From assembly GCA_000091205.1 (NCBI GenBank), contig AP006494.2: a DNA stretch of 64,000 nucleotides; one strand, 5' to 3'. The DNA is from Cyanidioschyzon merolae. Lineage: Eukaryota. How positions within the stretch are numbered: position 1 is the stretch's first letter; each line of letters opens with the position of its first letter. This document shows positions 1 to 64,000 of this stretch, one piece after another. The notes beneath the pieces are model-generated. The model searched no databases. It had not been told where the DNA came from and was given only the letters and a program-made list of their open reading frames with translations. A program made the position numbers and the translations under genes.

Positions 1-793
1 AGTTCACGCGTCCAACAGCTATACCAGCAAAATGCTCTCCGTCCATCTTCTGAAAAGCGTGGGATAACCTCACCAGAAAAGGGTTGCAACTGCCGAAAAA
101 ATACAGAGAACACGTTGGGAAGTGAGCACTGTATCCGCAGCTCAAGATATCAGCGTAACCATGGCAACTGATCCGATGTGTTTCTTCGCGCGTTCTGCAC
201 TGTGACTGCTCGGGAAGCCGGTTTCAACGAGCACGGAGCCAGCGATGATGAGACGCGTAACCGCCTGGAGCGCGTACGATAGCGAAGCATCTGAGCGTAT
301 GCTCTACTTTTAGTTTTAAAATATGCCATACTGTACATCCAGCGCATCGACGCCTCATCGAGCCTGTGTTTGCCTGTGCGCATCAAAGGAACCGTTCTGT
401 TGATCGATTCGCAATACAATCGTGTTTCTGCTATTACTGCCCTTGGATTCCTTAGCTTTACGTTGCACGTGGATAGCGTTCGCTGGAGACTGGAGTTTCG
501 CCCGCGAATGCCACAAGAATCCATGCGACTCAATATTGGTCTTCGCGGTCACCGCTGCGCATAATTGGTTGAAGTGCACACGCCCGACGCTACCGGGAGC
601 CGAGGAGTTCTCGACTCTCGAAAGCACAAACCGGAACTCCTGGGGTAACTGCTAGTTCCGCCTGAGGTTTATCCGACCGGCACACGAAGGCACCGCTTGG
701 GACTCGGACACAGTGCTCGGAGCGCTGCTGCGGCGCTCGTGGCCTGTGCGGCACCGGTCACCGCGAGTCGCGCGACGTCTTCCGCTACAGCAG

Positions 794-2140
794 ATGATCG
801 GCAACGCACTTTCGCAGGGACGAAAGCTCTGGATCTTCGGCGGAACGCGCCGTGAACGACATGAAGCCGTTCGTCGCGCAGCTGCGGAGCTTGGCGTCCG
901 CCTATGCTGGCTTTCCGCACCGCAGTGCGTCGAGAAGGGGTTGCAAACCTGTTTACGCCGCATAGCAGCGGAGCTTGCGCAGCAGCCCGGAGCGCTCGTT
1001 ATCATGGACTGGGAACGCATTGCTGCATGGTATCGTCTCTATGGGGAGCGCTTCCATATCGACAGCTTCCCTGACGAGTTCGGGACATCGTCACCCGGTA
1101 CAGCAACCGAAGAGGTCCTGATTATGCGGCTCGGTGCTTTCGTAGGTGTTGTCTCGAGCGCGGTAATCGTTACCTGTGCGACGCTTGTTCCGATAGCGCT
1201 GCGCTGGTTCGAACCTGCTGCCTTGCTTCCGCTGAACGTCTACGGAGCATCCTGGTCCGATCAGGGAAACCAGGACACGGTAAACTCGCATGCGTTGCAG
1301 AACGCTGCTGGTGGCGAATTACGATACTCGGGACTGTGGCTTCGCATGTACAGGGATAACAACGGTGCTCTGGCGCGTATTCGCAGAATGTTGCTTCCAA
1401 CAACGACAGAGTTGGCAACTTGGCGTCGATTCGGAGTTGCTATGCCTCGTTGTGTTTTGGTGCATGGTCCCCCAGCGAGCGGCAAGACTGCACTTGTCTA
1501 CGCGTTTGCCGACCTCGCAGCGGAGCGTGGTATTCCCTGTCATCTCATTACCAGAAGCAATCTCTATTCTGGTTATTTAGGGGAGACCGAACGGGAGCTT
1601 CGTCAGTTATTTCGGCCGGTTTCTGCGGAGGTCGGAGCGAGACGCCCAATCCTCTGCTTCGACGATATTGATTTGTTCTTCTCTTGCGGACGGAGCCAGG
1701 GCGCCCAGCAAACAACCGATGACGCTCTCGCGACTACCGATCGTTTCACCAGTCGTCTGCTGGGCACGTTGCTTTCCGAAATAGATGGCGCGTTGGAATC
1801 AAATACGAAAGACAACTTGAGCGCGAAGCTTCTGCTAACTGCAACGGAGCTGGATGCGCTCGATGCGGCGCTCCTGCGTCCTGGTCGTTGTGATGCGTGC
1901 ATCGCATTAGCGTCAACTGGTGCTCCAGAGCCGAGAAGCATCCGACCAAGCCGCCTTGAAACACGAACTTGCCAAGCTAGCGGTACTGCGGAGCGCGCAC
2001 CAGGTGCCGACACATCGCCGAGAACGACGCTGTGGCGTGTTCGCGCACAGCGACTTGCGAGCTGGGAACGGTTGCTGGGGTCCACTGGCCAAGCACATGA
2101 TGTGCCAGACGAGAAGGTCGGCGCGGAAAATGTGCTGTAA
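794..2140 (+). CDS. AAA+ family ATPase (classic clade), with a possible degenerate N-terminal AAA-like module followed by an active AAA domain
   Basis: ORF 713..2140; track start is GTG, first in-frame ATG at 794. Translation shows Walker A VLVHGPPASGKTALV, Walker B ILCFDDIDLFF, sensor/Arg-finger region LLLTATELDALDAALLRPGRCD. Confidence 0.75.
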   Translation: MIGNALSQGRKLWIFGGTRRERHEAVRRAAAELGVRLCWLSAPQCVEKGLQTCLRRIAAELAQQPGALVIMDWERIAAWYRLYGERFHIDSFPDEFGTSSPGTATEEVLIMRLGAFVGVVSSAVIVTCATLVPIALRWFEPAALLPLNVYGASWSDQGNQDTVNSHALQNAAGGELRYSGLWLRMYRDNNGALARIRRMLLPTTTELATWRRFGVAMPRCVLVHGPPASGKTALVYAFADLAAERGIPCHLITRSNLYSGYLGETERELRQLFRPVSAEVGARRPILCFDDIDLFFSCGRSQGAQQTTDDALATTDRFTSRLLGTLLSEIDGALESNTKDNLSAKLLLTATELDALDAALLRPGRCDACIALASTGAPEPRSIRPSRLETRTCQASGTAERAPGADTSPRTTLWRVRAQRLASWERLLGSTGQAHDVPDEKVGAENVL

Positions 2141-3909
2141 AGGCACGAGAATGTCTGCCTTGAAAGTATCGGACGTATTTGGAATGATGCTGGTTACCCA
2201 TTTCGACGATGTTTATGTGCGCCCGCTAGGCTGTACCGCTACGCTGCACCGGGGCCAGATTAAAATCGACATCGGAACTGCTCGCTCTGGTCCTGCCTTT
2301 CGAATCATCATCCGAGCTTTTTATTGGATGCACTACCTATGTATTACAAGTCCAGAGATATGCGCTTACGGATTCATACACTGGTTCAGGATGCTCCGTT
2401 GTCTTTTCGTAATGGCTCCATTGAGTCTATGCCACTTGAAATCGCCACTTCAACGGAATCAAGGTGATTTGCGACGCCCTTGAAGGAGAATTCGCAAAGC
2501 ATCGAACATCTTTATCCGATTGATACGTACAGGGTTCCAATACGCTCCTTACCTGACGTGCAGAACGCTCGAGCCATATATTCTTCAAGTTTTCGATCTT
2601 GCTGTTTCAGAGCAACGCTTGGGCGCAGCAATTCGCCACGCTGGATTGACGAAGACAAACACTCGACGTTGTCAGGTGACAACTGCTTCACGAGCTCACG
2701 TCGAACGTTCCCTGCGCTTGTCACGTCAAACAATCAATCCTGCTCGAAAGATAAATCCGATTCTTCGTACTCGTCGACCACCGAGGGCGTGACACCTGCA
2801 TGTTACCCCCCTAGGGTACACTTCCTGAAATTCCGATTGCTTTTGTTCCCATCGAAGAGGACTTTGAAGTCGGACTTTAGTCATCGGAGCGATCGCTCCC
2901 ATGGAAGCGTGCGTAACCGCTTTCAACGGATCAAGCATAGATGGATTGAACTTTCTCAGCTTGATCTCCAGGCTGGATTCTCCTTCGTGTCCTTGGGTCA
3001 TCTTGCACAACATTGCGTTCCACAAATCCCTATCGCATGGAACAGTGTGCGTTTGGGCGTACAGCGGACAGCATACCCGCTGAAGGTAGCGTCCCGGAGA
3101 AGCCCATGATCATGGTGCACGGCACCGAGCGCAGAAACCGTGGATGGCATCAACGCAAACCTTCTGTACGCGTCGCGGGCATGCACCGAGAGATGCAGCA
3201 AGCGTTCATGCGCCGCTGACGACCGTTGAAGCAGGAGGATGTGTGGCGGATACACAGCAACACCTGGCCACAGTCAAGCACCGTTGCTGCAAAGCGTACT
3301 CAGAGGCTCTACGAAAAGGGAATGAAAATGGCACGCGAAGCGTCGGTCGCAACTTTTGCCGGTCCATGAGCTGCTTTGACAACAGCCGGAATCCGCGATA
3401 TCGGGACTTGGACGATGCCATCAACATCCTTCGATTCACGAGGATCGGAGCTTTGAAGCCAAGAGACACCTGCGAATTTAAAGCCCGAGATAAGGCAGAG
3501 GAAAAGGAAGCACTCGCATAAAATGTCCGCACAGTTCTGTGTTGATGACAGTTGGACGATAGCGAGCCTCGGGTGCGCACACTGGACTTGCGGGATCTTC
3601 ACGATCGTTTGCTGCGATGAGGGTATTCTGCGCTGTACGACTTGCTCCTCGCGACTGCTGTACTGCTCCGTCGGCAAAGGGGCGAGTGTGTTCAACTCTT
3701 GCCACTGATGCAGCTGGACGTGAACTCGGTTGTATAGGTTTTCGTTTAGACACGTTTTTGTAGCTTCAGAGGGCGCGCCTGCTGCGTAGGTCGCTCGGGA
3801 GAAGCGCGTTCCTCGTCACGCTCCCGTTGCCGCTGCCAACAGCAAGTTAGGGTGCGCGCTGCTCGCGTCGTTGTGCAGGCGAACAGCCACACCTTTCGAC
3901 GCACAGGTT

Positions 3910-5865
3910 ATGTCCCTGGATGGTACAACCGGAGAGTTGTCCTCCGGCGGACAGGCGCACGGCACAGCGCAAGTTCAACCAGTGCACCTGGAGCTGAGTG
4001 CCTACTACGGGCTAGCGCCTCCAGCAACCGGAACCGACACGAGCCAAGCAACGACGCCCGGGGCTGGGCACTCTCCTGGTGGCACTAGGCGCGCTACTGC
4101 TGCGCTGACGACAACCGACGCAAGCCAGCCCTCGAGGCAGCTCGTACAGGAGGTGCTGGCACGCGCTTCTATCGGTGAGCTCCTGTCAGAAGCGCAAGCG
4201 TTTCAGGTGCAGGCGCTCGACGCGGAGACGGCGTTACAGCGAGCGGCTCTGCGTCTCTTCGAGGACTATGATGAAGCGGCTCGCTGGTGTTTTGCGCAGG
4301 GCCAAGTGCTGGCTGAGCTGCGGCGTTCGCTGCAAGAGTCTCAGCGAGGCCTCGAAGTGGTCAGCGACCTATGCAACAAGTTTAGCGACCACTCGGAGGA
4401 CCTCCAGGATGCGTTAGATACACTAGAAAAGAAGCTGCGCTTGCTCCAGCTCATTCGGGTGACCGGCTTCGCCGTGCCCATGTTCCAAGCGCAGCTAGCG
4501 CAAGGCGACATCGAGGCTGTCGCAGAGCGCTACGCCCTGCTTCAGGAAGCGTTGCTTTCGCTGGGCGCTCTGCATAGAGCTTTTGATCGGCTATATTCGC
4601 GGCTGAAGCTGCAGATTGGCTTGCAACTCGAACGAGCATTAAGGGAAGGACTGGAAAAATACGTGCAGCTGCGTTGGACGCAGGTCTGGCAGCGCGCATC
4701 GACCGCTGAGCTGTCAGCGGTTGCAGAAGCCTCCAGCGATGCGACGCTCCTCAGCTGCACGAGGATCGAGGCTGCGCTGCAACGAGCGCACGGACAGCAG
4801 CGAAACAGTCTGGTAGATCAAGTACGAACTCTTCTGTCTCAGGTACTAGGTTTGGAGCGAACTGTACCCGCTTCGCTCTGGGAGCCGGTGATTACCAGCA
4901 TGCTGAACCCGCTGTACGCACTGGTTGAAGAGGCGGACCCAGTCGCTGCACCCGGCCTGGTGTCGGACTGGTTGCCCCGTTGGCTGGAGCGCTTCAGGGA
5001 GACGATAGCACTCGATCCGAGCCCAGCCGCGTTGGAAGCACTCTGCAAGGCGGTAGCCGCGATGCCCTCGGTTTGGAGACGGACGTTGGCGTCGGCACTG
5101 CCTGCGCTTCTGGAGCAAAGCTTGAATGAACGGTTGGCGGCCGAGGTTGTACCGCTCTGGAGAGAGATGCTTTTACTGCTGGCCGAGGTACCCTGGTCAC
5201 CGCCGCTGTATCATCGCATCCAGTCGCAGGGTGAACAGCTCGTGACTTTACTGGAACAGCACCTGGAGCAGGCCCCTGCAAGCTTTCAAGTCTTGTTTGA
5301 GCACTTTGGCGAGGATCCAAGCGAGTCCGCCGCGTCACACCCGCTTGCTGGAGCGACAGCGGAGACTGTGCCTCTCGTTCACCGTTCCGCTGCACCAGCG
5401 GTAGACGCTCTAGCCCAGGCTCTCTACGGGCGCCTTGTTTCGGAGGTATGGCTGAGCGTACAAGGGGGTTCTCCGCTGGCGGTGGCGTTCCTGCTTTTAG
5501 CTGTGCTCGGAGGGCGCTTTCTCGCAGATCCTGCTATCGAGCAGGCCCACATGAACCGGTATATGCGGCTGCGAGCACTTCAGGCGACACATGAGCTCCT
5601 GGAGCATGGCCTTGAATCAACGAAAGTATCTGCGTTGGGGGAGCAACTGGCGAGAGAGTCGGCTGTGGCAAGCGCTCTCGTCACCACTGGTCGGAAGCGG
5701 ACTCGCGCACGACGAACGCCGAGCGACCTCCAGCCCAGGTCACTGGATTTGGCTGTGCCTCCTGAACAGATACGCAAAAGAGTGGAGGCCTGCGTTCGCT
5801 ACTGGCAGCGCTATGCCGTCGTAGCCACGAAGCCGTTCTCGAACGGTTCAGCGGCAGCGGGCTAA
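3910..5865 (+). CDS. Hypothetical Leu-rich helical protein (~651 aa); N-terminal region resembles coiled-coil heads of vesicle-tethering (COG/GARP/exocyst-type) subunits, weakly
   Basis: Long ORF 3871..5865 (TTG at 3871; first ATG 3910). Amphipathic Leu-rich composition, codon usage like neighbours. No diagnostic motif recognised. Confidence 0.5.
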   Translation: MSLDGTTGELSSGGQAHGTAQVQPVHLELSAYYGLAPPATGTDTSQATTPGAGHSPGGTRRATAALTTTDASQPSRQLVQEVLARASIGELLSEAQAFQVQALDAETALQRAALRLFEDYDEAARWCFAQGQVLAELRRSLQESQRGLEVVSDLCNKFSDHSEDLQDALDTLEKKLRLLQLIRVTGFAVPMFQAQLAQGDIEAVAERYALLQEALLSLGALHRAFDRLYSRLKLQIGLQLERALREGLEKYVQLRWTQVWQRASTAELSAVAEASSDATLLSCTRIEAALQRAHGQQRNSLVDQVRTLLSQVLGLERTVPASLWEPVITSMLNPLYALVEEADPVAAPGLVSDWLPRWLERFRETIALDPSPAALEALCKAVAAMPSVWRRTLASALPALLEQSLNERLAAEVVPLWREMLLLLAEVPWSPPLYHRIQSQGEQLVTLLEQHLEQAPASFQVLFEHFGEDPSESAASHPLAGATAETVPLVHRSAAPAVDALAQALYGRLVSEVWLSVQGGSPLAVAFLLLAVLGGRFLADPAIEQAHMNRYMRLRALQATHELLEHGLESTKVSALGEQLARESAVASALVTTGRKRTRARRTPSDLQPRSLDLAVPPEQIRKRVEACVRYWQRYAVVATKPFSNGSAAAG

Positions 5866-6469
5866 TCAAAGGCAGCAGCTGAGCCAGGATGCTTTGCCCG
5901 CGAACCAGGCTATGCCTGTAAACGGCCTCATCATCTGCGGATCTCAATGGGTATCTGCGAGTGAATGTTCTCGGGATCGATCAAGTCGCAGGTTGCGCTT
6001 TCGTATCCGCTCCGCAGGCTATCATGGGAGCGGCACGTGCCCGCACTCGCTGGGACGTTGACATGTGGACCACATACGATGTACGATGGAATACAGCGGT
6101 CGTGTGGTGCTCTTTACGAAAGGAAACGCGAAGAAAATCATGCGCTTTCCGAGCGGAAAGTCATTGTGGACACTGACTTTCTTATAGTGTCCCCATTGCG
6201 TTTACACGTCGAAGAGCGAGAAGAACAGTGTGGACGTTCTGGATGTAAAAGCAATCGAGTACCACTGGTTGTTCTACACACCGAAGAGCAAGCGTTTTCG
6301 CACAGGAATGAGCAACATGCCTCAGTTACACGCTGTACTGCCGCATCACGGAGCATCCTCGCTGTTCGCCAGCTGCAACGGATAACCGATCCCGGTGTGT
6401 ACAGAGGGCGCTCCCGCCTCGCTGGATGTCTGTTCATCTCATGCCAGTGCGGTGCTCCAGGCGAGAATC

Positions 6470-6471
<2 letters not shown>

Positions 6472-6503
<32 letters not shown>
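6472..6503. repeat. (GTCT)8 microsatellite
   Basis: Read directly. Confidence 0.9.
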
Positions 6504-9221
6504 CTGGGCAATAATCCTTCTCATCGACAGTCTTTAGCGTTTCAGCACAATACCCCCACTGGGTTCTAAACGATTTGCTAAGAAAAAGTTCGCTCGACAT
6601 AAATCCGACAGACGCTCCGGAATCACGATACATTTCCGAATGTTTATCGATGTGTTCCAGTCTCGGTGCAGAATGCGCTGGTCCGCCCGGTTGCCGGGCG
6701 TTTCACACCATGAAAAGCCTCTCAGCTCCGATTATCTCGCGATTTCACGTCTGGTCAGCTTGGTGTTCACCGCCTCGTGCGTTAGACTCCGTTTCATTCT
6801 CTTCTCTTCCACTAGTTTTGAGCGTGTACCCGTACTTTTGATGCATCTACGTCGTCCTGGAAGCATCGATATGTATCGTACAGAGAATCGATTCCTGCCT
6901 TCCTTGTACGCTGGTTTTGATGGAACAGGACTGCAGCCTTTTCGCGCTACAGCACGTCCAGTGTCAGACGCCAGCACCAAACGACCTCCCGTTTCGGTCA
7001 CTTTCTTTTCCAACGCATTGAAAAAATGGCGAAAGCACGGCGCTTGCCTCCCTGCAGCGGATACCGTTGACGACCCCGGCACAAGCCCATGAAAAACGCC
7101 CGCCAGAGATCATCCGTTTGAGTCCTTTGGACGCTAATGTGCGCTCTGAATGGAGTATACACTGCATCGCCCAGCTTGCTACGGTGCTGAGAGCGTGGAG
7201 ATGTGTCCGGACGCCGTCACTCCACTTGTTGGTATGCCCTCGGGCGCCCATTCAGGCCGAGCCTCGGGCGTTGCAAGCCCTGCCAGATTCGAGCAGCCTC
7301 ATTCGCTCTTCATTCAGCTCTTTGGATTCGTCGTCTTGAATGGGAATTACGCTGACGGCCATAATGTTCATCAACCCGAGATCAACGCCCACTCTGATGT
7401 TGATTCCCCTCATCTACATGGACCTGTTGAGAATTTGTCTCGTGGCGCGACTCAGGCCCAGGTTTCACAAATGATCTGAAGATGGATATGCTGTGGATCT
7501 CCGCCCTCCTCCCAGTCACAAATATTTCCACATCCTCTCTGTAAACGACAAGATCTTGAACGAGATCCGCTGGTTCTCAGCATGATGATATTCGCATGTT
7601 TCATCCTTGGTCGCTGTGGCCAGCTCTTTCTTCTTCGTATCCTTGCACTTGGCAGAGTGGCATCCGTGTGGCCTCCATACTCTATATCCGTTTGTTTCCC
7701 CGTGGTGTTCAGAAGCCCTGGTTGCACGGCGGGGCTGGAACCCAGCTTTTCGATCCGTACGTTTATTGTCTCTGGAGTACCTTTTCGTCGCCTCCTCCGT
7801 CGCGAGAACGCACACGGGCCGAAGACCGTCTTTGCGCTCCCTAGAGCGCACGAGCAGAGAAACTAGAAAACAGCAGTCAAGTGATGATTAAGTTTTCGAG
7901 AGATTTTTCGCAGGCCAGTGTGACGAATGCGAACGACCCGCTTACGTACCCTTGAGCACTAAAATGGCACTGGAAAACAGAAACGTCGTCTTCAACTGGA
8001 CTGAATCAGAGTGCATAGGCTGGCGCGAGGCGCAGCTCAACGCCATGCTCAACTGCGTACTCCTTGGCCGCTTTTGCATGATGGAAAGCGATGTCGTCGA
8101 ATACCCAGACAGAAGCATGTGGGAAGGAGATCCCATCAAGGCTGCTTCGACGAAGGATGAGGTATTGAACGATCCTGTCCGTTGCGCGATGTCTGGGCGA
8201 CCAGTCCACTGGAACGCCGCTGAGGCTGATGTTGTAGGAATGCTCGCGCGTCACCGCTTTGCGAAGAGCAGTTTACCCTCTTTGCGTAACCACGGACACG
8301 TGTACCGTTTCTCTCGAACGCGTTTTCCCCGATCGAGACGAACATCCATGCCGTCCGTCATATACGTTGGCGTCTCGCAACGATTTCCATCATATGCTGC
8401 TCAAAAGCACGATGGTCTCTGTTGGCAGCGTGCTTGTCCCGTTGCCCATCCATGCGCCTTCTTCACCGTACGTATGAACCGTGCTTTAACTTCCTATCCT
8501 GTAGCTTCTTTGTAAGGATTTCTCGGAGAGCGCATGGAGTGGAATGGATCGATGATGAGACAGTTAAGTGGACAGATTTTGAAAGGCGCTGTTTTCGATG
8601 CTCGACGTCCAGGAAACGGACTAGAAAGATGATGCTTCAACCATCTGGTGATTCTAGAATGTCTGACGTAGTCATGTACGGCATTTCTCGCAATCTACAA
8701 GTCCCAGGATATCGTCCTCCCGTGGCCATCTCTCATCAACATGATACGCTGCTTTTTTTTTGAGTATCTGCCAGAGAACAAACAAGGAAAAAACGGTTTC
8801 ATGGTGCAGGCCTTCCTGGATGCACTTCCCCAGTCATCAGACGCACGTTGGTGCCCGCGGGGTCTCGGGGCTGTCCGCCAGAGACACCCCGGCCCCCTTC
8901 CAGCACAGTACGAAACATATCCAAGTGGCGTACCAGTTGGTGCTCTGCACAGACAGAGGCGCGTTTCTAAAGTTTTTCTAAACGCTGCAGTAGAGCCTGC
9001 TACAGGTTATTGGTCTCTGACGCTATTCGAGGACGCAGAGTGACGCCTGCTGGTGCGTACCCGGCAACGCTGTGCACTCGACAGCGCTGGAACGAGGACC
9101 AGGCGCCGGGGTCAGCCGCAGCGGTTTCCCTAGCGACAGCGTTCGTTTTTTGCGGGCACTGCTCACGAAACGGTGCCTCACGGATACACGGGACGCTTCC
9201 TCTTGGAGGAAATCCGGGTTC

Positions 9222-10487
9222 ATGTCGCACTTTCCGAGCGCCACAACGGACGGGAGTCCGCAGCAGCGACCTCGGAGCGGAACTCGCGTCGGGGAGCAGC
9301 CTCCTGCGAACATTTTCCTCTATGCGCCCAGGATGCGAACGGAGTTGCCGGATCCGCCCATGGACCTGAAACTGTTGCCAGTGCTCCGGTCTGAGCGGGT
9401 TCTAGGGACTGCTTCTGCGACAGAGTCGAGCGCTGAATCGATCGGTGCCTCGTCAGAGCCGAGCTCCGCAGCAGCAGCAGCAGCAGCAGCACTGGCGAGT
9501 AAAGCGGTAGAGCTATGGGAAGAGGAGCGAAGCGCCCTGGAGCGACTAGCAGTTTGCGTTGAGGGCATGCGTCCAGCCGGGGGCATGTGGCTCCTGGAAC
9601 TGGCAGCCGCGTTTGCGGACACGCTCGACGTAGCAACAGCGCCTGGCGTGAACCCGCAGACAACGGCGCTTCCGTGGACCTATCGTCCGCTGCAAGGAGC
9701 GGCTGCTGAGCTGGTGCGGAATGAGAGCGCTCTTGCAGCAGTTTACGCACCAGTTGCGTCTGAAAGCAACGAGAACCGCGTTGATCAGTCTTCGCTGGCT
9801 CGATCACTGGAACATGTGGCACTTGGGGCCAACGCTATGGAAGCGGCCCTTCCGGGTCTGAGCGCCAGGAATGCGCAATGGATGCGACCTCCGCAGTACG
9901 ACGAATTCCTTTCCTTGAAAGCCGGTGGCGCTCCCGAGGTCAGCGGTGTCTTGCGGCCAGAGGCCATGGCGCACTCGACAGCAGAGGGCGATGCGAAGGT
10001 TCATGATTCCCTGAATGCCGCAGCGCTTGCGGCAGACGCCCTAGCTATCGAAGCGGAATTTGAAGCAGCCACCCAACTCGATGAAAATTTGGCTGCGCTC
10101 AAGTACCCACACCCAAGTCCAGAAAAACGCGCCAGTGGCGGCGAGCGCCTACGAGCTATCAAAAGCTTTCCGATCGTGCCGGATGAGCAGCTCTGGGAGG
10201 AGCCCTGTGGGTTGCTCAGTTTCCTCGAGGTGCCGATGACCTGGCAAACACACCCCATGACGTACGGTGTTGCGCAAGTCGACAGCACCGTCCCGACCTT
10301 GGTATTCTTCGGGGAGAATCTGACGGATGCAACGGAGGCGCAAACTCCAGTCGATCGATTTGCGTACCAATTAGATACCCCGGAGAGTGCTCGAGAACTG
10401 GCAGGCTTCGTTTGTTTACACTTTTCTGGGAACAGTGCTTGTCTAGCACCCGTTTCCTTCCGCGTTCGGCCACAGTTGCATGCATGA
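9222..10487 (+). CDS. Paf1-like protein (RNA polymerase II-associated factor 1 homologue), tentative
   Basis: ORF 9072..10487 (GTG start; in-frame ATGs at 9222 and 9333). Segment KSFPIVPDEQLWEEPCGLLSFLEVP resembles the Paf1 core motif [22 protein letters not shown]. N-terminal LPDPPMDLKLLP resembles Paf1 LPDIPFDPKFI. Contains a poly-Ala tract encoded by (GCA)n at 9468..9492. Confidence 0.45.
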   Translation: MSHFPSATTDGSPQQRPRSGTRVGEQPPANIFLYAPRMRTELPDPPMDLKLLPVLRSERVLGTASATESSAESIGASSEPSSAAAAAAAALASKAVELWEEERSALERLAVCVEGMRPAGGMWLLELAAAFADTLDVATAPGVNPQTTALPWTYRPLQGAAAELVRNESALAAVYAPVASESNENRVDQSSLARSLEHVALGANAMEAALPGLSARNAQWMRPPQYDEFLSLKAGGAPEVSGVLRPEAMAHSTAEGDAKVHDSLNAAALAADALAIEAEFEAATQLDENLAALKYPHPSPEKRASGGERLRAIKSFPIVPDEQLWEEPCGLLSFLEVPMTWQTHPMTYGVAQVDSTVPTLVFFGENLTDATEAQTPVDRFAYQLDTPESARELAGFVCLHFSGNSACLAPVSFRVRPQLHA

Positions 10488-10920
10488 AATGAACGTGTAT
10501 TCGGTCGGCGATGATGCTTCCGGGATACTGTCAGGGCAGGTCTCGCGAATGCCCAGCGCGCTTCCCCAAGTACCCCGATATCTGGTAGTACACACGGTAT
10601 TTTGGAGCAGCATGCATCAATGGCTCTCCATGAAGCGCTCGTCACAGCTTGCAGTGCCCCATGAGGAAAACTCGAGAAGCGTTGTCCTGACCGCCCGATC
10701 ATGCAGCGTTCATACGCTGGCGTTCGACCTGAAGTGCAAACAGCTGGCCGGTAAAGCGACACACCGCCCACACACGCCCGTACAGACGAGTGCTTTACGC
10801 GCCGCCGCGGCACAAGGTTCCCAGTTCGGCAGACAAAACGTTCCCATGCCCGTCCCGTGAGCTCCACTCGCGTCCTAGTGTTGCTCCACTTTCTCGCCGC
10901 GAACAGATAACGTCTGCAGA

Positions 10921-11262
10921 CTACACTCGACTGGGGTAGAGCATGACGCGCACAGCCTTGCCGATAGCGCTCGGGGGGAGGTTTGTTGCGAACTTGGCCC
11001 GCACACAACCACTGCTACCGTGTGGCGCGATGATCCGGCCCCAGATGCAACGGTACCGGGTAACTCGCCCTCGCGTCGTCGTCCGCGCTCGTTTCGCCTT
11101 GTAGACGTAGGCCACGCGTTTGCCCGCATAGAACGTCGTCTCGTCGCGCGTGCGCACGCCTTCAATCTGGATCCGCGTTTGATTCGGGTATTGTCGTCTC
11201 TGTGACCGACGGTAGCCTAATATGACGCCCTTGCAGTACACACGCACGGGTTGTTGTCCCAT
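10921..11262 (-). CDS. RPL35A: 60S ribosomal protein L35a (eL33)
   Basis: Translation MGQQPVRVYCKGVILGYRRSQRRQYPNQTRIQIEGVRTRDETTFYAGKRVAYVYKAK...GRIIAPHGSSGCVRAKFATNLPPSAIGKAVRVMLYPSRV matches the eL33 family end to end. ATG at 11262..11260 (track ORF begins at a GTG at 11307). TAG stop at 10921..10923. Confidence 0.9.
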   Translation of the reverse strand: MGQQPVRVYCKGVILGYRRSQRRQYPNQTRIQIEGVRTRDETTFYAGKRVAYVYKAKRARTTTRGRVTRYRCIWGRIIAPHGSSGCVRAKFATNLPPSAIGKAVRVMLYPSRV

Positions 11263-11664
11263 GGTAGATCGAAGGTCACGCAGGTGGCGTCTTCCTCGAC
11301 GCTCCACGACTCGGACAAAGGAACGCTAGCGTGTTCTGCAAGTGCGAAGCATGCGGAGGAAGGAACAGGCGCACGGGCGCCGATGATCGTCGACGCGCCC
11401 AGGGCCTTCCTATGACAATTAGGGATCAAATGGTCTCCGTCTGCTGCGAGTGACCCGGCTGTGGCGACAATGCGGATGGCATGATTATTCAAACTATGAT
11501 CAAAAAGTTTCCTAAAATTTGAATAAAAGGATATTATATCCAGTTTGCCGTCTTTGGCGTCTCGGCCTGGGCGCGATCCGCGCACACGCTGCTTTTGTAA
11601 GGCGACTCTGTGGACACACTCTACTTTCGCTGCCCGCTCCGGTGCACTGGTACACGCCACCACC
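11263..11664. promoter_or_regulatory. Bidirectional promoter region shared by divergent RPL35A (-) and RPL27 (+), with an AT-rich core at ~11480..11550
   Basis: 402 bp between the two start codons. AT-rich island in otherwise GC-rich DNA, containing ATCCAGTTTG (11538..11547) and the inverted variant CAAACTATGAT (11490..11500). Confidence 0.6.
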
Positions 11665-12102
11665 ATGGTCAAGTTCATCAAGCCGGGCAAGGCCGTGATC
11701 GTTACCTCGGGAAGACAAGCAGGTCATAAGGCCATAATCGTTCGTTGCTATGATGAGGGCGGTAGCACCCGCAAGTTTAACCACGCCCTCGTTGTCGGCG
11801 TCGAGCGGTACCCCCTGAGAGTCACACGTGAGATGAGCGAGAAGCGTATCGCGAAGCGGTGTCGAATTCGACCTTTTGTGAAGTTTGTGAACTACGTGCA
11901 CATGCTGCCGACGCGGTATAATGTGGACTTTTACGACGAGCTCCGTCAGGTGCTACCGGAAACGCTCGGACTGGGCACGGCGGACGACCCCTGGACCACC
12001 CTGGAGAGTCGACGGAGCTGTCGCATCGCGGTGAAGAAGATCCTAGAACAGAAATACCTGACGGGAAAGTATCGATGGTTTTTCACTAAACTCCGGTTCT
12101 AA
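11665..12102 (+). CDS. RPL27: 60S ribosomal protein L27 (eL27)
   Basis: MVKFIKPGKAVIVTSGRQAGHKAIIVRCYDEGG...HALVVGVERYPLRVT...KRIAKRCRIRPFVKFVNYVHMLPTRYNVD...KYLTGKYRWFFTKLRF. ATG at 11665; the track ORF starts upstream at 11545 in the same frame but homology begins at 11665. Confidence 0.92.
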   Translation: MVKFIKPGKAVIVTSGRQAGHKAIIVRCYDEGGSTRKFNHALVVGVERYPLRVTREMSEKRIAKRCRIRPFVKFVNYVHMLPTRYNVDFYDELRQVLPETLGLGTADDPWTTLESRRSCRIAVKKILEQKYLTGKYRWFFTKLRF

Positions 12103-14543
12103 GCTTGCTTGTTTGGACAAGCCGCATCGACGAGTGAACCGACTTGCCTCCGAAGAGCTGGCCGTGCGCTGAGCCTGCCGGTTTGGAGTGGTCAGTACGC
12201 TGCGCTGGACACCGAATAGAAGAAACTTATCCGATTTTGATGATGATGATGATGATGATACACGGGGAGGTATCGTGTTCAGGAGCACCTCGACGAGCGC
12301 GAGATTCCTGTCTAAACGTGAACGCGAGTATTTTTGGACACGAGGATGTTTGCAGGAAAACTTGATTCCTATGGTTGCAGGACCTATATCCAGCTTCAGG
12401 GAATCGTACCTTGTCCTTCCTTAAAAGTCATGGTGTCTGAGGCGCTCGCGTATGTCTCAGGAAGCAGTTCGAATACGCGGAGAGTGCCCTGTTGCCTAAC
12501 CCAGAAACCCGGGACGCTGCCTTTACCGGTCATTGAGTGCCAGTGAGCGCTGCCTTGAATGCGAGATGACGCTAGCCACGGGGCCGTGCGAGTCGATGCG
12601 AACTTGCCGAAGCGTCGCTTCTGATATGCGACTTGCGCCAAATGCCGCTGGTACTGCATTCGACAGCCGGTCTTTCGTGGTACCGTGAATGCAATCCGGT
12701 TCACAGATGCTAATCGCCGACGTAAACAAATAGAGTTATCAGCCGGAAGCTCTTGTTTCCAATGCGCAGAATAGGATGTGGGCATTGCGTCCCCGATAAC
12801 ATGCGTGAGCGATGCGATTGGTGATCGATCCTGTACGGGAACCTCCCTGGAGAAGACACATCGCTCCATTCGGGATCGGTCCAGCGCGTCAGGTGCACGC
12901 TTCGCGCTTGAAACAGGAGCTGCAGTGTTCTGGTCGCTCCGCTGCAGACAGACGAGCGCACGCTGGCAAGCACCCTGGGGAACGCGCACCGCCGCCCCGA
13001 CGCCATGCCAGCGATGCAACCGGCATCCGAACTTGTCTGCGGTTTACCGGACAAGGACAGGCAAGCGATTGCTAGTGCGTCACTGCTGGAGTATCTGGCG
13101 TCTATGTTCATGGTGTGCTTGCCGCGTTATTCCTCGAGCTCTCCCTGCATCTACGTCGAGATGCTGCCCGTGTCTGTTGAGAGCGAGCGATCTGCGGTCG
13201 ATTGCCTTCCTCTCTGATTCTAAGGGATCAGTGATTGTATCCGGAGGTCGCTCAGCGCACGACTTCGACCCATGTACGGGGAAGCAGTCTTCGCTCAGTT
13301 CGAGAGTCGCTATGTTTCTGGAAATGTGGGCGAGACTTGCCTGCGGGGTCATGGTTCGTTCGAGTGACATTCCTTGCAGTATTGTGGTAGAGACCGAACG
13401 CCTTTGCCGTTTCCTCACATGCCTCAGCATAAGGGCTGAATAGAGACCGTCCCGCTGGTCTCCGAACCGCACCCAAGGGACCGGTGTGCTGCATGACCAG
13501 CCAACCCGCTGACACGTGCCTTGCTACGACGTAGAATCCGTACATCTGGGCAAAAAATCCTGAATGCAAAGTAGCAGTTCTGACTCCCTGCTCAGGTACG
13601 GATGAAGCGAATCAGCAGCGCGCAGTCAGGATGCCAGCGGCTCCAAGGCACTATGGTGAGAACGCCCGTGCGTCCGGAACAACCACGGGGTGTGCTCGCC
13701 CAAAGCGCTCCAGCCTCAGGGAATCAGCGGCGAGGAACAAACTCTCTCTCTCTCTCCGATGCGACTGCTTCCAAAAGACCGCGAACATTCGCAATACAAA
13801 CACACCAGAAACGAACCTGACAAGTGCTCACCCAGTAGAACACGAGCCGGGAGCGCAACGATGCCAGCGCTCGCTCCATGCGCTGCGTTTCTGGCGCTCT
13901 CCCAACAGTGCCTGGCTCCCGGAATCCTCGTTCGAGGTGCCACAGATGCGGCTCTATCCATGCCCCTTGTCCCGTGTTGGAGCGATCTCTGGTCAGCGTC
14001 AGGAGCTCAGAATGCCCCTGGTATGCCACTCTGATCTCATTCATCGACATGAATCATCATTCATGGCATTGCTGCATGGAACTGCAGGCGTATCGAGGCC
14101 CGTCACCCTGCAGCCGCTGCAAGGCCGATTCATGAGCTGTCACGTCCTCGAGCCGACGCCCTCTGTGCTACAGAGAAAAGCCGTTCTGTCACCGTGATGC
14201 ATCCGTACCAACGGTATAAGCGCTTTTGCGGATGATTAGGGCAGGCACTCGGCACACGATAGAACGTATGAAACGACCAGAATACCCGAGAAGAAGTATA
14301 GGCAATGGAACTTGGAAGCACGGGTTTTGACAGATACTTTACCGCACCCTGAAAAACAGACAAACAAACAAAGAGAAAGAAGAGAAAAAACGCACAATCC
14401 AAGAGCGCCGGCCTTCGGAAAAATTGCGTCAAATTGGATAAAAACCAGCTGGCACCAGCGAGCGCGCATCTCATGTTGCCGCGCACTGACCTGCCCTGGA
14501 GCAACGCCCTGGGCAAGCGACAGAGCGTACGCTGCACCTTGAC

Positions 14544-15623
14544 ATGGCTCGGGGCGACGACCACGCCACTCAGCCGTGGGTAGAAAAGTATCGACCAAGG
14601 CGACTGGACGACGTTACACAGCAGCACGAGACCATTCGCGCTTTGAAGCAACTTCTGTATGGATCCGGAGGCTCCAGCTTGACGGAAAAAGTCGCCAGTC
14701 TGCCGCACCTGCTCTTCTATGGACCGCCTGGAACCGGTAAGACCACCACCGCGCTTGCGCTGTGTCGCGAGCTCTTCCAAAACATCACGAATAGGGAAAC
14801 ACTGCAAAATCGCGTTCTAGAACTCAACGCGAGCGATGAGCGCGGTATTCGCGTTGTGCGGGAGAAAATCAAGCGCTTCGCGCAGTCATCCATCGAGGAG
14901 AGCGTCGACGCACAGGTGCCTGGGTTCAAAATCGTTATTCTGGATGAAGCGGATGCTATTACCGCAGACGCCCAGACAGCTCTTCGTCGCACTATTGAAG
15001 TGCACTCGCGGACGACGCGTTTCGTATTGATCTGCAACTATCTGAGTCGCGTGATACCGCCGCTCGCGAGCCGTTGTGCCAAGTTTCGTTTCAAAGCACT
15101 CGAGGATGGTGCAGTGATAGCACGATTAGAGCACATTGCTAGGACCGAGGGCATGGGGCCGCTACCCCCGGAGGCATCGCGTCTCCTGGCCAAGGCTGCA
15201 GCCGGAGACCTCCGGCGCGCCGTGAACCTGCTCCAGAGCTGCGCCGACTGGGCACGCAGTGCAGACGGCTCCCAGCGCGTTCTTGAACCGGAAATGGTAA
15301 GCGAGGCCGCTTGTATGGTCCCTGCTTCTGTAGTAGAACGATTCTACGATATTTGCGTCTCCCGAAACGAGCCAGTAACGGCGTGCTTTGAAGTCTTGCG
15401 CGGCGGATACCCAGTCGATGAATTGCTTCGTCAAACCCTAGAGCTTTTACTGCTGGACAGTGGTACTCCTCCCGCTCAAGTTCAGATGAACGATTTACAG
15501 CGCTCTGCTATCGCCTTGCACATGGCATGCGCTGAGAAGTATCTCTGCGATGGTGCGACTGAGGCTGTCCAGCTACTGGCATTCGTTGCCAACTGCCGAA
15601 GCGTCTTGCAAGCATCTTCGTGA
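14544..15623 (+). CDS. RFC4: Replication factor C small subunit (RFC4/yeast Rfc2-like clamp-loader AAA+ subunit)
   Basis: ATG at 14544. [114 protein letters not shown]. Collinear with RFC small subunits. Confidence 0.9.
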
Positions 15624-16275
15624 GCGTGTCGCTTCGACACTCCTCCGCGCATGCGCCATGGAATCTCGCGGGGGTCTCCACATTTCGGACATGTTGTTGT
15701 GGCGTCGGTTAGCGATTCCAGAGCAAGAATCCGTTCCGCGCGACAACTTGCAACAGGGTCTTGCCCACAGCGCGGCTTCGCGTGCGCTCCATTTCAGGAA
15801 CACGGCCTGCAGACCATTGACCTGGAGCACAGCGCTTACACATGGCCATAACATGGGAGGGTAGCGTATCTGACACGACAATAGCGATCTCGACACAGCG
15901 CCAGCATACGAGTTCTCGCTGAACATGCTGCGATGAATCTTTGAACTGCTATGACATCCTTGCAGCAATGCTTGCATCAGTCTCGCCTGCAGCGTGCTCC
16001 ACCGGTCCACGCAATTGTCTCGTGTAGCGTGCCACTTTGTTGCGTAGATATCGCAGCGCCATGCAGCGTGGTATGCAAGCCAGCTGTCGCCGTGCCCGAA
16101 ACCTGTCTCAGCTCCAGCCTGTACCAGACAGGGATTACGTCATCGCCATCGGACTGCCTCAATGGCCAGTGCTGCAGCAACCGCTACCGCTGCATACAGA
16201 GCATCAGTTAGCCACAGCAGCTGCTGCGGCATATCGTGTGCTTTTCAGCGGACTATGTTCATGTGTTTGCCGCTT

Positions 16276-17010
16276 TCAAGGCTTACGTCGCGGGCGCTCA
16301 GTGTGCGCATCGTCTTTCGTGCTGTCCAGATCGTCGAGGCGTTCCCGGCTGCGTGCCCGCCAGAAAGCATCGATCGTGTTCAGCAAGTTTCTTTGAGCCT
16401 CGTCCCAGCCGAGGAGGGAACCCCTGCGGCCCGCGTCCCACGAGGCACTCATGATTCCATAGGTTAAACCGAATAGCGATACTCCGAAGAGGCCCAGGGT
16501 CGCGTACCCAACCACAGGTGGAATCACGACAACATCGTAACGGTACTTGAGAAAGAAAAAGACTCCGAAAGCGCTCAATCCGAGTAAGAAGGGAACACCC
16601 GCAAACACCACCATTCTGCGCTGCATTCGCTCTGCAACAACCAGAGGCAGCGCTGAGCTTGTGTGCTCCAGTGCCTCCGGCGGGCTGGTCCATTGCGGTG
16701 CGCCGTCCGCCTCGGTACCGTCCTTCACACGCCCGGCAGGTGCCGACCGCCTGCGTGCCTTCGTCTTCGGCTTCTTTTGCATGTATAGTCTCCGTATAGC
16801 GAAATGACAGTGCGTCCCGTTCTGTCGGTTGCGACGCCGTGCCCCGAGTGCACGCGTGTCAAGCGGCTGCACCCTGGCGCGCGTCACTCCGTCACCGGAG
16901 CACTGCACCCACCGCGACAAAAGTTGCGCTTGCAAGACGAAGGCCGACCCAACGCGCTCACGTGCTTCCCGAAGAAGCATGCTTTTGACGTGACGCTTAT
17001 GCTCTGACAT
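16276..17010 (-). CDS. PAM68-like (DUF3464-type) small two-helix membrane protein, putatively plastid-targeted
   Basis: ORF 16276..17064 (TTG at 17064; in-frame ATGs at 17010 and 16782). C-terminal half RMQRRMVVFAGVPFLLGLSAFGVFFFLKYRYDVVVIPPVVGYATLGLFGVSLFGLTYGIMSASWDAGRRGSLLGWDE fits the PAM68/DUF3464 pattern. Basic, hydroxylated N-terminal extension. Confidence 0.5.
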   Translation of the reverse strand: MSEHKRHVKSMLLREARERVGSAFVLQAQLLSRWVQCSGDGVTRARVQPLDTRALGARRRNRQNGTHCHFAIRRLYMQKKPKTKARRRSAPAGRVKDGTEADGAPQWTSPPEALEHTSSALPLVVAERMQRRMVVFAGVPFLLGLSAFGVFFFLKYRYDVVVIPPVVGYATLGLFGVSLFGLTYGIMSASWDAGRRGSLLGWDEAQRNLLNTIDAFWRARSRERLDDLDSTKDDAHTERPRRKP

Positions 17011-17399
17011 TGCCCAAACGTCGCACCAGTGCACTAGCAGCGTTCGTAGGCTACCGTCCACCAACCGTTACCCTGGGTATCTACGCGGATCAGGGGCGCA
17101 CGCGATGAGAGACGCCTGAAACGAGTTTCCATGCTTGTTCCACATTGATCCATATATGTTTCAAAACATGTCGTAAATAGCATTTTATACCGTTTATGTC
17201 TATTTAGATCCAGTTTCGATCACGCGTAGCTTCTGCGTCCCAGGGGACGGCGCAGTGCGCGCTCGACGACCGTCCGCTTTGACTGGGCACTAGTCTGACG
17301 ACGTTTGACCTCTGCAACGACGTCCGCCAGGGTACGGTCGGGGAGTTTCAGCACCTCGACCTCTTCGCTTGTGTTTGCGTAGCGTGTGCAGACCGCAGA
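17011..17399. promoter_or_regulatory. Bidirectional promoter region between PAM68-like (-) and BTF3 (+), with an AT-rich core at ~17150..17220
   Basis: AT-rich segment containing the same ATCCAGTTT nonamer (17208..17216) ~190 bp upstream of the BTF3 ATG. Confidence 0.5.
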
Positions 17400-17957
17400 A
17401 TGAGTGGTGGTGGTGGTGGCGGTGGCGGCGGCGATGCGCCAGATGCTATCGCGGTCGGCAACGAGGCGGCCACCGTGAACCGGGAACGCCTGCTGCGTCT
17501 GCAGCGGCTCTCCGAGCAAGTGCGCATGGGCGGTAAGGGCAGCATGCGAAGGAAAAAGAAGGCAACAGGTGTTCGGCCGGGAGCGACCGACGATAAAAAG
17601 CTACAAGCAGTGATCAAAAGACTGGCGCTTTCACAGATACCCCAGATCGACGAGATCAACATGTTCAAGGATGACGGCACCGTGCTGACGTTTGCTCTCC
17701 CGAAACTGCAGGCAAACATCTCAGCGAACACGTATGTGTTGAGTGGATCAGCACCGCAGCAGCGCCGTCTGGAGGAACTCCTGGATGACGTTGGGGTCTT
17801 ATCACAACTGGGACCGGAGAACCTCGCGCATATTCAGCAGCTGATGCAGCAGCTATCTACGCAAGAGAAACAGAGCGATGATGTACCTCAAGTGCCGGAT
17901 GCGGACTTTGAGGCAGTTGCGACGCAGGCAGCGGACACTACCGCATCCTCGGCTTGA
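17400..17957 (+). CDS. BTF3: Nascent polypeptide-associated complex beta subunit / BTF3
   Basis: ATG at 17400. NRERLLRLQRLSEQVRMGGKGSMRRKKKA...DDKKLQAVIKRLALSQIPQIDEINMFKDDGTVLTFALPKLQANISANTYVLSG matches the NAC-beta family. Unusual poly-Gly N-terminus encoded by (GGT/GGC)n. Confidence 0.85.
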   Translation: MSGGGGGGGGGDAPDAIAVGNEAATVNRERLLRLQRLSEQVRMGGKGSMRRKKKATGVRPGATDDKKLQAVIKRLALSQIPQIDEINMFKDDGTVLTFALPKLQANISANTYVLSGSAPQQRRLEELLDDVGVLSQLGPENLAHIQQLMQQLSTQEKQSDDVPQVPDADFEAVATQAADTTASSA

Positions 17958-19679
17958 GAACGGGTGCCATTGCGGTTTGCAGCTGCCTCGCGCACGTCCT
18001 CGAGGCCTCCTGTGGTGGCGGAACCGCTCCAGTTCATTGTCAGCGTTGTTTCAGCGGGGGCCCCATGTACGAGTCTTTGTGCTGTATATGCTGTGCATCG
18101 ACCAGAGTGATGTCAGTGCGCAGCAGTTTCAGGGGACGGCGAGGAGGTTTTGCAGTGGTAGGGCGGCGGCGGCGGCGGCGGCGGCGGCTGTCGACCTGCG
18201 CCACAGGCGTCGTGTTTTTCCCGTCATCGACAGGGGATTTATGGCGACCAGGGACCTTCGATAGCGCGCTTGATGTCAGCGACTGGGAAAGCGTCTACGC
18301 TTCCATGCCCGAGGCCTGCAATTTCCGTGACCCATCGTTGTCCATGCAGATGCTGGACAGTTCGCATGTGCCAGCGGGCGTCGAGCCTAGCCCGGGCGTT
18401 TGCAATTGCGCATCAAGTGCCTGTGTGCCGATGCAGTTCATAGACAGAACAACTTTGCGATACCACTGAGGGCGTCGGCTCGCACGGCACTGTTCATCTG
18501 ACTCGTCGTCAGTTTATGCTCCGACAGTCTCTGTGCGTACCGAGACTTGCCGGCGCGGCACGACGCGTTGGAGAAGCGCACAGTGGTTCGCGAATCCTGG
18601 ACACTGGGTCTGTCCTCCGCTATGATGTATGGAAGACGTCGCCTGTTCATGACGCGGGTCGCTGTTCGGCACCTATCCCTGAGGCGCAGCACGAACTACT
18701 GGGCCCGCGTGCTCATCCGCTCCACGAGATGCACCATGGGCATCTGCTTTGCAGTGTCGTTCGTGCCAGATGTATCTTAGCGCGCCCTGGGTGCAGCCAA
18801 ATGCTCCAGGAAGCCTGATACAGCTTCACGCATGCAAATAGCAAGAATGCGTATGGTTTCCGGCCCCGTGTATGCCTAAACTCGATCGCTTGATTCATCG
18901 CGCGTTGCAGTTTCTCCGCACCGATCACACAACGCCCGATGATGGTGACGTGCTCGTATCCCATCGGTTCCAAGAGGCTTCGGGTTCCGTCTCTGGATGT
19001 TGCGTTGGTTCCTTCAAACGCCCGACAAACCGTTGCTCGACACGATACGGCACCACGCTCGTAACGCTGCGCACCACCGAGACGTCACACTTGAAGCGAC
19101 ACCGCACGCGGCGGCTGTTCGACAGGGACACGCTGGCGAGCGAAAGCCGGTATCAGTGCGAGATGCCGCACTGGACGGTCGTTGTTCCTGACGACGCACC
19201 ACAGCGGATAGGAAGCAACGTCCACACGAGCGCCCTGCGCGGTGGTACACCCCTAAAGCGATGCTTGCTCAGAATGAAGATCCAGGTGGAGCACCACCGA
19301 CGCTATCCTGTCAGTGTTGCTTGCTGCAATGCCGAGGCAGACGCGTGTACGCTGCGTTCCCCGCAGCGTTCGCGGTATACGGCCCAGGTTTAGATCCGAA
19401 TTCGCGAATTCCCTCTACCACAAGGACGAAGTGATTGTATCCGAGCGTTCACTGAACACCAAGCACCAGTGTAGATGCACCAGTCACCGCATTGTTGGTC
19501 GCGATCAGCGGGATGCATCCGATGCGCCCAAATGGAGCGGATCATGTGTGCATCCAGGAATGCCGCCGACCCGCACTTGTTAGTCACCTGGAGCAGTACA
19601 TTGTGTTTTTACCAGTTTGGGTATTCTCGGTGCAGGCCAGTGTTGATGCCGGTAAGCGTTCGCGATTTTTTGCAAAGCA

Positions 19680-21506
19680 TCAAACCATGACACGAATCTC
19701 GATATCATCGTACGGTGCGGCCTGCTGAACAACGATGCGCTGTTGTGTGGCGAGCACGAGGAGTTCCAGCATAGAGCGGGCAATCACGCGGCGAGATGCA
19801 GCTTCAGCATGCCAGAGTTTCTGGATGCTGAGGGCTTCATTTTGTGGTTGCTCGCGACATTTGGCCACCAAATAGTCCAGCAATCGCTCGGTACGATGCG
19901 TCACTATCGACGGTGAAGCTGCGGCAGAAGAATGAGCACCCGGTGTCGACCAGCTGGACAGCAGCTTCGCGGGCGAGGCCATGGCTCGCTCCAGGCGCAG
20001 CGGGCCAACCTCGGCCGCGTCGCCCGGCACGGGAGATGCACCTGCTGACAAAGCCGATAGTCGCGAGATCTCCGTAGTCGGTAGTCCAAACGAAAAGTTA
20101 CTGTCGTCGAGCGTTCCCAGGACAGGGCTTGCGGCTGCTGGCTCCAACGCCGAGGAACGCTGCTCCTCATGTGCATGTGCGAGGGTCGCTGTATCGTTAC
20201 CATCCCTAGGTTCCGCGGTTGCAGCTTGCGATAGATCGGTCCAATATTTCTGGATATGGCTGTGAACCTGTGCACCCTGGCTGGGTACGATTCGTTGCAG
20301 CAGGTCTGTGAGTTTGGAAATGCCATCCAGCTCTGTAGCGGAATCGTCGATGATCGGACGACGGAGGGTATCGGTTGTATCGGCGAGCGCTCGCCGAATC
20401 ACAGCAGTCGCAAGTTCCAGCTGCGAATCCACATGATACTGGGGAGCCAGCGGCCGGCGGCCTGTCGACTTGCGCCGCTTCTGCCGATGCAGCGTGCTCG
20501 TGTTCATGATGCTACCCGTTTCGTCCAAAAACTTCGAGGAGGGCTCTGCGGAATCACGACGTAGCGAAGACGTCGGCACTGCAGTCTCCGCCGCCAAGCT
20601 CCAGTCAAGGGCTGCTGCCGCGTACGTTGCGCCTTCCGGTTGGACGGTCGGAAGTGACAGGTCAAGCGGCGGCGGCTCGGGCAGCGTTAACGGTACCGAG
20701 CGGAATTGTTCCGGTGTCAAGGCTTGATCCTCCGTGGAGGATTTGGGGTATCCTCCGATACCGGCTGCGGGTGGCGAACCCGCGACAGGCGTCGGCGCGC
20801 GCAAGTGTTCGGCCTCTTCATCGCGTCGGACAACTTCTACAGGCCGAGCGCTTGACTGGAACGATTCGTTTCCGAATAGCGGATCGATGGTGATCTGTTG
20901 CGCATCAACGTGAAACGGCGACGGGTTGAGGTCAGCTCCCGCCTCGCTCGCAAACGGCTGTCCAGCAAATGCATCGTTTGCGAGCGTCCCTGCCGAAGCC
21001 GGATAACCGAAACCAAGCAAGCCGTTCCAGTAGTCGCCCAGTAACAGGAGTGCTGAAGCGCTATGCTGTTCACCGGCATCAGCGGAAGCAACCGTGCGAG
21101 TCGCCTCAGCGGCACCGACCACGTGCTCTGAGAAAGTGATGCTTCCGTACGCTGCCGTGGCCGAAGCGCTCGTCAGCGCGGCGCCTACGCCCTGTGAACC
21201 CGACACAGTGCCACCGGCAACGCGGCCGTCTGTCATCTGATAGGTCAGCTGAAGCTTCGTCAACGCATCCGATGCCTCCTCGAGCACGTACCCCGTCTGC
21301 TTCTGGTGGATACGGCTCACACCGAGAAGCAAACATGCACTGAGCCGCAACGCCATAGGGATTTCTGGGGCCGCTATCTGCTGACACGCGTTCACAATGT
21401 CCGTCGTGAAGACCTGAGCCTTTGTGAGTTTGCTTTGAAACGTTGCCGCAAGCCATATTTTCGCGAGGGGCCCTTTACGAGTCAGCACTTGTTGCGCGTA
21501 GAACAT
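19680..21506 (-). CDS. RAD21: Cohesin kleisin subunit RAD21/SCC1 (Rad21/Rec8 family)
   Basis: ATG at 21506..21504. N-terminus MFYAQQVLTRKGPLAKIWLAATFQSKLTKAQVFTTDIVNACQQIAAPEIPMALRLSACLLLGVSRIHQKQTGYVLEEASDALTKLQL is the Rad21/Rec8 N-domain. C-terminus LELLVLATQQRIVVQQAAPYDDIEIRVMV is the Rad21 C-terminal winged helix. Confidence 0.88.
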   Translation of the reverse strand: MFYAQQVLTRKGPLAKIWLAATFQSKLTKAQVFTTDIVNACQQIAAPEIPMALRLSACLLLGVSRIHQKQTGYVLEEASDALTKLQLTYQMTDGRVAGGTVSGSQGVGAALTSASATAAYGSITFSEHVVGAAEATRTVASADAGEQHSASALLLLGDYWNGLLGFGYPASAGTLANDAFAGQPFASEAGADLNPSPFHVDAQQITIDPLFGNESFQSSARPVEVVRRDEEAEHLRAPTPVAGSPPAAGIGGYPKSSTEDQALTPEQFRSVPLTLPEPPPLDLSLPTVQPEGATYAAAALDWSLAAETAVPTSSLRRDSAEPSSKFLDETGSIMNTSTLHRQKRRKSTGRRPLAPQYHVDSQLELATAVIRRALADTTDTLRRPIIDDSATELDGISKLTDLLQRIVPSQGAQVHSHIQKYWTDLSQAATAEPRDGNDTATLAHAHEEQRSSALEPAAASPVLGTLDDSNFSFGLPTTEISRLSALSAGASPVPGDAAEVGPLRLERAMASPAKLLSSWSTPGAHSSAAASPSIVTHRTERLLDYLVAKCREQPQNEALSIQKLWHAEAASRRVIARSMLELLVLATQQRIVVQQAAPYDDIEIRVMV

Positions 21507-21689
21507 CGCGATTACACCTCCGGTGAACGGACCACTTCAGCCAATTACGACAACTGGTTCGGCGTTGCCAGAGCCCGGGGTGCGCCTCGCGGGAGCAGCC
21601 TAGCGAAGAGACGTCCTGTGCAGTAAGCGTCTCGTTGGGTAAAGCGCGTTGGGTGATTTGGCTTTTCGCCAGCGCAGGGCGCTGCCACG

Positions 21690-21795
21690 CAACACGTTTT
21701 GGCGCGCTCGATCGCCCGATGGCTTCGTGACGCATCGCGCGTTTCGCTTCGCGTGACGCGCTCGATCGCCCTATGGTTTCGTGACGCATCGCGCG
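21690..21795. repeat. ~45-bp imperfect tandem duplication (GCGCTCGATCGCCCKATGGYTTCGTGACGCATCGCGCG x2)
   Basis: Read directly. Upstream of RAD21. Confidence 0.75.
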
Positions 21796-23683
21796 TGACG
21801 CGATCTAGCGGCGCTGGTGGCGTTTGCCCTGGCATTCGGCCGATCGCTGTGCTCTGCTGTGCTGGGTGTTCGTTGCCATTATAGCTGTCAGAGGCGTTCG
21901 CTTCACTGGATGCTGGGCGAATGCATCGACGTGGTCGAGTGTTGATCAATGTTTCGAATTCACATGCCAAAGCGGAATCGTCATCGGGTCGTTGGTGGTC
22001 TGCAAAGAATCGGGCAGTCCGCCGTATCGCATCGGGGGATCCTGACTACGACGAACAGACGCGTTCGCGGTACGCTGGTGTCTTGACGCTCCTCGTGAGA
22101 AGCCTAGGGCGGTTCAGTGCATCTATCTAGGTTACATGAGCAGAAAGACTCCCGGAAAAAGTGACAATTGATTAGCGAATGTAGCAGCGGAGACCGGTGC
22201 CCCTGCCCGTGATCATCAGGTCTGTACGGCAGTGTTGGCAGGGAATCTCGACGTATTGGATACACAAAGATGGAAACACCGGTCTCACAGGATCCTTCGT
22301 TCCCGTTGCAGGTATTTGGTATCCTTTGCGGCGTACGGGCTAAACGAAGAAACAAGTGCGCTTTCCATGCCGCTGTGAGCGCCTCGTTGGATGCCACGTC
22401 GCCGTACCTACACGCCGTGGTACGCCCGCAGCCGCCATGCGCCTCGATCATGCACCGCAATGCAGTGCTGCGCCGAGGCGCTCGCCTCGAGTGCCTCGAA
22501 CGCATCCATGCCATCATGAATGCGACGGATCCTACGCGCATCCAGTCCGGTTGCTTCTGGGGTTTGGCATGGAGCATCCGACCAGTCGTATCTGAAACGC
22601 AACCCTCAACGATATCCAGGGGATCGGTCTCATCTCGACTGCGACTCTACGAGAGACTCGGTGCATCTTGGTTCTAGACGGTCTCCAAACGATGCATCCA
22701 AGCGAACCGCTGGGACCTGCAAACGTCGGCGGTATCCAGGATGCCATGCCGTACACTGAGCCAATGATCAGCGATAGGTGCCTACTGCATCCGCCTCCCG
22801 GTTGCAGCAGCGAGGCAGGCCTCCAGCGACTCCGCCTCTGCCCAGAAGCGGAAGCGAAAGGCGCCCTGACAGCGATTGCGTTTTGGCGCCTCGATCGATT
22901 GCATGATGGTGCTTCACAGTACATTTATGGAACATTAGGTATTAAAATGGTCATAAATATACAAGCGTCTTGCGCATCGAACTCCAAAGCAGGTGTTTGG
23001 CGACGCACCCAGGTGGCTCCAGCGTTGCTTGTGCATAGCGGCTCAGCGGGAACGCTTGCACGGAAAGCCCTCTAATAAACCAGTCTTTTCGCATACTTTG
23101 GTGGAAAGCTTCGGTCGTCCTGAATATCAAGTGCGAGACTGGCTGCCAAAAGAGTCTAGAACTTGGACGAACAGGTTTTTCGCTGAACTGCAGTTCGCCC
23201 TGTACGTGCCGGTGGGAGCGCGCGGGCCTCCCCTGTGCCTGCACGACTGCGGAGGCGCACCTGCCGCTGGTATTGCGGCACTGACTTGGAACTGCGTCCG
23301 TGCGGAGTGCACGTACACTCGGCGGAAGTGAGAAGTGTTCGTGTTATTGCCGGTGCTGGTGCTATTGCTGCAACGCGCTCGCACAGTGTGGTGACAAGCG
23401 GCACAGCGTCGACGAGCGCTGCCGCTCCTCAACGAGAACACGCCACGCAGAAAACGCTCACCGCGGATCGCTATCTACGTGAGCGCGTGTTCCTGAAGCT
23501 TATCCGCGCGCCGGGTTCACGCGCTCGCTGACAAATCGGCAACCAGGTTTTGTCCTGGAAGCAGTAGGTCCCACGCGAGCGTGCTGTCGCTACCGCGCTT
23601 AGCACAAACCTTTCCAAGACGGGGTTTACGCGACTTGGGCCCGAACAGTGCTTTTGCCTGCATTTCATTGTAACACGAAGCAC

Positions 23684-26600
23684 ATGCTAGATACGGGACC
23701 CCCAGCGCCACCTCAATCCATTTTACATAACTTTTCGGCCTCAGGATACACCGCTGCCGATGATTGCCCCGATGAGCTCTTGCTAGCTGCTCTCGAAAAG
23801 AGCGGTAACCAAGCGTCCACCGCGGTGGGCGTCCCGCAAGCACCGTTCAACAATGAGCGTATCAACGAGACAGCGCTCGAGTTTCCGCTTTGCGCACGGG
23901 ACGAGCGTCCCGCAGCCGTCCCGCAAGCACCGTTCAACAATGAGCGTATCAACGAGACAGCGCTCGAGTTTCCGCTTTGCGCACGGGACGAGCGTCCCGC
24001 AGCCGTCCCGCAAGCACCGTTCAACAATGAGCGTATCAACGAGACAGCGCTCGAGTTTCCGCTTTGCGCACGGGACGAGCGTCCCGCAGCCGTCCCGCAA
24101 GCACCGTTCAACAATGAGCGTATCAACGAGACAGCGCTCGAGTTTCCGCTTTGCGCACGAGACGAGCGTCCCGCAGCCGTCACGCTCGACGAGGAGGCTG
24201 CAAATTCATGGACCTTTCCGGGTGCGTTGCACATTCGGGAGTACCAGTTCAACATTGTCCGCCGAGCGCTCACGCGCAATACCCTGGTCTGCCTCCCAAC
24301 AGGATTGGGTAAGACCCTGATCGCGGCCGTCGTGATGCTGAACTACATGCGCTGGTACCCTGACGGCATCGTCGTTTTTGTAGCGCCAACAAGACCACTC
24401 GTTCACCAGCAAATGAAGGCATGCTATCAGAGCGCAGGTATTGCACCCCAGCTCACAGCTGAGTTGACGGGCCATACGCGTTTGGCTGCCCGTCGAGCGC
24501 TCTGGCATTCCCGCCGGGTCTTCTTCTCAACCCCGCAGGTGATGTTGAACGATGTCCTGCGACACATCTGTCCCGTCCAGCGCATTGTCTGCGTCGTCTT
24601 TGATGAAGCGCACCGGGCAACTGGTCGATACGCTTACTGTGGACTGGTCTCCGAAATAGAACGGAGCACGGGGGGCTGTTTCCGCGTGCTTGCCCTGACG
24701 GCAACGCCAGGAAGCAGCGCGAACGCCATCCAGCAGGTTATCCACAACCTCCGAATAGCACATCTCGAGTTTCGGCAGGAAAGCGACCCGGACGTACTCC
24801 CGTACACGTACGAGCGCCAGGTGCGGGTAGAGCGAGTTCCTCTGGACGCGGCAATCGCTCAAGTCCTCGGTGCTTTTCAGCGGAGCCTTGCGAGCACGCT
24901 ACAGAAGCTCTGTGCACACGGTGCTTTTTATCAGCGCAACCCGGAAAAAGTGCAACACTACCAGCTAGTCATTGCACAGCGGCGTTGGATTGAGGCTTCT
25001 CGACGACAACAGACATCGAACGTCAATGCCAGCAGAACACTTCCCGTGGCGCTCTTTCGTGACTTTGCGCACGCGCTCCTACTCAGTCGATCAGTTGAGC
25101 TTTTGCGCTCTCAGGGACTAGGAACATGTGTTCGGTACCTCGAGCAGGAACGCACCGCTCAAGCAAAAGGCAACCCGCGTTCTCCGAATGAGCTCACCCG
25201 TCGAAGTGAGCTCCAGGAGCTCCACCTCCGAGTCAAACAGCTTCTCGAGCACGGTACGCGCCATCCGAAGATTGAACGATGCAAGGAGCTCGTTGTCCAG
25301 CACTTTCTGCGGCACGGCTCGTCGGCGTCAACACGAGTAATGATTTTCGTCCAGTACCGCGATGTCGTAGCAGAGCTGGAGGCAGCACTTTCCCAAGCGG
25401 CACCGACGGTTCGACCCGCCTCCTTCATCGGCCAAGCAAACAGTGGTATGACACAAGCCGACCAACATCGTATCATGCGCTTATTTCGACAGGGTGCGCT
25501 GAATTGCCTGGTGAGCACCAGTATCGGTGAAGAGGGCCTCGATATCGGGCACGTTGACCTCATCATCAGTTTCGACGCACTCGGATCGCCGATTCGCATG
25601 CTGCAACGGATGGGCAGGACTGCCAGGGCTCGTGCAGGCCAAGTCATTGTCCTTGTTTCGGAGTCGGCGGAATCACAGCGTTTCGAGGAGATGAATCGTC
25701 GAGCGAATGGTATCGCCGAAACGCTCCGCGATAAGTATAGCAAGTTTAAGTTTTTCAAGGAGTCACCGCTCATGCTGCCGGCTGAAGGCCAGCCGATTCG
25801 ATGCCAGGTGCTGCCGCTCACAGCGATGCCCGCGCTAGAGTCGCAGTCCCAGGAGCCTGAACGTCCCCGAGGGGAAGCGGGTTCGACGCAAGCCCCGCCG
25901 CTGTCGCCACGACTCGAGCGTTTGCTGGTGCTCTGCGTCAACTCAAATCGATCTATGGACTGGATGAAACGCCGTCCGTTGCTGGCGCTGAGCGCATCGC
26001 GGGATACATCGACTGAGGCGGCTCAGATTGTCCTCAACGAAAGCAGGTCCATCGAAGCGCAGTATCGGGTACGCTGCACTTCAACCACGTCGATGCTCTG
26101 GATCCGACTTCACCGACTTGTGCAGCACTTCCTTACCGGAATGCAGGCATCAGAGGTACCAATTTGCTTTGAACGGAGGCAGGGCATCGTCGGGCCTGGC
26201 CGCTGCTGTACGGATTGGAGACGCTCCCGCGAGCTCGCGCTCGACGTCCAGCCTGTTCCCTGCAGGGCGTCCGCGGAGCGCGCTCGGGCTCTGCTGGAGA
26301 CAGGGCCTGCTGAGGCCGCTCGGGCGCCTTTGAGCGATTTCCAGCTCACCTCGGATGCGTCGCAAACGGGTCCCCCGCATTCGGAGAGTGCTCATGGAGA
26401 ACCGATCATACCAATGTGTTCAACGAGCGTCCGGATCGACGCGACTGCAAGCGCTCCAGCCGCTGGTACAGGTGCTGTCGCCTCAGCCAGCGCAGTCTAT
26501 TCGTGTTCAGAAAGCGCTCGGTGCGATGCACATTCGGACCCCACATTGGATACAGCGCGTTATGCATCATCGCCCTGGAATGCACTTTTTCCTGAACCAT

Positions 26601-28996
26601 TGTCGACTCCAGCAGATGCCTCTGATCGCGTCGGTGCCCCGCGTGGCTCTCTGGACGCGGCCAGCAACACATCGAGCACCTCTTCGGTGGTGGAGATACC
26701 CACACCCCCGGAGCTGGTGTCGCGAGCACAGCAGGAGTGTCCAGCAGCGATTCCATCTTCAGATTCAAGGTCATCATCATCATCATCATCTGCGTCGTAT
26801 TCACTGTGTATTGCGGGGAGCTGTTCGCCGCACGGCACTCGGGGCGGTCACGAGTCGGTGCGGTCTACGCGAAGCAGCACACCTGCTTGCCGTATTGATG
26901 AATTTATCTCAAATACGGGTTTGTGGCATTCGTCGTCGGTTGCTGTTCAATCATTACAACGCGAAGCGAATGCAACGTTTCGGCCGACTGAGCATCCGGA
27001 TATTCCGAGTGATCACGGTGCATTCAGTGAAGCGCTGCAAGGTGCTGCACACAATGCTAACACTGGCAGCGTGGCGTGTCATGTGTCAGCTGCGCGGGAA
27101 TGCGCTACTCCAGACGTGCCAGAGGAGGTCGCTTCTTCAGATATCTATTGGGATGAGGTACTCTACCGCACTGCCGCTCTCGCGGAAGAGACCATTCATG
27201 GCCAGTCATGTAGATGTCGAGCGTCACCGCAGCAACTGAACGCGCACTCGCCAAAAACGGCACATTTAGGCTCACCTGCTCATGCGAGCGTCCAGCATCG
27301 TGGAGGCGGCACCCAGTCGGCAAGTCCCCAGACGTACGCCCAGCATTGCCCCGGTTACCCCGGTGAGGCGGTGACTCCAGGGGCGCCACCGTCCTTCCTG
27401 GACGACAACGGTAGCCTGAACTCGGTCGGAGCACCAGCTCGGATACCTACCAAGCGACAACGCGCTCACCTACGGCGAGCACAGGCGAGCGATACGGGAA
27501 CACCGGTGCAGTCGCCGAGCGGCGGCAGCCAGTGTGTCTGTACCCGTTCGAGTGCACGCTCGCACCGCGTTGCTGCGTTAGAGCACTCTCCGGCTATTTT
27601 GACGCCATTCTTGCACCACCGCGCCGCAAGAAGGCCACGGCTGGTCCGAATCAGCGACGCTGCCAGTCAGGTTGCACAGGGCACTGCTCTGAGCGACGCG
27701 CTGCCTAGCGGTAGCGCCAGTCGCTGTCTTGAGGTTGCGGAGGCGTCGCCACGAATATCCGCGAGGCTCGGCTCGGTTGCGCAGCGTCCACGCGCGGCTG
27801 GTACCCGAAGCGCACCCAACAAAAGGATCCGACGCAAGCGTCGGCGTGAACTCGTAGCCGCTTTCATCGACGATCAAGCGGAGGTCTCCAGTTCCGAAGG
27901 CAATGCCTCCGTTGATCCAGACGTTGCCGAAGCGCTTCGCGGCACCGACGGCGACTCCACTAGTCCTGATACCGATACGCCGGGCTCCCTGCGAGCATTC
28001 CTCACGAGCCAGGCGACGAGCCAGTCCACCGGTGAACAACGTCGACAGCGGGCGATGTACTGGCGCTCGTTGCGCTCGCCACAGCTCCACTCACCATTAT
28101 CAGCACAAGTGGAGCACAGTTTGACGACAACGACAACGGATCATCGTGCCTCTATCGTCCAGAGTGGAGCCTCTTCAGAAACCACATCACGACACGGTAT
28201 GCTGGCCGGTCTGAATGAGCCCAGCGAAGGCACTGCAACGGAGCCGGTTGCATCGTCTCCAGACACACCGTGTTATCGCTGTGGGCGGAGTCAGGACCCG
28301 GAGCGTACGCTCCTGTGTGACCGCTGCGACATCGAGTGCCATACGTATTGCTGTGATCCACCGTATGCATCTGTTCCCAGTGGATCCTGGTACTGTCCCC
28401 GGTGTGAGGCGTATCAGCGGAATGTACGCATCCTGGTACATTCGCGCAACCTGAACCATCCCCTACTGACCGCAGTTCGGGAGCAACTCGCGCGCTCGTA
28501 TCCATTGTCGGGTCTGGTACCGTGTGCGGGCCTCGAAGCAGACTATGTCGTGTCGCCGCGAGTTGCAGTGTTCTTTCTCGGACCCGAAAGTGGTCGCACA
28601 CCGAATAGAGAACAGTGGTTCGAGCGACTCGAACGAGCAGCTTCCCGTTACACGCGCATCTTCGTGTGTTGGGTATGGACGAGTCCAATTCAGTTGAGTC
28701 CACGAGGTCTCCCGGCCGTGCTCAACACAAATGCAACGCTCCTTCGCTGCAGCGGAATCGCTCAGGCAGCGGAACGCATCACTGACCTTGCGCTTCTCGA
28801 GCACAGAAGCGGTTACGGACTCGCCTGGGTTCCTTTGTCGTGGCCGGATCGCTTTCAAATGGCCTTAGGATTTCTTCAAAAAGCCGCCGATATGTCCTTC
28901 CTACATGCTATGCTGCTTCTGCTTCGCCACGGCAACGGGATGGACGCTCTACGGGACTGGTATCGCCACGAGGGCGCAGCAATGGCGACAACGTGA
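23684..28996 (+). CDS. FANCM: FANCM/Mph1/Hef-family DEAH helicase (~1770 aa) with C-terminal PHD finger and degenerate ERCC4-like pseudo-nuclease domain
   Basis: ORF 23648..28996 (GTG at 23648; first ATG 23684). Helicase motifs REYQFNIVRRALTRNTLVCLPTGLGKTLIAAVVM, VVFVAPTRPLVHQQ, CVVFDEAHRATG, LVSTSIGEEGLDIGHVDLIISFDALGSPIRMLQRMGRTARARAG at ~24210..25650. PHD finger CYRCGRSQDPERTLLCDRCDIECHTYCCDPPYASVPSGSWYCPRCE at ~28270..28408. ERCC4-like LEADYVVSPRVAVFFLG with the ERK triad replaced, at ~28420..28800. Confidence 0.85.
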   Translation: MLDTGPPAPPQSILHNFSASGYTAADDCPDELLLAALEKSGNQASTAVGVPQAPFNNERINETALEFPLCARDERPAAVPQAPFNNERINETALEFPLCARDERPAAVPQAPFNNERINETALEFPLCARDERPAAVPQAPFNNERINETALEFPLCARDERPAAVTLDEEAANSWTFPGALHIREYQFNIVRRALTRNTLVCLPTGLGKTLIAAVVMLNYMRWYPDGIVVFVAPTRPLVHQQMKACYQSAGIAPQLTAELTGHTRLAARRALWHSRRVFFSTPQVMLNDVLRHICPVQRIVCVVFDEAHRATGRYAYCGLVSEIERSTGGCFRVLALTATPGSSANAIQQVIHNLRIAHLEFRQESDPDVLPYTYERQVRVERVPLDAAIAQVLGAFQRSLASTLQKLCAHGAFYQRNPEKVQHYQLVIAQRRWIEASRRQQTSNVNASRTLPVALFRDFAHALLLSRSVELLRSQGLGTCVRYLEQERTAQAKGNPRSPNELTRRSELQELHLRVKQLLEHGTRHPKIERCKELVVQHFLRHGSSASTRVMIFVQYRDVVAELEAALSQAAPTVRPASFIGQANSGMTQADQHRIMRLFRQGALNCLVSTSIGEEGLDIGHVDLIISFDALGSPIRMLQRMGRTARARAGQVIVLVSESAESQRFEEMNRRANGIAETLRDKYSKFKFFKESPLMLPAEGQPIRCQVLPLTAMPALESQSQEPERPRGEAGSTQAPPLSPRLERLLVLCVNSNRSMDWMKRRPLLALSASRDTSTEAAQIVLNESRSIEAQYRVRCTSTTSMLWIRLHRLVQHFLTGMQASEVPICFERRQGIVGPGRCCTDWRRSRELALDVQPVPCRASAERARALLETGPAEAARAPLSDFQLTSDASQTGPPHSESAHGEPIIPMCSTSVRIDATASAPAAGTGAVASASAVYSCSESARCDAHSDPTLDTARYASSPWNALFPEPLSTPADASDRVGAPRGSLDAASNTSSTSSVVEIPTPPELVSRAQQECPAAIPSSDSRSSSSSSSASYSLCIAGSCSPHGTRGGHESVRSTRSSTPACRIDEFISNTGLWHSSSVAVQSLQREANATFRPTEHPDIPSDHGAFSEALQGAAHNANTGSVACHVSAARECATPDVPEEVASSDIYWDEVLYRTAALAEETIHGQSCRCRASPQQLNAHSPKTAHLGSPAHASVQHRGGGTQSASPQTYAQHCPGYPGEAVTPGAPPSFLDDNGSLNSVGAPARIPTKRQRAHLRRAQASDTGTPVQSPSGGSQCVCTRSSARSHRVAALEHSPAILTPFLHHRAARRPRLVRISDAASQVAQGTALSDALPSGSASRCLEVAEASPRISARLGSVAQRPRAAGTRSAPNKRIRRKRRRELVAAFIDDQAEVSSSEGNASVDPDVAEALRGTDGDSTSPDTDTPGSLRAFLTSQATSQSTGEQRRQRAMYWRSLRSPQLHSPLSAQVEHSLTTTTTDHRASIVQSGASSETTSRHGMLAGLNEPSEGTATEPVASSPDTPCYRCGRSQDPERTLLCDRCDIECHTYCCDPPYASVPSGSWYCPRCEAYQRNVRILVHSRNLNHPLLTAVREQLARSYPLSGLVPCAGLEADYVVSPRVAVFFLGPESGRTPNREQWFERLERAASRYTRIFVCWVWTSPIQLSPRGLPAVLNTNATLLRCSGIAQAAERITDLALLEHRSGYGLAWVPLSWPDRFQMALGFLQKAADMSFLHAMLLLLRHGNGMDALRDWYRHEGAAMATT
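23831..24178 (+). repeat. Four perfect tandem copies of an 87-bp unit, in frame inside the FANCM-like CDS (29-aa repeat PQAPFNNERINETALEFPLCARDERPAAV)
   Basis: Unit start positions 23831, 23918, 24005, 24092. Only one substitution is visible across all copies. Confidence 0.95.
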
Positions 28997-29216
28997 GCCT
29001 TTAGCGCAGCCGCTGCGAATGCTTGGCTGTCGAGTGCCAGCACCGTGGCGAAATCGTCGACACGAACCTGATCTAAAAGCGATAGGAAACGCCGTCTATC
29101 AACAGCATTCTTTCGAAACAGCGCCTCGCTATAGACGACCGGTGATCACGACCTGGCAGGTAAGACCAAGCGCATGAGTGACCCCTGGGGACGCGTGAAT
29201 GCACGTGTTCTTCAGT

Positions 29217-30350
29217 TTAGCGGGCGTTCGCGCGCAAATTCCGAATATGCAAAAGTGAATCTACAGGTGAACGACAGATGGGGCAACGATCGCTACGCAC
29301 GCGCAACAACTGTGCACAGTCTACACAGAGACACAGGTGGCGACACGGCAGCACCGTGGTATCCCGCGGGTCCGTCATGCAAATGATACAGAGATCATCG
29401 TGTTCTGCTTCAGCGGCTGCAGCGTCGGAATCGTCTGCAGAGGCCATGCGCTCCTCGATGCCGTAGATCTCCTGCAACTCGTAAATGGTGCCGTCTACCA
29501 GGATTTTCTGTTGGACGACCTTGACCGGGATCTCGTCAGCGAGCTCGAGTCCTTTCGGTGGCATGCACAGCGTCACGTATGTGGCCTGGAAACGCACGAG
29601 GCTGCCTCCATTGGGGTCTGTGTCCGTCGAGCGCCCCGCAGACTGTTGTACCTGCCTGTGGCCGCTCTTGGCGAGATCTTCGGCGCTCTCAAGGCGCTGC
29701 AGCAGAATCACAATCGGGTATCGATGCTTGGCGAGTTTGGCCGGGTTCTGTTCGAAAAGAAACGACTCGCGATATCGACTGGGCACGAAACCGCGGTGGC
29801 TATTCTGGCGGTACCGCTGGCCCATACCGGCCTCGAATGGGGTAGGTACTGGGGGCACCGGCTCCAGCGGCTCGACATGGAACTGCTCAACGCGCGTTGT
29901 GCGGTTCGTGAGGTCCTTCGCCATGAAGAAGACTGTGCAGAGGCCCGAGCACGTTGCGTCAAAAACAAACTCCAACAAAAACTGCTGTGGATTTTCGGGA
30001 TCTCTAACAAGGCGTACACTCTTCTTCCGAACATTCAAGTCGTTCTTTATGGTGTACGCGTGAACCATGGTCGGAACCGGCTGTGTGGAACGCTCCGCAC
30101 CACCCTGCAGCCAGCGGAGTCCGGAACTCGAGCCCTGATTCACATCGCCGCCAGGTCGTTGCCAGGAAACCGTGCCGGTCGGAGGCAACCCGTCAACGGC
30201 ACCGGGCTGGGGCACGAGGTTGCCGGGGCTCGTTTCCACAGCTGGTACCGGACGAGGCCCCAGCACCCGTGCCTCCGGTGCATCGTTTCCCGGTCCGTCT
30301 CCGAATCGCTGTGCAACGTGTACATCAGCCTGCGAGTTCACGTTTCCCAT
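29217..30350 (-). CDS. MGRN1/LOG2-type RING E3 ubiquitin ligase with N-myristoylation signal
   Basis: ATG at 30350..30348. MGNVNSQ N-terminus (MGxxxS myristoylation consensus). DAR2-like NVRKKSVRLVRDPENPQQFLLEFVFDATCSGLCTVFF. C-terminal C3HC4 RING CIICMTDPRDTTVLPCRHLCLCVDCAQLLRVRSDRCPICRSP. Confidence 0.8.
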   Translation of the reverse strand: MGNVNSQADVHVAQRFGDGPGNDAPEARVLGPRPVPAVETSPGNLVPQPGAVDGLPPTGTVSWQRPGGDVNQGSSSGLRWLQGGAERSTQPVPTMVHAYTIKNDLNVRKKSVRLVRDPENPQQFLLEFVFDATCSGLCTVFFMAKDLTNRTTRVEQFHVEPLEPVPPVPTPFEAGMGQRYRQNSHRGFVPSRYRESFLFEQNPAKLAKHRYPIVILLQRLESAEDLAKSGHRQVQQSAGRSTDTDPNGGSLVRFQATYVTLCMPPKGLELADEIPVKVVQQKILVDGTIYELQEIYGIEERMASADDSDAAAAEAEHDDLCIICMTDPRDTTVLPCRHLCLCVDCAQLLRVRSDRCPICRSPVDSLLHIRNLRANAR

Positions 30351-30425
30351 GAAATGAGCAACGAGTCGGGTGTGCTTCGAGGGCCCGTCTGTACACGGCT
30401 TTTATAGCGAACGCGCTGCGTAACT

Positions 30426-30636
30426 GCTAGGTCGCTAGGTCGCTAGGTTGCTAGGTCGCTAGGTCGCTAGGTCGCTAGGTCGCTAGGTCGCTAGGTCGCT
30501 AGGTCGCTAGATCGCTTGGTCGTTAGGTCGCTAGGTCGCTAGGTCGCTAGGTCGCTAGGTCGCTAGGTCGCTAGGTCGCTAGGTCGCTAGGTCGCTAGGT
30601 CGCTAGGTCGCTAGGTCGCTAGGTCGCTAGGTCGCT
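30426..30636. repeat. (GCTAGGTC)n 8-bp minisatellite, ~26 copies with few variants
   Basis: Read directly from sequence. Lies immediately 5' of the minus-strand RING E3 gene start (30350). Confidence 0.95.
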
Positions 30637-31883
30637 ACCGTTTCTCCGACCTGAGACGTTACCAGAGGCCTGCGGCACGGGCCCGGCGCAGGCAGGCCCT
30701 TGCGCTGCGATGATCGAGCGCGCTGCGCACTGGATACCTCATGAGCAGCTAGCGTTCACGGTTGCATGGAGCGCGGGCTGCTTGGTATCGTGTCCGGTTT
30801 TGCCAAAGGCAAGACGGGTTTGAATCTCGAGGAATGTGGTCGTGCTTTTCGAGTGAGGTATGGTGGTCTGTTTTCTGAAAGTTTAGAGCACGTACGCTTT
30901 CAGTGGAGTCTAGATCGATGCACCTAACGCACCAGGTAGAAGGAAGGCCTGCTTGCGTTGCTTCTCGTGAGGATCGGAAGCGCTTTGCGCACGTGTTTCA
31001 GCACTTGCAGGTATGCATGGGGAACGGTTCGTGGGAACGCGAAACTATTGAAGCCGCGAAAGACTGTGCACACTTTAGTTGTAGCGGTCGATGGTCAGGT
31101 GCGGAAACCTTGGGGTGCGTAGAAGGCGAGCGTTGCGCTCGCCGTTCTGCAGCGCAGAGGCTCGATCAGAAACGATCCGGTATCATAGTTGGGCACGTGC
31201 TTGCAGGGACATTGCTTACCCAGACACGCTTTTCTAAAAATACGGTCTTGTCGTTACGTTTCCTGGTTCGAGCGGGCGCGTCACCAGGTGAGGTCCACAA
31301 AGCACCTCGCTAGCGCGCGCGTTGCGGACGAATCCCAGAGAAATCACAGCGGCAGTCCAGGACTTGTACGACGAATGCAGTATAAGGGCATCATTACGTG
31401 CGGGTTGGAAGCAGTTTACGGAGGGATTTGTTGACTTTCGTCGGATCGGCGTTTGTGCCGGCCTTTGTGCCTCCCAATGAATCTTGCATATGGATTCGCT
31501 CTGGGTAGCGGCGAGGCGCCATTTTGCGCGTCAGCAGCTCTCTCTGTTGCGCTGATGTCGAGTCCGGTCTGGTGACTTTATTTGCTGGCGCATCAGGCAT
31601 GGCGCTCGAGGCATCAGCGCATCGTTACGGGCATTGGCATCCACGCGTACGCTTCCCAGCGCTTGGGTGACAGATTCGATCGCGTGCGCTTCCACTAGTC
31701 AAGCACGTAAACGGTTCCCGCCTTCAAGCGATGAGACGACGGCATACAAAGCAGAGCCTGGAACGCCTACAACGCAGATCGCGGTGCTGCTTCGGATGCC
31801 GACGCTCGCTGCAGCGCGCACGATGGATCGTCGAACGCAGCCGACGTTGCCGCCGGTGAAGTAGAACTGGATGCGTGTGTGGA

Positions 31884-32041
31884 TGCATGCATGCATGCAT
31901 GCATACGTGCGTCCCTGTTGATATGCGTGTCTAGATCGAAGCGCTCAGCGACAGCATCAGCTGCGATCGCGTGTTGCTCGAAGCGGCACTTTGGCTGGCA
32001 ACGTGTCGCAGACACGCAGACACGCAGACACGCAGACACGC
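31884..32041. repeat. Cluster of simple repeats: (GCAT)5 at 31884..31905 and (CAGACACG)4 at 32009..32041
   Basis: Read directly. Lies 3' of the DP gene. Confidence 0.9.
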
Positions 32042-32176
32042 ATGGATTGCAATGATGGCCCATGTCGCAACGGTGCGCAGTACGGATGCGGCAGCGTCGG
32101 CGGCCTGTAACGATCACGAATGAGGCATCGGCATCCGCACAGCAGCAGGCGATGCCTCGATCCCGCTGCGCTGGGG

Positions 32177-32935
32177 TCATAGCGGAGGCTCGCTGGCTGC
32201 TGCTGTCGCCGATGCCGATGTTGATGCCGATGCCTCATTCGAACCCAAGGCACAGTTGGTAGTCGCGGGCACCGACGCGCTATCCTGTCTGGCACCCGAG
32301 TTGCAGATCATCGCGTCCAGCTCCAGTAAGACGCCGTCCGCGTCATACACCTGGAACGGGCGATTGAAGGTGAAGCTGCAGCGATCTGAACCTGGTTCGT
32401 CTCCGTCGATATCGACTGCTGCATCCGGATCGGTGGCGATCAGCAGGAACGGCAGCCGAACAGCCGAATCGCCTTGTAGCGACGCGGAGCGCGGGCGCCC
32501 GCTGCTCGCCACCGCCGCACCGCGCATATTGCGTTGGACAAGGCGCTCGAGCGCTCGTACAATTGTGCGGTATCGCTGGATCCGGCCGTCCTTGTCCCGC
32601 ACACTCGAACTCAGACGGCTCAGTTCGTTCTCGAGGAGAGACTGCTCTCGTACGCTGGCGCGAGGTAGACCATGCCAGCGGACAGCGCGACGATCTTTGT
32701 GCACCACGCCGATAGCACACAGCACATTCAGCGCATCGTAGACTCGACGGCGCACATTCTTCTCTTCACTCGCCGGATCACGCAACGCTACGCCATTGTT
32801 TCCCTGCAGCAGTTCGGCGACCAGCTCATCCGCGACCTCATTGTAGGTGGTCTCGCCTTTCTGCTCGACTTTGTGGCAAATACGAACGGCAAAGTGACGG
32901 AGGCCTTTTTCCTCACGGGGCCGCCCGGACCTCAT
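32177..32935 (-). CDS. TFDP: Transcription factor DP (E2F dimerisation partner)
   Basis: KGLRHFAVRICHKVEQKGETTYNEVADELVAELLQ...NVRRRVYDALNVLCAIGVVHKDRRAVRWHGLP is the DP DNA-binding domain, followed by the dimerisation region. The track ORF extends to a GTG at 33187; the first in-frame ATG is 32935, leaving only ~8 residues before the DNA-binding domain. The true start is uncertain, possibly an upstream exon. Confidence 0.78.
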   Translation of the reverse strand: MRSGRPREEKGLRHFAVRICHKVEQKGETTYNEVADELVAELLQGNNGVALRDPASEEKNVRRRVYDALNVLCAIGVVHKDRRAVRWHGLPRASVREQSLLENELSRLSSSVRDKDGRIQRYRTIVRALERLVQRNMRGAAVASSGRPRSASLQGDSAVRLPFLLIATDPDAAVDIDGDEPGSDRCSFTFNRPFQVYDADGVLLELDAMICNSGARQDSASVPATTNCALGSNEASASTSASATAAASEPPL

Positions 32936-34261
32936 CCAAGAGCTGAACTCGGGAGCGCAGTATTCAGCGCGCCCGGAAAAAAATTGGTCGACACACAGAC
33001 CACGAACGCTGCCTTGACACCGGGAGCGTTGTGCACTCGTTTGTCGTCCCGTCACCCGCGTGATGTGCGGGTTCACGTTCGCTAGTGTCGACTCAAAGAC
33101 CCGAGCTGGATACTGGATCCTGAAGTCTGGACAGCGTGTTGCGTCTGGTGCGGGGTCCTCGGTAGGTGCAACCTTGCGCGAGGTCACCGGTGACCACGTG
33201 CGCTGTCCTCGTCAGTTGCAGCAGGCCGATAGTCCTCGACTCTCCAGGTCCAGCTGGAATGGCGCAAACTACCGATGCTGGGAACTACGGAGTTCTCGTT
33301 CCACAAACTTGATGCCGAGTGTCTGCAAATTCCGGTACGTTGTCAGGCGGTACTCGAAGTCGTGCTCACTTCCGTGACGAGACTGCTGCACACAGGCGGC
33401 GTCACCAAGGTGCACGCCTGATGGAATTGTCTCGCGCGCTGCAGCACACTCACCTCAATAAACGTCTTGTTCCCCGTTCTGTGCTCAGCAGTTGATCAAC
33501 GGAACGCCAGGTGTCGCCGACCCTTCCCTTGCCCGTAGATGGAAACACCCGCTACAAGCGCCATCACAGGCGCGTGTTCGCAGATATTCCCTGATCATCG
33601 CTGAGAGCGCGCATCGGCACGCGACGCCTCGGACTGGATTGCGCTTCCCGCGCAGTCGTCGAAAGCGGCGGCGGATGAGACGTGTGCCCGAATGGGTGCC
33701 GCGTGTGCCCGGCACCAGGGATGCGCAACGCGCGCCTGCACGGACTGGATCAGAGGCGGCTGGGGCACGGACGTGGACATCGGCCCTAACTGTACATTGT
33801 GGATCAAAAAGGTCAGCGTGCGTGCATGAGCATGGTGCGCGCTGTCCGAAAAGCGAGTCGCCCACAGGCGGATCAGAGAAGCGACAATGGCATCAAAGAT
33901 CCAAACCGAACATAACTGTATGTTGTAGGGCGAAACAGTCAGAGACCCTGATCGCTGTAGACACGACGATCTCACAGCAGCGATGGACGTCACGCGGCTG
34001 GTGCCAAGCGCCCGGACTGCCGATGCAGATGCGATCGCAGTCCGTCACGTGACAAACGCCCCGCATTCGGCCGCGCGTCGACGCTGACCCTTCTGGCATC
34101 GCTACACCTCAGAAGGGACAGGTATTCCGCTCGAGTGCCGCTGTACGCTAGGTCCGAGTGTATTGCGAAGCGGATATCCGTTGAGCTTTAGGCGACCTGC
34201 ACCACGACTCGCGTAACGATTGCGTGACGTCCTGACCCAGTAAAGAGCAGGCGCGCTCGTC

Positions 34262-35008
34262 ATGACAGAGAAAGCGTCGAAGAGGCAGAGCATCGCCGAA
34301 GCGCTGTTCGAACGGCGCCCGAAAAACTTTGGGATTGGTCAGAGTATCCAACCAAAGCGCGATCTTTCACGTTTTGTGCGCTGGCCGCGTTATGTTCGCC
34401 TCCAGCGACAGCGGAAAATCCTTCTTCAGAGGCTGAAGGTACCGCCGGCGATTGCCCAGTTCCAGAAAACTGCGGACAAGAACTTGACGGACTCGCTGTT
34501 CCGTCTACTAGAACGTTACCGGCCTGAGGAGAAAGTCGCCAAGCGACAACGCTTACAACAAGCCGCGGAGCGTGGTGAGACGAAACCTGACACCCCCAAG
34601 CCTATTTTCGTGAAGCACGGCGTCAACCATGTAACCGACTTGATCGAACAGAAAAAAGCCAAGCTCGTGATCATCGCGCACGACGTCGATCCAATCGAAT
34701 TGGTCATGTGGATGCCAGCACTCTGCCGCAAACTCGACATCCCCTACGTCATCGTGAAGGGCAAGGCGCGTCTGGGCGCACTGGTGCACTTGAAAACGGC
34801 GACGTGTCTGGCCGTCACCGGTGTCCACGACAGAGACCGCGCGGAGCTCTCGAAAATCATCGAAGTGTGCAAAATGCGCTTTAATGACCGATACGAAGAG
34901 ATTCGAAGGCAATGGGGTGGTGGTGTGCTCGGAATCAAAAGTACCCACAAGTTAGAGAAACGACGGCGGGCGCTAGCCATCGAGGAAGCGAAACGCGCCC
35001 AGGCGTGA
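34262..35008 (+). CDS. RPL7A: 60S ribosomal protein L7a (eL8)
   Basis: ATG at 34262, TGA at 35006. ERRPKNFGIGQSIQPKRDLSRFVRWPRYVRLQRQRKILLQRLKVPPAIAQF...KLVIIAHDVDPIELVMWMPALCRKLDIPYVIVKGKARLGALVH...NDRYEEIRRQWGGGVLG is collinear with eL8 over the full length. Confidence 0.93.
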   Translation: MTEKASKRQSIAEALFERRPKNFGIGQSIQPKRDLSRFVRWPRYVRLQRQRKILLQRLKVPPAIAQFQKTADKNLTDSLFRLLERYRPEEKVAKRQRLQQAAERGETKPDTPKPIFVKHGVNHVTDLIEQKKAKLVIIAHDVDPIELVMWMPALCRKLDIPYVIVKGKARLGALVHLKTATCLAVTGVHDRDRAELSKIIEVCKMRFNDRYEEIRRQWGGGVLGIKSTHKLEKRRRALAIEEAKRAQA

Positions 35009-35012
35009 ACGC

Positions 35013-38000
35013 TTAGGAGGTCAGCGTTCCCGCGTGAACTCGATCGAAAAAGGATCCCAGATCCTCTGCCTGAATGCCGTCCGCATACAACACCAAATCC
35101 ATGGTTAGTGAAGATGCTATCGACGCTGGTGCGTGCGACTCTATGCGCATATAAACACCATCCAGTGTAAGGAGGAGGGGGCTAGGCGCATTAGCGGGAC
35201 GCATGATGCCGACAGCGTAAAGCGTTTCTGTGAAAGGTTCTAAAGCCCGCAAAAGATCCATGAAAGCTGCCACATCGATTGGCATTGTTCGCTGGAGGTG
35301 GAGGCGGCGGAATAGCCTGCCTCTGTTCGCAGCCGCTGGACGGTGTGCATCGCCAGCAGGTGCAGCGTCCTGCATCGCCTGTGCGGTGAGGCGCGGCAGT
35401 ACACGCGAATCGGCATCATGAGTGGGAGCTGTTGTTGTTGTTGTTGTCGTCGTCGTCGTCGCTTCTGCTTCACGCAGCCAAGGTCGATTGCGCCTGCGTA
35501 CCCAGATTGCTGCAGGCTGCAGCCGGCCGTAGGGTGCACATATCACCCTGGCGTGCGGATTCCATCCACAGACGTGTTCCAGGATTTGCTGCAAACGCTC
35601 CGCAGGTACAACGTCCGACTTGGTAAATACGACTGTGTCCGCACTGGCGACAAGCTGCTGCTGGATATGGTCTTGCGACCGGAAACGGAGGCAATCCACC
35701 GCACACACAACAGCATCGACGCCGTCAAGCGGCTCGTCCGTCTCTAGGGCTAAGCGGAACGGACGCGGGTGCGATTCGAGACGGCTAGCGAGCGCTGCCT
35801 CGCTGACAGCTTCCAGCCGCTGGCGTTGCAGCAGAGTGCTCGGGCCTGGTGGCTCAAGTCGCCACGCCAGCAGGTCCTCGTGGGCGTTCAGCGCTCCAAC
35901 CAGCGAGGTTTTGCCCGCCCCTGGCAAGCCGCAGACTGCCAGAATACCCTCATTCGCGGGTAGTGGTTCAACATCTCCCGGAACAAGTATACGCTCGTTC
36001 TGTTCGCTGTTTGCTTCTGAACGCTTTGCTTCACCCGTGATGAGTATCCACGGCGGTGCGACTCGCGATGAAAGGCGCTCGACAAAAGAGGGCGGTTGAG
36101 CGGCTGGCGGGGTCTTTCCGCCGGCCCGTGTGCTGTCCGTGTTCGGTACTAGCGACTCGAAGGGGTCTTCAAACTCGCTCCAGGCTTCCGTAAAGACGAG
36201 CTCTTCGTCGCGTAGGAGACATTCATCCAACACTATCTGAATCCGCATCGCATCCAGATCTTCCCCGAGAAACACGATTTCACTGCAGCGATCGCCAAAG
36301 CGCTCATCCCATTGCAGCGGTCGCATTCTATCTTGCGAGTTCGGGGCGCTTGGCCACTGTTCCAGCGGTAGGGTAACGAGAAATCTTTGCCCACGTTTCA
36401 GGGTTATATTGTTTCCGACCTGGCTCCATTCGAGAAAACTGTCCATCCGATTTGCTAACCATAGTTTTCCGACAGAGCGCAAGACACCGTGGAAGGTGCT
36501 AATGTCACTGATCTTGTCAAATAGGCGACGCGGATGAAAAGGACGGTTCGCTCTGTAAAGAAAACTCGTCTCGGGTCGCACGGTTTCCGTGCTGAAGCCT
36601 CGCTCCCATGGTCGCGTTCCACTGTACAGCGTCGCGAGGAATTGCTCGTTGCTGAACCGCGAGTCCCAAATAGGTCGCGCGGTACCTGCTGCTGACGACA
36701 CCGCAGGAGCAGCGGGGTGCGTGGCACTGCCTCCGGTCGCTGCTCCGGGGCCCTTGGGTGCCGCTGCCTTTCCCGGATCATAACCTGCATCGGGTGCGGA
36801 GGCAGCGCCCCAGGATGCGGTGGCAGCTGTCGTCTCCTGTGACGCTGACGCCGCTGACGTCTCGGGTACCGTCGCTCTGGTGGCTGGCGTTGCAGCCGCT
36901 GTTGACGTGCCTACAGATGGTCCAGCCTTTGCTGAACTTTTTCCCGTACTCTGTGCTCTGTTCTCTGGCAATGCGGAACCGTATTTCTGGGAAGTTTTCG
37001 TCAGTTCCGTCGCAGCGAAAGAAGCAAGAACCCGGCGCCAGGTCGGCATCCAGAGCATCCGCTCCGGATCAAACGGTCGCTCGAGAATGCGCTCCAGGAG
37101 TGTTTGTGGCCATTCAGTATTCGCGTGCATGAGAATCACCTGAGCCTCGCAGTTCAAGAGTCGAAGATAACGAAGTAGGTTCTGGAAAGAGGGCGTCGGG
37201 GCTGTACGGACCTCGGGATCAGGACTTGCGTCCTGCGACTTGCGCATCGGCCGCACGTCCGCATCTGTCTCCCGACCAGGCATTTGTTGTTGGTTGTACA
37301 CGACGACAAGGTTCGCATACTCTATTTGATCCACCAGGAGCTGCACCAAATTATCAGCCTGTGCGTTACTTGCTGATCCCCGTTCCCGCTCCATAGCGGG
37401 TGGCCGTCGTGCTGACGCTCCATCGTTGTCGCCTGCACCTACATCTCCAGCTTCCACGCGCGATGCAGTTTTCTTCTCGTGCAGCAGCGTACCTCGGGAT
37501 GGACTTGAGCCGTCCCGCGAAGTCTCCACGGTATCGCTCGTCGCGAGCGCTTGGTCAGCGTCGTTGTGGCTGATTTCCAGTCCAGTCCCGCCAGTTATAC
37601 CCGTCGCTGTCGTTGGGATGCGTTCCGAAGCCGGCGACGTCTGCGCTGTATTCTCAGGGCTATACGCGACAGACGCCGTTTCTTGTTGTCGCAGCGTCGG
37701 TGCGAATACCTCCGCAGCCGCCGCTGCATCGATGACGCTCACGAGCGCAAGAAGCTGCAGCGGCCACTCAACATGCGCAAGACTGTCGGCGATGGCATAT
37801 GGCTCCTCTTTTTCAGGGCTGCAGACGATGAGGTAGTCCACACCGTACGCTGCCTGGACCTGAAACAGATTCACAGGGCTGGGTGCAGCTTCCACTGTTT
37901 GATCCGCAGCGCTCTGTACCGCGGACCCGCTTTGCGCCTGACTAGCTCTTGGCGTGCGAGCTCGTCGTCTCATCAACTGGTCAATTTTGGGTCCGAGCTC

Positions 38001-38930
38001 ATCCTGGTTCACACAGTTGTCGAGAACTTCAAAGTAGATATGGGTACCGATTAACGCGGAGCACAACGATGAAGGCAGAGATTCCGTGCACAGCGATGCA
38101 TTAACCAGCCAGCCAGCTTCATCCTCATCCCAGACGAGTCCCAGCCGAGTTGCGAGTGTTGCCGGCAAAAGCACGCCCACGCGCGGCGGGCGCTCCTCCG
38201 GCTGCGGCGATCGTTGCAGCAACTGCTCCAGCAACGTTCCTAAAAGTCGCAAACGCGCGATATCATCTAGCCCGCTGAGCACCACGGTGGGCACCGGTGT
38301 ACTTCGCAGCGTTCTCCGCTGTGTATCACTCTCCGCGGCCTGTGTGGGCTGACTTGTCTGTTGTGGTGGCCGTTGAGCAGCGCCCATGGCAGCTGCCTCT
38401 GCGCTCGCGTCTGGCGGGTCCGAACCCCCGCCGTCTGTAACATCAGCGCTCCACTGGAATGCAGGCAAAACGACCGCGAAGATCGTGCTAGTATTCCTCT
38501 GTAGAGCAACGTGGTGCAGAGAGCGACGCAGTGAGCGCTGGTTGAAAGCTACTGGTGCCGCTGCGAAAGAAGAGCGTGTTAGTGGGCGATGCTGAATGGG
38601 CCGCACCTCCCAGGCACGCCCTCGAGCATGCCTTGGGGTAAGCGTCCTCGGAACGCGACTGCTCCACTGCAATACCGTTCTTTTCTGTACTATCCTTTCC
38701 TGTGGGAATAGATATCCCGCATAAATGACTTGCCCCTGTAAAACAGGGGCGAACATGGGCAACATCAATGTACTCTTAGGGTCCTCTTCGTTTGCTGCGA
38801 ACCGGCGAGCGCTGGTGAAGCCAACCTTCATGCGCGCTCCGCGAAGCGCACTGCCGCGCACCGGTCGACGCGATCCGATGCTTTGTGTAACCGCAGGTGC
38901 TTCGAGGTGCTTTCTTACGAGGTGCTCCAT
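35013..38930 (-). CDS. Giant tandem COG0523/CobW-like (ZNG1/CBWD-family) protein: module 1 pseudo-GTPase plus CobW_C, module 2 P-loop GTPase plus divergent CobW_C, long low-complexity linkers
   Basis: Module 1: VPTVVLSGLDDIARLRLLG (P-loop lost), DYLIVCSPEKEEPYAIADSL, LQLLALVSVIDAAAAAE, QIEYANLVVVYNQQQM (NKxD lost), LLNCEAQVI, then CobW_C GKLWLANRMDSFLEW...CSEIVFLGEDLDAMRIQIVLDECLL. Module 2: ILAVCGLPGAGKTSLVGAL, LDGVDAVVCAVDCLRF, ADTVVFTKSDVV, WNPHARVI, C-terminal LVLYADGIQAEDLGSFFDRV. Neither module has a CxCC motif. The first in-frame ATG (38930) lies inside the 127-bp repeat; the next ATG is 38831. Confidence 0.65.
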   Translation of the reverse strand: MEHLVRKHLEAPAVTQSIGSRRPVRGSALRGARMKVGFTSARRFAANEEDPKSTLMLPMFAPVLQGQVIYAGYLFPQERIVQKRTVLQWSSRVPRTLTPRHARGRAWEVRPIQHRPLTRSSFAAAPVAFNQRSLRRSLHHVALQRNTSTIFAVVLPAFQWSADVTDGGGSDPPDASAEAAAMGAAQRPPQQTSQPTQAAESDTQRRTLRSTPVPTVVLSGLDDIARLRLLGTLLEQLLQRSPQPEERPPRVGVLLPATLATRLGLVWDEDEAGWLVNASLCTESLPSSLCSALIGTHIYFEVLDNCVNQDELGPKIDQLMRRRARTPRASQAQSGSAVQSAADQTVEAAPSPVNLFQVQAAYGVDYLIVCSPEKEEPYAIADSLAHVEWPLQLLALVSVIDAAAAAEVFAPTLRQQETASVAYSPENTAQTSPASERIPTTATGITGGTGLEISHNDADQALATSDTVETSRDGSSPSRGTLLHEKKTASRVEAGDVGAGDNDGASARRPPAMERERGSASNAQADNLVQLLVDQIEYANLVVVYNQQQMPGRETDADVRPMRKSQDASPDPEVRTAPTPSFQNLLRYLRLLNCEAQVILMHANTEWPQTLLERILERPFDPERMLWMPTWRRVLASFAATELTKTSQKYGSALPENRAQSTGKSSAKAGPSVGTSTAAATPATRATVPETSAASASQETTAATASWGAASAPDAGYDPGKAAAPKGPGAATGGSATHPAAPAVSSAAGTARPIWDSRFSNEQFLATLYSGTRPWERGFSTETVRPETSFLYRANRPFHPRRLFDKISDISTFHGVLRSVGKLWLANRMDSFLEWSQVGNNITLKRGQRFLVTLPLEQWPSAPNSQDRMRPLQWDERFGDRCSEIVFLGEDLDAMRIQIVLDECLLRDEELVFTEAWSEFEDPFESLVPNTDSTRAGGKTPPAAQPPSFVERLSSRVAPPWILITGEAKRSEANSEQNERILVPGDVEPLPANEGILAVCGLPGAGKTSLVGALNAHEDLLAWRLEPPGPSTLLQRQRLEAVSEAALASRLESHPRPFRLALETDEPLDGVDAVVCAVDCLRFRSQDHIQQQLVASADTVVFTKSDVVPAERLQQILEHVCGWNPHARVICAPYGRLQPAAIWVRRRNRPWLREAEATTTTTTTTTTAPTHDADSRVLPRLTAQAMQDAAPAGDAHRPAAANRGRLFRRLHLQRTMPIDVAAFMDLLRALEPFTETLYAVGIMRPANAPSPLLLTLDGVYMRIESHAPASIASSLTMDLVLYADGIQAEDLGSFFDRVHAGTLTS

Positions 38931-39510
38931 TTGCTAGAGCACATGTGATGCGGTGTATTTCCTTCATACGGTATGGAGGAAGCGGGTATTGAAAATGTTG
39001 TTGCGAAATGATTGCAACCGCAGGTGCTTCGAGGTGCTTTCTTACGAGGTGCTCCATTTGCTAGAGCACATGTGATGCGGTGTATTTCCTTCATACGGTA
39101 CGGAGGAAGCGGGTACTGAAAATGTTGTTGCGAAATGATTGCAACCGCAGGTGCTTCGAGGTGCTTTCTTACGAGTTGCTCCATTTGCTAGAGCACATGT
39201 GATGCGGTGTATTTCCTTCATACGGTACGGAGGAAGCGGGTACTGAAAATGTTGTTGCGAAATGATTGCAACCGCAGGTGCTTCGAGGTGCTTTCTTACG
39301 AGTTGCTCCATTTGCTAGAGCACATGTGATGCGGTGTATTTCCTTCATACGGTACGGAGGAAGCGGGTACTGAAAATGTTGTTGCGAAATGATTGCAACC
39401 GCAGGTGCTTCGAGGTGCTTTCTTACGAGTTGCTCCATTTGCTAGAGCACGTGTGATGCGGTGTATTTCCTTCATAGGATATGGAGGGAGCAGGTATTGA
39501 AAATACTGTT
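38889..39510. repeat. 127-bp tandem repeat, ~4.9 copies (array A), overlapping the 5' end of the CobW-like gene
   Basis: Unit starts 38889, 39016, 39143, 39270, 39397. Each unit contains CAGGTG, two further GAGGTGCT copies and the palindrome CACATGTG (CACGTGTG in the last copy). Each unit also starts an ATG ORF on the minus strand. Confidence 0.95.
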
Positions 39511-41232
39511 TCTAAATAAATAACATTTCGATCGCTCTTGGGTTCACGGAGACATCCTTGGACAGGGATACTTTTCGCGATTGATCGCAGTGTTTACAGA
39601 CGTCTTTCAAAATACATGACTTCCAATATCGACCGACTATCGCGTCAGCCACAAAGCACCGGAAAGTGTCACTGTGTGCATGTAGTGCATGGACCCCACG
39701 TCTCGCGTTAAGGACCCTGCTTATCCACTGGGCATTGAGTCGAGCACTCGCCCATTCGGAGGCCCAGTATACGCAGAGCAATGGCACATTCACTGCGAAC
39801 GCCGATGTTCGTAGCGCTCTGAGCACAGTGTCGGAGGCCCTTTCTGCCGATGCTCGGTGCCTCGACGACCTCCACAAGCACACAGGGCAATTGTGGAATC
39901 CCGCCTCGTCGGTGGAATATACGAGTCATTGCCATCTACAATCTGTTGCTGCATTCGCGAGCATATGAGAAGCCTATGCAAGCGGCATCTGTCTACGAGC
40001 AGAGGGCACTGGGCCCTGGACACTCGCTGGTGCAAGTTCTTCGACACGATGGCAACTTGTGCTTCGATGCGTCGTCTCCGGATCTCAGAACGCGCTCGCT
40101 GCGGACGCTTCGGGCAGCACTCCACACGTACTTAGCTGAGAATACGGCTTCAATGGTATGCGGGGTCGCTATATCGCCTTCATAGAACTCCGGGCTTCAA
40201 GTCACCGTGTTTATAAGCCCTAAAGAAATTGCTACAATGTTTTCGTTCGCACACCTCAGAGTATGCCAGTCTTTGCGGTGCGTCGTGTCCCGCACTGAGC
40301 GACGAATAGACCAACAACATGGAGATCTTGTACTCGTGTGTGTATGTACTTGGTACGTGCTTCTGAGGATCTAGTCCGAGTCACTGGCAGGAACGATATC
40401 GATAGAAGGCCAACACCATTTCGACTAAGCCAAGTAGAGTGTCACGAAAGAGAATCCTTCTGAACTGGAGACTCCTAGCCTGGCTACAGCCAATGTTGGG
40501 CGTTTCGTTCTTGGACGCAGCGCGCCTTATATGCCGGTAACGCATTCCCAACTGCATTACCGACTCTGAACCCGGAGCGTTTTATACTCCATAATGCAAA
40601 ACGCAAACGACAGCGCCACTCCAAACGGATGCAGCTCCGAAAAAGCGTGAGTTCCACGTACCGATTCTCATCTGGTATACAGCGACGCGCTCTGAACATC
40701 TCGCGGCGTACCCGAGTGGGTCCTTCGAATGACGATGACGATGCACTAGTCTTTAGACAGTCACAGGGACCTGTAGTAGAGCATCGCGCAAAACAGGAAG
40801 CGCTTTCCGAGCAGCACAAGAGTCGGCGATCCAGCCTGATCGAACGGGCCTCGGTAGCAAACGCCGGTTATGTCGATGACGATAGCCATCGCACCCGTAA
40901 TCATGGAAATCGTGGAAATCTCCTCTTCCGGACACTGTTTGCATTGCTCCATCAAAGCGAAACACCAGCTGATATGAATTGCTCTCGTGATGCGTGACGT
41001 GAACGCTCCTCTCGAGAGGCAGCACACATCCGGTGCAACCTCGAAAGCGTTCCGGCCGCTCTCAAGGCGGTGTTGTTAAGCAACCACCCGATCGTTGCGA
41101 TAGCGCGTATCCGCATACCGGTGTGCTTCTGTGGCCCGTCGAGAATCAATTCATGTGGACTGACGGTAGCTTCGGCGCGCAAGCTGTCGGGAAATCGGAC
41201 GCAAAGTTCGCGTTACCAAATCGATCACCGCT

Positions 41233-43320
41233 CTACGCAATAGAGTTCGACTTGTAGGCTGCTCGCAACGTCTCAAAAACACGTTCCCGCAAGAGTCGCT
41301 CGGCAGGGCGGCGGATGTCGTTCGCCGCCCCGCGGTCGGGGTGTGTCAAGAGCAGCGCTCGCCGATACGCGACCTTCACTTGCTGTTCATCCAGCAAAGC
41401 CTGCACAGTGAGACGCTCCCAGCCAGAGTCCTCACCTAGAATCTCGTGCAAAGTGCTCAGAAGCGCTCGAATGTTATGTGCTCGCGATCCGTTTCGCGTC
41501 CATTCACTGATGCGTTGCTCGACGACAAAGATGACTTCTGGGGTAGCGGTGCCATCTTGCGGCTCCAAAGTTTCCCGTGTCCCAGAGGTGACCTCACGGT
41601 AACCAGTGGAGGTTTCTGTTTCGATCGTGACCGAACTACTGTCCGCCGTGTATCGTTCACGAGCTTCATGTGCAGTGGGGGTCGAGCGTATCGCATGCTT
41701 ACGCCGCTCAGCGGTTGTGCTGCTGCTGCTGCTGCTGCCTGTACTGTTGCCGTTGCTCCTGCGAGTCGCCTGGAGAAATTGTTCGGGTGTGGCAGCATTG
41801 GAAGCCCGGACACGCTGTGGATCGTCGACGACTTCATTAACCTCATCCCAGGGGCTTGCCTCCTGTGCACCGCTATCCATCGCGGTAGCAGCCGCTACTG
41901 ACACAGCGTTTGAGCTGGAGGCAGGATGCAGCGCAGGTGCTTCCGCTGGTGTTCCAGCCGGGGCGTGATGCGCCGTTGCCTGAGCAGGGGCGCTTTGTGA
42001 CACGTCTTCAGACTCTTCCTCAATATCCACAAGCTGATCTTCGAGTGGTCCCTTGGGAGCGTTAGGCCTTGCTGTGCACGTCTGATCCTCTGCGCAATGG
42101 CCAGCAGGCCAAGTCGATGTCGACGGCGGCGACGATAATGACCCTGCCCGGGCGTTTCCTCGAGAGCTCACGACGTCAGCCACTGGTGCGGCGGCTGTGC
42201 TTGCTCCAGCGTCCGTCATTACGGCCAGTCCTCGTTCAAAAGCAGTATCCAAGGAACTTGCATCCAATTCGGATGCGCCAGTTGTCGGCGTAGGGCGCCA
42301 TTTCTCGTGTAATGTTTGCCATAACGTTTCCGGCTTGGTCGCCGTGGATCGTTCCATCTGCTTCCGAGTCGAAAGGCGCTGCAGAGCAGACCGACCGAGA
42401 GCGGCCTCATTGGATGGAGCGCCCCCGTCAGCTCCAGTCCCAGCTCCAGTTCCAGCACCAGCGGGATTCCCGCACGAATCAAGCCTCCTGTTCGGCCTGT
42501 TCCGCGTCGCAGCCTTCTTCGAAGAATCATCGCCATGAAGGCGGTGCTGCTCCGTCACCACAAAAGAGGCCGCTGCATAAAATTGTCGTTGAATTTCGAG
42601 CAGCTCTGTGAGGCAACTCGGTAGTAGCTCCGAGCGGGCCAGAATCCACGCTTCGAGGTGCACACAGGTTTCCTCGCACTTGCCCAAGAGAGGTCCCATC
42701 ACACTATTATAGACTTCTTCCACAGAACCAACGTACCCATATGCACCACTCTGCATACTTAGCTGCCGCAAACTTGCCTGTGCTTGTTGAATCTCTTCGA
42801 CCAAGCCAAGGACGCCCTCGAGGAGCGCCTGACCTTCATTGAGTGCCATCGCTAGCGGCTGCTGAACCCGCAGCCGGAGACGTTTCTCAGTCACGCGCAG
42901 CACTCGTTCTTCAAGGTCCAGCTGACACTCGTTCCATTGCGCCCAGAGCGCCCGTCGTGTAGCGTCCGGTTCCATGTTCGATGCGCTGGTACCGGGCTCT
43001 GTGACAAACGGCGATGAGGGTACTGCGTCGCGCCAGTTTGCCATAAACTCCTGCATGCTCCTCAAAATACGCTCTATCGACGTTTCGAATCCAACCCAAT
43101 CATGCAACATCTGGTATAGCGTGGCTCCAGCAAAGCTAAGTCGCTGAAAGCGCTCACCGAATGTAGCTAGCCGTTGCCCGACGTGCTCCCACCGGCTCAG
43201 TACGTTCCGAACGTTCACCGGGCCGGTGCTATTCGCTTTGGCCTCAGAAACACTCCATTGTGCTGCACGCTTCGCCTCCTGCCCCAGTTCCCGCAGTCTA
43301 TTCCGCCAGGAGCGGAACAT
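41233..43320 (-). CDS. Auxilin-like J-domain protein (C-terminal J domain)
   Basis: ORF 41233..43401 (TTG at 43401; first ATG 43320). C-terminus NIRALLSTLHEILGEDSGWERLTVQALLDEQQVKVAYRRALLLTHPDRG matches the auxilin/GAK J-domain (NIRALLSTMH...QVKKVYRKAVLVVHPDK). Upstream region is low-complexity with (GCT)n-encoded poly-Ala. Confidence 0.75.
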   Translation of the reverse strand: MFRSWRNRLRELGQEAKRAAQWSVSEAKANSTGPVNVRNVLSRWEHVGQRLATFGERFQRLSFAGATLYQMLHDWVGFETSIERILRSMQEFMANWRDAVPSSPFVTEPGTSASNMEPDATRRALWAQWNECQLDLEERVLRVTEKRLRLRVQQPLAMALNEGQALLEGVLGLVEEIQQAQASLRQLSMQSGAYGYVGSVEEVYNSVMGPLLGKCEETCVHLEAWILARSELLPSCLTELLEIQRQFYAAASFVVTEQHRLHGDDSSKKAATRNRPNRRLDSCGNPAGAGTGAGTGADGGAPSNEAALGRSALQRLSTRKQMERSTATKPETLWQTLHEKWRPTPTTGASELDASSLDTAFERGLAVMTDAGASTAAAPVADVVSSRGNARAGSLSSPPSTSTWPAGHCAEDQTCTARPNAPKGPLEDQLVDIEEESEDVSQSAPAQATAHHAPAGTPAEAPALHPASSSNAVSVAAATAMDSGAQEASPWDEVNEVVDDPQRVRASNAATPEQFLQATRRSNGNSTGSSSSSSTTAERRKHAIRSTPTAHEARERYTADSSSVTIETETSTGYREVTSGTRETLEPQDGTATPEVIFVVEQRISEWTRNGSRAHNIRALLSTLHEILGEDSGWERLTVQALLDEQQVKVAYRRALLLTHPDRGAANDIRRPAERLLRERVFETLRAAYKSNSIA

Positions 43321-43581
43321 GACCGCGTCACCAACCCAGTCTGAGAACTGAGCGCTCTCGAGAAAAAGTCGCGTAGCGCCGCGCCGAGGGCGCTGGTGCA
43401 AGGCGCGCTTCGTTCTCGGACTGGGTAGGCACAGGTGCGGTGTTCCCTAGACGCGTTGCCAGGTTAGAGAGCGTTTGACCTTTCGATCTGTGAACGTTCA
43501 GAGTATTCGTGTTTCTGCAACGTCCTGGTTGTGTATCAAGAGAGCATTAAGTTCGACGGTTTTCTTTCCGAGGGCTTGTGA

Positions 43582-44397
43582 ATGCAGCGGAAGCGCCCCG
43601 AGCGCTGTCAACGCTGTGGGAAGCGCTTGCATCAAGAGCATGTGTGTGCAGCCAAGGTTTGTAGTTGGATCCGATGCTTCTCTGCTACGAAGTTTCTTCT
43701 TATGTGCTTACTATTACTGCTCTTCGTCCTGCCGGTACACGCAAAGCGAACCAAAGCAGAAACAACGACTCCAGCGTTTGAGCCCGGCTTTGAATACATA
43801 ACGTACGCCTCAGTGGTGAAGCTGGAGCACCCGCTGACGGGCCTTCGACTGCACTCCCAGGAGGTTGCGTACGGGACAGGTTCGAAGCAGCAAACCGTAA
43901 CTGCAGTCGAACGACACCTCGATGATGATCGTGCGCTATGGTTGATCAAAGCTCCCCAGCAAAGCGGCGGGCGTTTTTTCGCGGAGTCGAAAGGCATGCG
44001 GCGTGTTCGTTGTGGTGACCTCATTCGACTGGAGCATGTGGTAACGCGGACGCATTTACACAGCCATCGTTTGGCATCACCGTTGACTGGCTCCCAGGAG
44101 GTCAGCGCATTTTCGCTGTCCGCTGAGGGCAGTGGTGACTCGGGGGATCACTGGCAAGTTGAATGTATCTCGAAAGGGGCGGTCTTCTGGGCTCGCAACG
44201 AGACCGTTTACCTACGTCATGTTGATACAGAGACCATGTATCTTTCGGTTCTGGGGGAGCAGCGTTATCATGATCCTCTAGAGAATCACGCTGAAGTGGT
44301 TTGTTTAGAGCGCAAATCCATTCGACAACCTGAGCTGCGAGCACAGTGGGTAGCATCGGAGGGTTTCTTCCACGCGTCTGCCGCAGTTGAATCATGA
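43582..44397 (+). CDS. SDF2-like protein with three MIR motifs (ER lumenal chaperone-associated family)
   Basis: ATG at 43582. A second ATG at 43702 starts a signal-peptide-like MCLLLLLFVLPVHA. VVKLEHPLTGLRLHSQEVAYGTGSKQQTVTAV...WLIK...VRCGDLIRLEHVVTRTHLHSHRLASPLTGSQEVSAF...HWQVEC...VYLRHVDTETMYLSVLGEQ matches SDF2. No HDEL at the C-terminus. Confidence 0.8.
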   Translation: MQRKRPERCQRCGKRLHQEHVCAAKVCSWIRCFSATKFLLMCLLLLLFVLPVHAKRTKAETTTPAFEPGFEYITYASVVKLEHPLTGLRLHSQEVAYGTGSKQQTVTAVERHLDDDRALWLIKAPQQSGGRFFAESKGMRRVRCGDLIRLEHVVTRTHLHSHRLASPLTGSQEVSAFSLSAEGSGDSGDHWQVECISKGAVFWARNETVYLRHVDTETMYLSVLGEQRYHDPLENHAEVVCLERKSIRQPELRAQWVASEGFFHASAAVES

Positions 44398-44877
44398 CGA
44401 GACTGCTATGGCTGAGCGCACTCGGTGGTAAACCGCGAGCGCTGCGACAGTACTGACACAGCGATCATAGTGCCCCGCAGTTGCGGAACATGAGAGGCGT
44501 GTCGCTGTAGACCCGTCGAAAACTTTTGTTGCCTTGCAGCTCACGCGGTTAGCGCGGGTCGCAGCTTGCGAGCACATTCCCTTGGCAGGAGGTGCACGGC
44601 GAACGAAGTGCATCCCTGTAGCGAGGCGACGAGGCGTCCCAGGAGCCACACGCGGGCATCTCTTGCACACGCTGCGGCTGGTCTAGGCAGCCTTCATCGA
44701 ACCTAAAGAGTCGCTATATATAGCGCCCGTGCAAACGTTTCGACGCGAGTCAGCGTCACAGTTCGAGGAGTGCAACCGCGCCCGCCTCCGGAAGCCTTGG
44801 CTACTGTTGCGAGCGTAAGGCAACGCCTGCAGGAGAGCGAGGTACCGCCTGGACCGCGGTGTCTCGCAAGGACACTT

Positions 44878-45513
44878 CAACGCTGACCATATTCTACGCC
44901 GTCGACTTTTGCAGCGCTTCACGATGACTGGTGTATCCTAGTGCACGAGCAAGACTCTGGCTTTGCTCTAGGTCGCCCAACGTAACAGAGCTGCAACTGT
45001 GTTTCAACGCTGACCATATTCTACGCCGTCGAGTCTTGCAGCGCTTCACGTTGACTGGTTTATCCTAGTGTACGAACAAGACTCTGGCTTTGCTCTAGGT
45101 CGCCCAACGTAACAGAGCTGCAACTGTGTTTCAACGCTGACCATATTCTACGCCGTCGAGTCTTGCAGCGCTTCACGTTGACTGGTTTATCCTAGTGTAC
45201 GAACAAGACTCTGGCTTTGCTCTAGGTCGCCCAACGTAACAGAGCTGCAACTGTGTTTCAACGCTGACCATATTCTACGCCGTCGAGTCTTGCAGCGCTT
45301 CACGTTGACTGGTTTATCCTAGTGTACGAACAAGACTCTGGCTTTGCTCTAGGTCGCCCAACGTAACAGAGCTGCAACTGTGTTTCAACGCTGACCATAT
45401 TCTACGCCGTCGAGTCTTGCAGCGCTTCACGTTGACTGGTTTATCCTAGTGTACGAACAAGACTCTGGCTTTGCTCTAGGTCGCCCAACGTAACAGAGCT
45501 GCAACTGTCCTCC
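44878..45513. repeat. 127-bp tandem repeat, 5 copies (array B), sequence unrelated to array A
   Basis: Unit starts 44878, 45005, 45132, 45259, 45386. Copies 2-5 are identical; copy 1 carries several substitutions. Between SDF2-like 3' end and TMPK 5' end. Confidence 0.95.
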
Positions 45514-45910
45514 TGCGCGCACGCCTCCAATGCCAGTACCAGTGCCGGGAAGAGCAAGTCCTTGAGTAAACGCGAAACGCTGTTCGTTCTCCTCGATAGA
45601 CGGTGTTCATCCAGGCCTGGCTCTCGGAACAACCCGATTTCTCCTGCGGGCAAACAGAACGTGCCCTGGGGTGCGTTATTCTCAACGTATCCCGCACGAA
45701 ATCGAACGCAAAAGCACCAGGGAAACGAAGCAGAAACGGTGTTTTCGTGGTGGCGGTCGCCTGGCGTTTCAAGAGACAGTGACATCGTTTCTGTCACTTG
45801 GGTGCCAGTTACAGACCAGGAAACGTATTCGTTTCCGTCACCGCCACTGTGGTACGCACCAGAGCTGTTCCTGGTGTGCGTTGAGTGCCACTTTCAGCTA
45901 CAGTCTCACA

Positions 45911-46546
45911 ATGAACGGGACCCGGGGAACGCTTATTGCGTTCGAAGGCGGCGATCGAGCTGGAAAGAGCACACAGGCGAAGCAAGCTCTTCAATGGATA
46001 CGAGAAACTCTTCGTGAACCAGCAGTGCTGTGGCACTTTCCGAACCGGCACTCAGCCACGGGTCGGCTGCTCGACACCTACCTAAGCGGCAGTACAGAGC
46101 TCACTGGCCAAGTAGCACACCTGTTGTTCGCAGCAAACCGCTGGGAGCGCGTTGAGGAACTCTGGCAGCTCCTAGATAGCGGATCCCATGTCATTCTCGA
46201 TCGTTATGCGTACTCTGGAGTAGCATTCTCCGTAGCAGCACGGGGACTCGATCCCGAATGGTGCCTGGCAGCGGATCGCGGCCTACCGTCACCAGACTTG
46301 GTCTTGTTTCTGGACCTGGACCCGCAGCTCGCTTCGAAGCGCGGGAACTTTGGTGAAGAACGCTACGAGCAACTTGTGATTCAACAGCGAGTTCGCCAGT
46401 TCTTTCTGGACCGTCTATTTCAAAGCGAGAACTGGGTGCGCATCTCTGCGGAGCAACCTCCGGATCAAGTGCAACTACAGTGCCGACGCGCCATTACGGA
46501 GATGCTGCCTCGAGTGCGAAGCCTTCCGCTCAAACTCCTTTGGTAA
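45911..46546 (+). CDS. TMPK: Thymidylate kinase (dTMP kinase)
   Basis: Track ORF starts at a GTG at 45671; first ATG 45911 (MNGTRGTLIAFEGGDRAGKSTQAK...). P-loop EGGDRAGKST, LID/DRYAYSGVAF, LVLFLDLDPQLASKRGNFGEERYE. Collinear with eukaryotic TMPK. Confidence 0.88.
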   Translation: MNGTRGTLIAFEGGDRAGKSTQAKQALQWIRETLREPAVLWHFPNRHSATGRLLDTYLSGSTELTGQVAHLLFAANRWERVEELWQLLDSGSHVILDRYAYSGVAFSVAARGLDPEWCLAADRGLPSPDLVLFLDLDPQLASKRGNFGEERYEQLVIQQRVRQFFLDRLFQSENWVRISAEQPPDQVQLQCRRAITEMLPRVRSLPLKLLW

Positions 46547-47272
46547 ACGATTGTTCATGGAGTTGTCTAGCGCGCTGGTAAAGCGACGTTCGCGGCATGC
46601 CAAGTCGAGCGCGTTGCGACCTGCTACCGATGCGATGGACGGGTGTATCCGGGTTGGAAGGCGTCGCCAGCGAAGCACATGCGCATGCATATGATCCCTG
46701 CACTTTTATCGAACAAGTGCATTTTCTTGGAACAAATCATTGTCTCAGAGAAGGCGTTCGGCGTTTATCAGTTTCCTCATTGGATCGGACGATCCTAGAC
46801 ACCAGGGGCACGGAAGCGCTTGGCACGGGTTGTCATTACTGGCACCGCCAGACGCAGCATCTCAAACGATTGTGTGTCCAGCGAGTGTCCGTAATGTGGA
46901 GCGTCTACATGAGCGCTGCACACCAAAGCCTCTTCATGTGAAAATGACGGTACGGATTCACAGTCGATATCTCCGTTGATCGATAGTTCAAGTGCTACCA
47001 AGCCGTTTTCGAGGGCGTTTCCACGTAATGCCTAGCACATGCGGGTGTACTCGTGACTTGAGACGCCCTTACAGCTTGTTCCGTGCGCTGACTTGGTACA
47101 GTCGGCGCATGCCGACGCATGGTGGCGTCTGGGCTCGAGAGCCTATTTCAGCGCTCGCACCAGCTCGGTACCAAGCGGTGAAACGGACTCGCGAAACGAC
47201 CACCGTGGATGTTGCCTGAAGTTGCACCGATCACATTCGGTGAAACGCATGCTGAAGTTGCTCTTTGCTGTT

Positions 47273-48697
47273 CTAGAGCGCTTTGATTGTCGTGCGCAGA
47301 ATCTCCAAACATCGCATGAGCTCTGCTTCCTCAATAACAAGTGGAGGCGCGAATCGAATACGATCTCCATGGGTCGGCTTGCACAACATCCCGTTTTCCA
47401 TCAGATGCAGACAGAGCTTGGTTGCGTTCAAACCGGGTCGCCAGTTCTCAGCTATGCTGAGTGCGCAAAGAAGACCACGGCCCCGCACGTTCGTGATCAA
47501 ACCCGCGGACTCCTGTTTGATCTCCGAAAGTCCGCGCAGGAACATGTTTCCCAAATGAGCCGCCCGCTCGATCAGACCTTCATTGTGCAGCACCTCCAGT
47601 GCTGTCATAGCCACCCGACACCCCAGTGGATTACCTCCATACGTCGATCCATGCTGTCCAGGTTTGATCGTGAGCATGATTTCGGAGCTCGCCAAAACTG
47701 CGGATACCGGATACATGCCACCCGAGAGCGCCTTGCCGAGAACGAGAATATCCGGACGGATGCCGTCGTGGTCGCAGCACAGCAACTTGCCGGTACGCCC
47801 GAGGCCCGTCTGCACCTCGTCGGCAATCAGCAGCACACCGTACTGGTCGCAGAGTTCACGCACTCGACGCATATATCCCGGGCGGGGAACGATGACGCCA
47901 GCCTCTCCCTGGATGGGCTCCACCATAAACGCCGCGATATTTTGATCCCTATCAAGAAGCTGTTCGAGCGCTTCAGGGTTGTCGTATGGGATGATTTCGA
48001 AACCCGGCATGAAAGGTCCGTAGCCACCGCGCGATTCGGGGTCCGTCGAGGACGAAACTGCAGCTAAAGTGCGACCCCAAAAGTTATTCTCTGCAAAAAC
48101 AACTTTTGCTCCATAGCGAGGGATGCCTTTGACGTCGTAGGCCCAACGCCGCGCGAGCTTCACCGCAGTCTCGCCGGCCTCGACGCCGGTATTCATCGGT
48201 AGAACGCGTTCATAGCCAAAATATTCGCATATGAAGCGTTCGAACTCGCCCAGGACGTTGTTGTAGAAGGCCCTCGACGTCAGCGTGAGCGTTGCGGCTT
48301 GCTCCACCAGTGTTGCCACCAGCCGCGGGTGGCAGTGGCCCTGGTTCAGCGCAGAGTACGCGGCTAAACAGTCTATGTATGATTTTCCATCAACGTCCCA
48401 GACACGTGCACCCTTGCCGCGAGCGATCACCACTGGCAGTGGTGCATAGTTCGTTGCACCGTAACGGGCCTCTAGGTCTAGGAGGCGCTGCGCCGCCGCA
48501 GACGGCACCCGCTCCGACGGTGCCGTCGCTGCAGCGCGCCCGCTGTAGCCTCGAGTCCACGGGACGCTCGACGTTGCCGGGATCAGTCGACATGGAGCAG
48601 TTCTCAAAAGGAAGCGCAGAAGCGTACGCGTTGTGGCTCCAGGCTTTGGCATGCGCACACACTGACCGCAAAATCTCGCAGTACGTCTAGCGGGCAT
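47273..48697 (-). CDS. OAT: Ornithine aminotransferase (class III PLP aminotransferase) with N-terminal mitochondrial-type presequence
   Basis: ATG at 48697..48695. [46 protein letters not shown]...[47 protein letters not shown]...[21 protein letters not shown]. Full-length match to OAT. Confidence 0.92.
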
Positions 48698-49303
48698 TGG
48701 TGTCGCAGCTCAACATCTGCACTGGCAGATGCATCCATCCAACTTCTGAACAAAATGGTATATTGAGGAGATTTAGTGAAAAGCCTGTACCGTTTAGATA
48801 TAGATCAAACGAGCCGCGCGTCGCTTCGTCCGCGTCGAGCGGTACCCCCCAGCGGTGCGCAGTGCTCGAAACGCCCACCAGGAGGCTGCATCAACGCCTC
48901 GAAAATGGCGCATAGAAACTTTGCGGAACGCTACGATCACATGGAAATACGCACAAACGATGCAGATTGGGTTGCGCTCGGCAACTTGCGTGCGTGGTCT
49001 GGAACGGTGCCGCGATCCGCTCCGTTGCCTGGCTTCGCGAGAAATCTGACCGAATGCAACGTAGTCGTGAAGGGCACTTCAAGGCCGCGCCGACGCGCCT
49101 CTGCTACCATTCGAGCTCGCGCCCTGTAAAGCGCGCATTCAAGTCGAGCGTCTTGCGATCGCTGCCGACCCGTCGACAAGGCAGGCATCCGGCGGCATAG
49201 AGTATGAACTTGTATATACTTGTATCTTTATGAACCTAGCGCCGGTGGCATCAGCAATCGTATCGATCGACGAGCGCCCAGCGCGCGCAGATTGTATGTT
49301 CTC

Positions 49304-49304
<1 letters not shown>

Positions 49305-49398
<94 letters not shown>
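49305..49398. repeat. (GCGT)n tetranucleotide microsatellite, ~23 copies, alternating purine/pyrimidine
   Basis: Read directly. Ends 58 bp upstream of the SENP ATG, in the divergent OAT/SENP intergenic region. Confidence 0.95.
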
Positions 49399-49399
<1 letters not shown>

Positions 49400-49455
49400 A
49401 GCTGCCTCAACTGTAGGGCGCTTACCGCGCTCGGTACTTGAGCGGAACGTGTCGA

Positions 49456-51342
49456 ATGCCCTGGACTTTATGGTCAGCCATTTCCAGAGTGCTAGGTGAT
49501 TGGGTATGGCGCCCTGAGGAGGCGCAGGCGTGCAACGCCACGACTCTGGGGACGGCAGAAACGAGCGCTAACACCCGCGACGTGCAACCGGCACGCCGAG
49601 AGGCGGCTGTGTTCCCGCAGCTCCGTGTTCGTGAAGCGCCAGCGTCGACTTGTGTGGTTGAAAACGCCTGGCGGTCACTAGACACAGAGTACGTACCAAA
49701 CACGTGTCTATTTGGAGCGTTGAGCGCAAGTGGTGCCGAAGATGCGCGGTTTTCGGCGGTCGGACGGTCAGAGGCCGCAGCGCTATTATGTACAGGTTCG
49801 GCATATGGGGATAATCGAGTGCTCAAGCCAGATGAAACGAAAGATTCAATAGAGGGCGATAATCATGAGAGTTCGAAAAGGTTTGCAGTGCCTGCGCGGA
49901 TCCCGGTCTCTAGCGTGTTCGCTGTGCACTCTCGGCGGCCAGGTCTTGGTGCAAATTCGACGGACGACGTTGGCTATCGAGATATGAGCGCCGAAACTCT
50001 TGTTCATGAGAACTTGTCCCGATCGAGGCGGAGAGAGTCTGCGGCAGAGCGCGAGCGCTTGTTGCGACGACTTGCAAGACTTGAGTCCAGCGTGCCGCCC
50101 GCCGTGTCGTATGCTCGTGAACCGGCGTTCCGGACCGAAACTACTACCGCGGCATCCAGGACGAGCTCGCCAGCGGTGCTCCGACAAGAATACCCCGATG
50201 CTCGTTCCCGAGACGTAGACAGAGTCTCTCCAGACACTAGCCTCGTTCGACTGCGCGCTAGTGCAGCGCTGCTCAGTTCCTACCTGGACTACACCAGGCG
50301 CCTGGGGACGCAAAAGCATGATGAGCGGAGCCGAAGCGAGGCGCAGGCGCACACGCAGTCACCGGAGAGCGAGGCGCAAGTGGTGGAAATTATCGACATC
50401 TCCGACGATGAATCCACGGTTGATGAACGTGATCTCGCTGCTGCTGCTGCTACTGCTGCTGCTGCGCATGAGCGCTGGAATACCTCAGCGGATCCGTCGC
50501 GACGAATGCACGTTATGATTCCTGATAAGGGCAACAAAGCGCTCCATCGAACTGAATCCGAAAATCTCATAGCAGGGCCAGTTCGTGCGGAAATCATCTC
50601 CACCTTGCAAAAGTGCTCGAGTTTGACGAGCCCGGTAACTGACGTGGCCCATCGGGTTCTGGAGATCGCCTGGAACTCGGGGCTCGATGTGCGCGAGCCT
50701 CTTGTGTCTCATGAGGGCTTCAAACTGACTCGAAGTGATCTCCTCCGCTTACGCCCTGGAGGATGGCTGAACGACGCGATTCTGAACGCATATTGTCAGG
50801 GTTTGCTCATGGAGCGCCAGACCCGAGAAGGCACGCGTCGCCAGTGGCCTCGCTGTGCCATATTCTCGACTTTCTTCTACACTCGTCTGTGCAACAGCGA
50901 TCGCCTCGGCGATGCATATGATTACAATGGCGTTCGTCGGTGGACTCGAAGTGTGAACGTTTTCGAACTTGATCGCGTTTTGGTGCCGATTAACTTGAGC
51001 AATACACATTGGACACTCGCGCTCATTGAGCCACATAGCCGCAAGCTGACCTACTATGACAGCATGGGCGGTACCGGTAAGGGTGTCCTACAGACGCTTC
51101 GCCGGTGGCTCTGCGACGAGGCCATGGACAAGCTGCAGCTACGCATTGACGAGCAGGCTTGGACGCTCACTGTGCCTAAATCGGTGCCGTTGCAGACGAA
51201 TGGAAATGACTGTGGCGTATTCGTGGCTGCATTTGCAGAACATCTAACGCGCACTGCACCAGTGGCTTTCTCGGCGTCAATGATCCCCCATTTCCGCATG
51301 CGGATGTGCGTTGAGATTTTATGTGGTTACGTACCACCATAG
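49456..51342 (+). CDS. Ulp1/SENP-family SUMO protease (C48 cysteine peptidase) with long low-complexity N-terminal region
   Basis: ORF 49438..51342 (TTG start; first ATG 49456). C-terminal catalytic domain WLNDAILNAYCQGL...FSTFFYTRL...RWTRSVNVFELDRVLVPINLSNTHWTLALIEPHSRKLTYYDSMGG...LQTNGNDCGVFV with His/Asp/Cys catalytic residues in the canonical order. Confidence 0.8.
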   Translation: MPWTLWSAISRVLGDWVWRPEEAQACNATTLGTAETSANTRDVQPARREAAVFPQLRVREAPASTCVVENAWRSLDTEYVPNTCLFGALSASGAEDARFSAVGRSEAAALLCTGSAYGDNRVLKPDETKDSIEGDNHESSKRFAVPARIPVSSVFAVHSRRPGLGANSTDDVGYRDMSAETLVHENLSRSRRRESAAERERLLRRLARLESSVPPAVSYAREPAFRTETTTAASRTSSPAVLRQEYPDARSRDVDRVSPDTSLVRLRASAALLSSYLDYTRRLGTQKHDERSRSEAQAHTQSPESEAQVVEIIDISDDESTVDERDLAAAAATAAAAHERWNTSADPSRRMHVMIPDKGNKALHRTESENLIAGPVRAEIISTLQKCSSLTSPVTDVAHRVLEIAWNSGLDVREPLVSHEGFKLTRSDLLRLRPGGWLNDAILNAYCQGLLMERQTREGTRRQWPRCAIFSTFFYTRLCNSDRLGDAYDYNGVRRWTRSVNVFELDRVLVPINLSNTHWTLALIEPHSRKLTYYDSMGGTGKGVLQTLRRWLCDEAMDKLQLRIDEQAWTLTVPKSVPLQTNGNDCGVFVAAFAEHLTRTAPVAFSASMIPHFRMRMCVEILCGYVPP

Positions 51343-51768
51343 GACACTGGCACGCGACACGGTCACGATTCCGAACGGCAGTATGCTCCCGTACGAGGCC
51401 TCGTATCCGTATACGAGCGCATTGCTCTGGACGCAGCTCGATGTTATTGCCGCGAGATGGTCCAGCAAAGCGGACCGCATCGACTACCCTGCAAGCCGTG
51501 CGAGTCTGCCAGGCATTCTGATTCTGGATGACGCTTCCATGGCCCAGCAAAGTTTTTCAGATCCGATCCGAGCATGGATCGCGTTTGCAAGCGAGTCTTC
51601 TGTTCCACCATGACGACGCAATCGTCTGCCCTACATCCACATGATAACGGGTAGGCTGCGCTCCGACTGGCACGCGAGGCAGGCCTGACACGCGAGGCAC
51701 CTGTGTATAACCATTCTTCTGGATTCCGAGCAGCATCGCTGCGCTGCAGCTGCGATAGCTTTTGTTTT

Positions 51769-52404
51769 TCAGGCAACTGAGTCAGAAGCGGCATCAGTAT
51801 CGTTCATTTGAAGCATATTCGGATGAAATCGTCGAAGGAAAGTGCGCAGCGCAGTGACGCCCTCAGCAGTTAGCAGCGGAAACCTAAATACCACCAAAAA
51901 CACGACGCCGTCCTCGCGCTTCCCAACACCGAACCCTTCCCCTTGAATGGCAGTGCCACGCCGCCCATAGACAAGGGCAATGCGCGGCTCCTGCCGGTCG
52001 CTCGTCATCGGGTACCAACAGTGAACGTCGTAGTGGCGAGCGCCGAGCCCTAGGCCGGCGCGCATAGCACTCTCTCTCGACCGGAATAGTGTCTGGTACG
52101 ATTCACAAACCGTTTTTATCCACTCGCTCTCAAAGTTGTGCTGTAGTAAAACGCTTCCATCCGCGGCTGTAAGCAGCAGTCGGTGCCACTCGTAGCGGCG
52201 CGCCAGAGACGCTGCCAGCGGGGTGCTCGCACCGGCTAGCGTGCCCGTTTCACTCGTAGCCGTTGAGAGCGAAGGCGAACGTTCCGACCACGCCCAACTT
52301 GGTCTTGAGCTGCTCACGTCCTCGAAATATTCATCCCAGGTTGATTCCGAAGATATACTGGGGTTTCGGTGACCAATCACCACGAACTCTGGACCCGTGG
52401 CCAT
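51769..52404 (-). CDS. Hypothetical protein (211 aa)
   Basis: Clean ATG-initiated ORF (ATG at 52404..52402) with codon usage like neighbours and non-repetitive composition. No family recognised. Confidence 0.4.
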   Translation of the reverse strand: MATGPEFVVIGHRNPSISSESTWDEYFEDVSSSRPSWAWSERSPSLSTATSETGTLAGASTPLAASLARRYEWHRLLLTAADGSVLLQHNFESEWIKTVCESYQTLFRSRESAMRAGLGLGARHYDVHCWYPMTSDRQEPRIALVYGRRGTAIQGEGFGVGKREDGVVFLVVFRFPLLTAEGVTALRTFLRRFHPNMLQMNDTDAASDSVA

Positions 52405-52523
52405 ACCAGGAATATACGGCTAGCAGGGGAATCGTGATGGAGCGTGTTTCGCGTGACCAGTGCGGATCTGGTTCCTGTTCAAAAGGCATGTTGGACAAAA
52501 TTGATCCTATATATCTATCTTCG

Positions 52524-52618
52524 TGCAAAATGGGCGATTTTAACTAGATATTTTATATATGTACATTTTCATGCTAAACGGGCGATTGCAACTAGATATT
52601 CCATATATGTTCGTGTTC
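52524..52618. repeat. ~48-bp imperfect direct repeat x2 inside an AT-richer island
   Basis: TGCAAAATGGGCGATTTTAACTAGATATTTTATATATGT / TGCTAAACGGGCGATTGCAACTAGATATTCCATATATGT. Confidence 0.8.
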
Positions 52619-54234
52619 GCGCAGCACTGCTGTTCCGGTGACGCAACCGCGCAATCCATGCATCTGCGGTATCGTGCAGGAGCCTCCTGCAACTCCACCG
52701 CGTCGCCATGCGTTCCTGTGCACACGGGTGCCGTACAAGACGGATATCGCAAAGAGCGATCTTCGCGTGGACGTCATGAAAACGGCGATTGATCTGTGCG
52801 CTTAAATCTGTGTCCAGATGAACTGGAAATCGTCTCCATAACGAACATAGGTATCCACACCACAGCCTCTGGGTATGTTCCCGGTATGATCAACACTCGA
52901 CTTGGCCGGCGTTTTATGCTACTACTTCCTTTTTCTCTCACTTGTTTTGGGGACCATGCAAGTTTGTCTCTCCTTTTCCTTCGGCTATGCTTTCGGCATG
53001 CGAAGCGTGTTCATGGCAGCGTCCAAGTCACGATTTCGTCGCTTGCGGCTAGTTTCAGCACGATGCATGCCCGGTCGCAAGTTATGAACTACGCATCGAA
53101 TGCAATATACATCTCGTTTGTATACAGAGCCAATGCGAACTGCGCAGCGGTGACACTTGTTCGTGTTCAGGTGTTCGCATACGCCCAACGCATTGCATCC
53201 CCTTTCGAGCGCTACCCCACGGCACGTGACTGCTTGCTTCAATGCCTAATACACGCCCTCGATTGGTACACGGGACTCGCCTCGATGCCCTCATCCGTTG
53301 GCGCCTTCGCTGCCGCTCACGACCATCAGATCCTTCTTCCCCGCGATTTTCTCGCTGAGTTCTCGATCTGGTGCACACGCTTGCGCATGCTGTCTCATTC
53401 GATGGAGGATTTGGAGAACACTTTGTCGTCCGTGATGAAACAAGTACCAGAAAGGAATTCGAGTCAAGTTATCTCGATCTGTCTACGCTTACCTCGTACA
53501 AAGCTGTGACGCACACTCCACAGCGAGCAATCGTTTTTATGACCAATGTCCGAATCCAAGACCCTTTTCCATGCTAACAGAAACAACGCGAGCCTTTGAA
53601 TGCATCGCACTTGAAGGATATCATGCCGCCGCCGAATGCCATCTAATCGATACCCGCAAGTACATGGCGATATACATTTCGTTTGGAATCGATTTTTCGA
53701 CATTTTCAGTGAACACTCCAAATGAGATTGAGAAAAAGACGTCTAGCGACGTCTTCTCGTATTACCCGTCCATACAGTGAAACGAAATGCTCTGCCAAGG
53801 TGCTTTTCCAATCGAATCCTCGACGAATGCGCGACTTGCGCTTGCTACAATTAAAGAAAAGAGAGACATGAAGGCTTGAGCTTATGAATAGGGCCATGAT
53901 ATCGGTTGTTTTACGAACTCTTGTTCTAGAGCATCGATAACCACCTTGATGCCAATGCTGGAACCAAGTCCGGCTGCAAATGGAATAAAGAGCCACTCCG
54001 GAAACATGACATGGGATCCTTTACCCATCTACGAATCCGTATGCCCCTAGTGCAACATTTCAAACGTCCATGCTGTATATCTGAAAACCTCTCGGGGAAT
54101 AACTCTCAGGACAGGAAAACGGCATGCACTTCAGTATCCCATTTGCATCCGGCAAGAACGTAGCGGCAACAGGGAGTTTAGAAGAAGCTCAAGGCGGCGA
54201 CCGACGCTGCCGGCGCCTTTATCGCTCGGGTATC

Positions 54235-55938
54235 CTAGACGCGAACGGCTCGCCCGGGTCGTTCGCCAATAAGAAACAATGCCTTTACCGGTGGGGGAAA
54301 GGCTCCGCGCTCCGCCGTCCAACTCGTTCCATTTGGGTCCGACGCCAGCTCGCCACCAAGCTCGACAGCAGCAGCGTTGCGACAGAGTGCGTCCAAAATC
54401 ACAACGTTTGCCTGCTCGTCTCGCAGCTGCAAACGAAGCGTACCACGCGCACCGTCTCTTACCACAAACTGCATGCCGTGACGGGTCGGACCCAGTACAT
54501 ACGCCCCTGGTTCAGCGGTCTCAGCGGAGACCTTTACGCTATAGCGCGTGCCGTGCGCTTCCATCTGCCAGTTGCCCCACTGGACACTCCAGGATATGCG
54601 GCGGCAGTTCCAAGCAGCGAACTCCCACAAATATCCCTTCCAGTGGAACGCGATGATACCAATGGTTTCCCGAGCTACAACCTTATTCGGTCGCTGGGGC
54701 CAGCAGAGCTCTCGACGCGCTCCCACACAGGTCAAAGTCAACGGTGCATCGATGTCTGCGGACGACAGCTCCAGCGATGATGCGTCCTCTCGGAGCACGT
54801 CAAAGACGTGACACTGCAGCCAGAACCATCGCGATGGGAACGCACTGCCCCAGTTCTTCTCGATATACGTGGGTGCACGCTCGAAGCGAAAAACGCGACC
54901 ATGCCAGTCCCGAAATATACCAGTGGATCGAGCGAAAGCAGAGAGTATCTGCCAGCCTGGTTCAAAGACTTGAAAACGCGTGAGCCAGGTTCCAGTCGAG
55001 CGCGCACCATCCGAACCCCACGATAAGAGCGGCTCGATTCGCATATCGAAAGCGCAACTTATGTCTGGGCTCAGGTGCGCTACCATGGAACGCTCTCGAT
55101 CCACATCGTCTGCTTGGATCGAGCCCTGATGCCACTGAGCAGAGAGCTGATATCCCGTATGCACGTGTTCTCGGAAAAGACTAGGGGCCAGGGAGCGCGC
55201 GTGCTCTGCTCGTTCGTCGCTGAGGAGGTCACTCGTTCGACCCCACTGACCAATGCGTAACGTCGACGTTGGCAGGTGCCGCAGCGCCGGAAAAAAGCCA
55301 TCCATCATTTCTCGCGAAACAAGCAGCTCGTCCTGCACTCCAGAGCTCAAAACCTGTATTCGACCCCTGCGACCGTCTTCCAAGCTGTACATGAACGCCA
55401 GCGAAGTCGCCTCTGTGGGCAGCACGATTCGGACGTACCAGCCCTCGAAGAATCCACGATCTACGCTCGGCATATGAACACCGGCGTGGGGAAGTTCCAG
55501 GGGATCTGCGGTCTCCTTGGTCGCCTCATGATGACAACAACGTTCGTCTCTGCGTCGCCTCGCACCTGAGACCCGCTTCAGGGTACGCAGACTGCCACGA
55601 GAACCCCCAGATAGCACATGCTGTCGAACGGGGCTCGCATCCAGCGACGAAGCGCTCCGCCGGCGTCCCGTGAGAACTGCACGCGGCCCCGTTCCTGGGT
55701 GATCGTTGTACCAGCTTGAAACGAGCAGCGACCGAGCCCGGTGCCTATGCTTTCTCCATGGTGGCTCTGGGAGTGCCCTGCAACGACCAGCGTGCTCCTG
55801 GTACGCGTACACAACAACAGAGGACAGCGGAGACGACGGCGACACCCACGCTGCCGCTGCGTTTACGGCAACCTTGCCGCTTCGGAGCTCCCGTTGGACC
55901 TCGAACCCCGAACCTCTACACTGGAGCTTTTCTCGCAT
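54235..55938 (-). CDS. VTE1: Tocopherol cyclase (VTE1/SXD1 family) with ~150-aa N-terminal extension (putative plastid transit peptide)
   Basis: ATG at 55938..55936. Conserved start of the mature enzyme PHAGVHMPSVDRGFFEGWYVRIVLPTEATSLAFMYSLEDG (plant PHSGYHF...FFEGWYFKVSIPE...FCFMYSVENP). Collinear through the C-terminus. Confidence 0.85.
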   Translation of the reverse strand: MREKLQCRGSGFEVQRELRSGKVAVNAAAAWVSPSSPLSSVVVYAYQEHAGRCRALPEPPWRKHRHRARSLLVSSWYNDHPGTGPRAVLTGRRRSASSLDASPVRQHVLSGGSRGSLRTLKRVSGARRRRDERCCHHEATKETADPLELPHAGVHMPSVDRGFFEGWYVRIVLPTEATSLAFMYSLEDGRRGRIQVLSSGVQDELLVSREMMDGFFPALRHLPTSTLRIGQWGRTSDLLSDERAEHARSLAPSLFREHVHTGYQLSAQWHQGSIQADDVDRERSMVAHLSPDISCAFDMRIEPLLSWGSDGARSTGTWLTRFQVFEPGWQILSAFARSTGIFRDWHGRVFRFERAPTYIEKNWGSAFPSRWFWLQCHVFDVLREDASSLELSSADIDAPLTLTCVGARRELCWPQRPNKVVARETIGIIAFHWKGYLWEFAAWNCRRISWSVQWGNWQMEAHGTRYSVKVSAETAEPGAYVLGPTRHGMQFVVRDGARGTLRLQLRDEQANVVILDALCRNAAAVELGGELASDPNGTSWTAERGAFPPPVKALFLIGERPGRAVRV

Positions 55939-56077
55939 ATTCTCAAACTCGTGCCCGACCTAAAAATACCCCCGAATATTCCGTACTAGCATAAGTATCG
56001 GATCGATCCGGTCGATAGCGCCCTGTACTGGCAGCCGCTGGTGTACTGGGACGGCTCTCCAGGTGCCCAGCTATAAC

Positions 56078-56105
56078 GACAACACCAACAACAACAACAA
56101 CAACA

Positions 56106-56141
<36 letters not shown>
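56078..56141. repeat. Compound trinucleotide microsatellite (AAC)7(CTG)11
   Basis: Read directly. In the divergent intergenic region between tocopherol cyclase and the membrane-protein gene. Confidence 0.95.
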
Positions 56142-56143
<2 letters not shown>

Positions 56144-56562
56144 GCCAGACCGTTAGGCCCACCTCGCTCGGACAATAGACCAGCCCTTGATGCGTACTGG
56201 ACTTGCCAGCGTCAAGGTAGTGCGGAAATCGACTCGTTCAAGCGTGTCTAGCGATACCTCGGAACAGGCTGCTGACGTTGCATACACAGTGAGCGGCCAG
56301 CAGAAGCCACCTGTCGCGTGGAGATTGTTCGTGGCGCGTTTATCTTCTGGAAAACGAAGCTCCTCGAAGCCCGAAGCGTTTATCGTCTGGAAAGCGAAGT
56401 TCAACAAGGATTGAATCGTGTATCTTCTGCATAGAAGGTCCTAAAAGCAGAAATCATTCGTTTGGTGGGAAACGAAGATCCCCCAAACTTCATCCGTATA
56501 CCTTCTAGTCTACGAATACTCGTACGCGCCAAGGAAACGGACACGCTCGCTTCCCAGCCGTC

Positions 56563-58179
56563 ATGACCTTTAGCAAGTACACGTCGCTACTTACTTGTTT
56601 GAGCCCGTTGCTGGTGGGAGCGCTGGTGTCGCTACGGCCCTGTGTCGGTTCACTGCTGCACCTGTTGTTGTCGTGGCTATGGATGCCTGGACAAGTTCGG
56701 GGACGTTCTCGGGCTATTCGACGCCTTCATAGTTTCGCCACGAGTCTCAGCTTAGGATATGCCTTGGTGTGGATTCTGGTATATTTGGGGCTGCGGTTCA
56801 GTGGACTTACTCGAATGGACAACGTGTGGACACTCGATCGGAGCCAGACTCATGCGACGCGCGTAACAGCGTCTGCACTGGGCATTCCGCCTTGGTCACC
56901 CGCTTCGGATGTGTTTCTTCATCTATTGTGTGGAATCCTTGCCTGGTTTGCGTACCGCTATGGTGAAGACGAGGCCGTCTCTGCAACACTAGAGCGCGGG
57001 AGGCTGCTCTGGAGTCAGGTGGCCAAGGTTTCCTGGCTTGTACTCGTCGCTTCGCTGCCGCCAAGCATCCCATCGGCGCTGCTCTACACGCTGCTGGTGC
57101 TTGCCACACTACTTTCAGACTCTGGACAGCGTCGCCCGATAGCCAGTCGTGGAGGCGCAACGAAAGAGACCTCGGGACGCGTGCCGCGTGGTGTCGCTAG
57201 GCGTCGCCTGCAGGCTGTGGTGCTCACAACAGCCCTTGTTCTTTGTGCGCTCCATACGGTGGCGAGTTTCGTGTTTCAGTGGGCGTGGATTCGGAGCACA
57301 CCGGCGTCCGAGTCAGTATGCGGCCAGCTTTTTGGTCTGCAGGTCCTACAACGTGAGCGCTTCGTAACCGCTCGCGGTGCGGCGCTGGTGCTGCTCGCTT
57401 CGTGGCGCCTGCTCAGTCTGAGGGAACCCATGCTGGTGACCTGGAAAGCATCAGGAATGGGTACTCCTCGCGCTGCTGCAGTGCTTTCATTCATGGTTAC
57501 AATGATGCTGTGCTCGCATTGGCCAGGAATTTTCGCCTTGGTGTTAGCAGGTCTGGCTGAACTCGCGGTGCTGCTGACCGGGGTCTCGGTTTGGCAGACA
57601 GTGATGCGCATTCTTGCTGCGGTTGCCACGATCCTTATCGGACTTGTCGCTTTCATTTTGGGAATCATTGCGACGGTGGCAAAGCGTACTGTGCCGACGT
57701 TCTGGGGGTTGCCTCTCGTGGGCCGGTCCCTCTTGTGGAATGCCTGGCTCGTGTTGTGTCCGCTCCTGTGGACACAGCAGCGGCTGCCCACGGAGCAGAA
57801 ATCGAATCCACTGGGACGCCTGCTACCCAGCGAGTACGTGCCCCAGTACGTTGCTTGGTTGCTTCTGGTTGGCGCACTTGCAGCCTTGGTGCAAGACTGG
57901 CTGCTCGGTGTGCTGGTGGCAGTACTCGCCATCGGCGTACGAACTGGAAAGGTAAGGCACCTGGAGGCATGGGTGTGGCTGCCGCTGCACGGCTGGGCTG
58001 CTCTGATTTGGAGCCTGCGTTGCGGACTTTGCGGTTTCCAGTCCGGTATCCTCGCCGAGTCGTGTATCCGGTCACCCCAGCAGTGTTATGTATGGGTTGC
58101 GCTTGCGGCAACAACTGCCGCTGGATGGGTGTTCCGCGTGCAGCCGCAGGTCTCGGCGGATCCCGAAAGAAACGATTAA
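56563..58179 (+). CDS. Hypothetical polytopic membrane protein (538 aa, at least 10 predicted TM helices)
   Basis: ATG at 56563. Long hydrophobic segments alternating with short basic loops throughout. No family recognised. Confidence 0.55.
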   Translation: MTFSKYTSLLTCLSPLLVGALVSLRPCVGSLLHLLLSWLWMPGQVRGRSRAIRRLHSFATSLSLGYALVWILVYLGLRFSGLTRMDNVWTLDRSQTHATRVTASALGIPPWSPASDVFLHLLCGILAWFAYRYGEDEAVSATLERGRLLWSQVAKVSWLVLVASLPPSIPSALLYTLLVLATLLSDSGQRRPIASRGGATKETSGRVPRGVARRRLQAVVLTTALVLCALHTVASFVFQWAWIRSTPASESVCGQLFGLQVLQRERFVTARGAALVLLASWRLLSLREPMLVTWKASGMGTPRAAAVLSFMVTMMLCSHWPGIFALVLAGLAELAVLLTGVSVWQTVMRILAAVATILIGLVAFILGIIATVAKRTVPTFWGLPLVGRSLLWNAWLVLCPLLWTQQRLPTEQKSNPLGRLLPSEYVPQYVAWLLLVGALAALVQDWLLGVLVAVLAIGVRTGKVRHLEAWVWLPLHGWAALIWSLRCGLCGFQSGILAESCIRSPQQCYVWVALAATTAAGWVFRVQPQVSADPERND

Positions 58180-60028
58180 TCGCCGTCTAGAGCGGACCCT
58201 GCCAGCTGGTACATCCGGGGATGGAGCAAGATAACAGCACGCCTTTTCCGTATCAGCCGGTTCTGTATAAGCAGCGTTGCGAGCTATGTTCCCGTACGTC
58301 CTGAAGCGAAAGGCGGCAGACGCTGTACATGCCGCGTTTTCGTTGATTCCATATGACGTTGTCTGCACGAGAGCGGCTTCATCCAGGAATCGATTGATTC
58401 TTGCGATGCGGTTGCAGGGGAGCTGGGGCGCGGGCATCGCGCCCCAGCGATATCGACCTGATGCTGGCGCCTGCCTCGGCTCTATGGTTAGCTTCAGCGT
58501 CCCGCGCTGGTCTCTTCACGGATAACGTTACCGCTACCCGAGCCGGATCGGTTCGACGGATTCAGGCGCTAATCAGAGCAGCGGCTACATTGAAGAGCGC
58601 AGCAGCAGAAGCTGCCTGCCGCAGATGAGAACTGCACACCGGCCGCTGTACGGTTCCGGTCAGGTACGCTTTCCGCTCGAAGGAGACCGAAAACTGGCCT
58701 AGCCGGCCAGTCGCGCCGCTTGTTGCGTTTACTTGCTTCAGCGTGCTTCTTTTCATCAAAGTCTGGATTCGCACCAGGCGCTGAGACGTCTCTGCTTTCG
58801 TGCAGTATTGCAAAACGGCGACACAAGCTGAGATACCTTCCGCTTCTTGCTCGTATTTCATAAGGAAATGCTTGGAATACGACCCGCTCTCGAGTGTATG
58901 TGCGCGAAACGAGCACCCGCTGCGTCCGGGCATTGTTGTTGCATATCTGCAGCTTCGGTTGCAAGGAAAACGAAAGCAACGGATGCGGACGCTGTTTGTG
59001 CTTACTACGATGCGGATCCTGCACCAGCTTGTGCTCAAGCTTTGGACTGGACGCATCCATTTGCTCTGCGAGAACGCGCTGAAGGTTTTGCTGCACGTGA
59101 GCGTTCATTCGCAGGTGGAAGCTCGGGCTTCTGATCGGTATCAGGAACGCAGTCTCAGGGAGACACGGCTCACACGTTGACATTGGACTGTACGTGGCGT
59201 TCCGCGTACCGCCAGACAGATGCGTTATCATGTAGTAGCGGGTGTGTGTGTGTATGTGTGCGTCCAACAAAAACGATCACCGAGTCAAGCGTCGTGGTAT
59301 TCACGTGTCGAAGCCGTGTTACGGCCGCTTCTAGTCAGCCGGATGCATGGCAAGCATCACGTTACAGGCTTGCTATATACAGCATTCTGAGCCGATTCAG
59401 TTTGAACCTTTCATATCGAAACGATCGAATTTGTGTCGGGATATAAGACACAACGGTCATGAAAAATCATATGTGTTTCCGCTTCAGCACCTCGCTTGAA
59501 AGTAAAAAATCAGTGTCCATAAAATCCTGCGATCGTCTCGATGATGATACTGAGGATGGTGTCACAGCGACCGCAACGCAGTCGGAGACAATGCAACTAG
59601 ACGACTGTGCTGGGAGCATGCCAGCTGCAGTTTCGAGATGCGCACATGCAGTCGTCAGTTTCGCTTATGCTTGTATCAAACGAGTCTTTCTGCAAAAATG
59701 ACGATGCATACACTCGTGTGACCAGAAATGCATCTATTGCCGAGCGTGGCTTCAAGAATCATCCTGTGTGCAGGCGTTGCTCGGCATTCGAGGCAAGTCA
59801 TCGATGCAGAATCCGCTGGTAGTTTGCGGAGTCAGTTAGACTAGGACGTCCCTCTTACAGAGCACTGATTTTCGTGCTTGCAATGGAGTGAATAGTGTGC
59901 TGTTCCATCCAAGTGTGTGGTACAGTAGAGCACTGAATCCGAGAAAAGCTCACGAAGAACTTTCTTGGACTCGCCGACACCTCCCCGAGTGCGTCTCTCA
60001 AACGCCAAGTGGTCGTGTTTCTACCTGC

Positions 60029-60068
60029 TTCTCTGTGTGTGTGTGTATGTGTGTGTGCGTTCGTGCGT
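60029..60068. repeat. (GT)n-rich dinucleotide tract. Related (AC)n tracts at 59233..59262, 60443..60460 and 61998..62062 flank the KAS gene
   Basis: Read directly. Confidence 0.85.
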
Positions 60069-60562
60069 GACTGCTGACTCTTGTACCTACACCACGACTT
60101 GTTGAGCTCCGTGCTTCCTGAACTACGTTCTCTTCTGGATCAGATTGCGGTGACTGTGGGAAAATAGGTGTCAGGAACTGGAACTAGGACCTATTCTTTT
60201 CCAGCGTTATTCTTTAGTGCCAGTCTCTAACGACGGGATTGTTCGGCGACCTGGAATTCTCTCTAATGGGTCACTTTGGACATAAGTAGGTCCCTGTTTA
60301 GCTTTGCTGCGTACTAGACGTCACAGGGTGTGAAAGACGCTCGCAATCACTGAATCCAAGGGAGTTGTCTCTCATATAACAACGAACAAATCGCAAACGA
60401 CTTGGGGTGCGTTACCCAGACCCGGAATCCACCGGTCAGCGACCTGAAGAACACACACACACACCTACGTCACCTGATCACCAGAGCCCTGCGCTGACCT
60501 TTCGGCTTGACGGACACGACTCGCAGTCACCGTTTCCTCTGTCCGTCATCGGGGCTAGCGGG

Positions 60563-61996
60563 ATGTCGCACGAACTTGTCCACGCTGGACGCCGGGTTGT
60601 CGTGACCGGTATCGGCATGGTGTCGCCATTGGGCCTGTGTACCCGCATGTGCTGGGACGCACTTTTCCGCGGCCAAAGTGGCGTCCAACGGATCAGTGTT
60701 TTTGACCCCACCGGGCTGCCGGTGCAAATCGCAGCCCAAGTCGATCGTGCCGGCGTACTCGAACGACTTGAGTCGCAGGTATTCGCATCGAAAACAACGA
60801 GCACAGCGATAGCAACTGGTCTGCATGAGCGCAAACTGACCCCCGCGGATATTTTACGAGCACCGCTCAGTATCCAGTACGCCGTTCTCGCAGCACATGA
60901 GGCGATCCAAGATGCTGCGCTTTCGCCAGCGACGCTGAACGCAACCGACTCGGGCGTCGTTATCGGTGCAGGTATGGTATCCCTGAGCGATCTGGTTGAG
61001 AGCGTGAACCGTCACCAGTCGGGTCGACACCTGTCACCGCATTTCGTGCCTCGCATCCTGCTGAACGCAGCCGCCGGTTACGTGGCGTTATGGTTTGGTC
61101 TGAAGGGTCCCAGTCTATCACCGAGCACTGCTTGTGCTGCGGGTGCACATGCTATCGGTGACGCGTACCGACTCATTCAACGAGGCGATGCGACAGTGTG
61201 TATCGCCGGCGGAACAGAGGCATGTATTCACGAGTTGGCATTGTTGGGGTTTTCCAGGGCCCGGGCACTTACCACCCAGTTTGCAGATGAGCCCGAGCAG
61301 TCCAGTCGTCCATTTGATCGTCGACGTTCGGGTTTCGTGCTCGGCGAAGGCGCCTGTGTACTTGTTCTGGAGGATCTGGAACACGCTCGTACACGAAGAC
61401 AAGCCCAGCCGCACACGACCTATGGCGAACTCGTTGGATACGGCCTGAGCAGCGACGCGTACCATGTGACAGCACCTCATCCGGAAGGCATTGGCGCCCA
61501 GCGATGTATGGAAATGGCCCTCCGGGGTATTCCTCGGTCAGCCGTCGGGTACGTGAACGCGCATGCAACGTCGACGCCGTTGGGTGACGCCGTCGAAGCC
61601 AAAGCGATTGGGCGAGTTTTCGGCGCAGAGGAGCCGGCTCCAGTCGTGACGTCGACAAAAGGCGCCACTGGGCATTTACTCGGAGCAGCGGGCGCTCTCG
61701 AGGCTGCCTTCACGTTACTGGCGGTGCATCACCAGTGCGTACCCGGAACGTTGAACCTGCACGACATTGACGTGGGCCTGGAGATGTCGGCCACCACGGA
61801 CACCACCACCGCTGGCTTGCGCTTCATTGGGCATCATGCGCATTATTACTGGCCCGAGAGCAGTCCGCTTCGAATCGCACTAAGCAACTCGTTCGGATTC
61901 TACGGGACAAATACCTGCCTCGCCTTTCAGCGGTTGCCGTCCGATGAGTCGAGATCGGGAAATGGATCATTCCAGGGGGATGGCGTATCGACCTAG
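60563..61996 (+). CDS. 3-oxoacyl-[acyl-carrier-protein] synthase (KAS I/II, FabF/mtKAS-like)
   Basis: Track ORF starts at a GTG at 60407; first ATG 60563 (MSHELVHAGRRVVVTGIGMVSPLG). Active-site region PSTACAAGAHAIGDAYRLIQRGDATVCIAGGTEA, HVTAPHPEG, NAHATSTPLGD, TKGATGHLLGAAGALEA. Confidence 0.9.
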   Translation: MSHELVHAGRRVVVTGIGMVSPLGLCTRMCWDALFRGQSGVQRISVFDPTGLPVQIAAQVDRAGVLERLESQVFASKTTSTAIATGLHERKLTPADILRAPLSIQYAVLAAHEAIQDAALSPATLNATDSGVVIGAGMVSLSDLVESVNRHQSGRHLSPHFVPRILLNAAAGYVALWFGLKGPSLSPSTACAAGAHAIGDAYRLIQRGDATVCIAGGTEACIHELALLGFSRARALTTQFADEPEQSSRPFDRRRSGFVLGEGACVLVLEDLEHARTRRQAQPHTTYGELVGYGLSSDAYHVTAPHPEGIGAQRCMEMALRGIPRSAVGYVNAHATSTPLGDAVEAKAIGRVFGAEEPAPVVTSTKGATGHLLGAAGALEAAFTLLAVHHQCVPGTLNLHDIDVGLEMSATTDTTTAGLRFIGHHAHYYWPESSPLRIALSNSFGFYGTNTCLAFQRLPSDESRSGNGSFQGDGVST

Positions 61997-62776
61997 TGCG
62001 CAGATACACAAACACACACACACACATACATACACAGTAAGAGAGAGAGAGATAGAGCGAGACGATATGAACATGGCGACATCGCGGTCCACGGGGTTCG
62101 TCCACGAGACCCAGTGCGTCCACGGGCACCTCGAGCAGGTGTTTCACGCTCACTTGCAGGCAGCGAGTCGTCAGACGATATCGTGTTTGTCTAGCGCATG
62201 GCGACGCTGGTCACCTGGTGCTTGCACCATTTTCACAGCATGTGTAGGCACGTGCCCGGCACGTGATTGACGACCTTCCCATCAGGCAGCACGCCGCGGA
62301 TAGGACAAGGTCGGGATCGCCGGCGATGCCCAGTGCCCAAGTACTTCTTGATGATGGCGCCTGCTGGACCTCTGGGCCGCAAACGACACACCGTATGGAA
62401 TCCATGGTCCATTTAGTTGTTTGTTCGTATGATCCGTTGCCGAGACGTCTTTAGCCAACTGCCGCTCGAGCGCAAACAGCTTCGAATCTCTGCAGCGCCT
62501 TTCCATGAACCAGCTCTGAATGGACGCAAAAAGCGATGCCGAGTGACGTTGCGGTGCCCGTTGCCACCGGGAAGACGCACTCGCCCCAGATAAACGCTAG
62601 CGCTGGTGAGCGTGCTTCCACCGCACCAGGCTCTGATCCAGGCGCTTCATCTCGCAGAAAACTCGTGGCAGCGGCTTGGCTAGCGCACGCGTGCACGTGA
62701 GTCAGCCGCAGTACCCGAATGCGGGCGTGGAAAGACGTCCGAGCAGACGCGAGCGCATCGACAAGCGGGCATATCG

Positions 62777-64000
62777 CTAGCTCTCAGCGCTGTGCTCGCT
62801 CACATGCGACCTGTCAGCACCGGAGCTGGCCTTGTCGTTTGCGAGCATACTCCTGACGGTTCGTTCAAGTTCGGCGAGCTCCGCCTGCCATACACTGCGT
62901 GGCGTTGCCGCGCGCGACGCCTCCCAACGCGCTCGCCAGTGACGTGTCTCGTCGCGTGTCCGCTGGGCCTCCTCTCGAGTCAGGAGGCGGACTGGTGTGG
63001 CGAGAAGCGCCTCCAGAGAGCCCGTAGCCTCGTCGGGTGATATGCCCAACGAGATCATATCTCGCTGGACTTGGTTTAGCGAGCGGCCAAACAGCTCCAG
63101 CTTGCCGCTCACCACCAGTTCCACGAATGCGAGCCTTTTCTGTGCACTGGCGAATTTTCGCTCCAGTTCCTGGCATTCGCGTTCGAGTCTCTTCTGGTAT
63201 AAACGCTCTCGCTCTATCATGAAATCTTCCAAGATTGACAGTGGGGTTTCATACTTACGAATGCGGCCTCTGGCATCAAACAGATGCATATTGGTGCAGG
63301 ATATGGTGCTCTCGAGGCGCAAGTGTCGCCAGAGACCCTCACCGCGTTCTTCGAGGCGCTGGGCGTTCGCACGCGTCATGACCAACTCGAAACATATGTT
63401 CTCGTCGGTGTGGTACTCGCGGAATCCTTTGAGAACACCCGCTTCCGTGAGTTCATGGAGAAACGCCTTGTACGATTCAGTCCAGCGTCCTATTGGGAGC
63501 TCACGAACACGGAAGGTCGTGCTGGACAAACGTTCGACGCACCCACGGCTCACGAATACGAGCTCACTCTGGGCAATGATTTGGCCACGGAAACGTCGAT
63601 ACCACGGTTTCAGCGGCTTTGGTGATCTCCCTTGCAGCAGACACCGAACATTGTGGATGATATCCAGCGGGTGAAAGGGGGGTAGCGTCGTCGACCAGCC
63701 GGTACCGACCCCGTCGATGCCGTTCACGAGTGCCATTGGAATGATTGGCACAAAGTACTCGGGCTCGATCTGCTGGCCGTCGTCTTCGCAGTATGTCAAG
63801 AGCGGATCGTCCGAAGCGGGAAAAATCTTGCGTGTCACTGGCGACAAGCAAGTGTAGATATATCGGGCGGAGGCGGCATCCTTGCCACCGAGCAGACGAG
63901 TGCCAAACTGCCCGAGCGGCTGCAGCAGGGGAAGGTTGTTCGCTCCGCAGAAATCCTGAGCCATACGCACAATGGTGCTGTGCAGCGACTCTTCACCATG
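62777..64000 (-). CDS. TOP2: DNA topoisomerase II, C-terminal part (partial; gene continues beyond the window end)
   Basis: TAG stop at 62777. Translation ...HGEESLHSTIVRMAQDFCGANNLPLLQPLGQFGTRLLGGKDAASARYIYTCLSPVTRKIFPASDDPLLTYCEDDGQQIEPEYFVPIIPMALVNGIDGVGTGWSTTLPPF... matches the Topo II breakage-reunion/C-gate region. The frame stays open to position 64000. Confidence 0.9.
   Translation of the reverse strand, partial: HGEESLHSTIVRMAQDFCGANNLPLLQPLGQFGTRLLGGKDAASARYIYTCLSPVTRKIFPASDDPLLTYCEDDGQQIEPEYFVPIIPMALVNGIDGVGTGWSTTLPPFHPLDIIHNVRCLLQGRSPKPLKPWYRRFRGQIIAQSELVFVSRGCVERLSSTTFRVRELPIGRWTESYKAFLHELTEAGVLKGFREYHTDENICFELVMTRANAQRLEERGEGLWRHLRLESTISCTNMHLFDARGRIRKYETPLSILEDFMIERERLYQKRLERECQELERKFASAQKRLAFVELVVSGKLELFGRSLNQVQRDMISLGISPDEATGSLEALLATPVRLLTREEAQRTRDETRHWRARWEASRAATPRSVWQAELAELERTVRSMLANDKASSGADRSHVSEHSAES

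Follow-up and report, generated by a model that had tools for sequence, protein, structure and literature searches.

The window, a 64,000-nucleotide stretch of Cyanidioschyzon merolae DNA, contains an unbroken reading frame of 1,305 codons plus stop (35013..38930, minus strand, as are all features given below) that encodes two collinear COG0523-derived units in one polypeptide. This tandem had been proposed in the original prediction and was borne out by Pfam, hhalign and HMM searches; the new finding is that the layout is common to red algae and not confined to one species. The explanation that best joins the motif states with the family comparison, and which we regard as probable, is that the protein would be the Cyanidioschyzon-clade form of a red-algal two-COG0523 family, acting as an adaptor or regulator, either constitutive or dependent on nucleotide, and not as a metal inserter.

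Reading frame and domain layout

The encoded product is 100% identical to the C. merolae 10D "hypothetical protein" (BAM80887.1 / XP_005536923.1 / UniProt M1VDL9). It is extremely unlikely that two adjacent genes, or a frameshifted assembly, have been read here as a single ORF. The orthologue is broken into three gene models in an older Cyanidiococcus annotation, but the newer Cyanidiococcus annotation gives one 1,206-aa model, and the frame is continuous in C. merolae and seven other sequences from independent projects, among them this model and a Compsopogon entry that has no genomic contig on record and is probably transcriptome-derived. Translation may start at Met56 instead of at the ORF start, as this methionine (MLPMFAPV) aligns with the first residue of Cyanidiococcus-type orthologues (MISSFIPV, MIPTFIPA). 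The residues that follow form a probable organelle presequence (aa 56-150, 38481..38765) with 15 Lys and Arg versus 2 Asp and Glu and a Phe at position 5; an N-terminal Phe motif is known from red-algal and glaucophyte transit peptides (PMC2222254). Because this N-terminus is basic, acid-poor and carries an early Phe, its composition suggests plastid import of the C. merolae protein.

Profile tests placed four collinear domains, namely the unit 1 G-like domain, the unit 1 CobW_C, the unit 2 G domain and a tail. Whole-protein Pfam matched CobW_C at aa 789-905 (E 4.5e-15, above the cut-off) and the C-terminal half of cobW at aa 1070-1130 (E 1.7e-6), and with profile-profile searches added, both G domains and the unit 1 CobW_C were recovered as COG0523-derived. 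The best-matching named family was ZigA, at 126 bits against an equivalog cut-off of 600 bits (NCBIfam NF038288), so the protein is not a ZigA equivalog. The G3E-type P-loop GTPase fold of COG0523 was found in both units by hhalign, HMM, Pfam and Foldseek, the top PDB matches of the predicted fold being YjiA, in first place, HypB and UreG. In the AF2 model the folded blocks have pLDDT values of 65-87, the 443 residues between them fall below 50, and pTM is 0.46. Linkers rich in Ala, Ser, Thr and Pro, also predicted originally, are indeed present, with 47-68% Ala/Ser/Thr/Pro/Gly. Linker 1 (aa 646-785, 36576..36995) reaches 68% and is predicted to be disordered, linker 2 lies between the units (aa 931-985, 35976..36140; AF2 prediction and orthologue identity comparison), and linker 3 (aa 1146-1205, 35316..35495) contains a run of ten Thr and stands in place of the His-rich stretch of the orthologues.

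Motif states of the two units

Unit 1 begins with a G3E-like pseudo-GTPase domain (aa 207-645, 36996..38312), placed by hhalign and HMM and modeled as AF2 blocks with pLDDT 65-85. The native region is missed by Pfam because three low-complexity inserts (aa 326-355, 413-520 and 549-582) interrupt the domain; with the inserts removed it matched cobW at E 0.0015 (18.6 bits, under the 20.7 cut-off) and NCBIfam ZigA at E 1.7e-5. Profile-profile comparison of eight red-algal unit 1 G regions with 28 canonical COG0523 sequences gave 99.7% probability and E 1e-25 over canonical columns 13-254, and the four Cyanidioschyzon-type sequences alone gave 98.6% and E 1e-15. In addition, a search of 5.8 billion proteins with an HMM built on six unit 1 G regions picked up bacterial ZigA (E 1e-24 to 1e-17), and Compsopogon unit 1 matches ZigA positions 76-390 and Mrf model positions 80-393, each in one stretch.

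The motif pairings with YjiA that had been proposed from the sequence were reproduced in register by hhalign, with VVLSGLDDIARLRLL as the P-loop strand and DYLIVCSPEKEEP as Walker B, and with LALVSVIDA, QIEYANLVVV and LLNCEAQVI in the same register. At the position of GxxGxGK[ST] stands a dead P-loop, GLDDIARL (aa 220-227, 38250..38273), in which Lys is replaced by Arg and the glycines are gone. The (G)CxCC site is reduced to NCVNQ (aa 305-309, 38004..38018) with a single Cys left, and the degenerate Walker B/switch II segment (aa 365-377, 37800..37838) has Glu replaced by Cys and no Gly. The NKxD motif is lost as predicted, but hhalign register and motif comparison place YNQQ (aa 545-548, 37287..37298) in its position and not VYNQ, a slip of one residue. 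With the fold kept and G1, G3 and G4 lost in all 8-10 family members examined, the description of unit 1 as a pseudo-GTPase with a well-kept CobW_C stands. This CobW_C (aa 786-930, 36141..36575) is of the long ZigA type with a C-terminal ...EDPF tail, and it also scored E 1e-36 against ZigA and E 2e-46 in hhalign. No other part of the protein is so well conserved: its identity is 85-87% with Cyanidiococcus-type orthologues and 46-55% with mesophilic red algae.

The G domain of unit 2 is shortened (aa 986-1145, 35496..35975) and was detected by Pfam cobW at E 1.2e-7 in two stretches and by hhalign at 99.3% and E 3e-20. Its Walker A motif, GLPGAGKT (aa 1001-1008, 35907..35930), is intact, G1001, G1004, G1006 and K1007 being invariant in 8 orthologues, as is the NKxD-type guanine-specificity motif TKSD (aa 1103-1106, 35613..35624), with K1104 and D1106 invariant. 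Alignment with the orthologues shows a short segment (aa 1018-1044, 35799..35879) replacing switch I (NEFGE) and GCICC, as a deletion of roughly 30-45 residues took both from the C. merolae unit; the same alignment thus upholds the predicted retention of Walker A and TKSD together with the loss of switch I and CxCC. A Walker B remnant, RLALETDEP (aa 1059-1067, 35730..35756), keeps the Glu in hhalign register and has lost the Gly, so that the hhhhE[ST]xG pattern is replaced by LIVCSPE in unit 1 and by LALETDE, with no switch I, in unit 2. The divergent CobW_C predicted at the end of unit 2 (aa 1206-1298, 35037..35315) is CobW_C-like by position and predicted fold, the fold models being open to bias from genuine CobW_C rows in their input alignments, but no sequence method recognizes CobW_C there.

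Neither unit of the C. merolae protein contains CxCC, and a search of the entire protein, which has 12 Cys, found neither this motif nor a conserved Cys/His cluster. A metal site of a non-canonical kind is possible.

Conservation in red algae and proposed role

Orthologues from Cyanidiococcus, Galdieria, Compsopogon and Porphyridium carry the same tandem layout, which is thus not peculiar to C. merolae and instead marks a conserved red-algal family, whose members outside the Cyanidioschyzon clade all have a canonical second unit. In Galdieria, Compsopogon, Porphyridium and P0008 unit 2 is complete, with GxxGxGKT, NEFGE, GCICC, ETTG, SKTD, a His-rich loop and a short CobW_C; Pfam on orthologues of the same layout yielded full cobW (E 1e-52 to 1e-61) and two CobW_C stretches. 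C. merolae, Cyanidiococcus and one metagenomic relative have a unit 2 without switch I, CxCC or the His-rich loop, with Walker A and [TSA]K[ST]D retained. The unit 1 losses are family-wide and comprise the P-loop, the Walker B Glu and Gly, NKxD and, of the three CxCC cysteines, all but one. The layout was absent from eleven other long (at least 527 aa) matches examined by sequence reading and Pfam, and no description of it was found in the searchable literature, in line with the original expectation. Unit 1, ZigA/Mrf-like with a long CobW_C, and unit 2, with a short YjiA-like CobW_C, look like different COG0523 subtypes and do not resemble the products of a recent internal duplication.

That the C. 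merolae gene is a functionless relic, heading to pseudogenization after CxCC loss, is very unlikely. Both units are without the family metal site, unit 2 has lost switch I as well as the His-rich loop and the low-complexity inserts are long, but the ORF is intact, three or more other lineages (P0002, P0155, P0003) keep the same degenerate state, and Walker A and NKxD are invariant. Compared with Cyanidiococcus-type orthologues, the folded domains are 47-87% identical (47-79% in the folded segments of the unit 1 G domain) and the linkers and inserts 10-39%. Conservation in each of the four folded domains far exceeds that in the linkers, so that the protein is not in decay.

Two further readings concern how the units might act. 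In one, which takes up the original heterodimer-mimic idea, the dead G domain of unit 1 would pack on the G domain of unit 2 in the manner of HypB or UreG and regulate its nucleotide cycle and metal handling. The G3E relatives HypB, UreG and MeaB are nucleotide-dependent dimers, fold matches include HypB, UreG, the SRP54/FtsY heterodimers and Der, a protein with two G domains, red algae in general keep a dead unit fused to a live one, and active GTPases with pseudo-GTPase partners are known from septins and p190RhoGAP. However, COG0523 proteins may work as monomers, and the C-terminal domain of YjiA seems to block a HypB/UreG-type dimer (2024 review, PMC11672702); the G domains lie some 340 residues apart, with a complete CobW_C and two disordered linkers in between, the AF2 pTM is low, and the C. 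merolae protein has no CxCC site to regulate. We consider such packing unlikely, and rather less likely its extension to an obligate intramolecular pseudo-GTPase:GTPase heterodimer throughout the red-algal family; in the Cyanidioschyzon clade, where every canonical metal ligand is lost, this pair would have been turned into a regulator that binds GTP, needs no metal and acts on a client in the plastid, which might be the ribosome, by analogy with Mrf. If true, the obligate heterodimer would be the first indication of COG0523 chaperones working in pairs like HypB and UreG. In the other reading, which is improbable, the protein is an Mrf-like ribosome factor, with unit 1 tethering it to (plastid) ribosomes and unit 2 acting on nascent or ribosomal proteins. 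Mrf binds the 30S subunit (PMC7431043; PMC11672702), single-unit bacterial relatives without a P-loop are among the matches, and unit 1 scores nearly as well on the mycobacterial Mpy-recruitment-factor model as on ZigA (NCBIfam 'hiber_recruit' (MRF), E 4e-27 for the C. merolae protein and E 3e-33 for Compsopogon unit 1). These scores, 95 and 115 bits, respectively, nevertheless lie far below the 375-bit equivalog cut-off (NF047431), are no better than those for ZigA and reflect a common CobW_C type and not orthology, and there is no ribosome-related context.

In the adaptor reading that we favor, the ancestral protein would have delivered metal, probably Zn, via unit 2. Unit 1, having lost its motifs, would not bind nucleotide and may serve as a built-in docking or adaptor module acting through its CobW_C, a candidate protein-interaction domain (PMC11672702) that would bind clients in the COG0523 family. 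Judging from its motifs, unit 2 of C. merolae would retain GTP binding and would probably have lost efficient hydrolysis, as well as metal holding at the canonical site; loss of switch I could also have abolished nucleotide binding altogether. Such motifs speak against canonical activity, in which GTP hydrolysis goes together with metal binding and delivery to a client. Because neither unit keeps CxCC, the protein is probably a docking or adaptor derivative that binds nucleotide and not a metal inserter; it would act on its former client as an adaptor or regulator, whether constitutively or in a nucleotide-dependent way. The metallochaperone label originally given to it is doubtful, as this family-defining motif is gone from both units, and the database label "Putative metal chaperone YciC" is unjustified for CxCC-less family members.

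Among nucleotide-dependent metallochaperones, those of COG0523 are understood least, and their clients, the role of CobW_C and pairwise action are all open questions (review PMC11672702). That a dead and a live unit are fused throughout the lineage implies a common process for two COG0523 units, which makes the red-algal fusion a defined system for asking how they act on it. The Cyanidioschyzon clade in turn provides a natural experiment, in which the scaffold is under selection without its metal site, separating a scaffold or adaptor role from metal transfer. As homologous recombination allows the C. merolae genome to be altered, localization, knockout and domain-swap work is feasible. The genetic tractability of this alga is noted in PMC13353863.

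Comparison with known systems

The single-unit COG0523 proteins (E. coli YjiA, A. baumannii ZigA, CobW, eukaryotic ZNG1 and plant and green-algal ZNG2/ZCP) represent the family from which both units descend, defined by a G3E P-loop fold followed by CobW_C, and every family motif is also found in unit 2 of orthologues outside the Cyanidioschyzon clade. In contrast to them, the red-algal protein has two units per chain, of which unit 1 lacks G1, G3 and G4, and the C. merolae form has no CxCC in either unit, no switch I in unit 2, long disordered inserts and linkers and an N-terminal extension of about 150-200 aa. No G3E pseudoGTPase joined in tandem to an active paralogue is known to have been reported. 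Mrf and the bacterial P-loop-less COG0523 relatives likewise have a ZigA-type long CobW_C, with a recruiting or adaptor role and not (only) metal insertion, and several bacterial COG0523 matches likewise lack GxxGxGK[ST]; however, these are stand-alone single units that usually retain CxxC.

Chlamydomonas CBP1 and ZNG3 are likewise lineage-specific algal elaborations of COG0523 by an extra interaction module, with a regulatory role (PMC12891040). Unlike the C. merolae protein, CBP1 (CobW + CobW_C + WW) is a nuclear protein of the green lineage in which one motif-complete CobW unit is joined to a WW domain. The pseudoGTPase domains found beside active domains (p190RhoGAP, septin pseudoGTPases, AAGAB) resemble unit 1 in having a GTPase fold without nucleotide motifs that serves protein-protein interaction, but they are of GTPase classes (Ras-like, septin) unrelated to its G3E class. 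Finally, the dimeric G3E GTPases HypB, UreG and MeaB and fused or heterodimeric SIMIBI pairs such as SRP54-FtsY are of the same P-loop class, with facing G domains and nucleotide-controlled metal or cofactor delivery, and offer a possible model for the relation of unit 1 to unit 2; in those systems the partners are separate chains and usually both bind nucleotide, whereas here the two are joined in a tandem fusion.

Locus and domain composition of the tandem COG0523 protein

The window comes from the nuclear genome of Cyanidioschyzon merolae 10D, a red alga, and the open reading frame at 35013..38930 on the minus strand runs uninterrupted for 1,305 codons. Its product is 100% identical to BAM80887.1 / XP_005536923.1 / UniProt M1VDL9, labelled merely as a "hypothetical protein, conserved" or "CobW C-terminal domain-containing protein" (sequence record, 859,119 bp). 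As the flanking genes (a DP-type transcription factor, ribosomal protein L7a, a RING protein, a helicase with a PHD finger, Rad21, a class-III aminotransferase, an Ulp1 protease and a tocopherol cyclase) are ordinary, unrelated eukaryotic genes, gene context is uninformative on function. Upstream of the locus, an open reading frame of 722 amino acids (41233-43401, minus strand) had no Pfam match at E <= 1e-5, and tRNA and Rfam scans yielded no features in the window. The L7a gene (34262..35008, plus strand) is convergent with the COG0523 gene; their stop codons lie 4 bp apart (window 35008-35013), and the 3' untranslated regions of the two genes must overlap.

In COG0523 proteins, the canonical order is a G domain followed by CobW_C. 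At face value, Pfam matches on the native C. merolae sequence give the inverse, with CobW_C at residues 789-905 (E 4.5e-15) and then the C-terminal half of a cobW G domain at residues 1070-1130 (E 1.7e-6). The G-like region of unit 1 (residues ~207-645) is split by three low-complexity inserts. With the inserts cut out, it matches profile positions 64-178 of Pfam cobW at E 0.0015, slightly below the cut-off, and ZigA positions 160-241 at E 1.7e-5, and the NCBIfam ZigA model covers three collinear stretches of the native protein at E 1e-36. The NCBIfam model of Mrf, the mycobacterial Mpy recruitment factor ('hiber_recruit'), also matches unit 1. Profile-profile comparison settles, at the level of sequence, the assignment of an upstream G-like domain in unit 1: eight red-algal unit-1 G regions aligned to 28 canonical single-unit COG0523 proteins with a probability of 99.7% (E 1e-25, hhalign) from the P-loop strand through the end of the G domain, and the four Cyanidioschyzon-type regions alone did so at 98.6% (E 1e-15). 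In addition, an HMMER profile built from six unit-1 G regions retrieved bacterial ZigA proteins at E 1e-24 to 1e-17 in a search of 5.8 billion sequences.

The catalytic motifs of this domain are gone. The P-loop GxxGxGK[ST] has become G-L-D-D-I-A-R-L, with the lysine replaced by arginine and acidic residues in place of glycines; (G)CxCC reads N-C-V-N-Q, with a single cysteine remaining; hhhhE[ST]xG reads L-I-V-C-S-P-E, and NKxD reads Y-N-Q-Q. In unit 2, whose Cyanidioschyzon-type G domain aligned to canonical COG0523 proteins at 99.3% (E 3e-20, hhalign), the Walker A motif GLPGAGKT and TKSD are both intact in C. merolae, switch I (NEFGE) and GCICC are gone in a gap of ~30-45 residues relative to canonical orthologues, and Walker B is reduced to LALETDE, retaining the Glu but not the Gly. 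The original prediction of two collinear COG0523-derived units on one open reading frame is thus borne out by Pfam, NCBIfam, hhalign and HMMER, which place both G domains; hhalign gives the same register as its pairing of module 1 segments with YjiA, motif states and Pfam agree with a module 1 that keeps a well-conserved CobW_C (E 4.5e-15) without P-loop, NKxD or CxCC, and the motif alignment agrees with its reading of module 2. Its metallochaperone label is doubtful: none of the 12 cysteines of the whole C. merolae protein forms part of a CxCC, and, as this defining motif is absent from both units, we do not file the protein as a metallochaperone.

The divergent terminal CobW_C that was also proposed stands in part. 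Searches of the last ~100 residues by Pfam, NCBIfam, hmmsearch and hhalign found nothing significant for CobW_C in C. merolae. Modelled alone by AlphaFold2 (seven sequences, pLDDT 72), the tail folds as strand-helix-four strands-helix, a model that is itself tied to the CobW_C hypothesis, genuine CobW_C domains making up three of the seven rows in its alignment; three YjiA entries head its Foldseek matches (TM 0.59), at a non-significant E of 0.03-0.09. The tail of the 955-residue relative P0003 is by itself above the Pfam CobW_C cut-off (24.1 bits, E 3.4e-5), and all family tails align without gaps. The C. merolae tail, although sequence methods do not reveal it as such, is very probably a CobW_C that has diverged.

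A red-algal family with the same layout

To find relatives, residues 200-1305 were compared exhaustively by phmmer with 1.84 billion representative proteins, and taxa were assigned by cluster look-up. One full-length relative, P0002, has 1,230 residues and 51% identity; P0003 has 41% identity to the query. More distant long proteins were assigned to Cyanidiococcus yangmingshanensis (1,206 residues), Galdieria sulphuraria (1,051 and 1,105 residues), Compsopogon caeruleus (1,049 residues) and Porphyridium purpureum (1,199 residues), together with a further relative, P0008 (1,055 residues). These orthologues share the tandem layout, as the scan and a full-length alignment show, with the four domains collinear throughout. 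Among the best 150 of 1,621 matches the tandem layout is confined to red algae, and none of the 11 other long matches examined (at least 527 residues; ten by Pfam, one by direct reading) has it. A word-indexed homologue search with the whole protein returned only the protein itself, low-complexity words having probably filled the candidate list; the same search with the 165-residue unit 1 CobW_C gave 50 candidates and no matches, not even its own protein, and is not evidence of absence.

No aligned member has a P-loop or NKxD in unit 1, except for a residual NRVD in Galdieria. Unit 2, judged by its motifs, is a complete canonical chaperone in Galdieria, Compsopogon, Porphyridium and P0008: it contains GFLGSGKTTLLN, NEFGE, NGCICC, ETTGVADP and SKTD, its His-rich stretch is long, and its short CobW_C is recognised by Pfam. 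In these orthologues Pfam reports two CobW_C stretches and a cobW match at E 1e-52 to 1e-61. The clade of C. merolae, Cyanidiococcus and P0003 is therefore derived in having lost switch I, CxCC and the His-rich loop. In an older annotation of Cyanidiococcus yangmingshanensis the orthologue appears as three separate gene models (598, 110 and 373 residues; KAF6001363-65), and a newer one gives a single 1,206-residue protein (KAK4533358); the three-way split probably reflects a mistake in assembly or annotation of the older record. Porphyridium purpureum also encodes a paralogue with unit 1 alone, a dead G domain followed by CobW_C (P0010, KAA8498307, 764 residues), whose accession adjoins that of the tandem protein on the same scaffold (P0013, KAA8498306, 1,199 residues), an arrangement suggestive of local duplication, or of the way in which the fusion came about.

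The unit 1 CobW_C of C. merolae is 85-87% identical to that of the Cyanidiococcus-type sequences; the folded parts of the dead G domain reach 47-79%, the G domain and tail of unit 2 about 50%, and inserts and linkers 10-39%, so all four domains are under constraint. By sequence, the two units appear to belong to different COG0523 subtypes. Unit 1 of Compsopogon forms one stretch on ZigA positions 76-390 and on Mrf model positions 80-393 and has a long CobW_C ending in an ...EDPF tail, whereas the unit 2 CobW_C is short and YjiA-like, and unit 1 G regions are nearer to ZigA-like proteins (E 1e-27) than they are to unit 2 (E 3e-10). A direct BLASTP of C. merolae unit 1 against unit 2 gave no significant similarity, and a recent internal duplication was dropped on this ground. 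Together, the differing subtypes and this BLASTP result suggest that the protein arose when two paralogues fused, or by a very ancient duplication.

Predicted structure and N-terminus

An AlphaFold2 model of residues 200-1305 with ten family sequences had a mean pLDDT of 58.7 and a pTM of 0.46; blocks at pLDDT 65-87 match the four domains, and 443 residues below 50 lie in inserts and linkers. The best PDB matches of this model in Foldseek were YjiA, then Shulin, HypB and UreG; a phmmer search of PDB sequences gave just a marginal YjiA match (E 2.3). Shulin (6zyx_Y) is a dynein-arm packaging factor, and the canonical G domain in unit 2 of P0008 (residues 700-886) has a weak match to Pfam DAAF9_2, which hints that this family of ciliary proteins may contain a COG0523-like G domain.

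At the N-terminus, the starts of Cyanidiococcus-type orthologues (MISSFIPV, MIPTFIPA) align to C. merolae Met56 (MLPMFAPV), and P0008 begins MTTFIPP. The 95 residues from Met56 include 15 Lys+Arg and 2 Asp+Glu, and an early Phe is a hallmark of glaucophyte and red-algal plastid presequences (PMC2222254). Translation from Met56 and plastid import are possible.

Putative function and relation to known COG0523 proteins

These comparisons show a single chain that joins an apparently dead ZigA/Mrf-like unit to a second unit, crippled in C. merolae and predicted to be live in most red algae. Unit 1 would be unable to bind nucleotide and may be retained for its CobW_C, a domain that reviews regard as a candidate client-interaction module (PMC11672702). 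The ancestral protein would have docked through unit 1 and delivered metal through unit 2. In C. merolae, unit 2 has lost the canonical metal site and switch I but keeps the invariant Walker A and NKxD motifs, and it is therefore expected to bind nucleotide and to hydrolyse little or none of it. The C. merolae protein is predicted to carry out no canonical metal transfer and to act as an adaptor or regulator of its former client.

A HypB/UreG-like pseudo-dimer within one chain, in line with the heterodimer mimicry of the original prediction, would be plausible for the family but is weakened by a review's statement that COG0523 proteins may work as single molecules whose C-terminal domain obstructs such an interface (PMC11672702). 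A role as an Mrf-like ribosome factor has against it scores on the Mrf model far below its cut-off. That the gene is a decaying relic is contradicted by the domain-specific conservation, and an annotation artefact by eight continuous open reading frames from independent sources; the tandem COG0523 protein is a real feature.

In its section on one-carbon metabolism, an earlier study (PMC6629376, eLife 2019) mentions a "CobW orthologue of the Cyanidioschyzon lineage" with a transfer call; if this is the C. merolae tandem gene, the call could be an artefact of divergence from Galdieria and mesophilic orthologues. The family sequences are already public under generic database names, and searches of open-access full text gave no description of a conserved tandem of dead and live COG0523 units or of the doubly degenerate Cyanidioschyzon form.

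The bacterial single-unit relatives P0032, P0058, P0061, P0120, P0134 and P0149 have no P-loop and carry CxxC for CxCC, and loss of G motifs seems, from such sequences, to be recurrent within the family. On its own, a dead COG0523 unit is nothing new: relatives without a P-loop occur among bacteria, and Mrf is a member of the adaptor type. Both C. merolae units belong to COG0523 by descent, but on the functional side each lacks the CxCC that defines the family.

Follow-up and report, generated by a model that had tools for sequence, protein, structure and literature searches.

Five head-to-tail copies of a 127-bp unit, 97% identical, occupy positions 38889-39517 of the 64-kb window (the whole stretch of DNA analysed here), on chromosome 12 of Cyanidioschyzon merolae 10D. 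From sequence comparison, this array, designated array A, is probably a minisatellite (VNTR) of recent origin, confined to this locus and hypervariable, that lies in the spacer 5' of a divergent CobW-like gene. Its pattern combines identical inner copies, diverged edges, mosaic variant repeats and a copy number that depends on the strain. We propose that a 127-bp piece of 5'-flanking sequence was duplicated in tandem in the Cyanidioschyzon lineage, and that copies may then have been gained, lost and exchanged by replication slippage, unequal sister-chromatid exchange or gene conversion. Amplifying one unit automatically yields the features that mark the array, its E-box-like motifs repeated five-fold and its succession of ATGs with short ORFs. 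A sequence-specific function would not be needed to account for array A, and any effect on transcription would be an incidental result of copy number, as with promoter VNTRs elsewhere.

Array A is a locus of five near-identical 127-bp copies

Tandem Repeats Finder (TRF) placed the array at 38889-39504 (period 127, 4.9 copies, 97% matches, score 1155) and, with permissive settings, at 38886-39517 (5.0 copies), and a repeat search returned a start-to-start distance of 127 bp four times over. The original prediction of about 4.9 copies of a 127-bp unit at the 5' end of the minus-strand CobW-like gene is confirmed by the TRF result (4.9-5.0 copies, period 127) and by the location of the array in the 5' flank of that gene. 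When the copies were compared in register, c3 (39143-39269) and c4 (39270-39396) were the same, c2 (39016-39142) was 1 nt off these two, c1 (38889-39015) was 3 nt off, and c5, beginning at 39397, had a diverged tail comprising its last ~19 nt. The inner copies are identical, and it is the edge copies that have diverged. With its head-to-tail arrangement, high identity and a unit of at least 10 bp, array A has the tandem structure of a minisatellite.

The array lies 124-750 bp upstream of the conserved ATG of the CobW-like gene at 38765. Between the two is a unique, GC/CpG-rich segment of 123 nt (38766..38888, minus strand), which is likely to be the core-promoter or 5'UTR region and which carries only 1 SNP across 13 wild contigs. 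On the distal side, a 1.7-kb non-coding spacer (39518..41232) reaches to the stop codon of a co-directional J-domain gene (41233-43401, minus strand); it contains no ORF conserved with Cyanidiococcus, no Rfam family and no tRNA. No further copy of unit A was found in the 64-kb window or in wild contig L001, and all matches to a 22-mer of the unit in a non-exhaustive scan of metagenomes were at the array A locus. By these comparisons array A appears to be locus-specific rather than a dispersed element.

Copy number and sequence of array A vary among wild strains

The original prediction had suggested comparing copy number among strains. Our wild sample consisted of C. merolae-like metagenome contigs, 99.1-99.7% identical to 10D, some of which were retrieved through RPL7Ae and thymidylate kinase look-ups. 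Array A does differ in this sample: compared with 5 copies in 10D, we found 2 copies in the spanning contigs L002/L015 and L003/L005, and at least 3 in L010, L013 and L014, in which c1 is followed by a c2 of the non-terminal type. Most wild contigs end ~1.9 units into the array, and no single-copy allele was present among the wild contigs seen. The 2-copy counts come from short-read metagenome assemblies in which identical inner copies may collapse, and the exact series is to that extent uncertain; with this caveat, copy number differs among strains as it does in a VNTR.

The unit itself is also variable. Of the first 107 nt of unit A, 16 were variable, and of the adjoining 589 nt, 8, which gives array A ~10x more variable sites than its flanks; the excess in the edge copies over flanks and CDS returned Fisher p values of 0.01, 0.001 and 6e-8. 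Array A thus shows the variant-repeat mosaics, and the mutation above that of the flanks, that characterize VNTRs.

Instability of this kind is not peculiar to array A but general in this part of the chromosome. The unit of array B (44876-45508, 127 x 5.0), 6 kb from array A, is present once in 8 wild contigs, twice in 3 and five times in 10D, forming a clean 1/2/5 series, and a 48-bp array at 52507 counts 2.2 copies in 10D and 2.7-4.9 in wild contigs. Arrays A and B share exactly the same unit length and both sit in 5' intergenic spacers; their units are unrelated (local alignment score 16 versus a shuffle mean of 15.9). It is a long shot, but the shared 127-bp period could reflect a length-determined duplication process in C. 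merolae, e.g. breaks paired at a spacing set by chromatin, in which case promoter VNTRs might be a source of expression variation in this alga, whose transcription factors are very few.

Array A is missing from the syntenic locus in Cyanidiococcus

Synteny with Cyanidiococcus is kept over ~28 kb around the CobW-like locus. We found no tandem repeat, no similarity to unit A and no SAGGTGCT cluster in the 1.1-kb spacer upstream of the Cyanidiococcus ortholog. Array A is therefore missing at the syntenic locus and, on this comparison, lineage-specific. Absence from orthologous loci is one half of what the original prediction had itself named as refuting a regulatory role, the other half concerning the TSS and expression.

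The annotated start codon of the CobW-like gene lies inside the array

The ORF of the CobW-like gene matches, with 100% identity, a protein of C. merolae 10D annotated at 1305 aa. Exact look-ups of the CobW-like protein from each of three starts (38930, 38831 and 38765), and of its 271-aa neighbour, returned no match. Pfam identified CobW_C (PF07683, E = 4.5e-15, aa 789-905) and cobW (1.7e-6), and the protein comprises two CobW-like units. In the 1305-aa numbering, the first has a degenerate P-loop together with the CobW_C domain at aa 789-905, and the second carries GLPGAGKT (aa 1001) and TKSD (aa 1103). It therefore possesses one intact P-loop, GLPGAGKT, of the G3E GTPase Walker A form GxxGxGK[ST], as well as a CobW C-terminal domain. 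A motif scan of the 1305 aa found no C.CC, C..C or CC, so the CxCC motif is absent; this was checked by direct scan and not by alignment because a PDB sequence search returned nothing at E<=0.01. CxCC is a feature of the COG0523 family, of which only a subset is linked to zinc (PMC2770081). As the CobW-like protein is without CxCC, zinc regulation cannot be inferred from family membership, which weakens the zinc-regulation argument of the original prediction.

The annotated start codon (M1, MEHLVRK..., 38928..38930, minus strand) is located inside copy 1, with an in-frame TAG just upstream at 38934-38936. An alternative in-frame ATG (M34, 38829..38831, minus strand) lies in the unique CpG-rich 5' flank, and gene callers took its equivalent on wild contigs L005 and L006, giving 1277 aa. 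The original prediction had called the start ambiguous between these two, and the ambiguity was borne out; neither, however, is the best candidate, as the alignment with the ortholog begins at the ATG at 38765. This conserved start codon (M56, MLPMFAPVLQG..., 38763..38765, minus strand) is 124 bp downstream of array A and opens a CDS of 1250 aa (35013..38765, minus strand). M56 aligns with M1 of the Cyanidiococcus ortholog (MIPTFIPASLG...), the local alignment beginning exactly at both Met residues, and the similarity between residues 56-95 of the C. merolae protein and 1-40 of the ortholog was significant by shuffling (P=0.0035). Within residues 1-55 nothing resembled the ortholog (P=0.46), whose own M1 is not preceded by any in-frame ATG. 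The ortholog was found with an N-terminal fragment, since low-complexity words crowded the candidates in the whole-protein search, which returned only the protein itself. The codon-usage log-odds of residues 1-55 was intermediate at 0.027, with 15% of coding windows lower and 7% of non-coding windows higher. One array ATG happens to be in frame with the gene, so that a longest-ORF annotation would start at 38930, inside the array; the annotated start is probably such a longest-ORF artefact, and the annotated N-terminus of the 1305-aa protein probably holds 55 residues read from repeat and flank. A start at 38831 instead of 38765 is possible.

Motifs and upstream ATGs in unit A are multiplied with the unit

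Each copy of unit A contains an internal sub-repeat of three 8-mers, CAGGTGCT, GAGGTGCT and GAGGTGCT (38894..38926, plus strand, in c1), which returns 127 bp further on from copy to copy; its gene-strand form is AGCACCT[C/G]. CAGGTGCT and the GAGGTGCT at unit position 16 are each in 5/5 copies, and the third 8-mer is GAGGTGCT in c1-c2 and GAGTTGCT in c3-c5. A palindrome, CACATGTG, occupies unit positions 52-59 (38940..38947 in c1) and recurs in c2-c4, with CACGTGTG in its place in c5 (39448-39455); unit position 55 is an A/G polymorphism across copies and strains. Four CANNTG sequences are present per unit, and the sites of E-box/G-box class are CAGGTG, CACATG/CATGTG and CATTTG, with CACGTG in copy 5. 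All motifs listed in the original prediction are therefore there, including CACGTG in the last copy, but the 8-mers are not spaced 5 and 7 bp apart: their starts are 10 and 15 nt apart, leaving gaps of 2 and 7 nt. The homotypic cluster of SAGGTGCT in unit A is non-random and far above chance: one unit has three matches within 33 nt, where the whole 64 kb would be expected to have 5.15; of the 25 matches in the window, 12 are inside array A. CACRTGTG showed no enrichment when the array copies were counted as one, and the five-fold number of every motif is due to duplication of the unit.

Of the motif positions of the unit, 5/32 were variable, and of the others 11/75; among the variants were CAGGTG to CATGTG, GAGGTG/GAGTTG and CACATG/CACGTG. 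The motifs thus appear, by sequence comparison, to be under no constraint relative to the rest of the unit, and they are neither conserved in the orthologous promoter nor constrained within the species. The gene-proximal copy retains CAGGTG in all wild contigs seen, and a CACCTG of like orientation precedes the ATG of the Cyanidiococcus ortholog by 58 nt, for which a rough estimate of the chance of occurrence is ~0.07.

The array also multiplies ATGs. Gene-strand ORFs beginning MEH/MEQLVRKHLEAPAV... and 89-93 aa long (~2.1 units) start in copies 1-4, and the same ATG in copy 5 (39438) opens the ORF 39169..39438. In total, 14 gene-strand ATGs fall within array A, in all three frames, which confirms the prediction of one ATG ORF per unit, ~2.1 units long, with every frame used. 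These uORFs occur only as copies within the array, the ortholog having none of them, and neither their number nor their position nor their peptide is conserved. Array A as a series of coding repeats was ruled out, since its unit length of 127 is not divisible by 3 and the ATG has a stop codon 4 nt upstream.

Alternative readings of array A

Were the bHLH/bZIP sites of the five units to act together as a multimerised cis-regulatory module, i.e. an amplified enhancer or promoter, possibly metal-responsive, or, in a weaker form, one whose copy number tunes expression, this would give meaning to the position of the array 124-750 bp upstream of the conserved ATG, to the four CANNTG and the three SAGGTGCT per unit, the latter far above chance, to the CAGGTG kept in the proximal copy of all wild contigs, to the CACCTG 58 nt upstream of the ortholog's ATG and to the one bHLH encoded by C. 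merolae (PMC2839125). We nonetheless consider such a module unlikely, as array and motif cluster are both missing upstream of the ortholog, polymorphism is equal in the motifs and in the remainder of the unit, the array exceeds its flanks ~10x in variability, duplication accounts for the number of CACRTGTG sites, the CobW-like protein is without CxCC, and array B, without such motifs, has the same structure and is dispensable. The absence from Cyanidiococcus, the polymorphism, the excess variability and the motifs varying like the remainder of the unit likewise speak against the central proposal of the original prediction, a selected module of transcriptional plus translational control. Its translational half would require transcription from distal to or inside the array, so that 3-14 uAUGs in a 5' leader repress or gate the main ORF; alternatively, the protein would truly start at 38930. 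The 14 gene-strand ATGs in three frames, with ORFs of 59-93 aa, are consistent with this, as are the good context of some uAUGs (AAAUGG) and an AT-rich TTATTTATTTAG element at the distal edge of the array. According to a 2025 paper, none of the endogenous promoters of C. merolae has been mapped (PMC12770821), and the HiX TSS, the single mapped C. merolae TSS, is ~165 nt upstream of its ATG (PMC12989068), a distance that from 38765 would reach into copy 1. That array A forms part of a leader is nevertheless distinctly improbable, as uORF number would shift with every change in copy number, the ortholog has no counterpart and no upstream in-frame ATG, residues 1-55 are without homology, and the TAG at 38934-38936 limits the in-frame part of the array to 14 codons. 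In the scanning model, many uAUGs in a leader nearly abolish translation of the main ORF, as up to 14 would do here.

Two further readings carry far less weight. The units could encode a small structured RNA, e.g. a tandem snoRNA-like gene, as the plus-strand GUGAUGC ... CUGA resembles C and D boxes. The C-box-like GTGATGC and the D-box CTGA are ~40 nt apart in copies 2-4, too short a spacing for a eukaryotic box C/D RNA, which needs a wider one, and TTGA replaces CTGA in copies 1 and 5, as it does in almost every wild copy. Rfam searches yielded no match at gathering score and only chance-level matches at E<=10, no tRNA was detected, and the fold z-scores were -0.18 and -1.54; given these z-scores and the lack of a covariance-model match, the structured-RNA reading is effectively refuted and we give it almost no credence. 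A weak U6-like match adjoining array A (14 bits versus a gathering score of 44, E=1.8) was without ACAGAGA and was dismissed. It is also very improbable that the array or its copy number was made by the 10D reference assembly. Both 127-bp arrays are ~630 bp, near Sanger read length, and have identical inner copies, so the reference number could be a collapsed lower bound, and the exact 10D copy number is that of the reference assembly alone. Independent JGI and ENA metagenome assemblies, however, contain identical 127-bp tandem junctions at this locus, which shows that the array does exist and was not created by assembly.

Comparison with known repeat systems

A young minisatellite is the reading that we prefer, and array A shares much with minisatellites and VNTRs such as the human hypervariable loci with their variant-repeat mosaics: locus-specific, head-to-tail units of tens to ~100+ bp, copy number and variant order that differ between close relatives, inner copies homogenised and edges diverged, and mutation much above that of the flanks. 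It differs in that its 127-bp unit is at the long end and its copy number is low (2-5), and in its host, an extremophile red alga that is largely clonal and haploid-dominant and whose genome is very poor in repeats. In yeast, unstable tandem repeats in promoters reportedly change expression with copy number (a finding ascribed to Vinces et al. 2009). Array A is similarly a variable repeat of a compact genome that precedes a start codon by a few hundred bp or less, and changes in copy number would shift the spacing and number of any bound sites; the yeast repeats, however, are mostly short-unit and AT-rich, whereas unit A is 127 bp with 48% GC. Homotypic E-box/G-box clusters in multimerised enhancers, whether synthetic or natural, have the same CANNTG/CACGTG-class hexamers, which array A matches with three SAGGTGCT per unit over five units, but the multiplicity of array A comes from recent duplication rather than from a conserved arrangement of sites, and its sites are polymorphic and absent from the ortholog's promoter. 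With uORF leaders of the GCN4/ATF4 type it would share, if transcribed, several short AUG-initiated ORFs ahead of the main ORF; unlike in those leaders, uORF number varies with copy number and is not conserved.

Practical consequences are modest, and current understanding is not overturned. Strains of C. merolae and populations from hot springs, which are <1% different elsewhere, can be typed with arrays A and B and the 48-bp array as VNTR markers. C. merolae is a minimal model eukaryote with homologous-recombination genetics, in which an effect of a promoter VNTR on expression, if true, would be cleanly testable. We found no description of the arrays, and no expression data for the CobW-like gene, in the literature. 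Cyanidiococcus has 136-bp and 63-bp duplications of its own at other sites.

Structure of the array upstream of the CobW-like gene

Cyanidioschyzon merolae is a red alga with a compact nuclear genome that is poor in introns and repeats. Within the 5' flank of the minus-strand CobW-like gene, TRF placed array A, a 127-bp tandem array, at 38889-39504 (period 127, 4.9 copies, 97% matches), or at 38886-39517 with 5.0 copies under permissive settings, and an independent repeat finder returned four spacings of exactly 127, bearing out the original prediction of about 4.9 copies. When the copies were aligned in register and numbered from the gene outward, copies 3 and 4 were identical, copy 2 was one base and copy 1 three bases off, and the tail of copy 5 had diverged. 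All of the predicted motifs were found in the array, except that the 8-mers said to lie 5 and 7 bp apart are SAGGTGCT sequences with gaps of 2 and 7 nt. Three SAGGTGCT copies inside 33 nt of the unit is far above chance (expectation 5.15 per whole 64 kb); the five-fold multiplicity of every motif arises because one unit was amplified. The proposed string of gene-strand ATG ORFs was likewise present, with one ORF (MEH/MEQLVRKHLEAPAV, 89-93 aa) beginning per unit and 14 ATGs using all three frames.

A coding repeat was ruled out by the 127-bp unit length, which is not divisible by 3, and by a stop codon shortly before the ATG; an assembly artefact was ruled out by the occurrence of the same junctions in independent assemblies. 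Structured RNA was also ruled out: an Rfam scan gave nothing at gathering score and only chance-level matches at E≤10, folding z-scores were -0.18 and -1.54, and a D-box-like CTGA was found only in inner copies of strain 10D. Directly distal to the array, a weak full-length U6 snRNA-like match (39520-39620, minus strand; 14.1 bits vs gathering 44, E=1.8) has a CAAGGATG-like segment and no ACAGAGA box, and is probably due to chance. The spacer upstream of the array extends 1.7 kb to 41233, where a J-domain gene oriented in the same direction has its stop codon, and no conserved ORF, Rfam family or tRNA was found in it.

Array A is polymorphic in wild relatives

An exact-match scan of metagenome contigs with a 22-mer of the unit identified three JGI contigs, all from this locus, with 99.1-99.7% identity to the window, and exact searches for the RPL7Ae and thymidylate-kinase proteins encoded nearby added 20 further loci in JGI and ENA assemblies. 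The 22-mer scan was non-exhaustive, as JGI contigs L011-L014 also hold the 22-mer outside its three matches, and its negatives are weak evidence. The comparison of copy number that the original prediction had called for gave 2 or at least 3 copies in wild contigs versus 5 in 10D. Two independent contigs span the array with 2 copies, which may be a minimum because short-read assemblers can merge identical inner copies, and L010, L013 and L014 carry at least 3 (copy 1, then a copy of non-terminal type). Approached from either side, the array is cut short after about 1.9 units in most contigs, the pattern left by a repeat that an assembler could not resolve.

The wild copies make up many different mosaics, with 16 variable positions in the first 107 nt of the unit versus 8 in the adjacent 589 nt. 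Positionally matched edge copies diverge from 10D by 1.6-3.1%, whereas flanks and coding sequence diverge by 0.1-0.2% (Fisher p 0.01 to 6e-8). Variants fall within the proposed sites (CAGGTG to CATGTG, GAGGTG/GAGTTG, CACATG/CACGTG), motif positions vary at the same rate as others in the unit (5/32 vs 11/75), and copy 5 owes its 'G-box' to one of the two states of an A/G polymorphism.

Absence of the array from Cyanidiococcus and the conserved start codon

Using an N-terminal protein fragment as the query, we recovered the ortholog from Cyanidiococcus yangmingshanensis, where gene order is shared with C. merolae across the whole 23-51 kb of the window. In the 1.1 kb of spacer upstream of the ortholog we found neither a tandem repeat nor similarity to the unit nor a SAGGTGCT cluster, indicating that array A is specific to the Cyanidioschyzon lineage; absence from orthologous loci was one part of the outcome that the original prediction had itself counted against its reading.

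The minus-strand ORF at 35013-38930 encodes 1305 aa, 100% identical to a C. merolae 10D 'hypothetical protein, conserved'. Its annotated start, 38930, falls within copy 1 of the array, with an in-frame TAG at 38934-38936. The local alignment of the two proteins has C. merolae M56 (ATG 38765) and Cyanidiococcus M1 as its very first pair (MLPMFAPVLQG vs MIPTFIPASLG; P=0.0035 by shuffling for the first 40 residues), annotated residues 1-55 show no similarity to the ortholog (P=0.46), and the ortholog has no in-frame ATG from M1 back to the upstream stop. Together, these comparisons place the conserved start codon at 38765, 124 bp below array A, and the gene at 35013-38765 (minus strand; counterpart 10001-13624 of the Cyanidiococcus locus, L001). 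The annotated start is ambiguous, as had been noted, and the alignment favours neither 38930 nor 38831, the two starts offered: 38831 is possible, giving a short extension, and 38930 was most likely produced by taking the longest ORF, a probable annotation error arising as a side-effect of the array. In Cyanidiococcus the annotation splits the continuous homologous region into three genes (598, 373 and 110 aa); mis-annotation or frameshifts in that assembly are the probable cause. In-frame indels of 15 and 21 nt occur in the coding sequence of wild C. merolae contigs.

Control module or VNTR

Pfam matches comprise CobW_C at aa 789-905 and a partial cobW G-domain at aa 1070-1130, and the protein contains two CobW-like units. 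The P-loop of the first is degenerate; the one intact P-loop, GLPGAGKT, is at aa 1001. A motif scan of the whole protein found no CxCC, CxxC or CC. With no CxCC metal site, and with a zinc link for only a subset of COG0523 (PMC2770081), little can be concluded about metal regulation from membership of the family, and the zinc argument drawn from it is weak.

A real element would be weakly favoured by the homotypic SAGGTGCT cluster, by the proximal copy keeping CAGGTG in every wild contig, and by a CACCTG, oriented alike, that precedes the ATG of the Cyanidiococcus ortholog by 58 nt. Just one bHLH gene is present in C. merolae (PMC2839125). We found no positive evidence for the proposed transcriptional and translational control module; array A is an ordinary VNTR, if a nicely documented one, located in a 5' intergenic spacer. 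By 2025 none of the promoters or TSSs native to C. merolae had been characterised (PMC12770821); the only published TSS estimate puts it ~165 nt ahead of an ATG (PMC12989068), a distance that from 38765 would land in copy 1. The VNTR might be partly transcribed, or its copy number might incidentally affect expression.

Other repeats in the region

Array B (44876-45508; 127 bp, 5.0 copies, 98% identity) lies 6 kb from array A, and 402 nt separate it from the thymidylate-kinase ATG (45911) downstream. The two arrays have the same period and about five copies each in unrelated sequences, with no similarity between them; by rough estimate, a chance period match has a probability of a few per cent, given five long-period arrays in the window. 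Array B has 1 copy in eight wild contigs, 2 in three and 5 in 10D, and the single-copy contigs include k=141 assemblies, where two-to-one collapse is not expected. The single-copy allele is of first-copy type (125 nt); where the duplicate joins, 2 nt (GT) are added. A third copy-number-variable array (52507-52608), intergenic and AT-rich with a 48-bp period, is present in 10D at 2.2 copies and in wild contigs L018, L016, L015 and L017 at 2.7, 2.9, 4.1 and 4.9 copies, respectively. Flanking the E2F/DP gene, Cyanidiococcus carries tandem duplications of 136 bp x 1.9 (L001 16351-16604) and 63 bp x 1.9 (L001 17661-17781), neither of which is matched at the orthologous site in C. merolae. Judging from arrays A and B, the 48-bp array and these duplications, intergenic minisatellites in these algae arise and change fast, regardless of sequence content.

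Within the 1782-aa helicase-like ORF at 23648-28996 (plus strand), an 87-bp array of 4.1 copies (23830-24185, 99% identical) encodes a repeat of 29 residues; the unit length, 87, is divisible by 3 and so keeps the frame. The octanucleotide microsatellite GCTAGGTC x 26.5 (30426-30637) lies ~76 bp upstream of the minus-strand RING-finger gene ATG (30350). TGCG x 23.8 (49305-49399) lies just upstream of a Peptidase_C48-like ORF starting near 49438, and the alignment of one wild contig (L003) breaks there, suggesting that this repeat is length-polymorphic.

Follow-up and report, generated by a model that had tools for sequence, protein, structure and literature searches.

An intergenic minisatellite of Cyanidioschyzon merolae, its natural allele series and a neighbouring array of equal period

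Array B, a tandem array of 127-bp units in an intergenic spacer of Cyanidioschyzon merolae strain 10D, is very probably a young, neutral and polymorphic minisatellite (VNTR), and the equal period of an unrelated array nearby, array A, is by the same judgement a coincidence. The assignment as a VNTR follows from a series of alleles with one, two and five copies. As it stands, array B is a polymorphic minisatellite of the usual kind, in an alga whose genome is compact, and is of little significance. Its interest lies in the full allele series found in nature, from the unduplicated state through a two-copy founder with its filler junction to the amplified form, which makes the locus a clean textbook case of the birth of a minisatellite.

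The locus and array B in strain 10D

The DNA analysed here, referred to as the window, is a 64-kb stretch of nuclear DNA of C. merolae strain 10D, from a chromosome record of 859,119 bp, with a mean G+C content of 57%. Three of its proteins match C. merolae 10D exactly, namely ornithine aminotransferase (BAM80891), an SDF2-like protein (BAM80889) and dTMP kinase (BAM80890), and the domains encoded by its open reading frames (ORFs) are those of ordinary housekeeping proteins, RFC-type AAA ATPase, Rad21, DP, KAS, gyrase A and tocopherol cyclase among them. Array B had been placed between the SDF2-like and dTMP kinase genes by a first-pass annotation of this DNA, and the gene coordinates agree: the gene of the SDF2-like MIR-domain protein (43582..44397, + strand) flanks it upstream and that of dTMP kinase (45911..46546, + strand) downstream, with the dTMP kinase ATG 402 bp downstream of the array end. 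The same spacer holds a perfect 14-nt palindrome, CGCTATATATAGCG (44712..44725), approximately 150 bp upstream of array B, which is without variation across the six contigs and 10D that were aligned and which may serve as a TATA-like or terminator element.

According to Tandem Repeats Finder (TRF) and a copy-by-copy comparison, array B occupies 44876..45508 (633 bp) with a period of 127 bp, 5.0 copies and 98% matches. The five-copy array of period 127 described earlier is therefore real, with its limits moved by 2–5 bp from 44878..45513. It consists of exactly five head-to-tail segments of native spacer, each of 125 bp, with four GT dinucleotides as joints. Copy 1 (44876..45000) is of the ancestral type, being 100% identical to the single copy of metagenome contigs and to copy 1 of two-copy contigs; it is followed by the GT filler of the founding duplication junction (45001..45002), which is present in 10D and in all two-copy alleles, is absent from single-copy alleles, and recurs at 45128–45129, 45255–45256 and 45382–45383 of the 10D array. 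Copies 2–5 (45003..45508) are of a derived type, and all four are identical over the 125-bp segment, as had been claimed; the accompanying figure of about eight substitutions in copy 1 did not hold, since the comparison counts six, at unit positions 31, 33, 49, 58, 69 and 74. All six fall within 44 bp of the 125-bp unit and in the same copy, a clustering with p of ~0.02 by a rough range-test.

Natural alleles of array B

The locus was compared between 10D and 12 distinct contigs of this species from hot-spring metagenomes. Copy-number polymorphism, which the first-pass annotation had proposed to look for, is present, with one, two and five copies. Eight of the 12 contigs (L008–L013, L015 and L016) carry the array B segment once, as a 125-bp copy with 100% identity to the 10D edge copy 1, so that the single-copy allele, which is ordinary spacer sequence, is the commonest natural state. 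The other four (L007, L014, L017 and L019) carry two copies with GT between them, a count to be read as a lower bound, as short-read metagenome assemblies can collapse identical copies. Copy 2 of these two-copy alleles has five substitutions, at unit positions 31, 33, 49, 58 and 74; 10D copies 2–5 have the same five and in addition C69T, which is found only in 10D. The ancestral copy, on the other hand, is invariant in 13 of 13 alleles (12 contigs and 10D). Between the SDF2-like stop region and the ATG of dTMP kinase, the spacer is 1022 bp long in eight contigs, 1149–1150 bp in four and 1530 bp in 10D, and the steps in length among alleles are accordingly 127 bp and 3 × 127 bp. In a metagenome scan, three contigs were found, all from the array B locus.

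The flanks of the array contain 46 variable sites in 3236 bp, a diversity of ~0.5%, with a mosaic pattern of SNPs that indicates a recombining population. This matches the meiotic recombination, the heterozygosity of 0.59% and the efficient recombination between direct repeats described for Cyanidioschyzon merolae (PMC13353863). One pair of contigs, L014 with two copies of B and L015 with one, differs at only two of the 3236 aligned flank positions, and both differences (window positions 44850 and 44872) lie no more than 26 bp from the left edge of array B, a pattern that suggests either that a short tract was converted or exchanged along with the change in copy number or that the metagenome assembly is chimeric.

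These alleles also bear on whether the array, or its copy number, might be an artefact of the reference assembly. With ~630 bp, both arrays come near to what a Sanger read can span, and the 2007 finishing paper reported more than 20 kb of earlier misassembly (PMC1955436). However, at least two copies of B with the same junction occur in four independent metagenome assemblies, and several metagenome contigs contain array A or break inside it. As the 127-bp register thus recurs at both loci in independent assemblies, neither array is a product of the 10D assembly, and an artefact is very unlikely. Doubt is limited to the exact number of identical interior copies, for which the 10D count of five, at ~630 bp near the length of a Sanger read, could be an underestimate.

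Origin of array B

The series of alleles allows the history of the array to be proposed in three steps. First, 125 bp of unique sequence in the spacer that separates the SDF2-like and dTMP kinase genes were duplicated in tandem with a 2-nt GT filler, a step displayed by the alleles themselves. In the single-copy allele, the segment begins with TTCAAC and its end, AACTGT, runs straight into CCTCCT without GT; at the founding junction, GT has been inserted without microhomology, repeating the GT that precedes it. It is this sum of a 125-bp segment and a 2-nt filler that fixes the period of array B at 127. A microhomology-mediated founding duplication was considered and rejected, in view of the segment start TTCAAC as against the following CCTCCT and of the GT inserted at the junction. 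Small tandem duplications with junction fillers are produced when double-strand breaks are repaired by end joining, in events of the Pol theta or Pol alpha-primase type. The founding junction of array B resembles these duplications in its lack of microhomology and its 2-nt GT insertion, and it appears to bear an end-joining-type signature of break repair, a class of repair that we infer from the junction sequence; one junction does not allow the enzymes to be named.

As the second step, the second copy acquired five substitutions, clustered at unit positions 31–74, which are likewise visible in the two-copy alleles. Clustered substitutions in a new copy are not standard for repair by end joining with fillers. 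The five substitutions of copy 2 correspond to 4% divergence, compared with a population diversity of ~0.5%, and are all in one copy, a pattern not accounted for if the copies simply diverged neutrally once duplicated. Error-prone synthesis during repair, gene conversion templated by a divergent allele or constraint on the ancestral copy might account for it.

In the last step, C69T arose in the 10D lineage, after which the derived 127-bp unit was amplified from one to four copies, in an order that the alleles make plain. Unequal homologous exchange or replication slippage between repeats is the most likely mechanism of this amplification, which spared the outer, ancestral copy. That the edge copy represents the ancestral sequence follows from its 100% identity to the single copy in eight natural contigs. 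The earlier proposal of a recent expansion or homogenisation is thereby borne out, with an edge copy that is ancestral and four interior copies of one derived type.

Array B shares many features with the minisatellite or VNTR loci of human and yeast and with the VNTR markers of apicomplexans: head-to-tail, non-coding units of tens to about a hundred bp, copy-number polymorphism in nature (1, 2 and 5 copies) and identical interior copies next to a divergent edge copy. It has a tandem unit, varies in copy number (with short-read counts as lower bounds) and is locus-specific within the 64-kb window. It differs from the usual minisatellite in the size of its unit, since 127 bp is near the upper limit for loci given that name, and in that the population still displays both the single-copy allele from which it was founded and the junction of that founding event.

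Array A

Array A, at 38886..39517 under permissive TRF settings (otherwise 38889..39504), has a period of 127 bp, 5.0 copies and an unrelated unit, which confirms the earlier description of another array of 127 bp and about five copies. Its copy at the right edge departs from the interior unit of 10D at 15–19 of 127 positions (15 of 127 within 10D), with a distinctive set of variants that all strains share. The copy next to it is a mosaic of edge and interior sequence in L007, L009, L017 and L019; that of L008 shows no difference from the interior unit of 10D, and the short fragment in L010 matches this unit too. Two contigs, L007 and L017, cross array A, and L008, L009, L010 and L019 end within it; every contig that reaches the locus has at least 1.9 copies. 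Given the shared variant pattern of the edge copy, the varying copy beside it and the presence of at least 1.9 copies in all contigs that reach the locus, array A can be taken as an independent array of the type represented by B, and as the older of the two. The copy numbers of the two arrays are uncoupled across strains, as L008 has a single copy of B and ends inside a multi-copy array A.

Copy 1 of array A contains the annotated start codon of BAM80887 (ORF 35013..38930, − strand; 1305 aa with CobW/G3E-type domains), so that the first 14 codons of this ORF are repeat sequence. The same ATG is found in three of the four other copies, where it opens upstream ORFs of 89–93 codons, and is missing from the right-edge copy. 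The true start of BAM80887 may be a downstream ATG.

The shared period of 127 bp

The two units are unrelated, in agreement with the earlier claim that the arrays have no shared ancestry: when dimers of the units were aligned locally, in both orientations, the best score was 16 against a shuffle mean of 16.3, and the best of all ungapped rotations reached 43 of 127 identities against 44.7 for shuffles, with no rotation or strand above the shuffled controls. An 87-bp unit from the same window, compared in all rotations and on both strands, likewise showed no similarity to the A or B unit beyond shuffles.

From the equal period, it had been proposed that a structural or mechanistic constraint lies behind both arrays. 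In the form weighed here, such a constraint would favour tandem units of ~127 bp, arrays A and B being two products of one process, with a sub-nucleosomal protected particle, a unit the size of an Okazaki fragment and a preferred slippage length as candidates. What speaks for such a constraint is that unrelated arrays 5.4 kb apart share a period of 127, a copy number of 5.0 and nearly the same total length (632 versus 633 bp), a joint match in 10D that is less likely than a match of period alone, and that both 127-bp registers were seen again in independent assemblies. Against this, the period of array B is the sum of 125 bp of native segment and 2 nt of filler, the same window contains arrays with periods of 40, 48 and 87 bp, and a 9.5–11.5-bp WW periodicity is absent from both units. 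The nucleosome core comprises 147 bp, more than the 127 bp of the unit. In addition, permissive TRF detected no further 127-bp tandem duplication, young or degenerate, in the 64 kb, and the copy numbers of A and B vary independently between strains. The constraint is thus unsupported by these data and we consider it unlikely.

Periods of at least 40 bp in the window are 40, 48, 87, 127 and 127 (permissive TRF), and the chance that a given pair of arrays shares its period is 0.2–0.8% under uniform or log-uniform distributions of period, which are assumed and not empirical. Since five arrays make 10 pairs, a shared period is expected in ~2–8% of windows under these assumed distributions, and several such matches would therefore be expected in a genome of 16.5 Mb divided into 64-kb windows. 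Coincidence becomes less probable when the agreement in copy number, 5.0 for each array, is taken into account; this agreement may partly reflect a ceiling of ~630 bp set by Sanger read length in the reference, which is speculation. Chance is the most likely source of the equal period, and we regard it as very probable.

A wider form of the idea, in which tandem duplications of C. merolae would be founded or amplified preferentially at ~127 bp, a length set by a chromatin or replication unit, and unrelated 127-bp arrays would be over-represented genome-wide, is improbable to a slightly greater degree. Only such a genome-wide excess of 127-bp arrays would indicate a new length-setting mechanism. 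Literature searches for this alga turned up no paper on 127-bp repeats, none on minisatellites and none on nucleosome mapping.

Arrays A and B were also compared with nucleosome-scale satellites, whose monomers measure ~150–180 bp. They have in common with these the tandem arrangement and the notion of a monomer length set by chromatin. They differ in having a monomer below the nucleosome core, arrays of only ~0.6 kb (633 bp in the case of B) and no helical (WW) phasing, and in that each sequence is confined to one locus in the window, with two unrelated units in place of one family. Membership in a nucleosome-scale satellite family was rejected on these grounds.

Possible functions of the repeat unit

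The neutrality of array B has to be weighed against two proposals of function. The array might act in cis, its copies holding candidate promoter or enhancer sites of dTMP kinase or terminators of the SDF2-like gene, with copy number tuning expression. That the ATG of dTMP kinase follows the array after 402 bp, and that the ancestral copy is without variation across 13 alleles (12 contigs and 10D), would fit such a role. Yet zero segregating sites in 125 bp are not unusual, as ~1.8 are expected from the 46 variable sites in 3236 bp and P is ~0.17; moreover, the single-copy allele is the commonest in nature, and it is the mutated type, rather than the conserved one, that has been amplified. On balance, a cis-regulatory role, as far as it can be read from sequence, seems doubtful, and little weight is given to it. 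The proposal that the unit is a small RNA gene in tandem (snoRNA, tRNA-like or other ncRNA) is extremely unlikely. A unit of ~127 nt does fall in the size range of small RNAs, and a box C/D-like motif, GUGAUGC...CUGA, with a 4-bp terminal stem can be recognized in array A by eye. Array B, however, has no comparable motif, an Rfam scan of 38500..46000 gave no match in array A or B up to E = 10, ARAGORN found no tRNA in either array, and both strands of both units fold no better than shuffles, with z from −0.46 to +1.23. A tandem array of snoRNA, tRNA or 5S genes was rejected by the same results.

Dispersed copies of the A or B unit were absent from the 64-kb window. The sole match is one of 15 nt, exact, between array B positions 33–47 and 27027..27041 (E = 0.015), judged to be chance given the multiple queries.

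Other repeats in the window

Several other repeats of the window were recorded along with the two arrays. An 87-bp tandem repeat of 4.1 copies, 99% identical (23830..24185), lies in frame within ORF 23648..28996 (+ strand), and its translation contains a 29-residue unit (VPQAPFNNERINETALEFPLCARDERPAA) four times; these repeats stand just upstream of the DEAD and Helicase_C domains of a 1782-codon helicase ORF that contains a PHD finger too. A long octanucleotide microsatellite, (GCTAGGTC) × 26.5, occupies 30426..30637. A (TGCG)n tract varies in length, with 23.8 units in 10D (49305..49399), 17.8 in L001 (9322..9392) and 14.8 in L017 (13704..13762). An AT-rich 48-bp intergenic minisatellite varies in copy number as well, with 2.2 copies in 10D (52504..52610), 4.1 in L001 (6004..6198) and 2.9 in L002 (6090..6226). 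Together with arrays A and B, this 48-bp array could be used as a VNTR marker for the typing of strains in populations of Cyanidioschyzon, whose sexuality has now been recognized.
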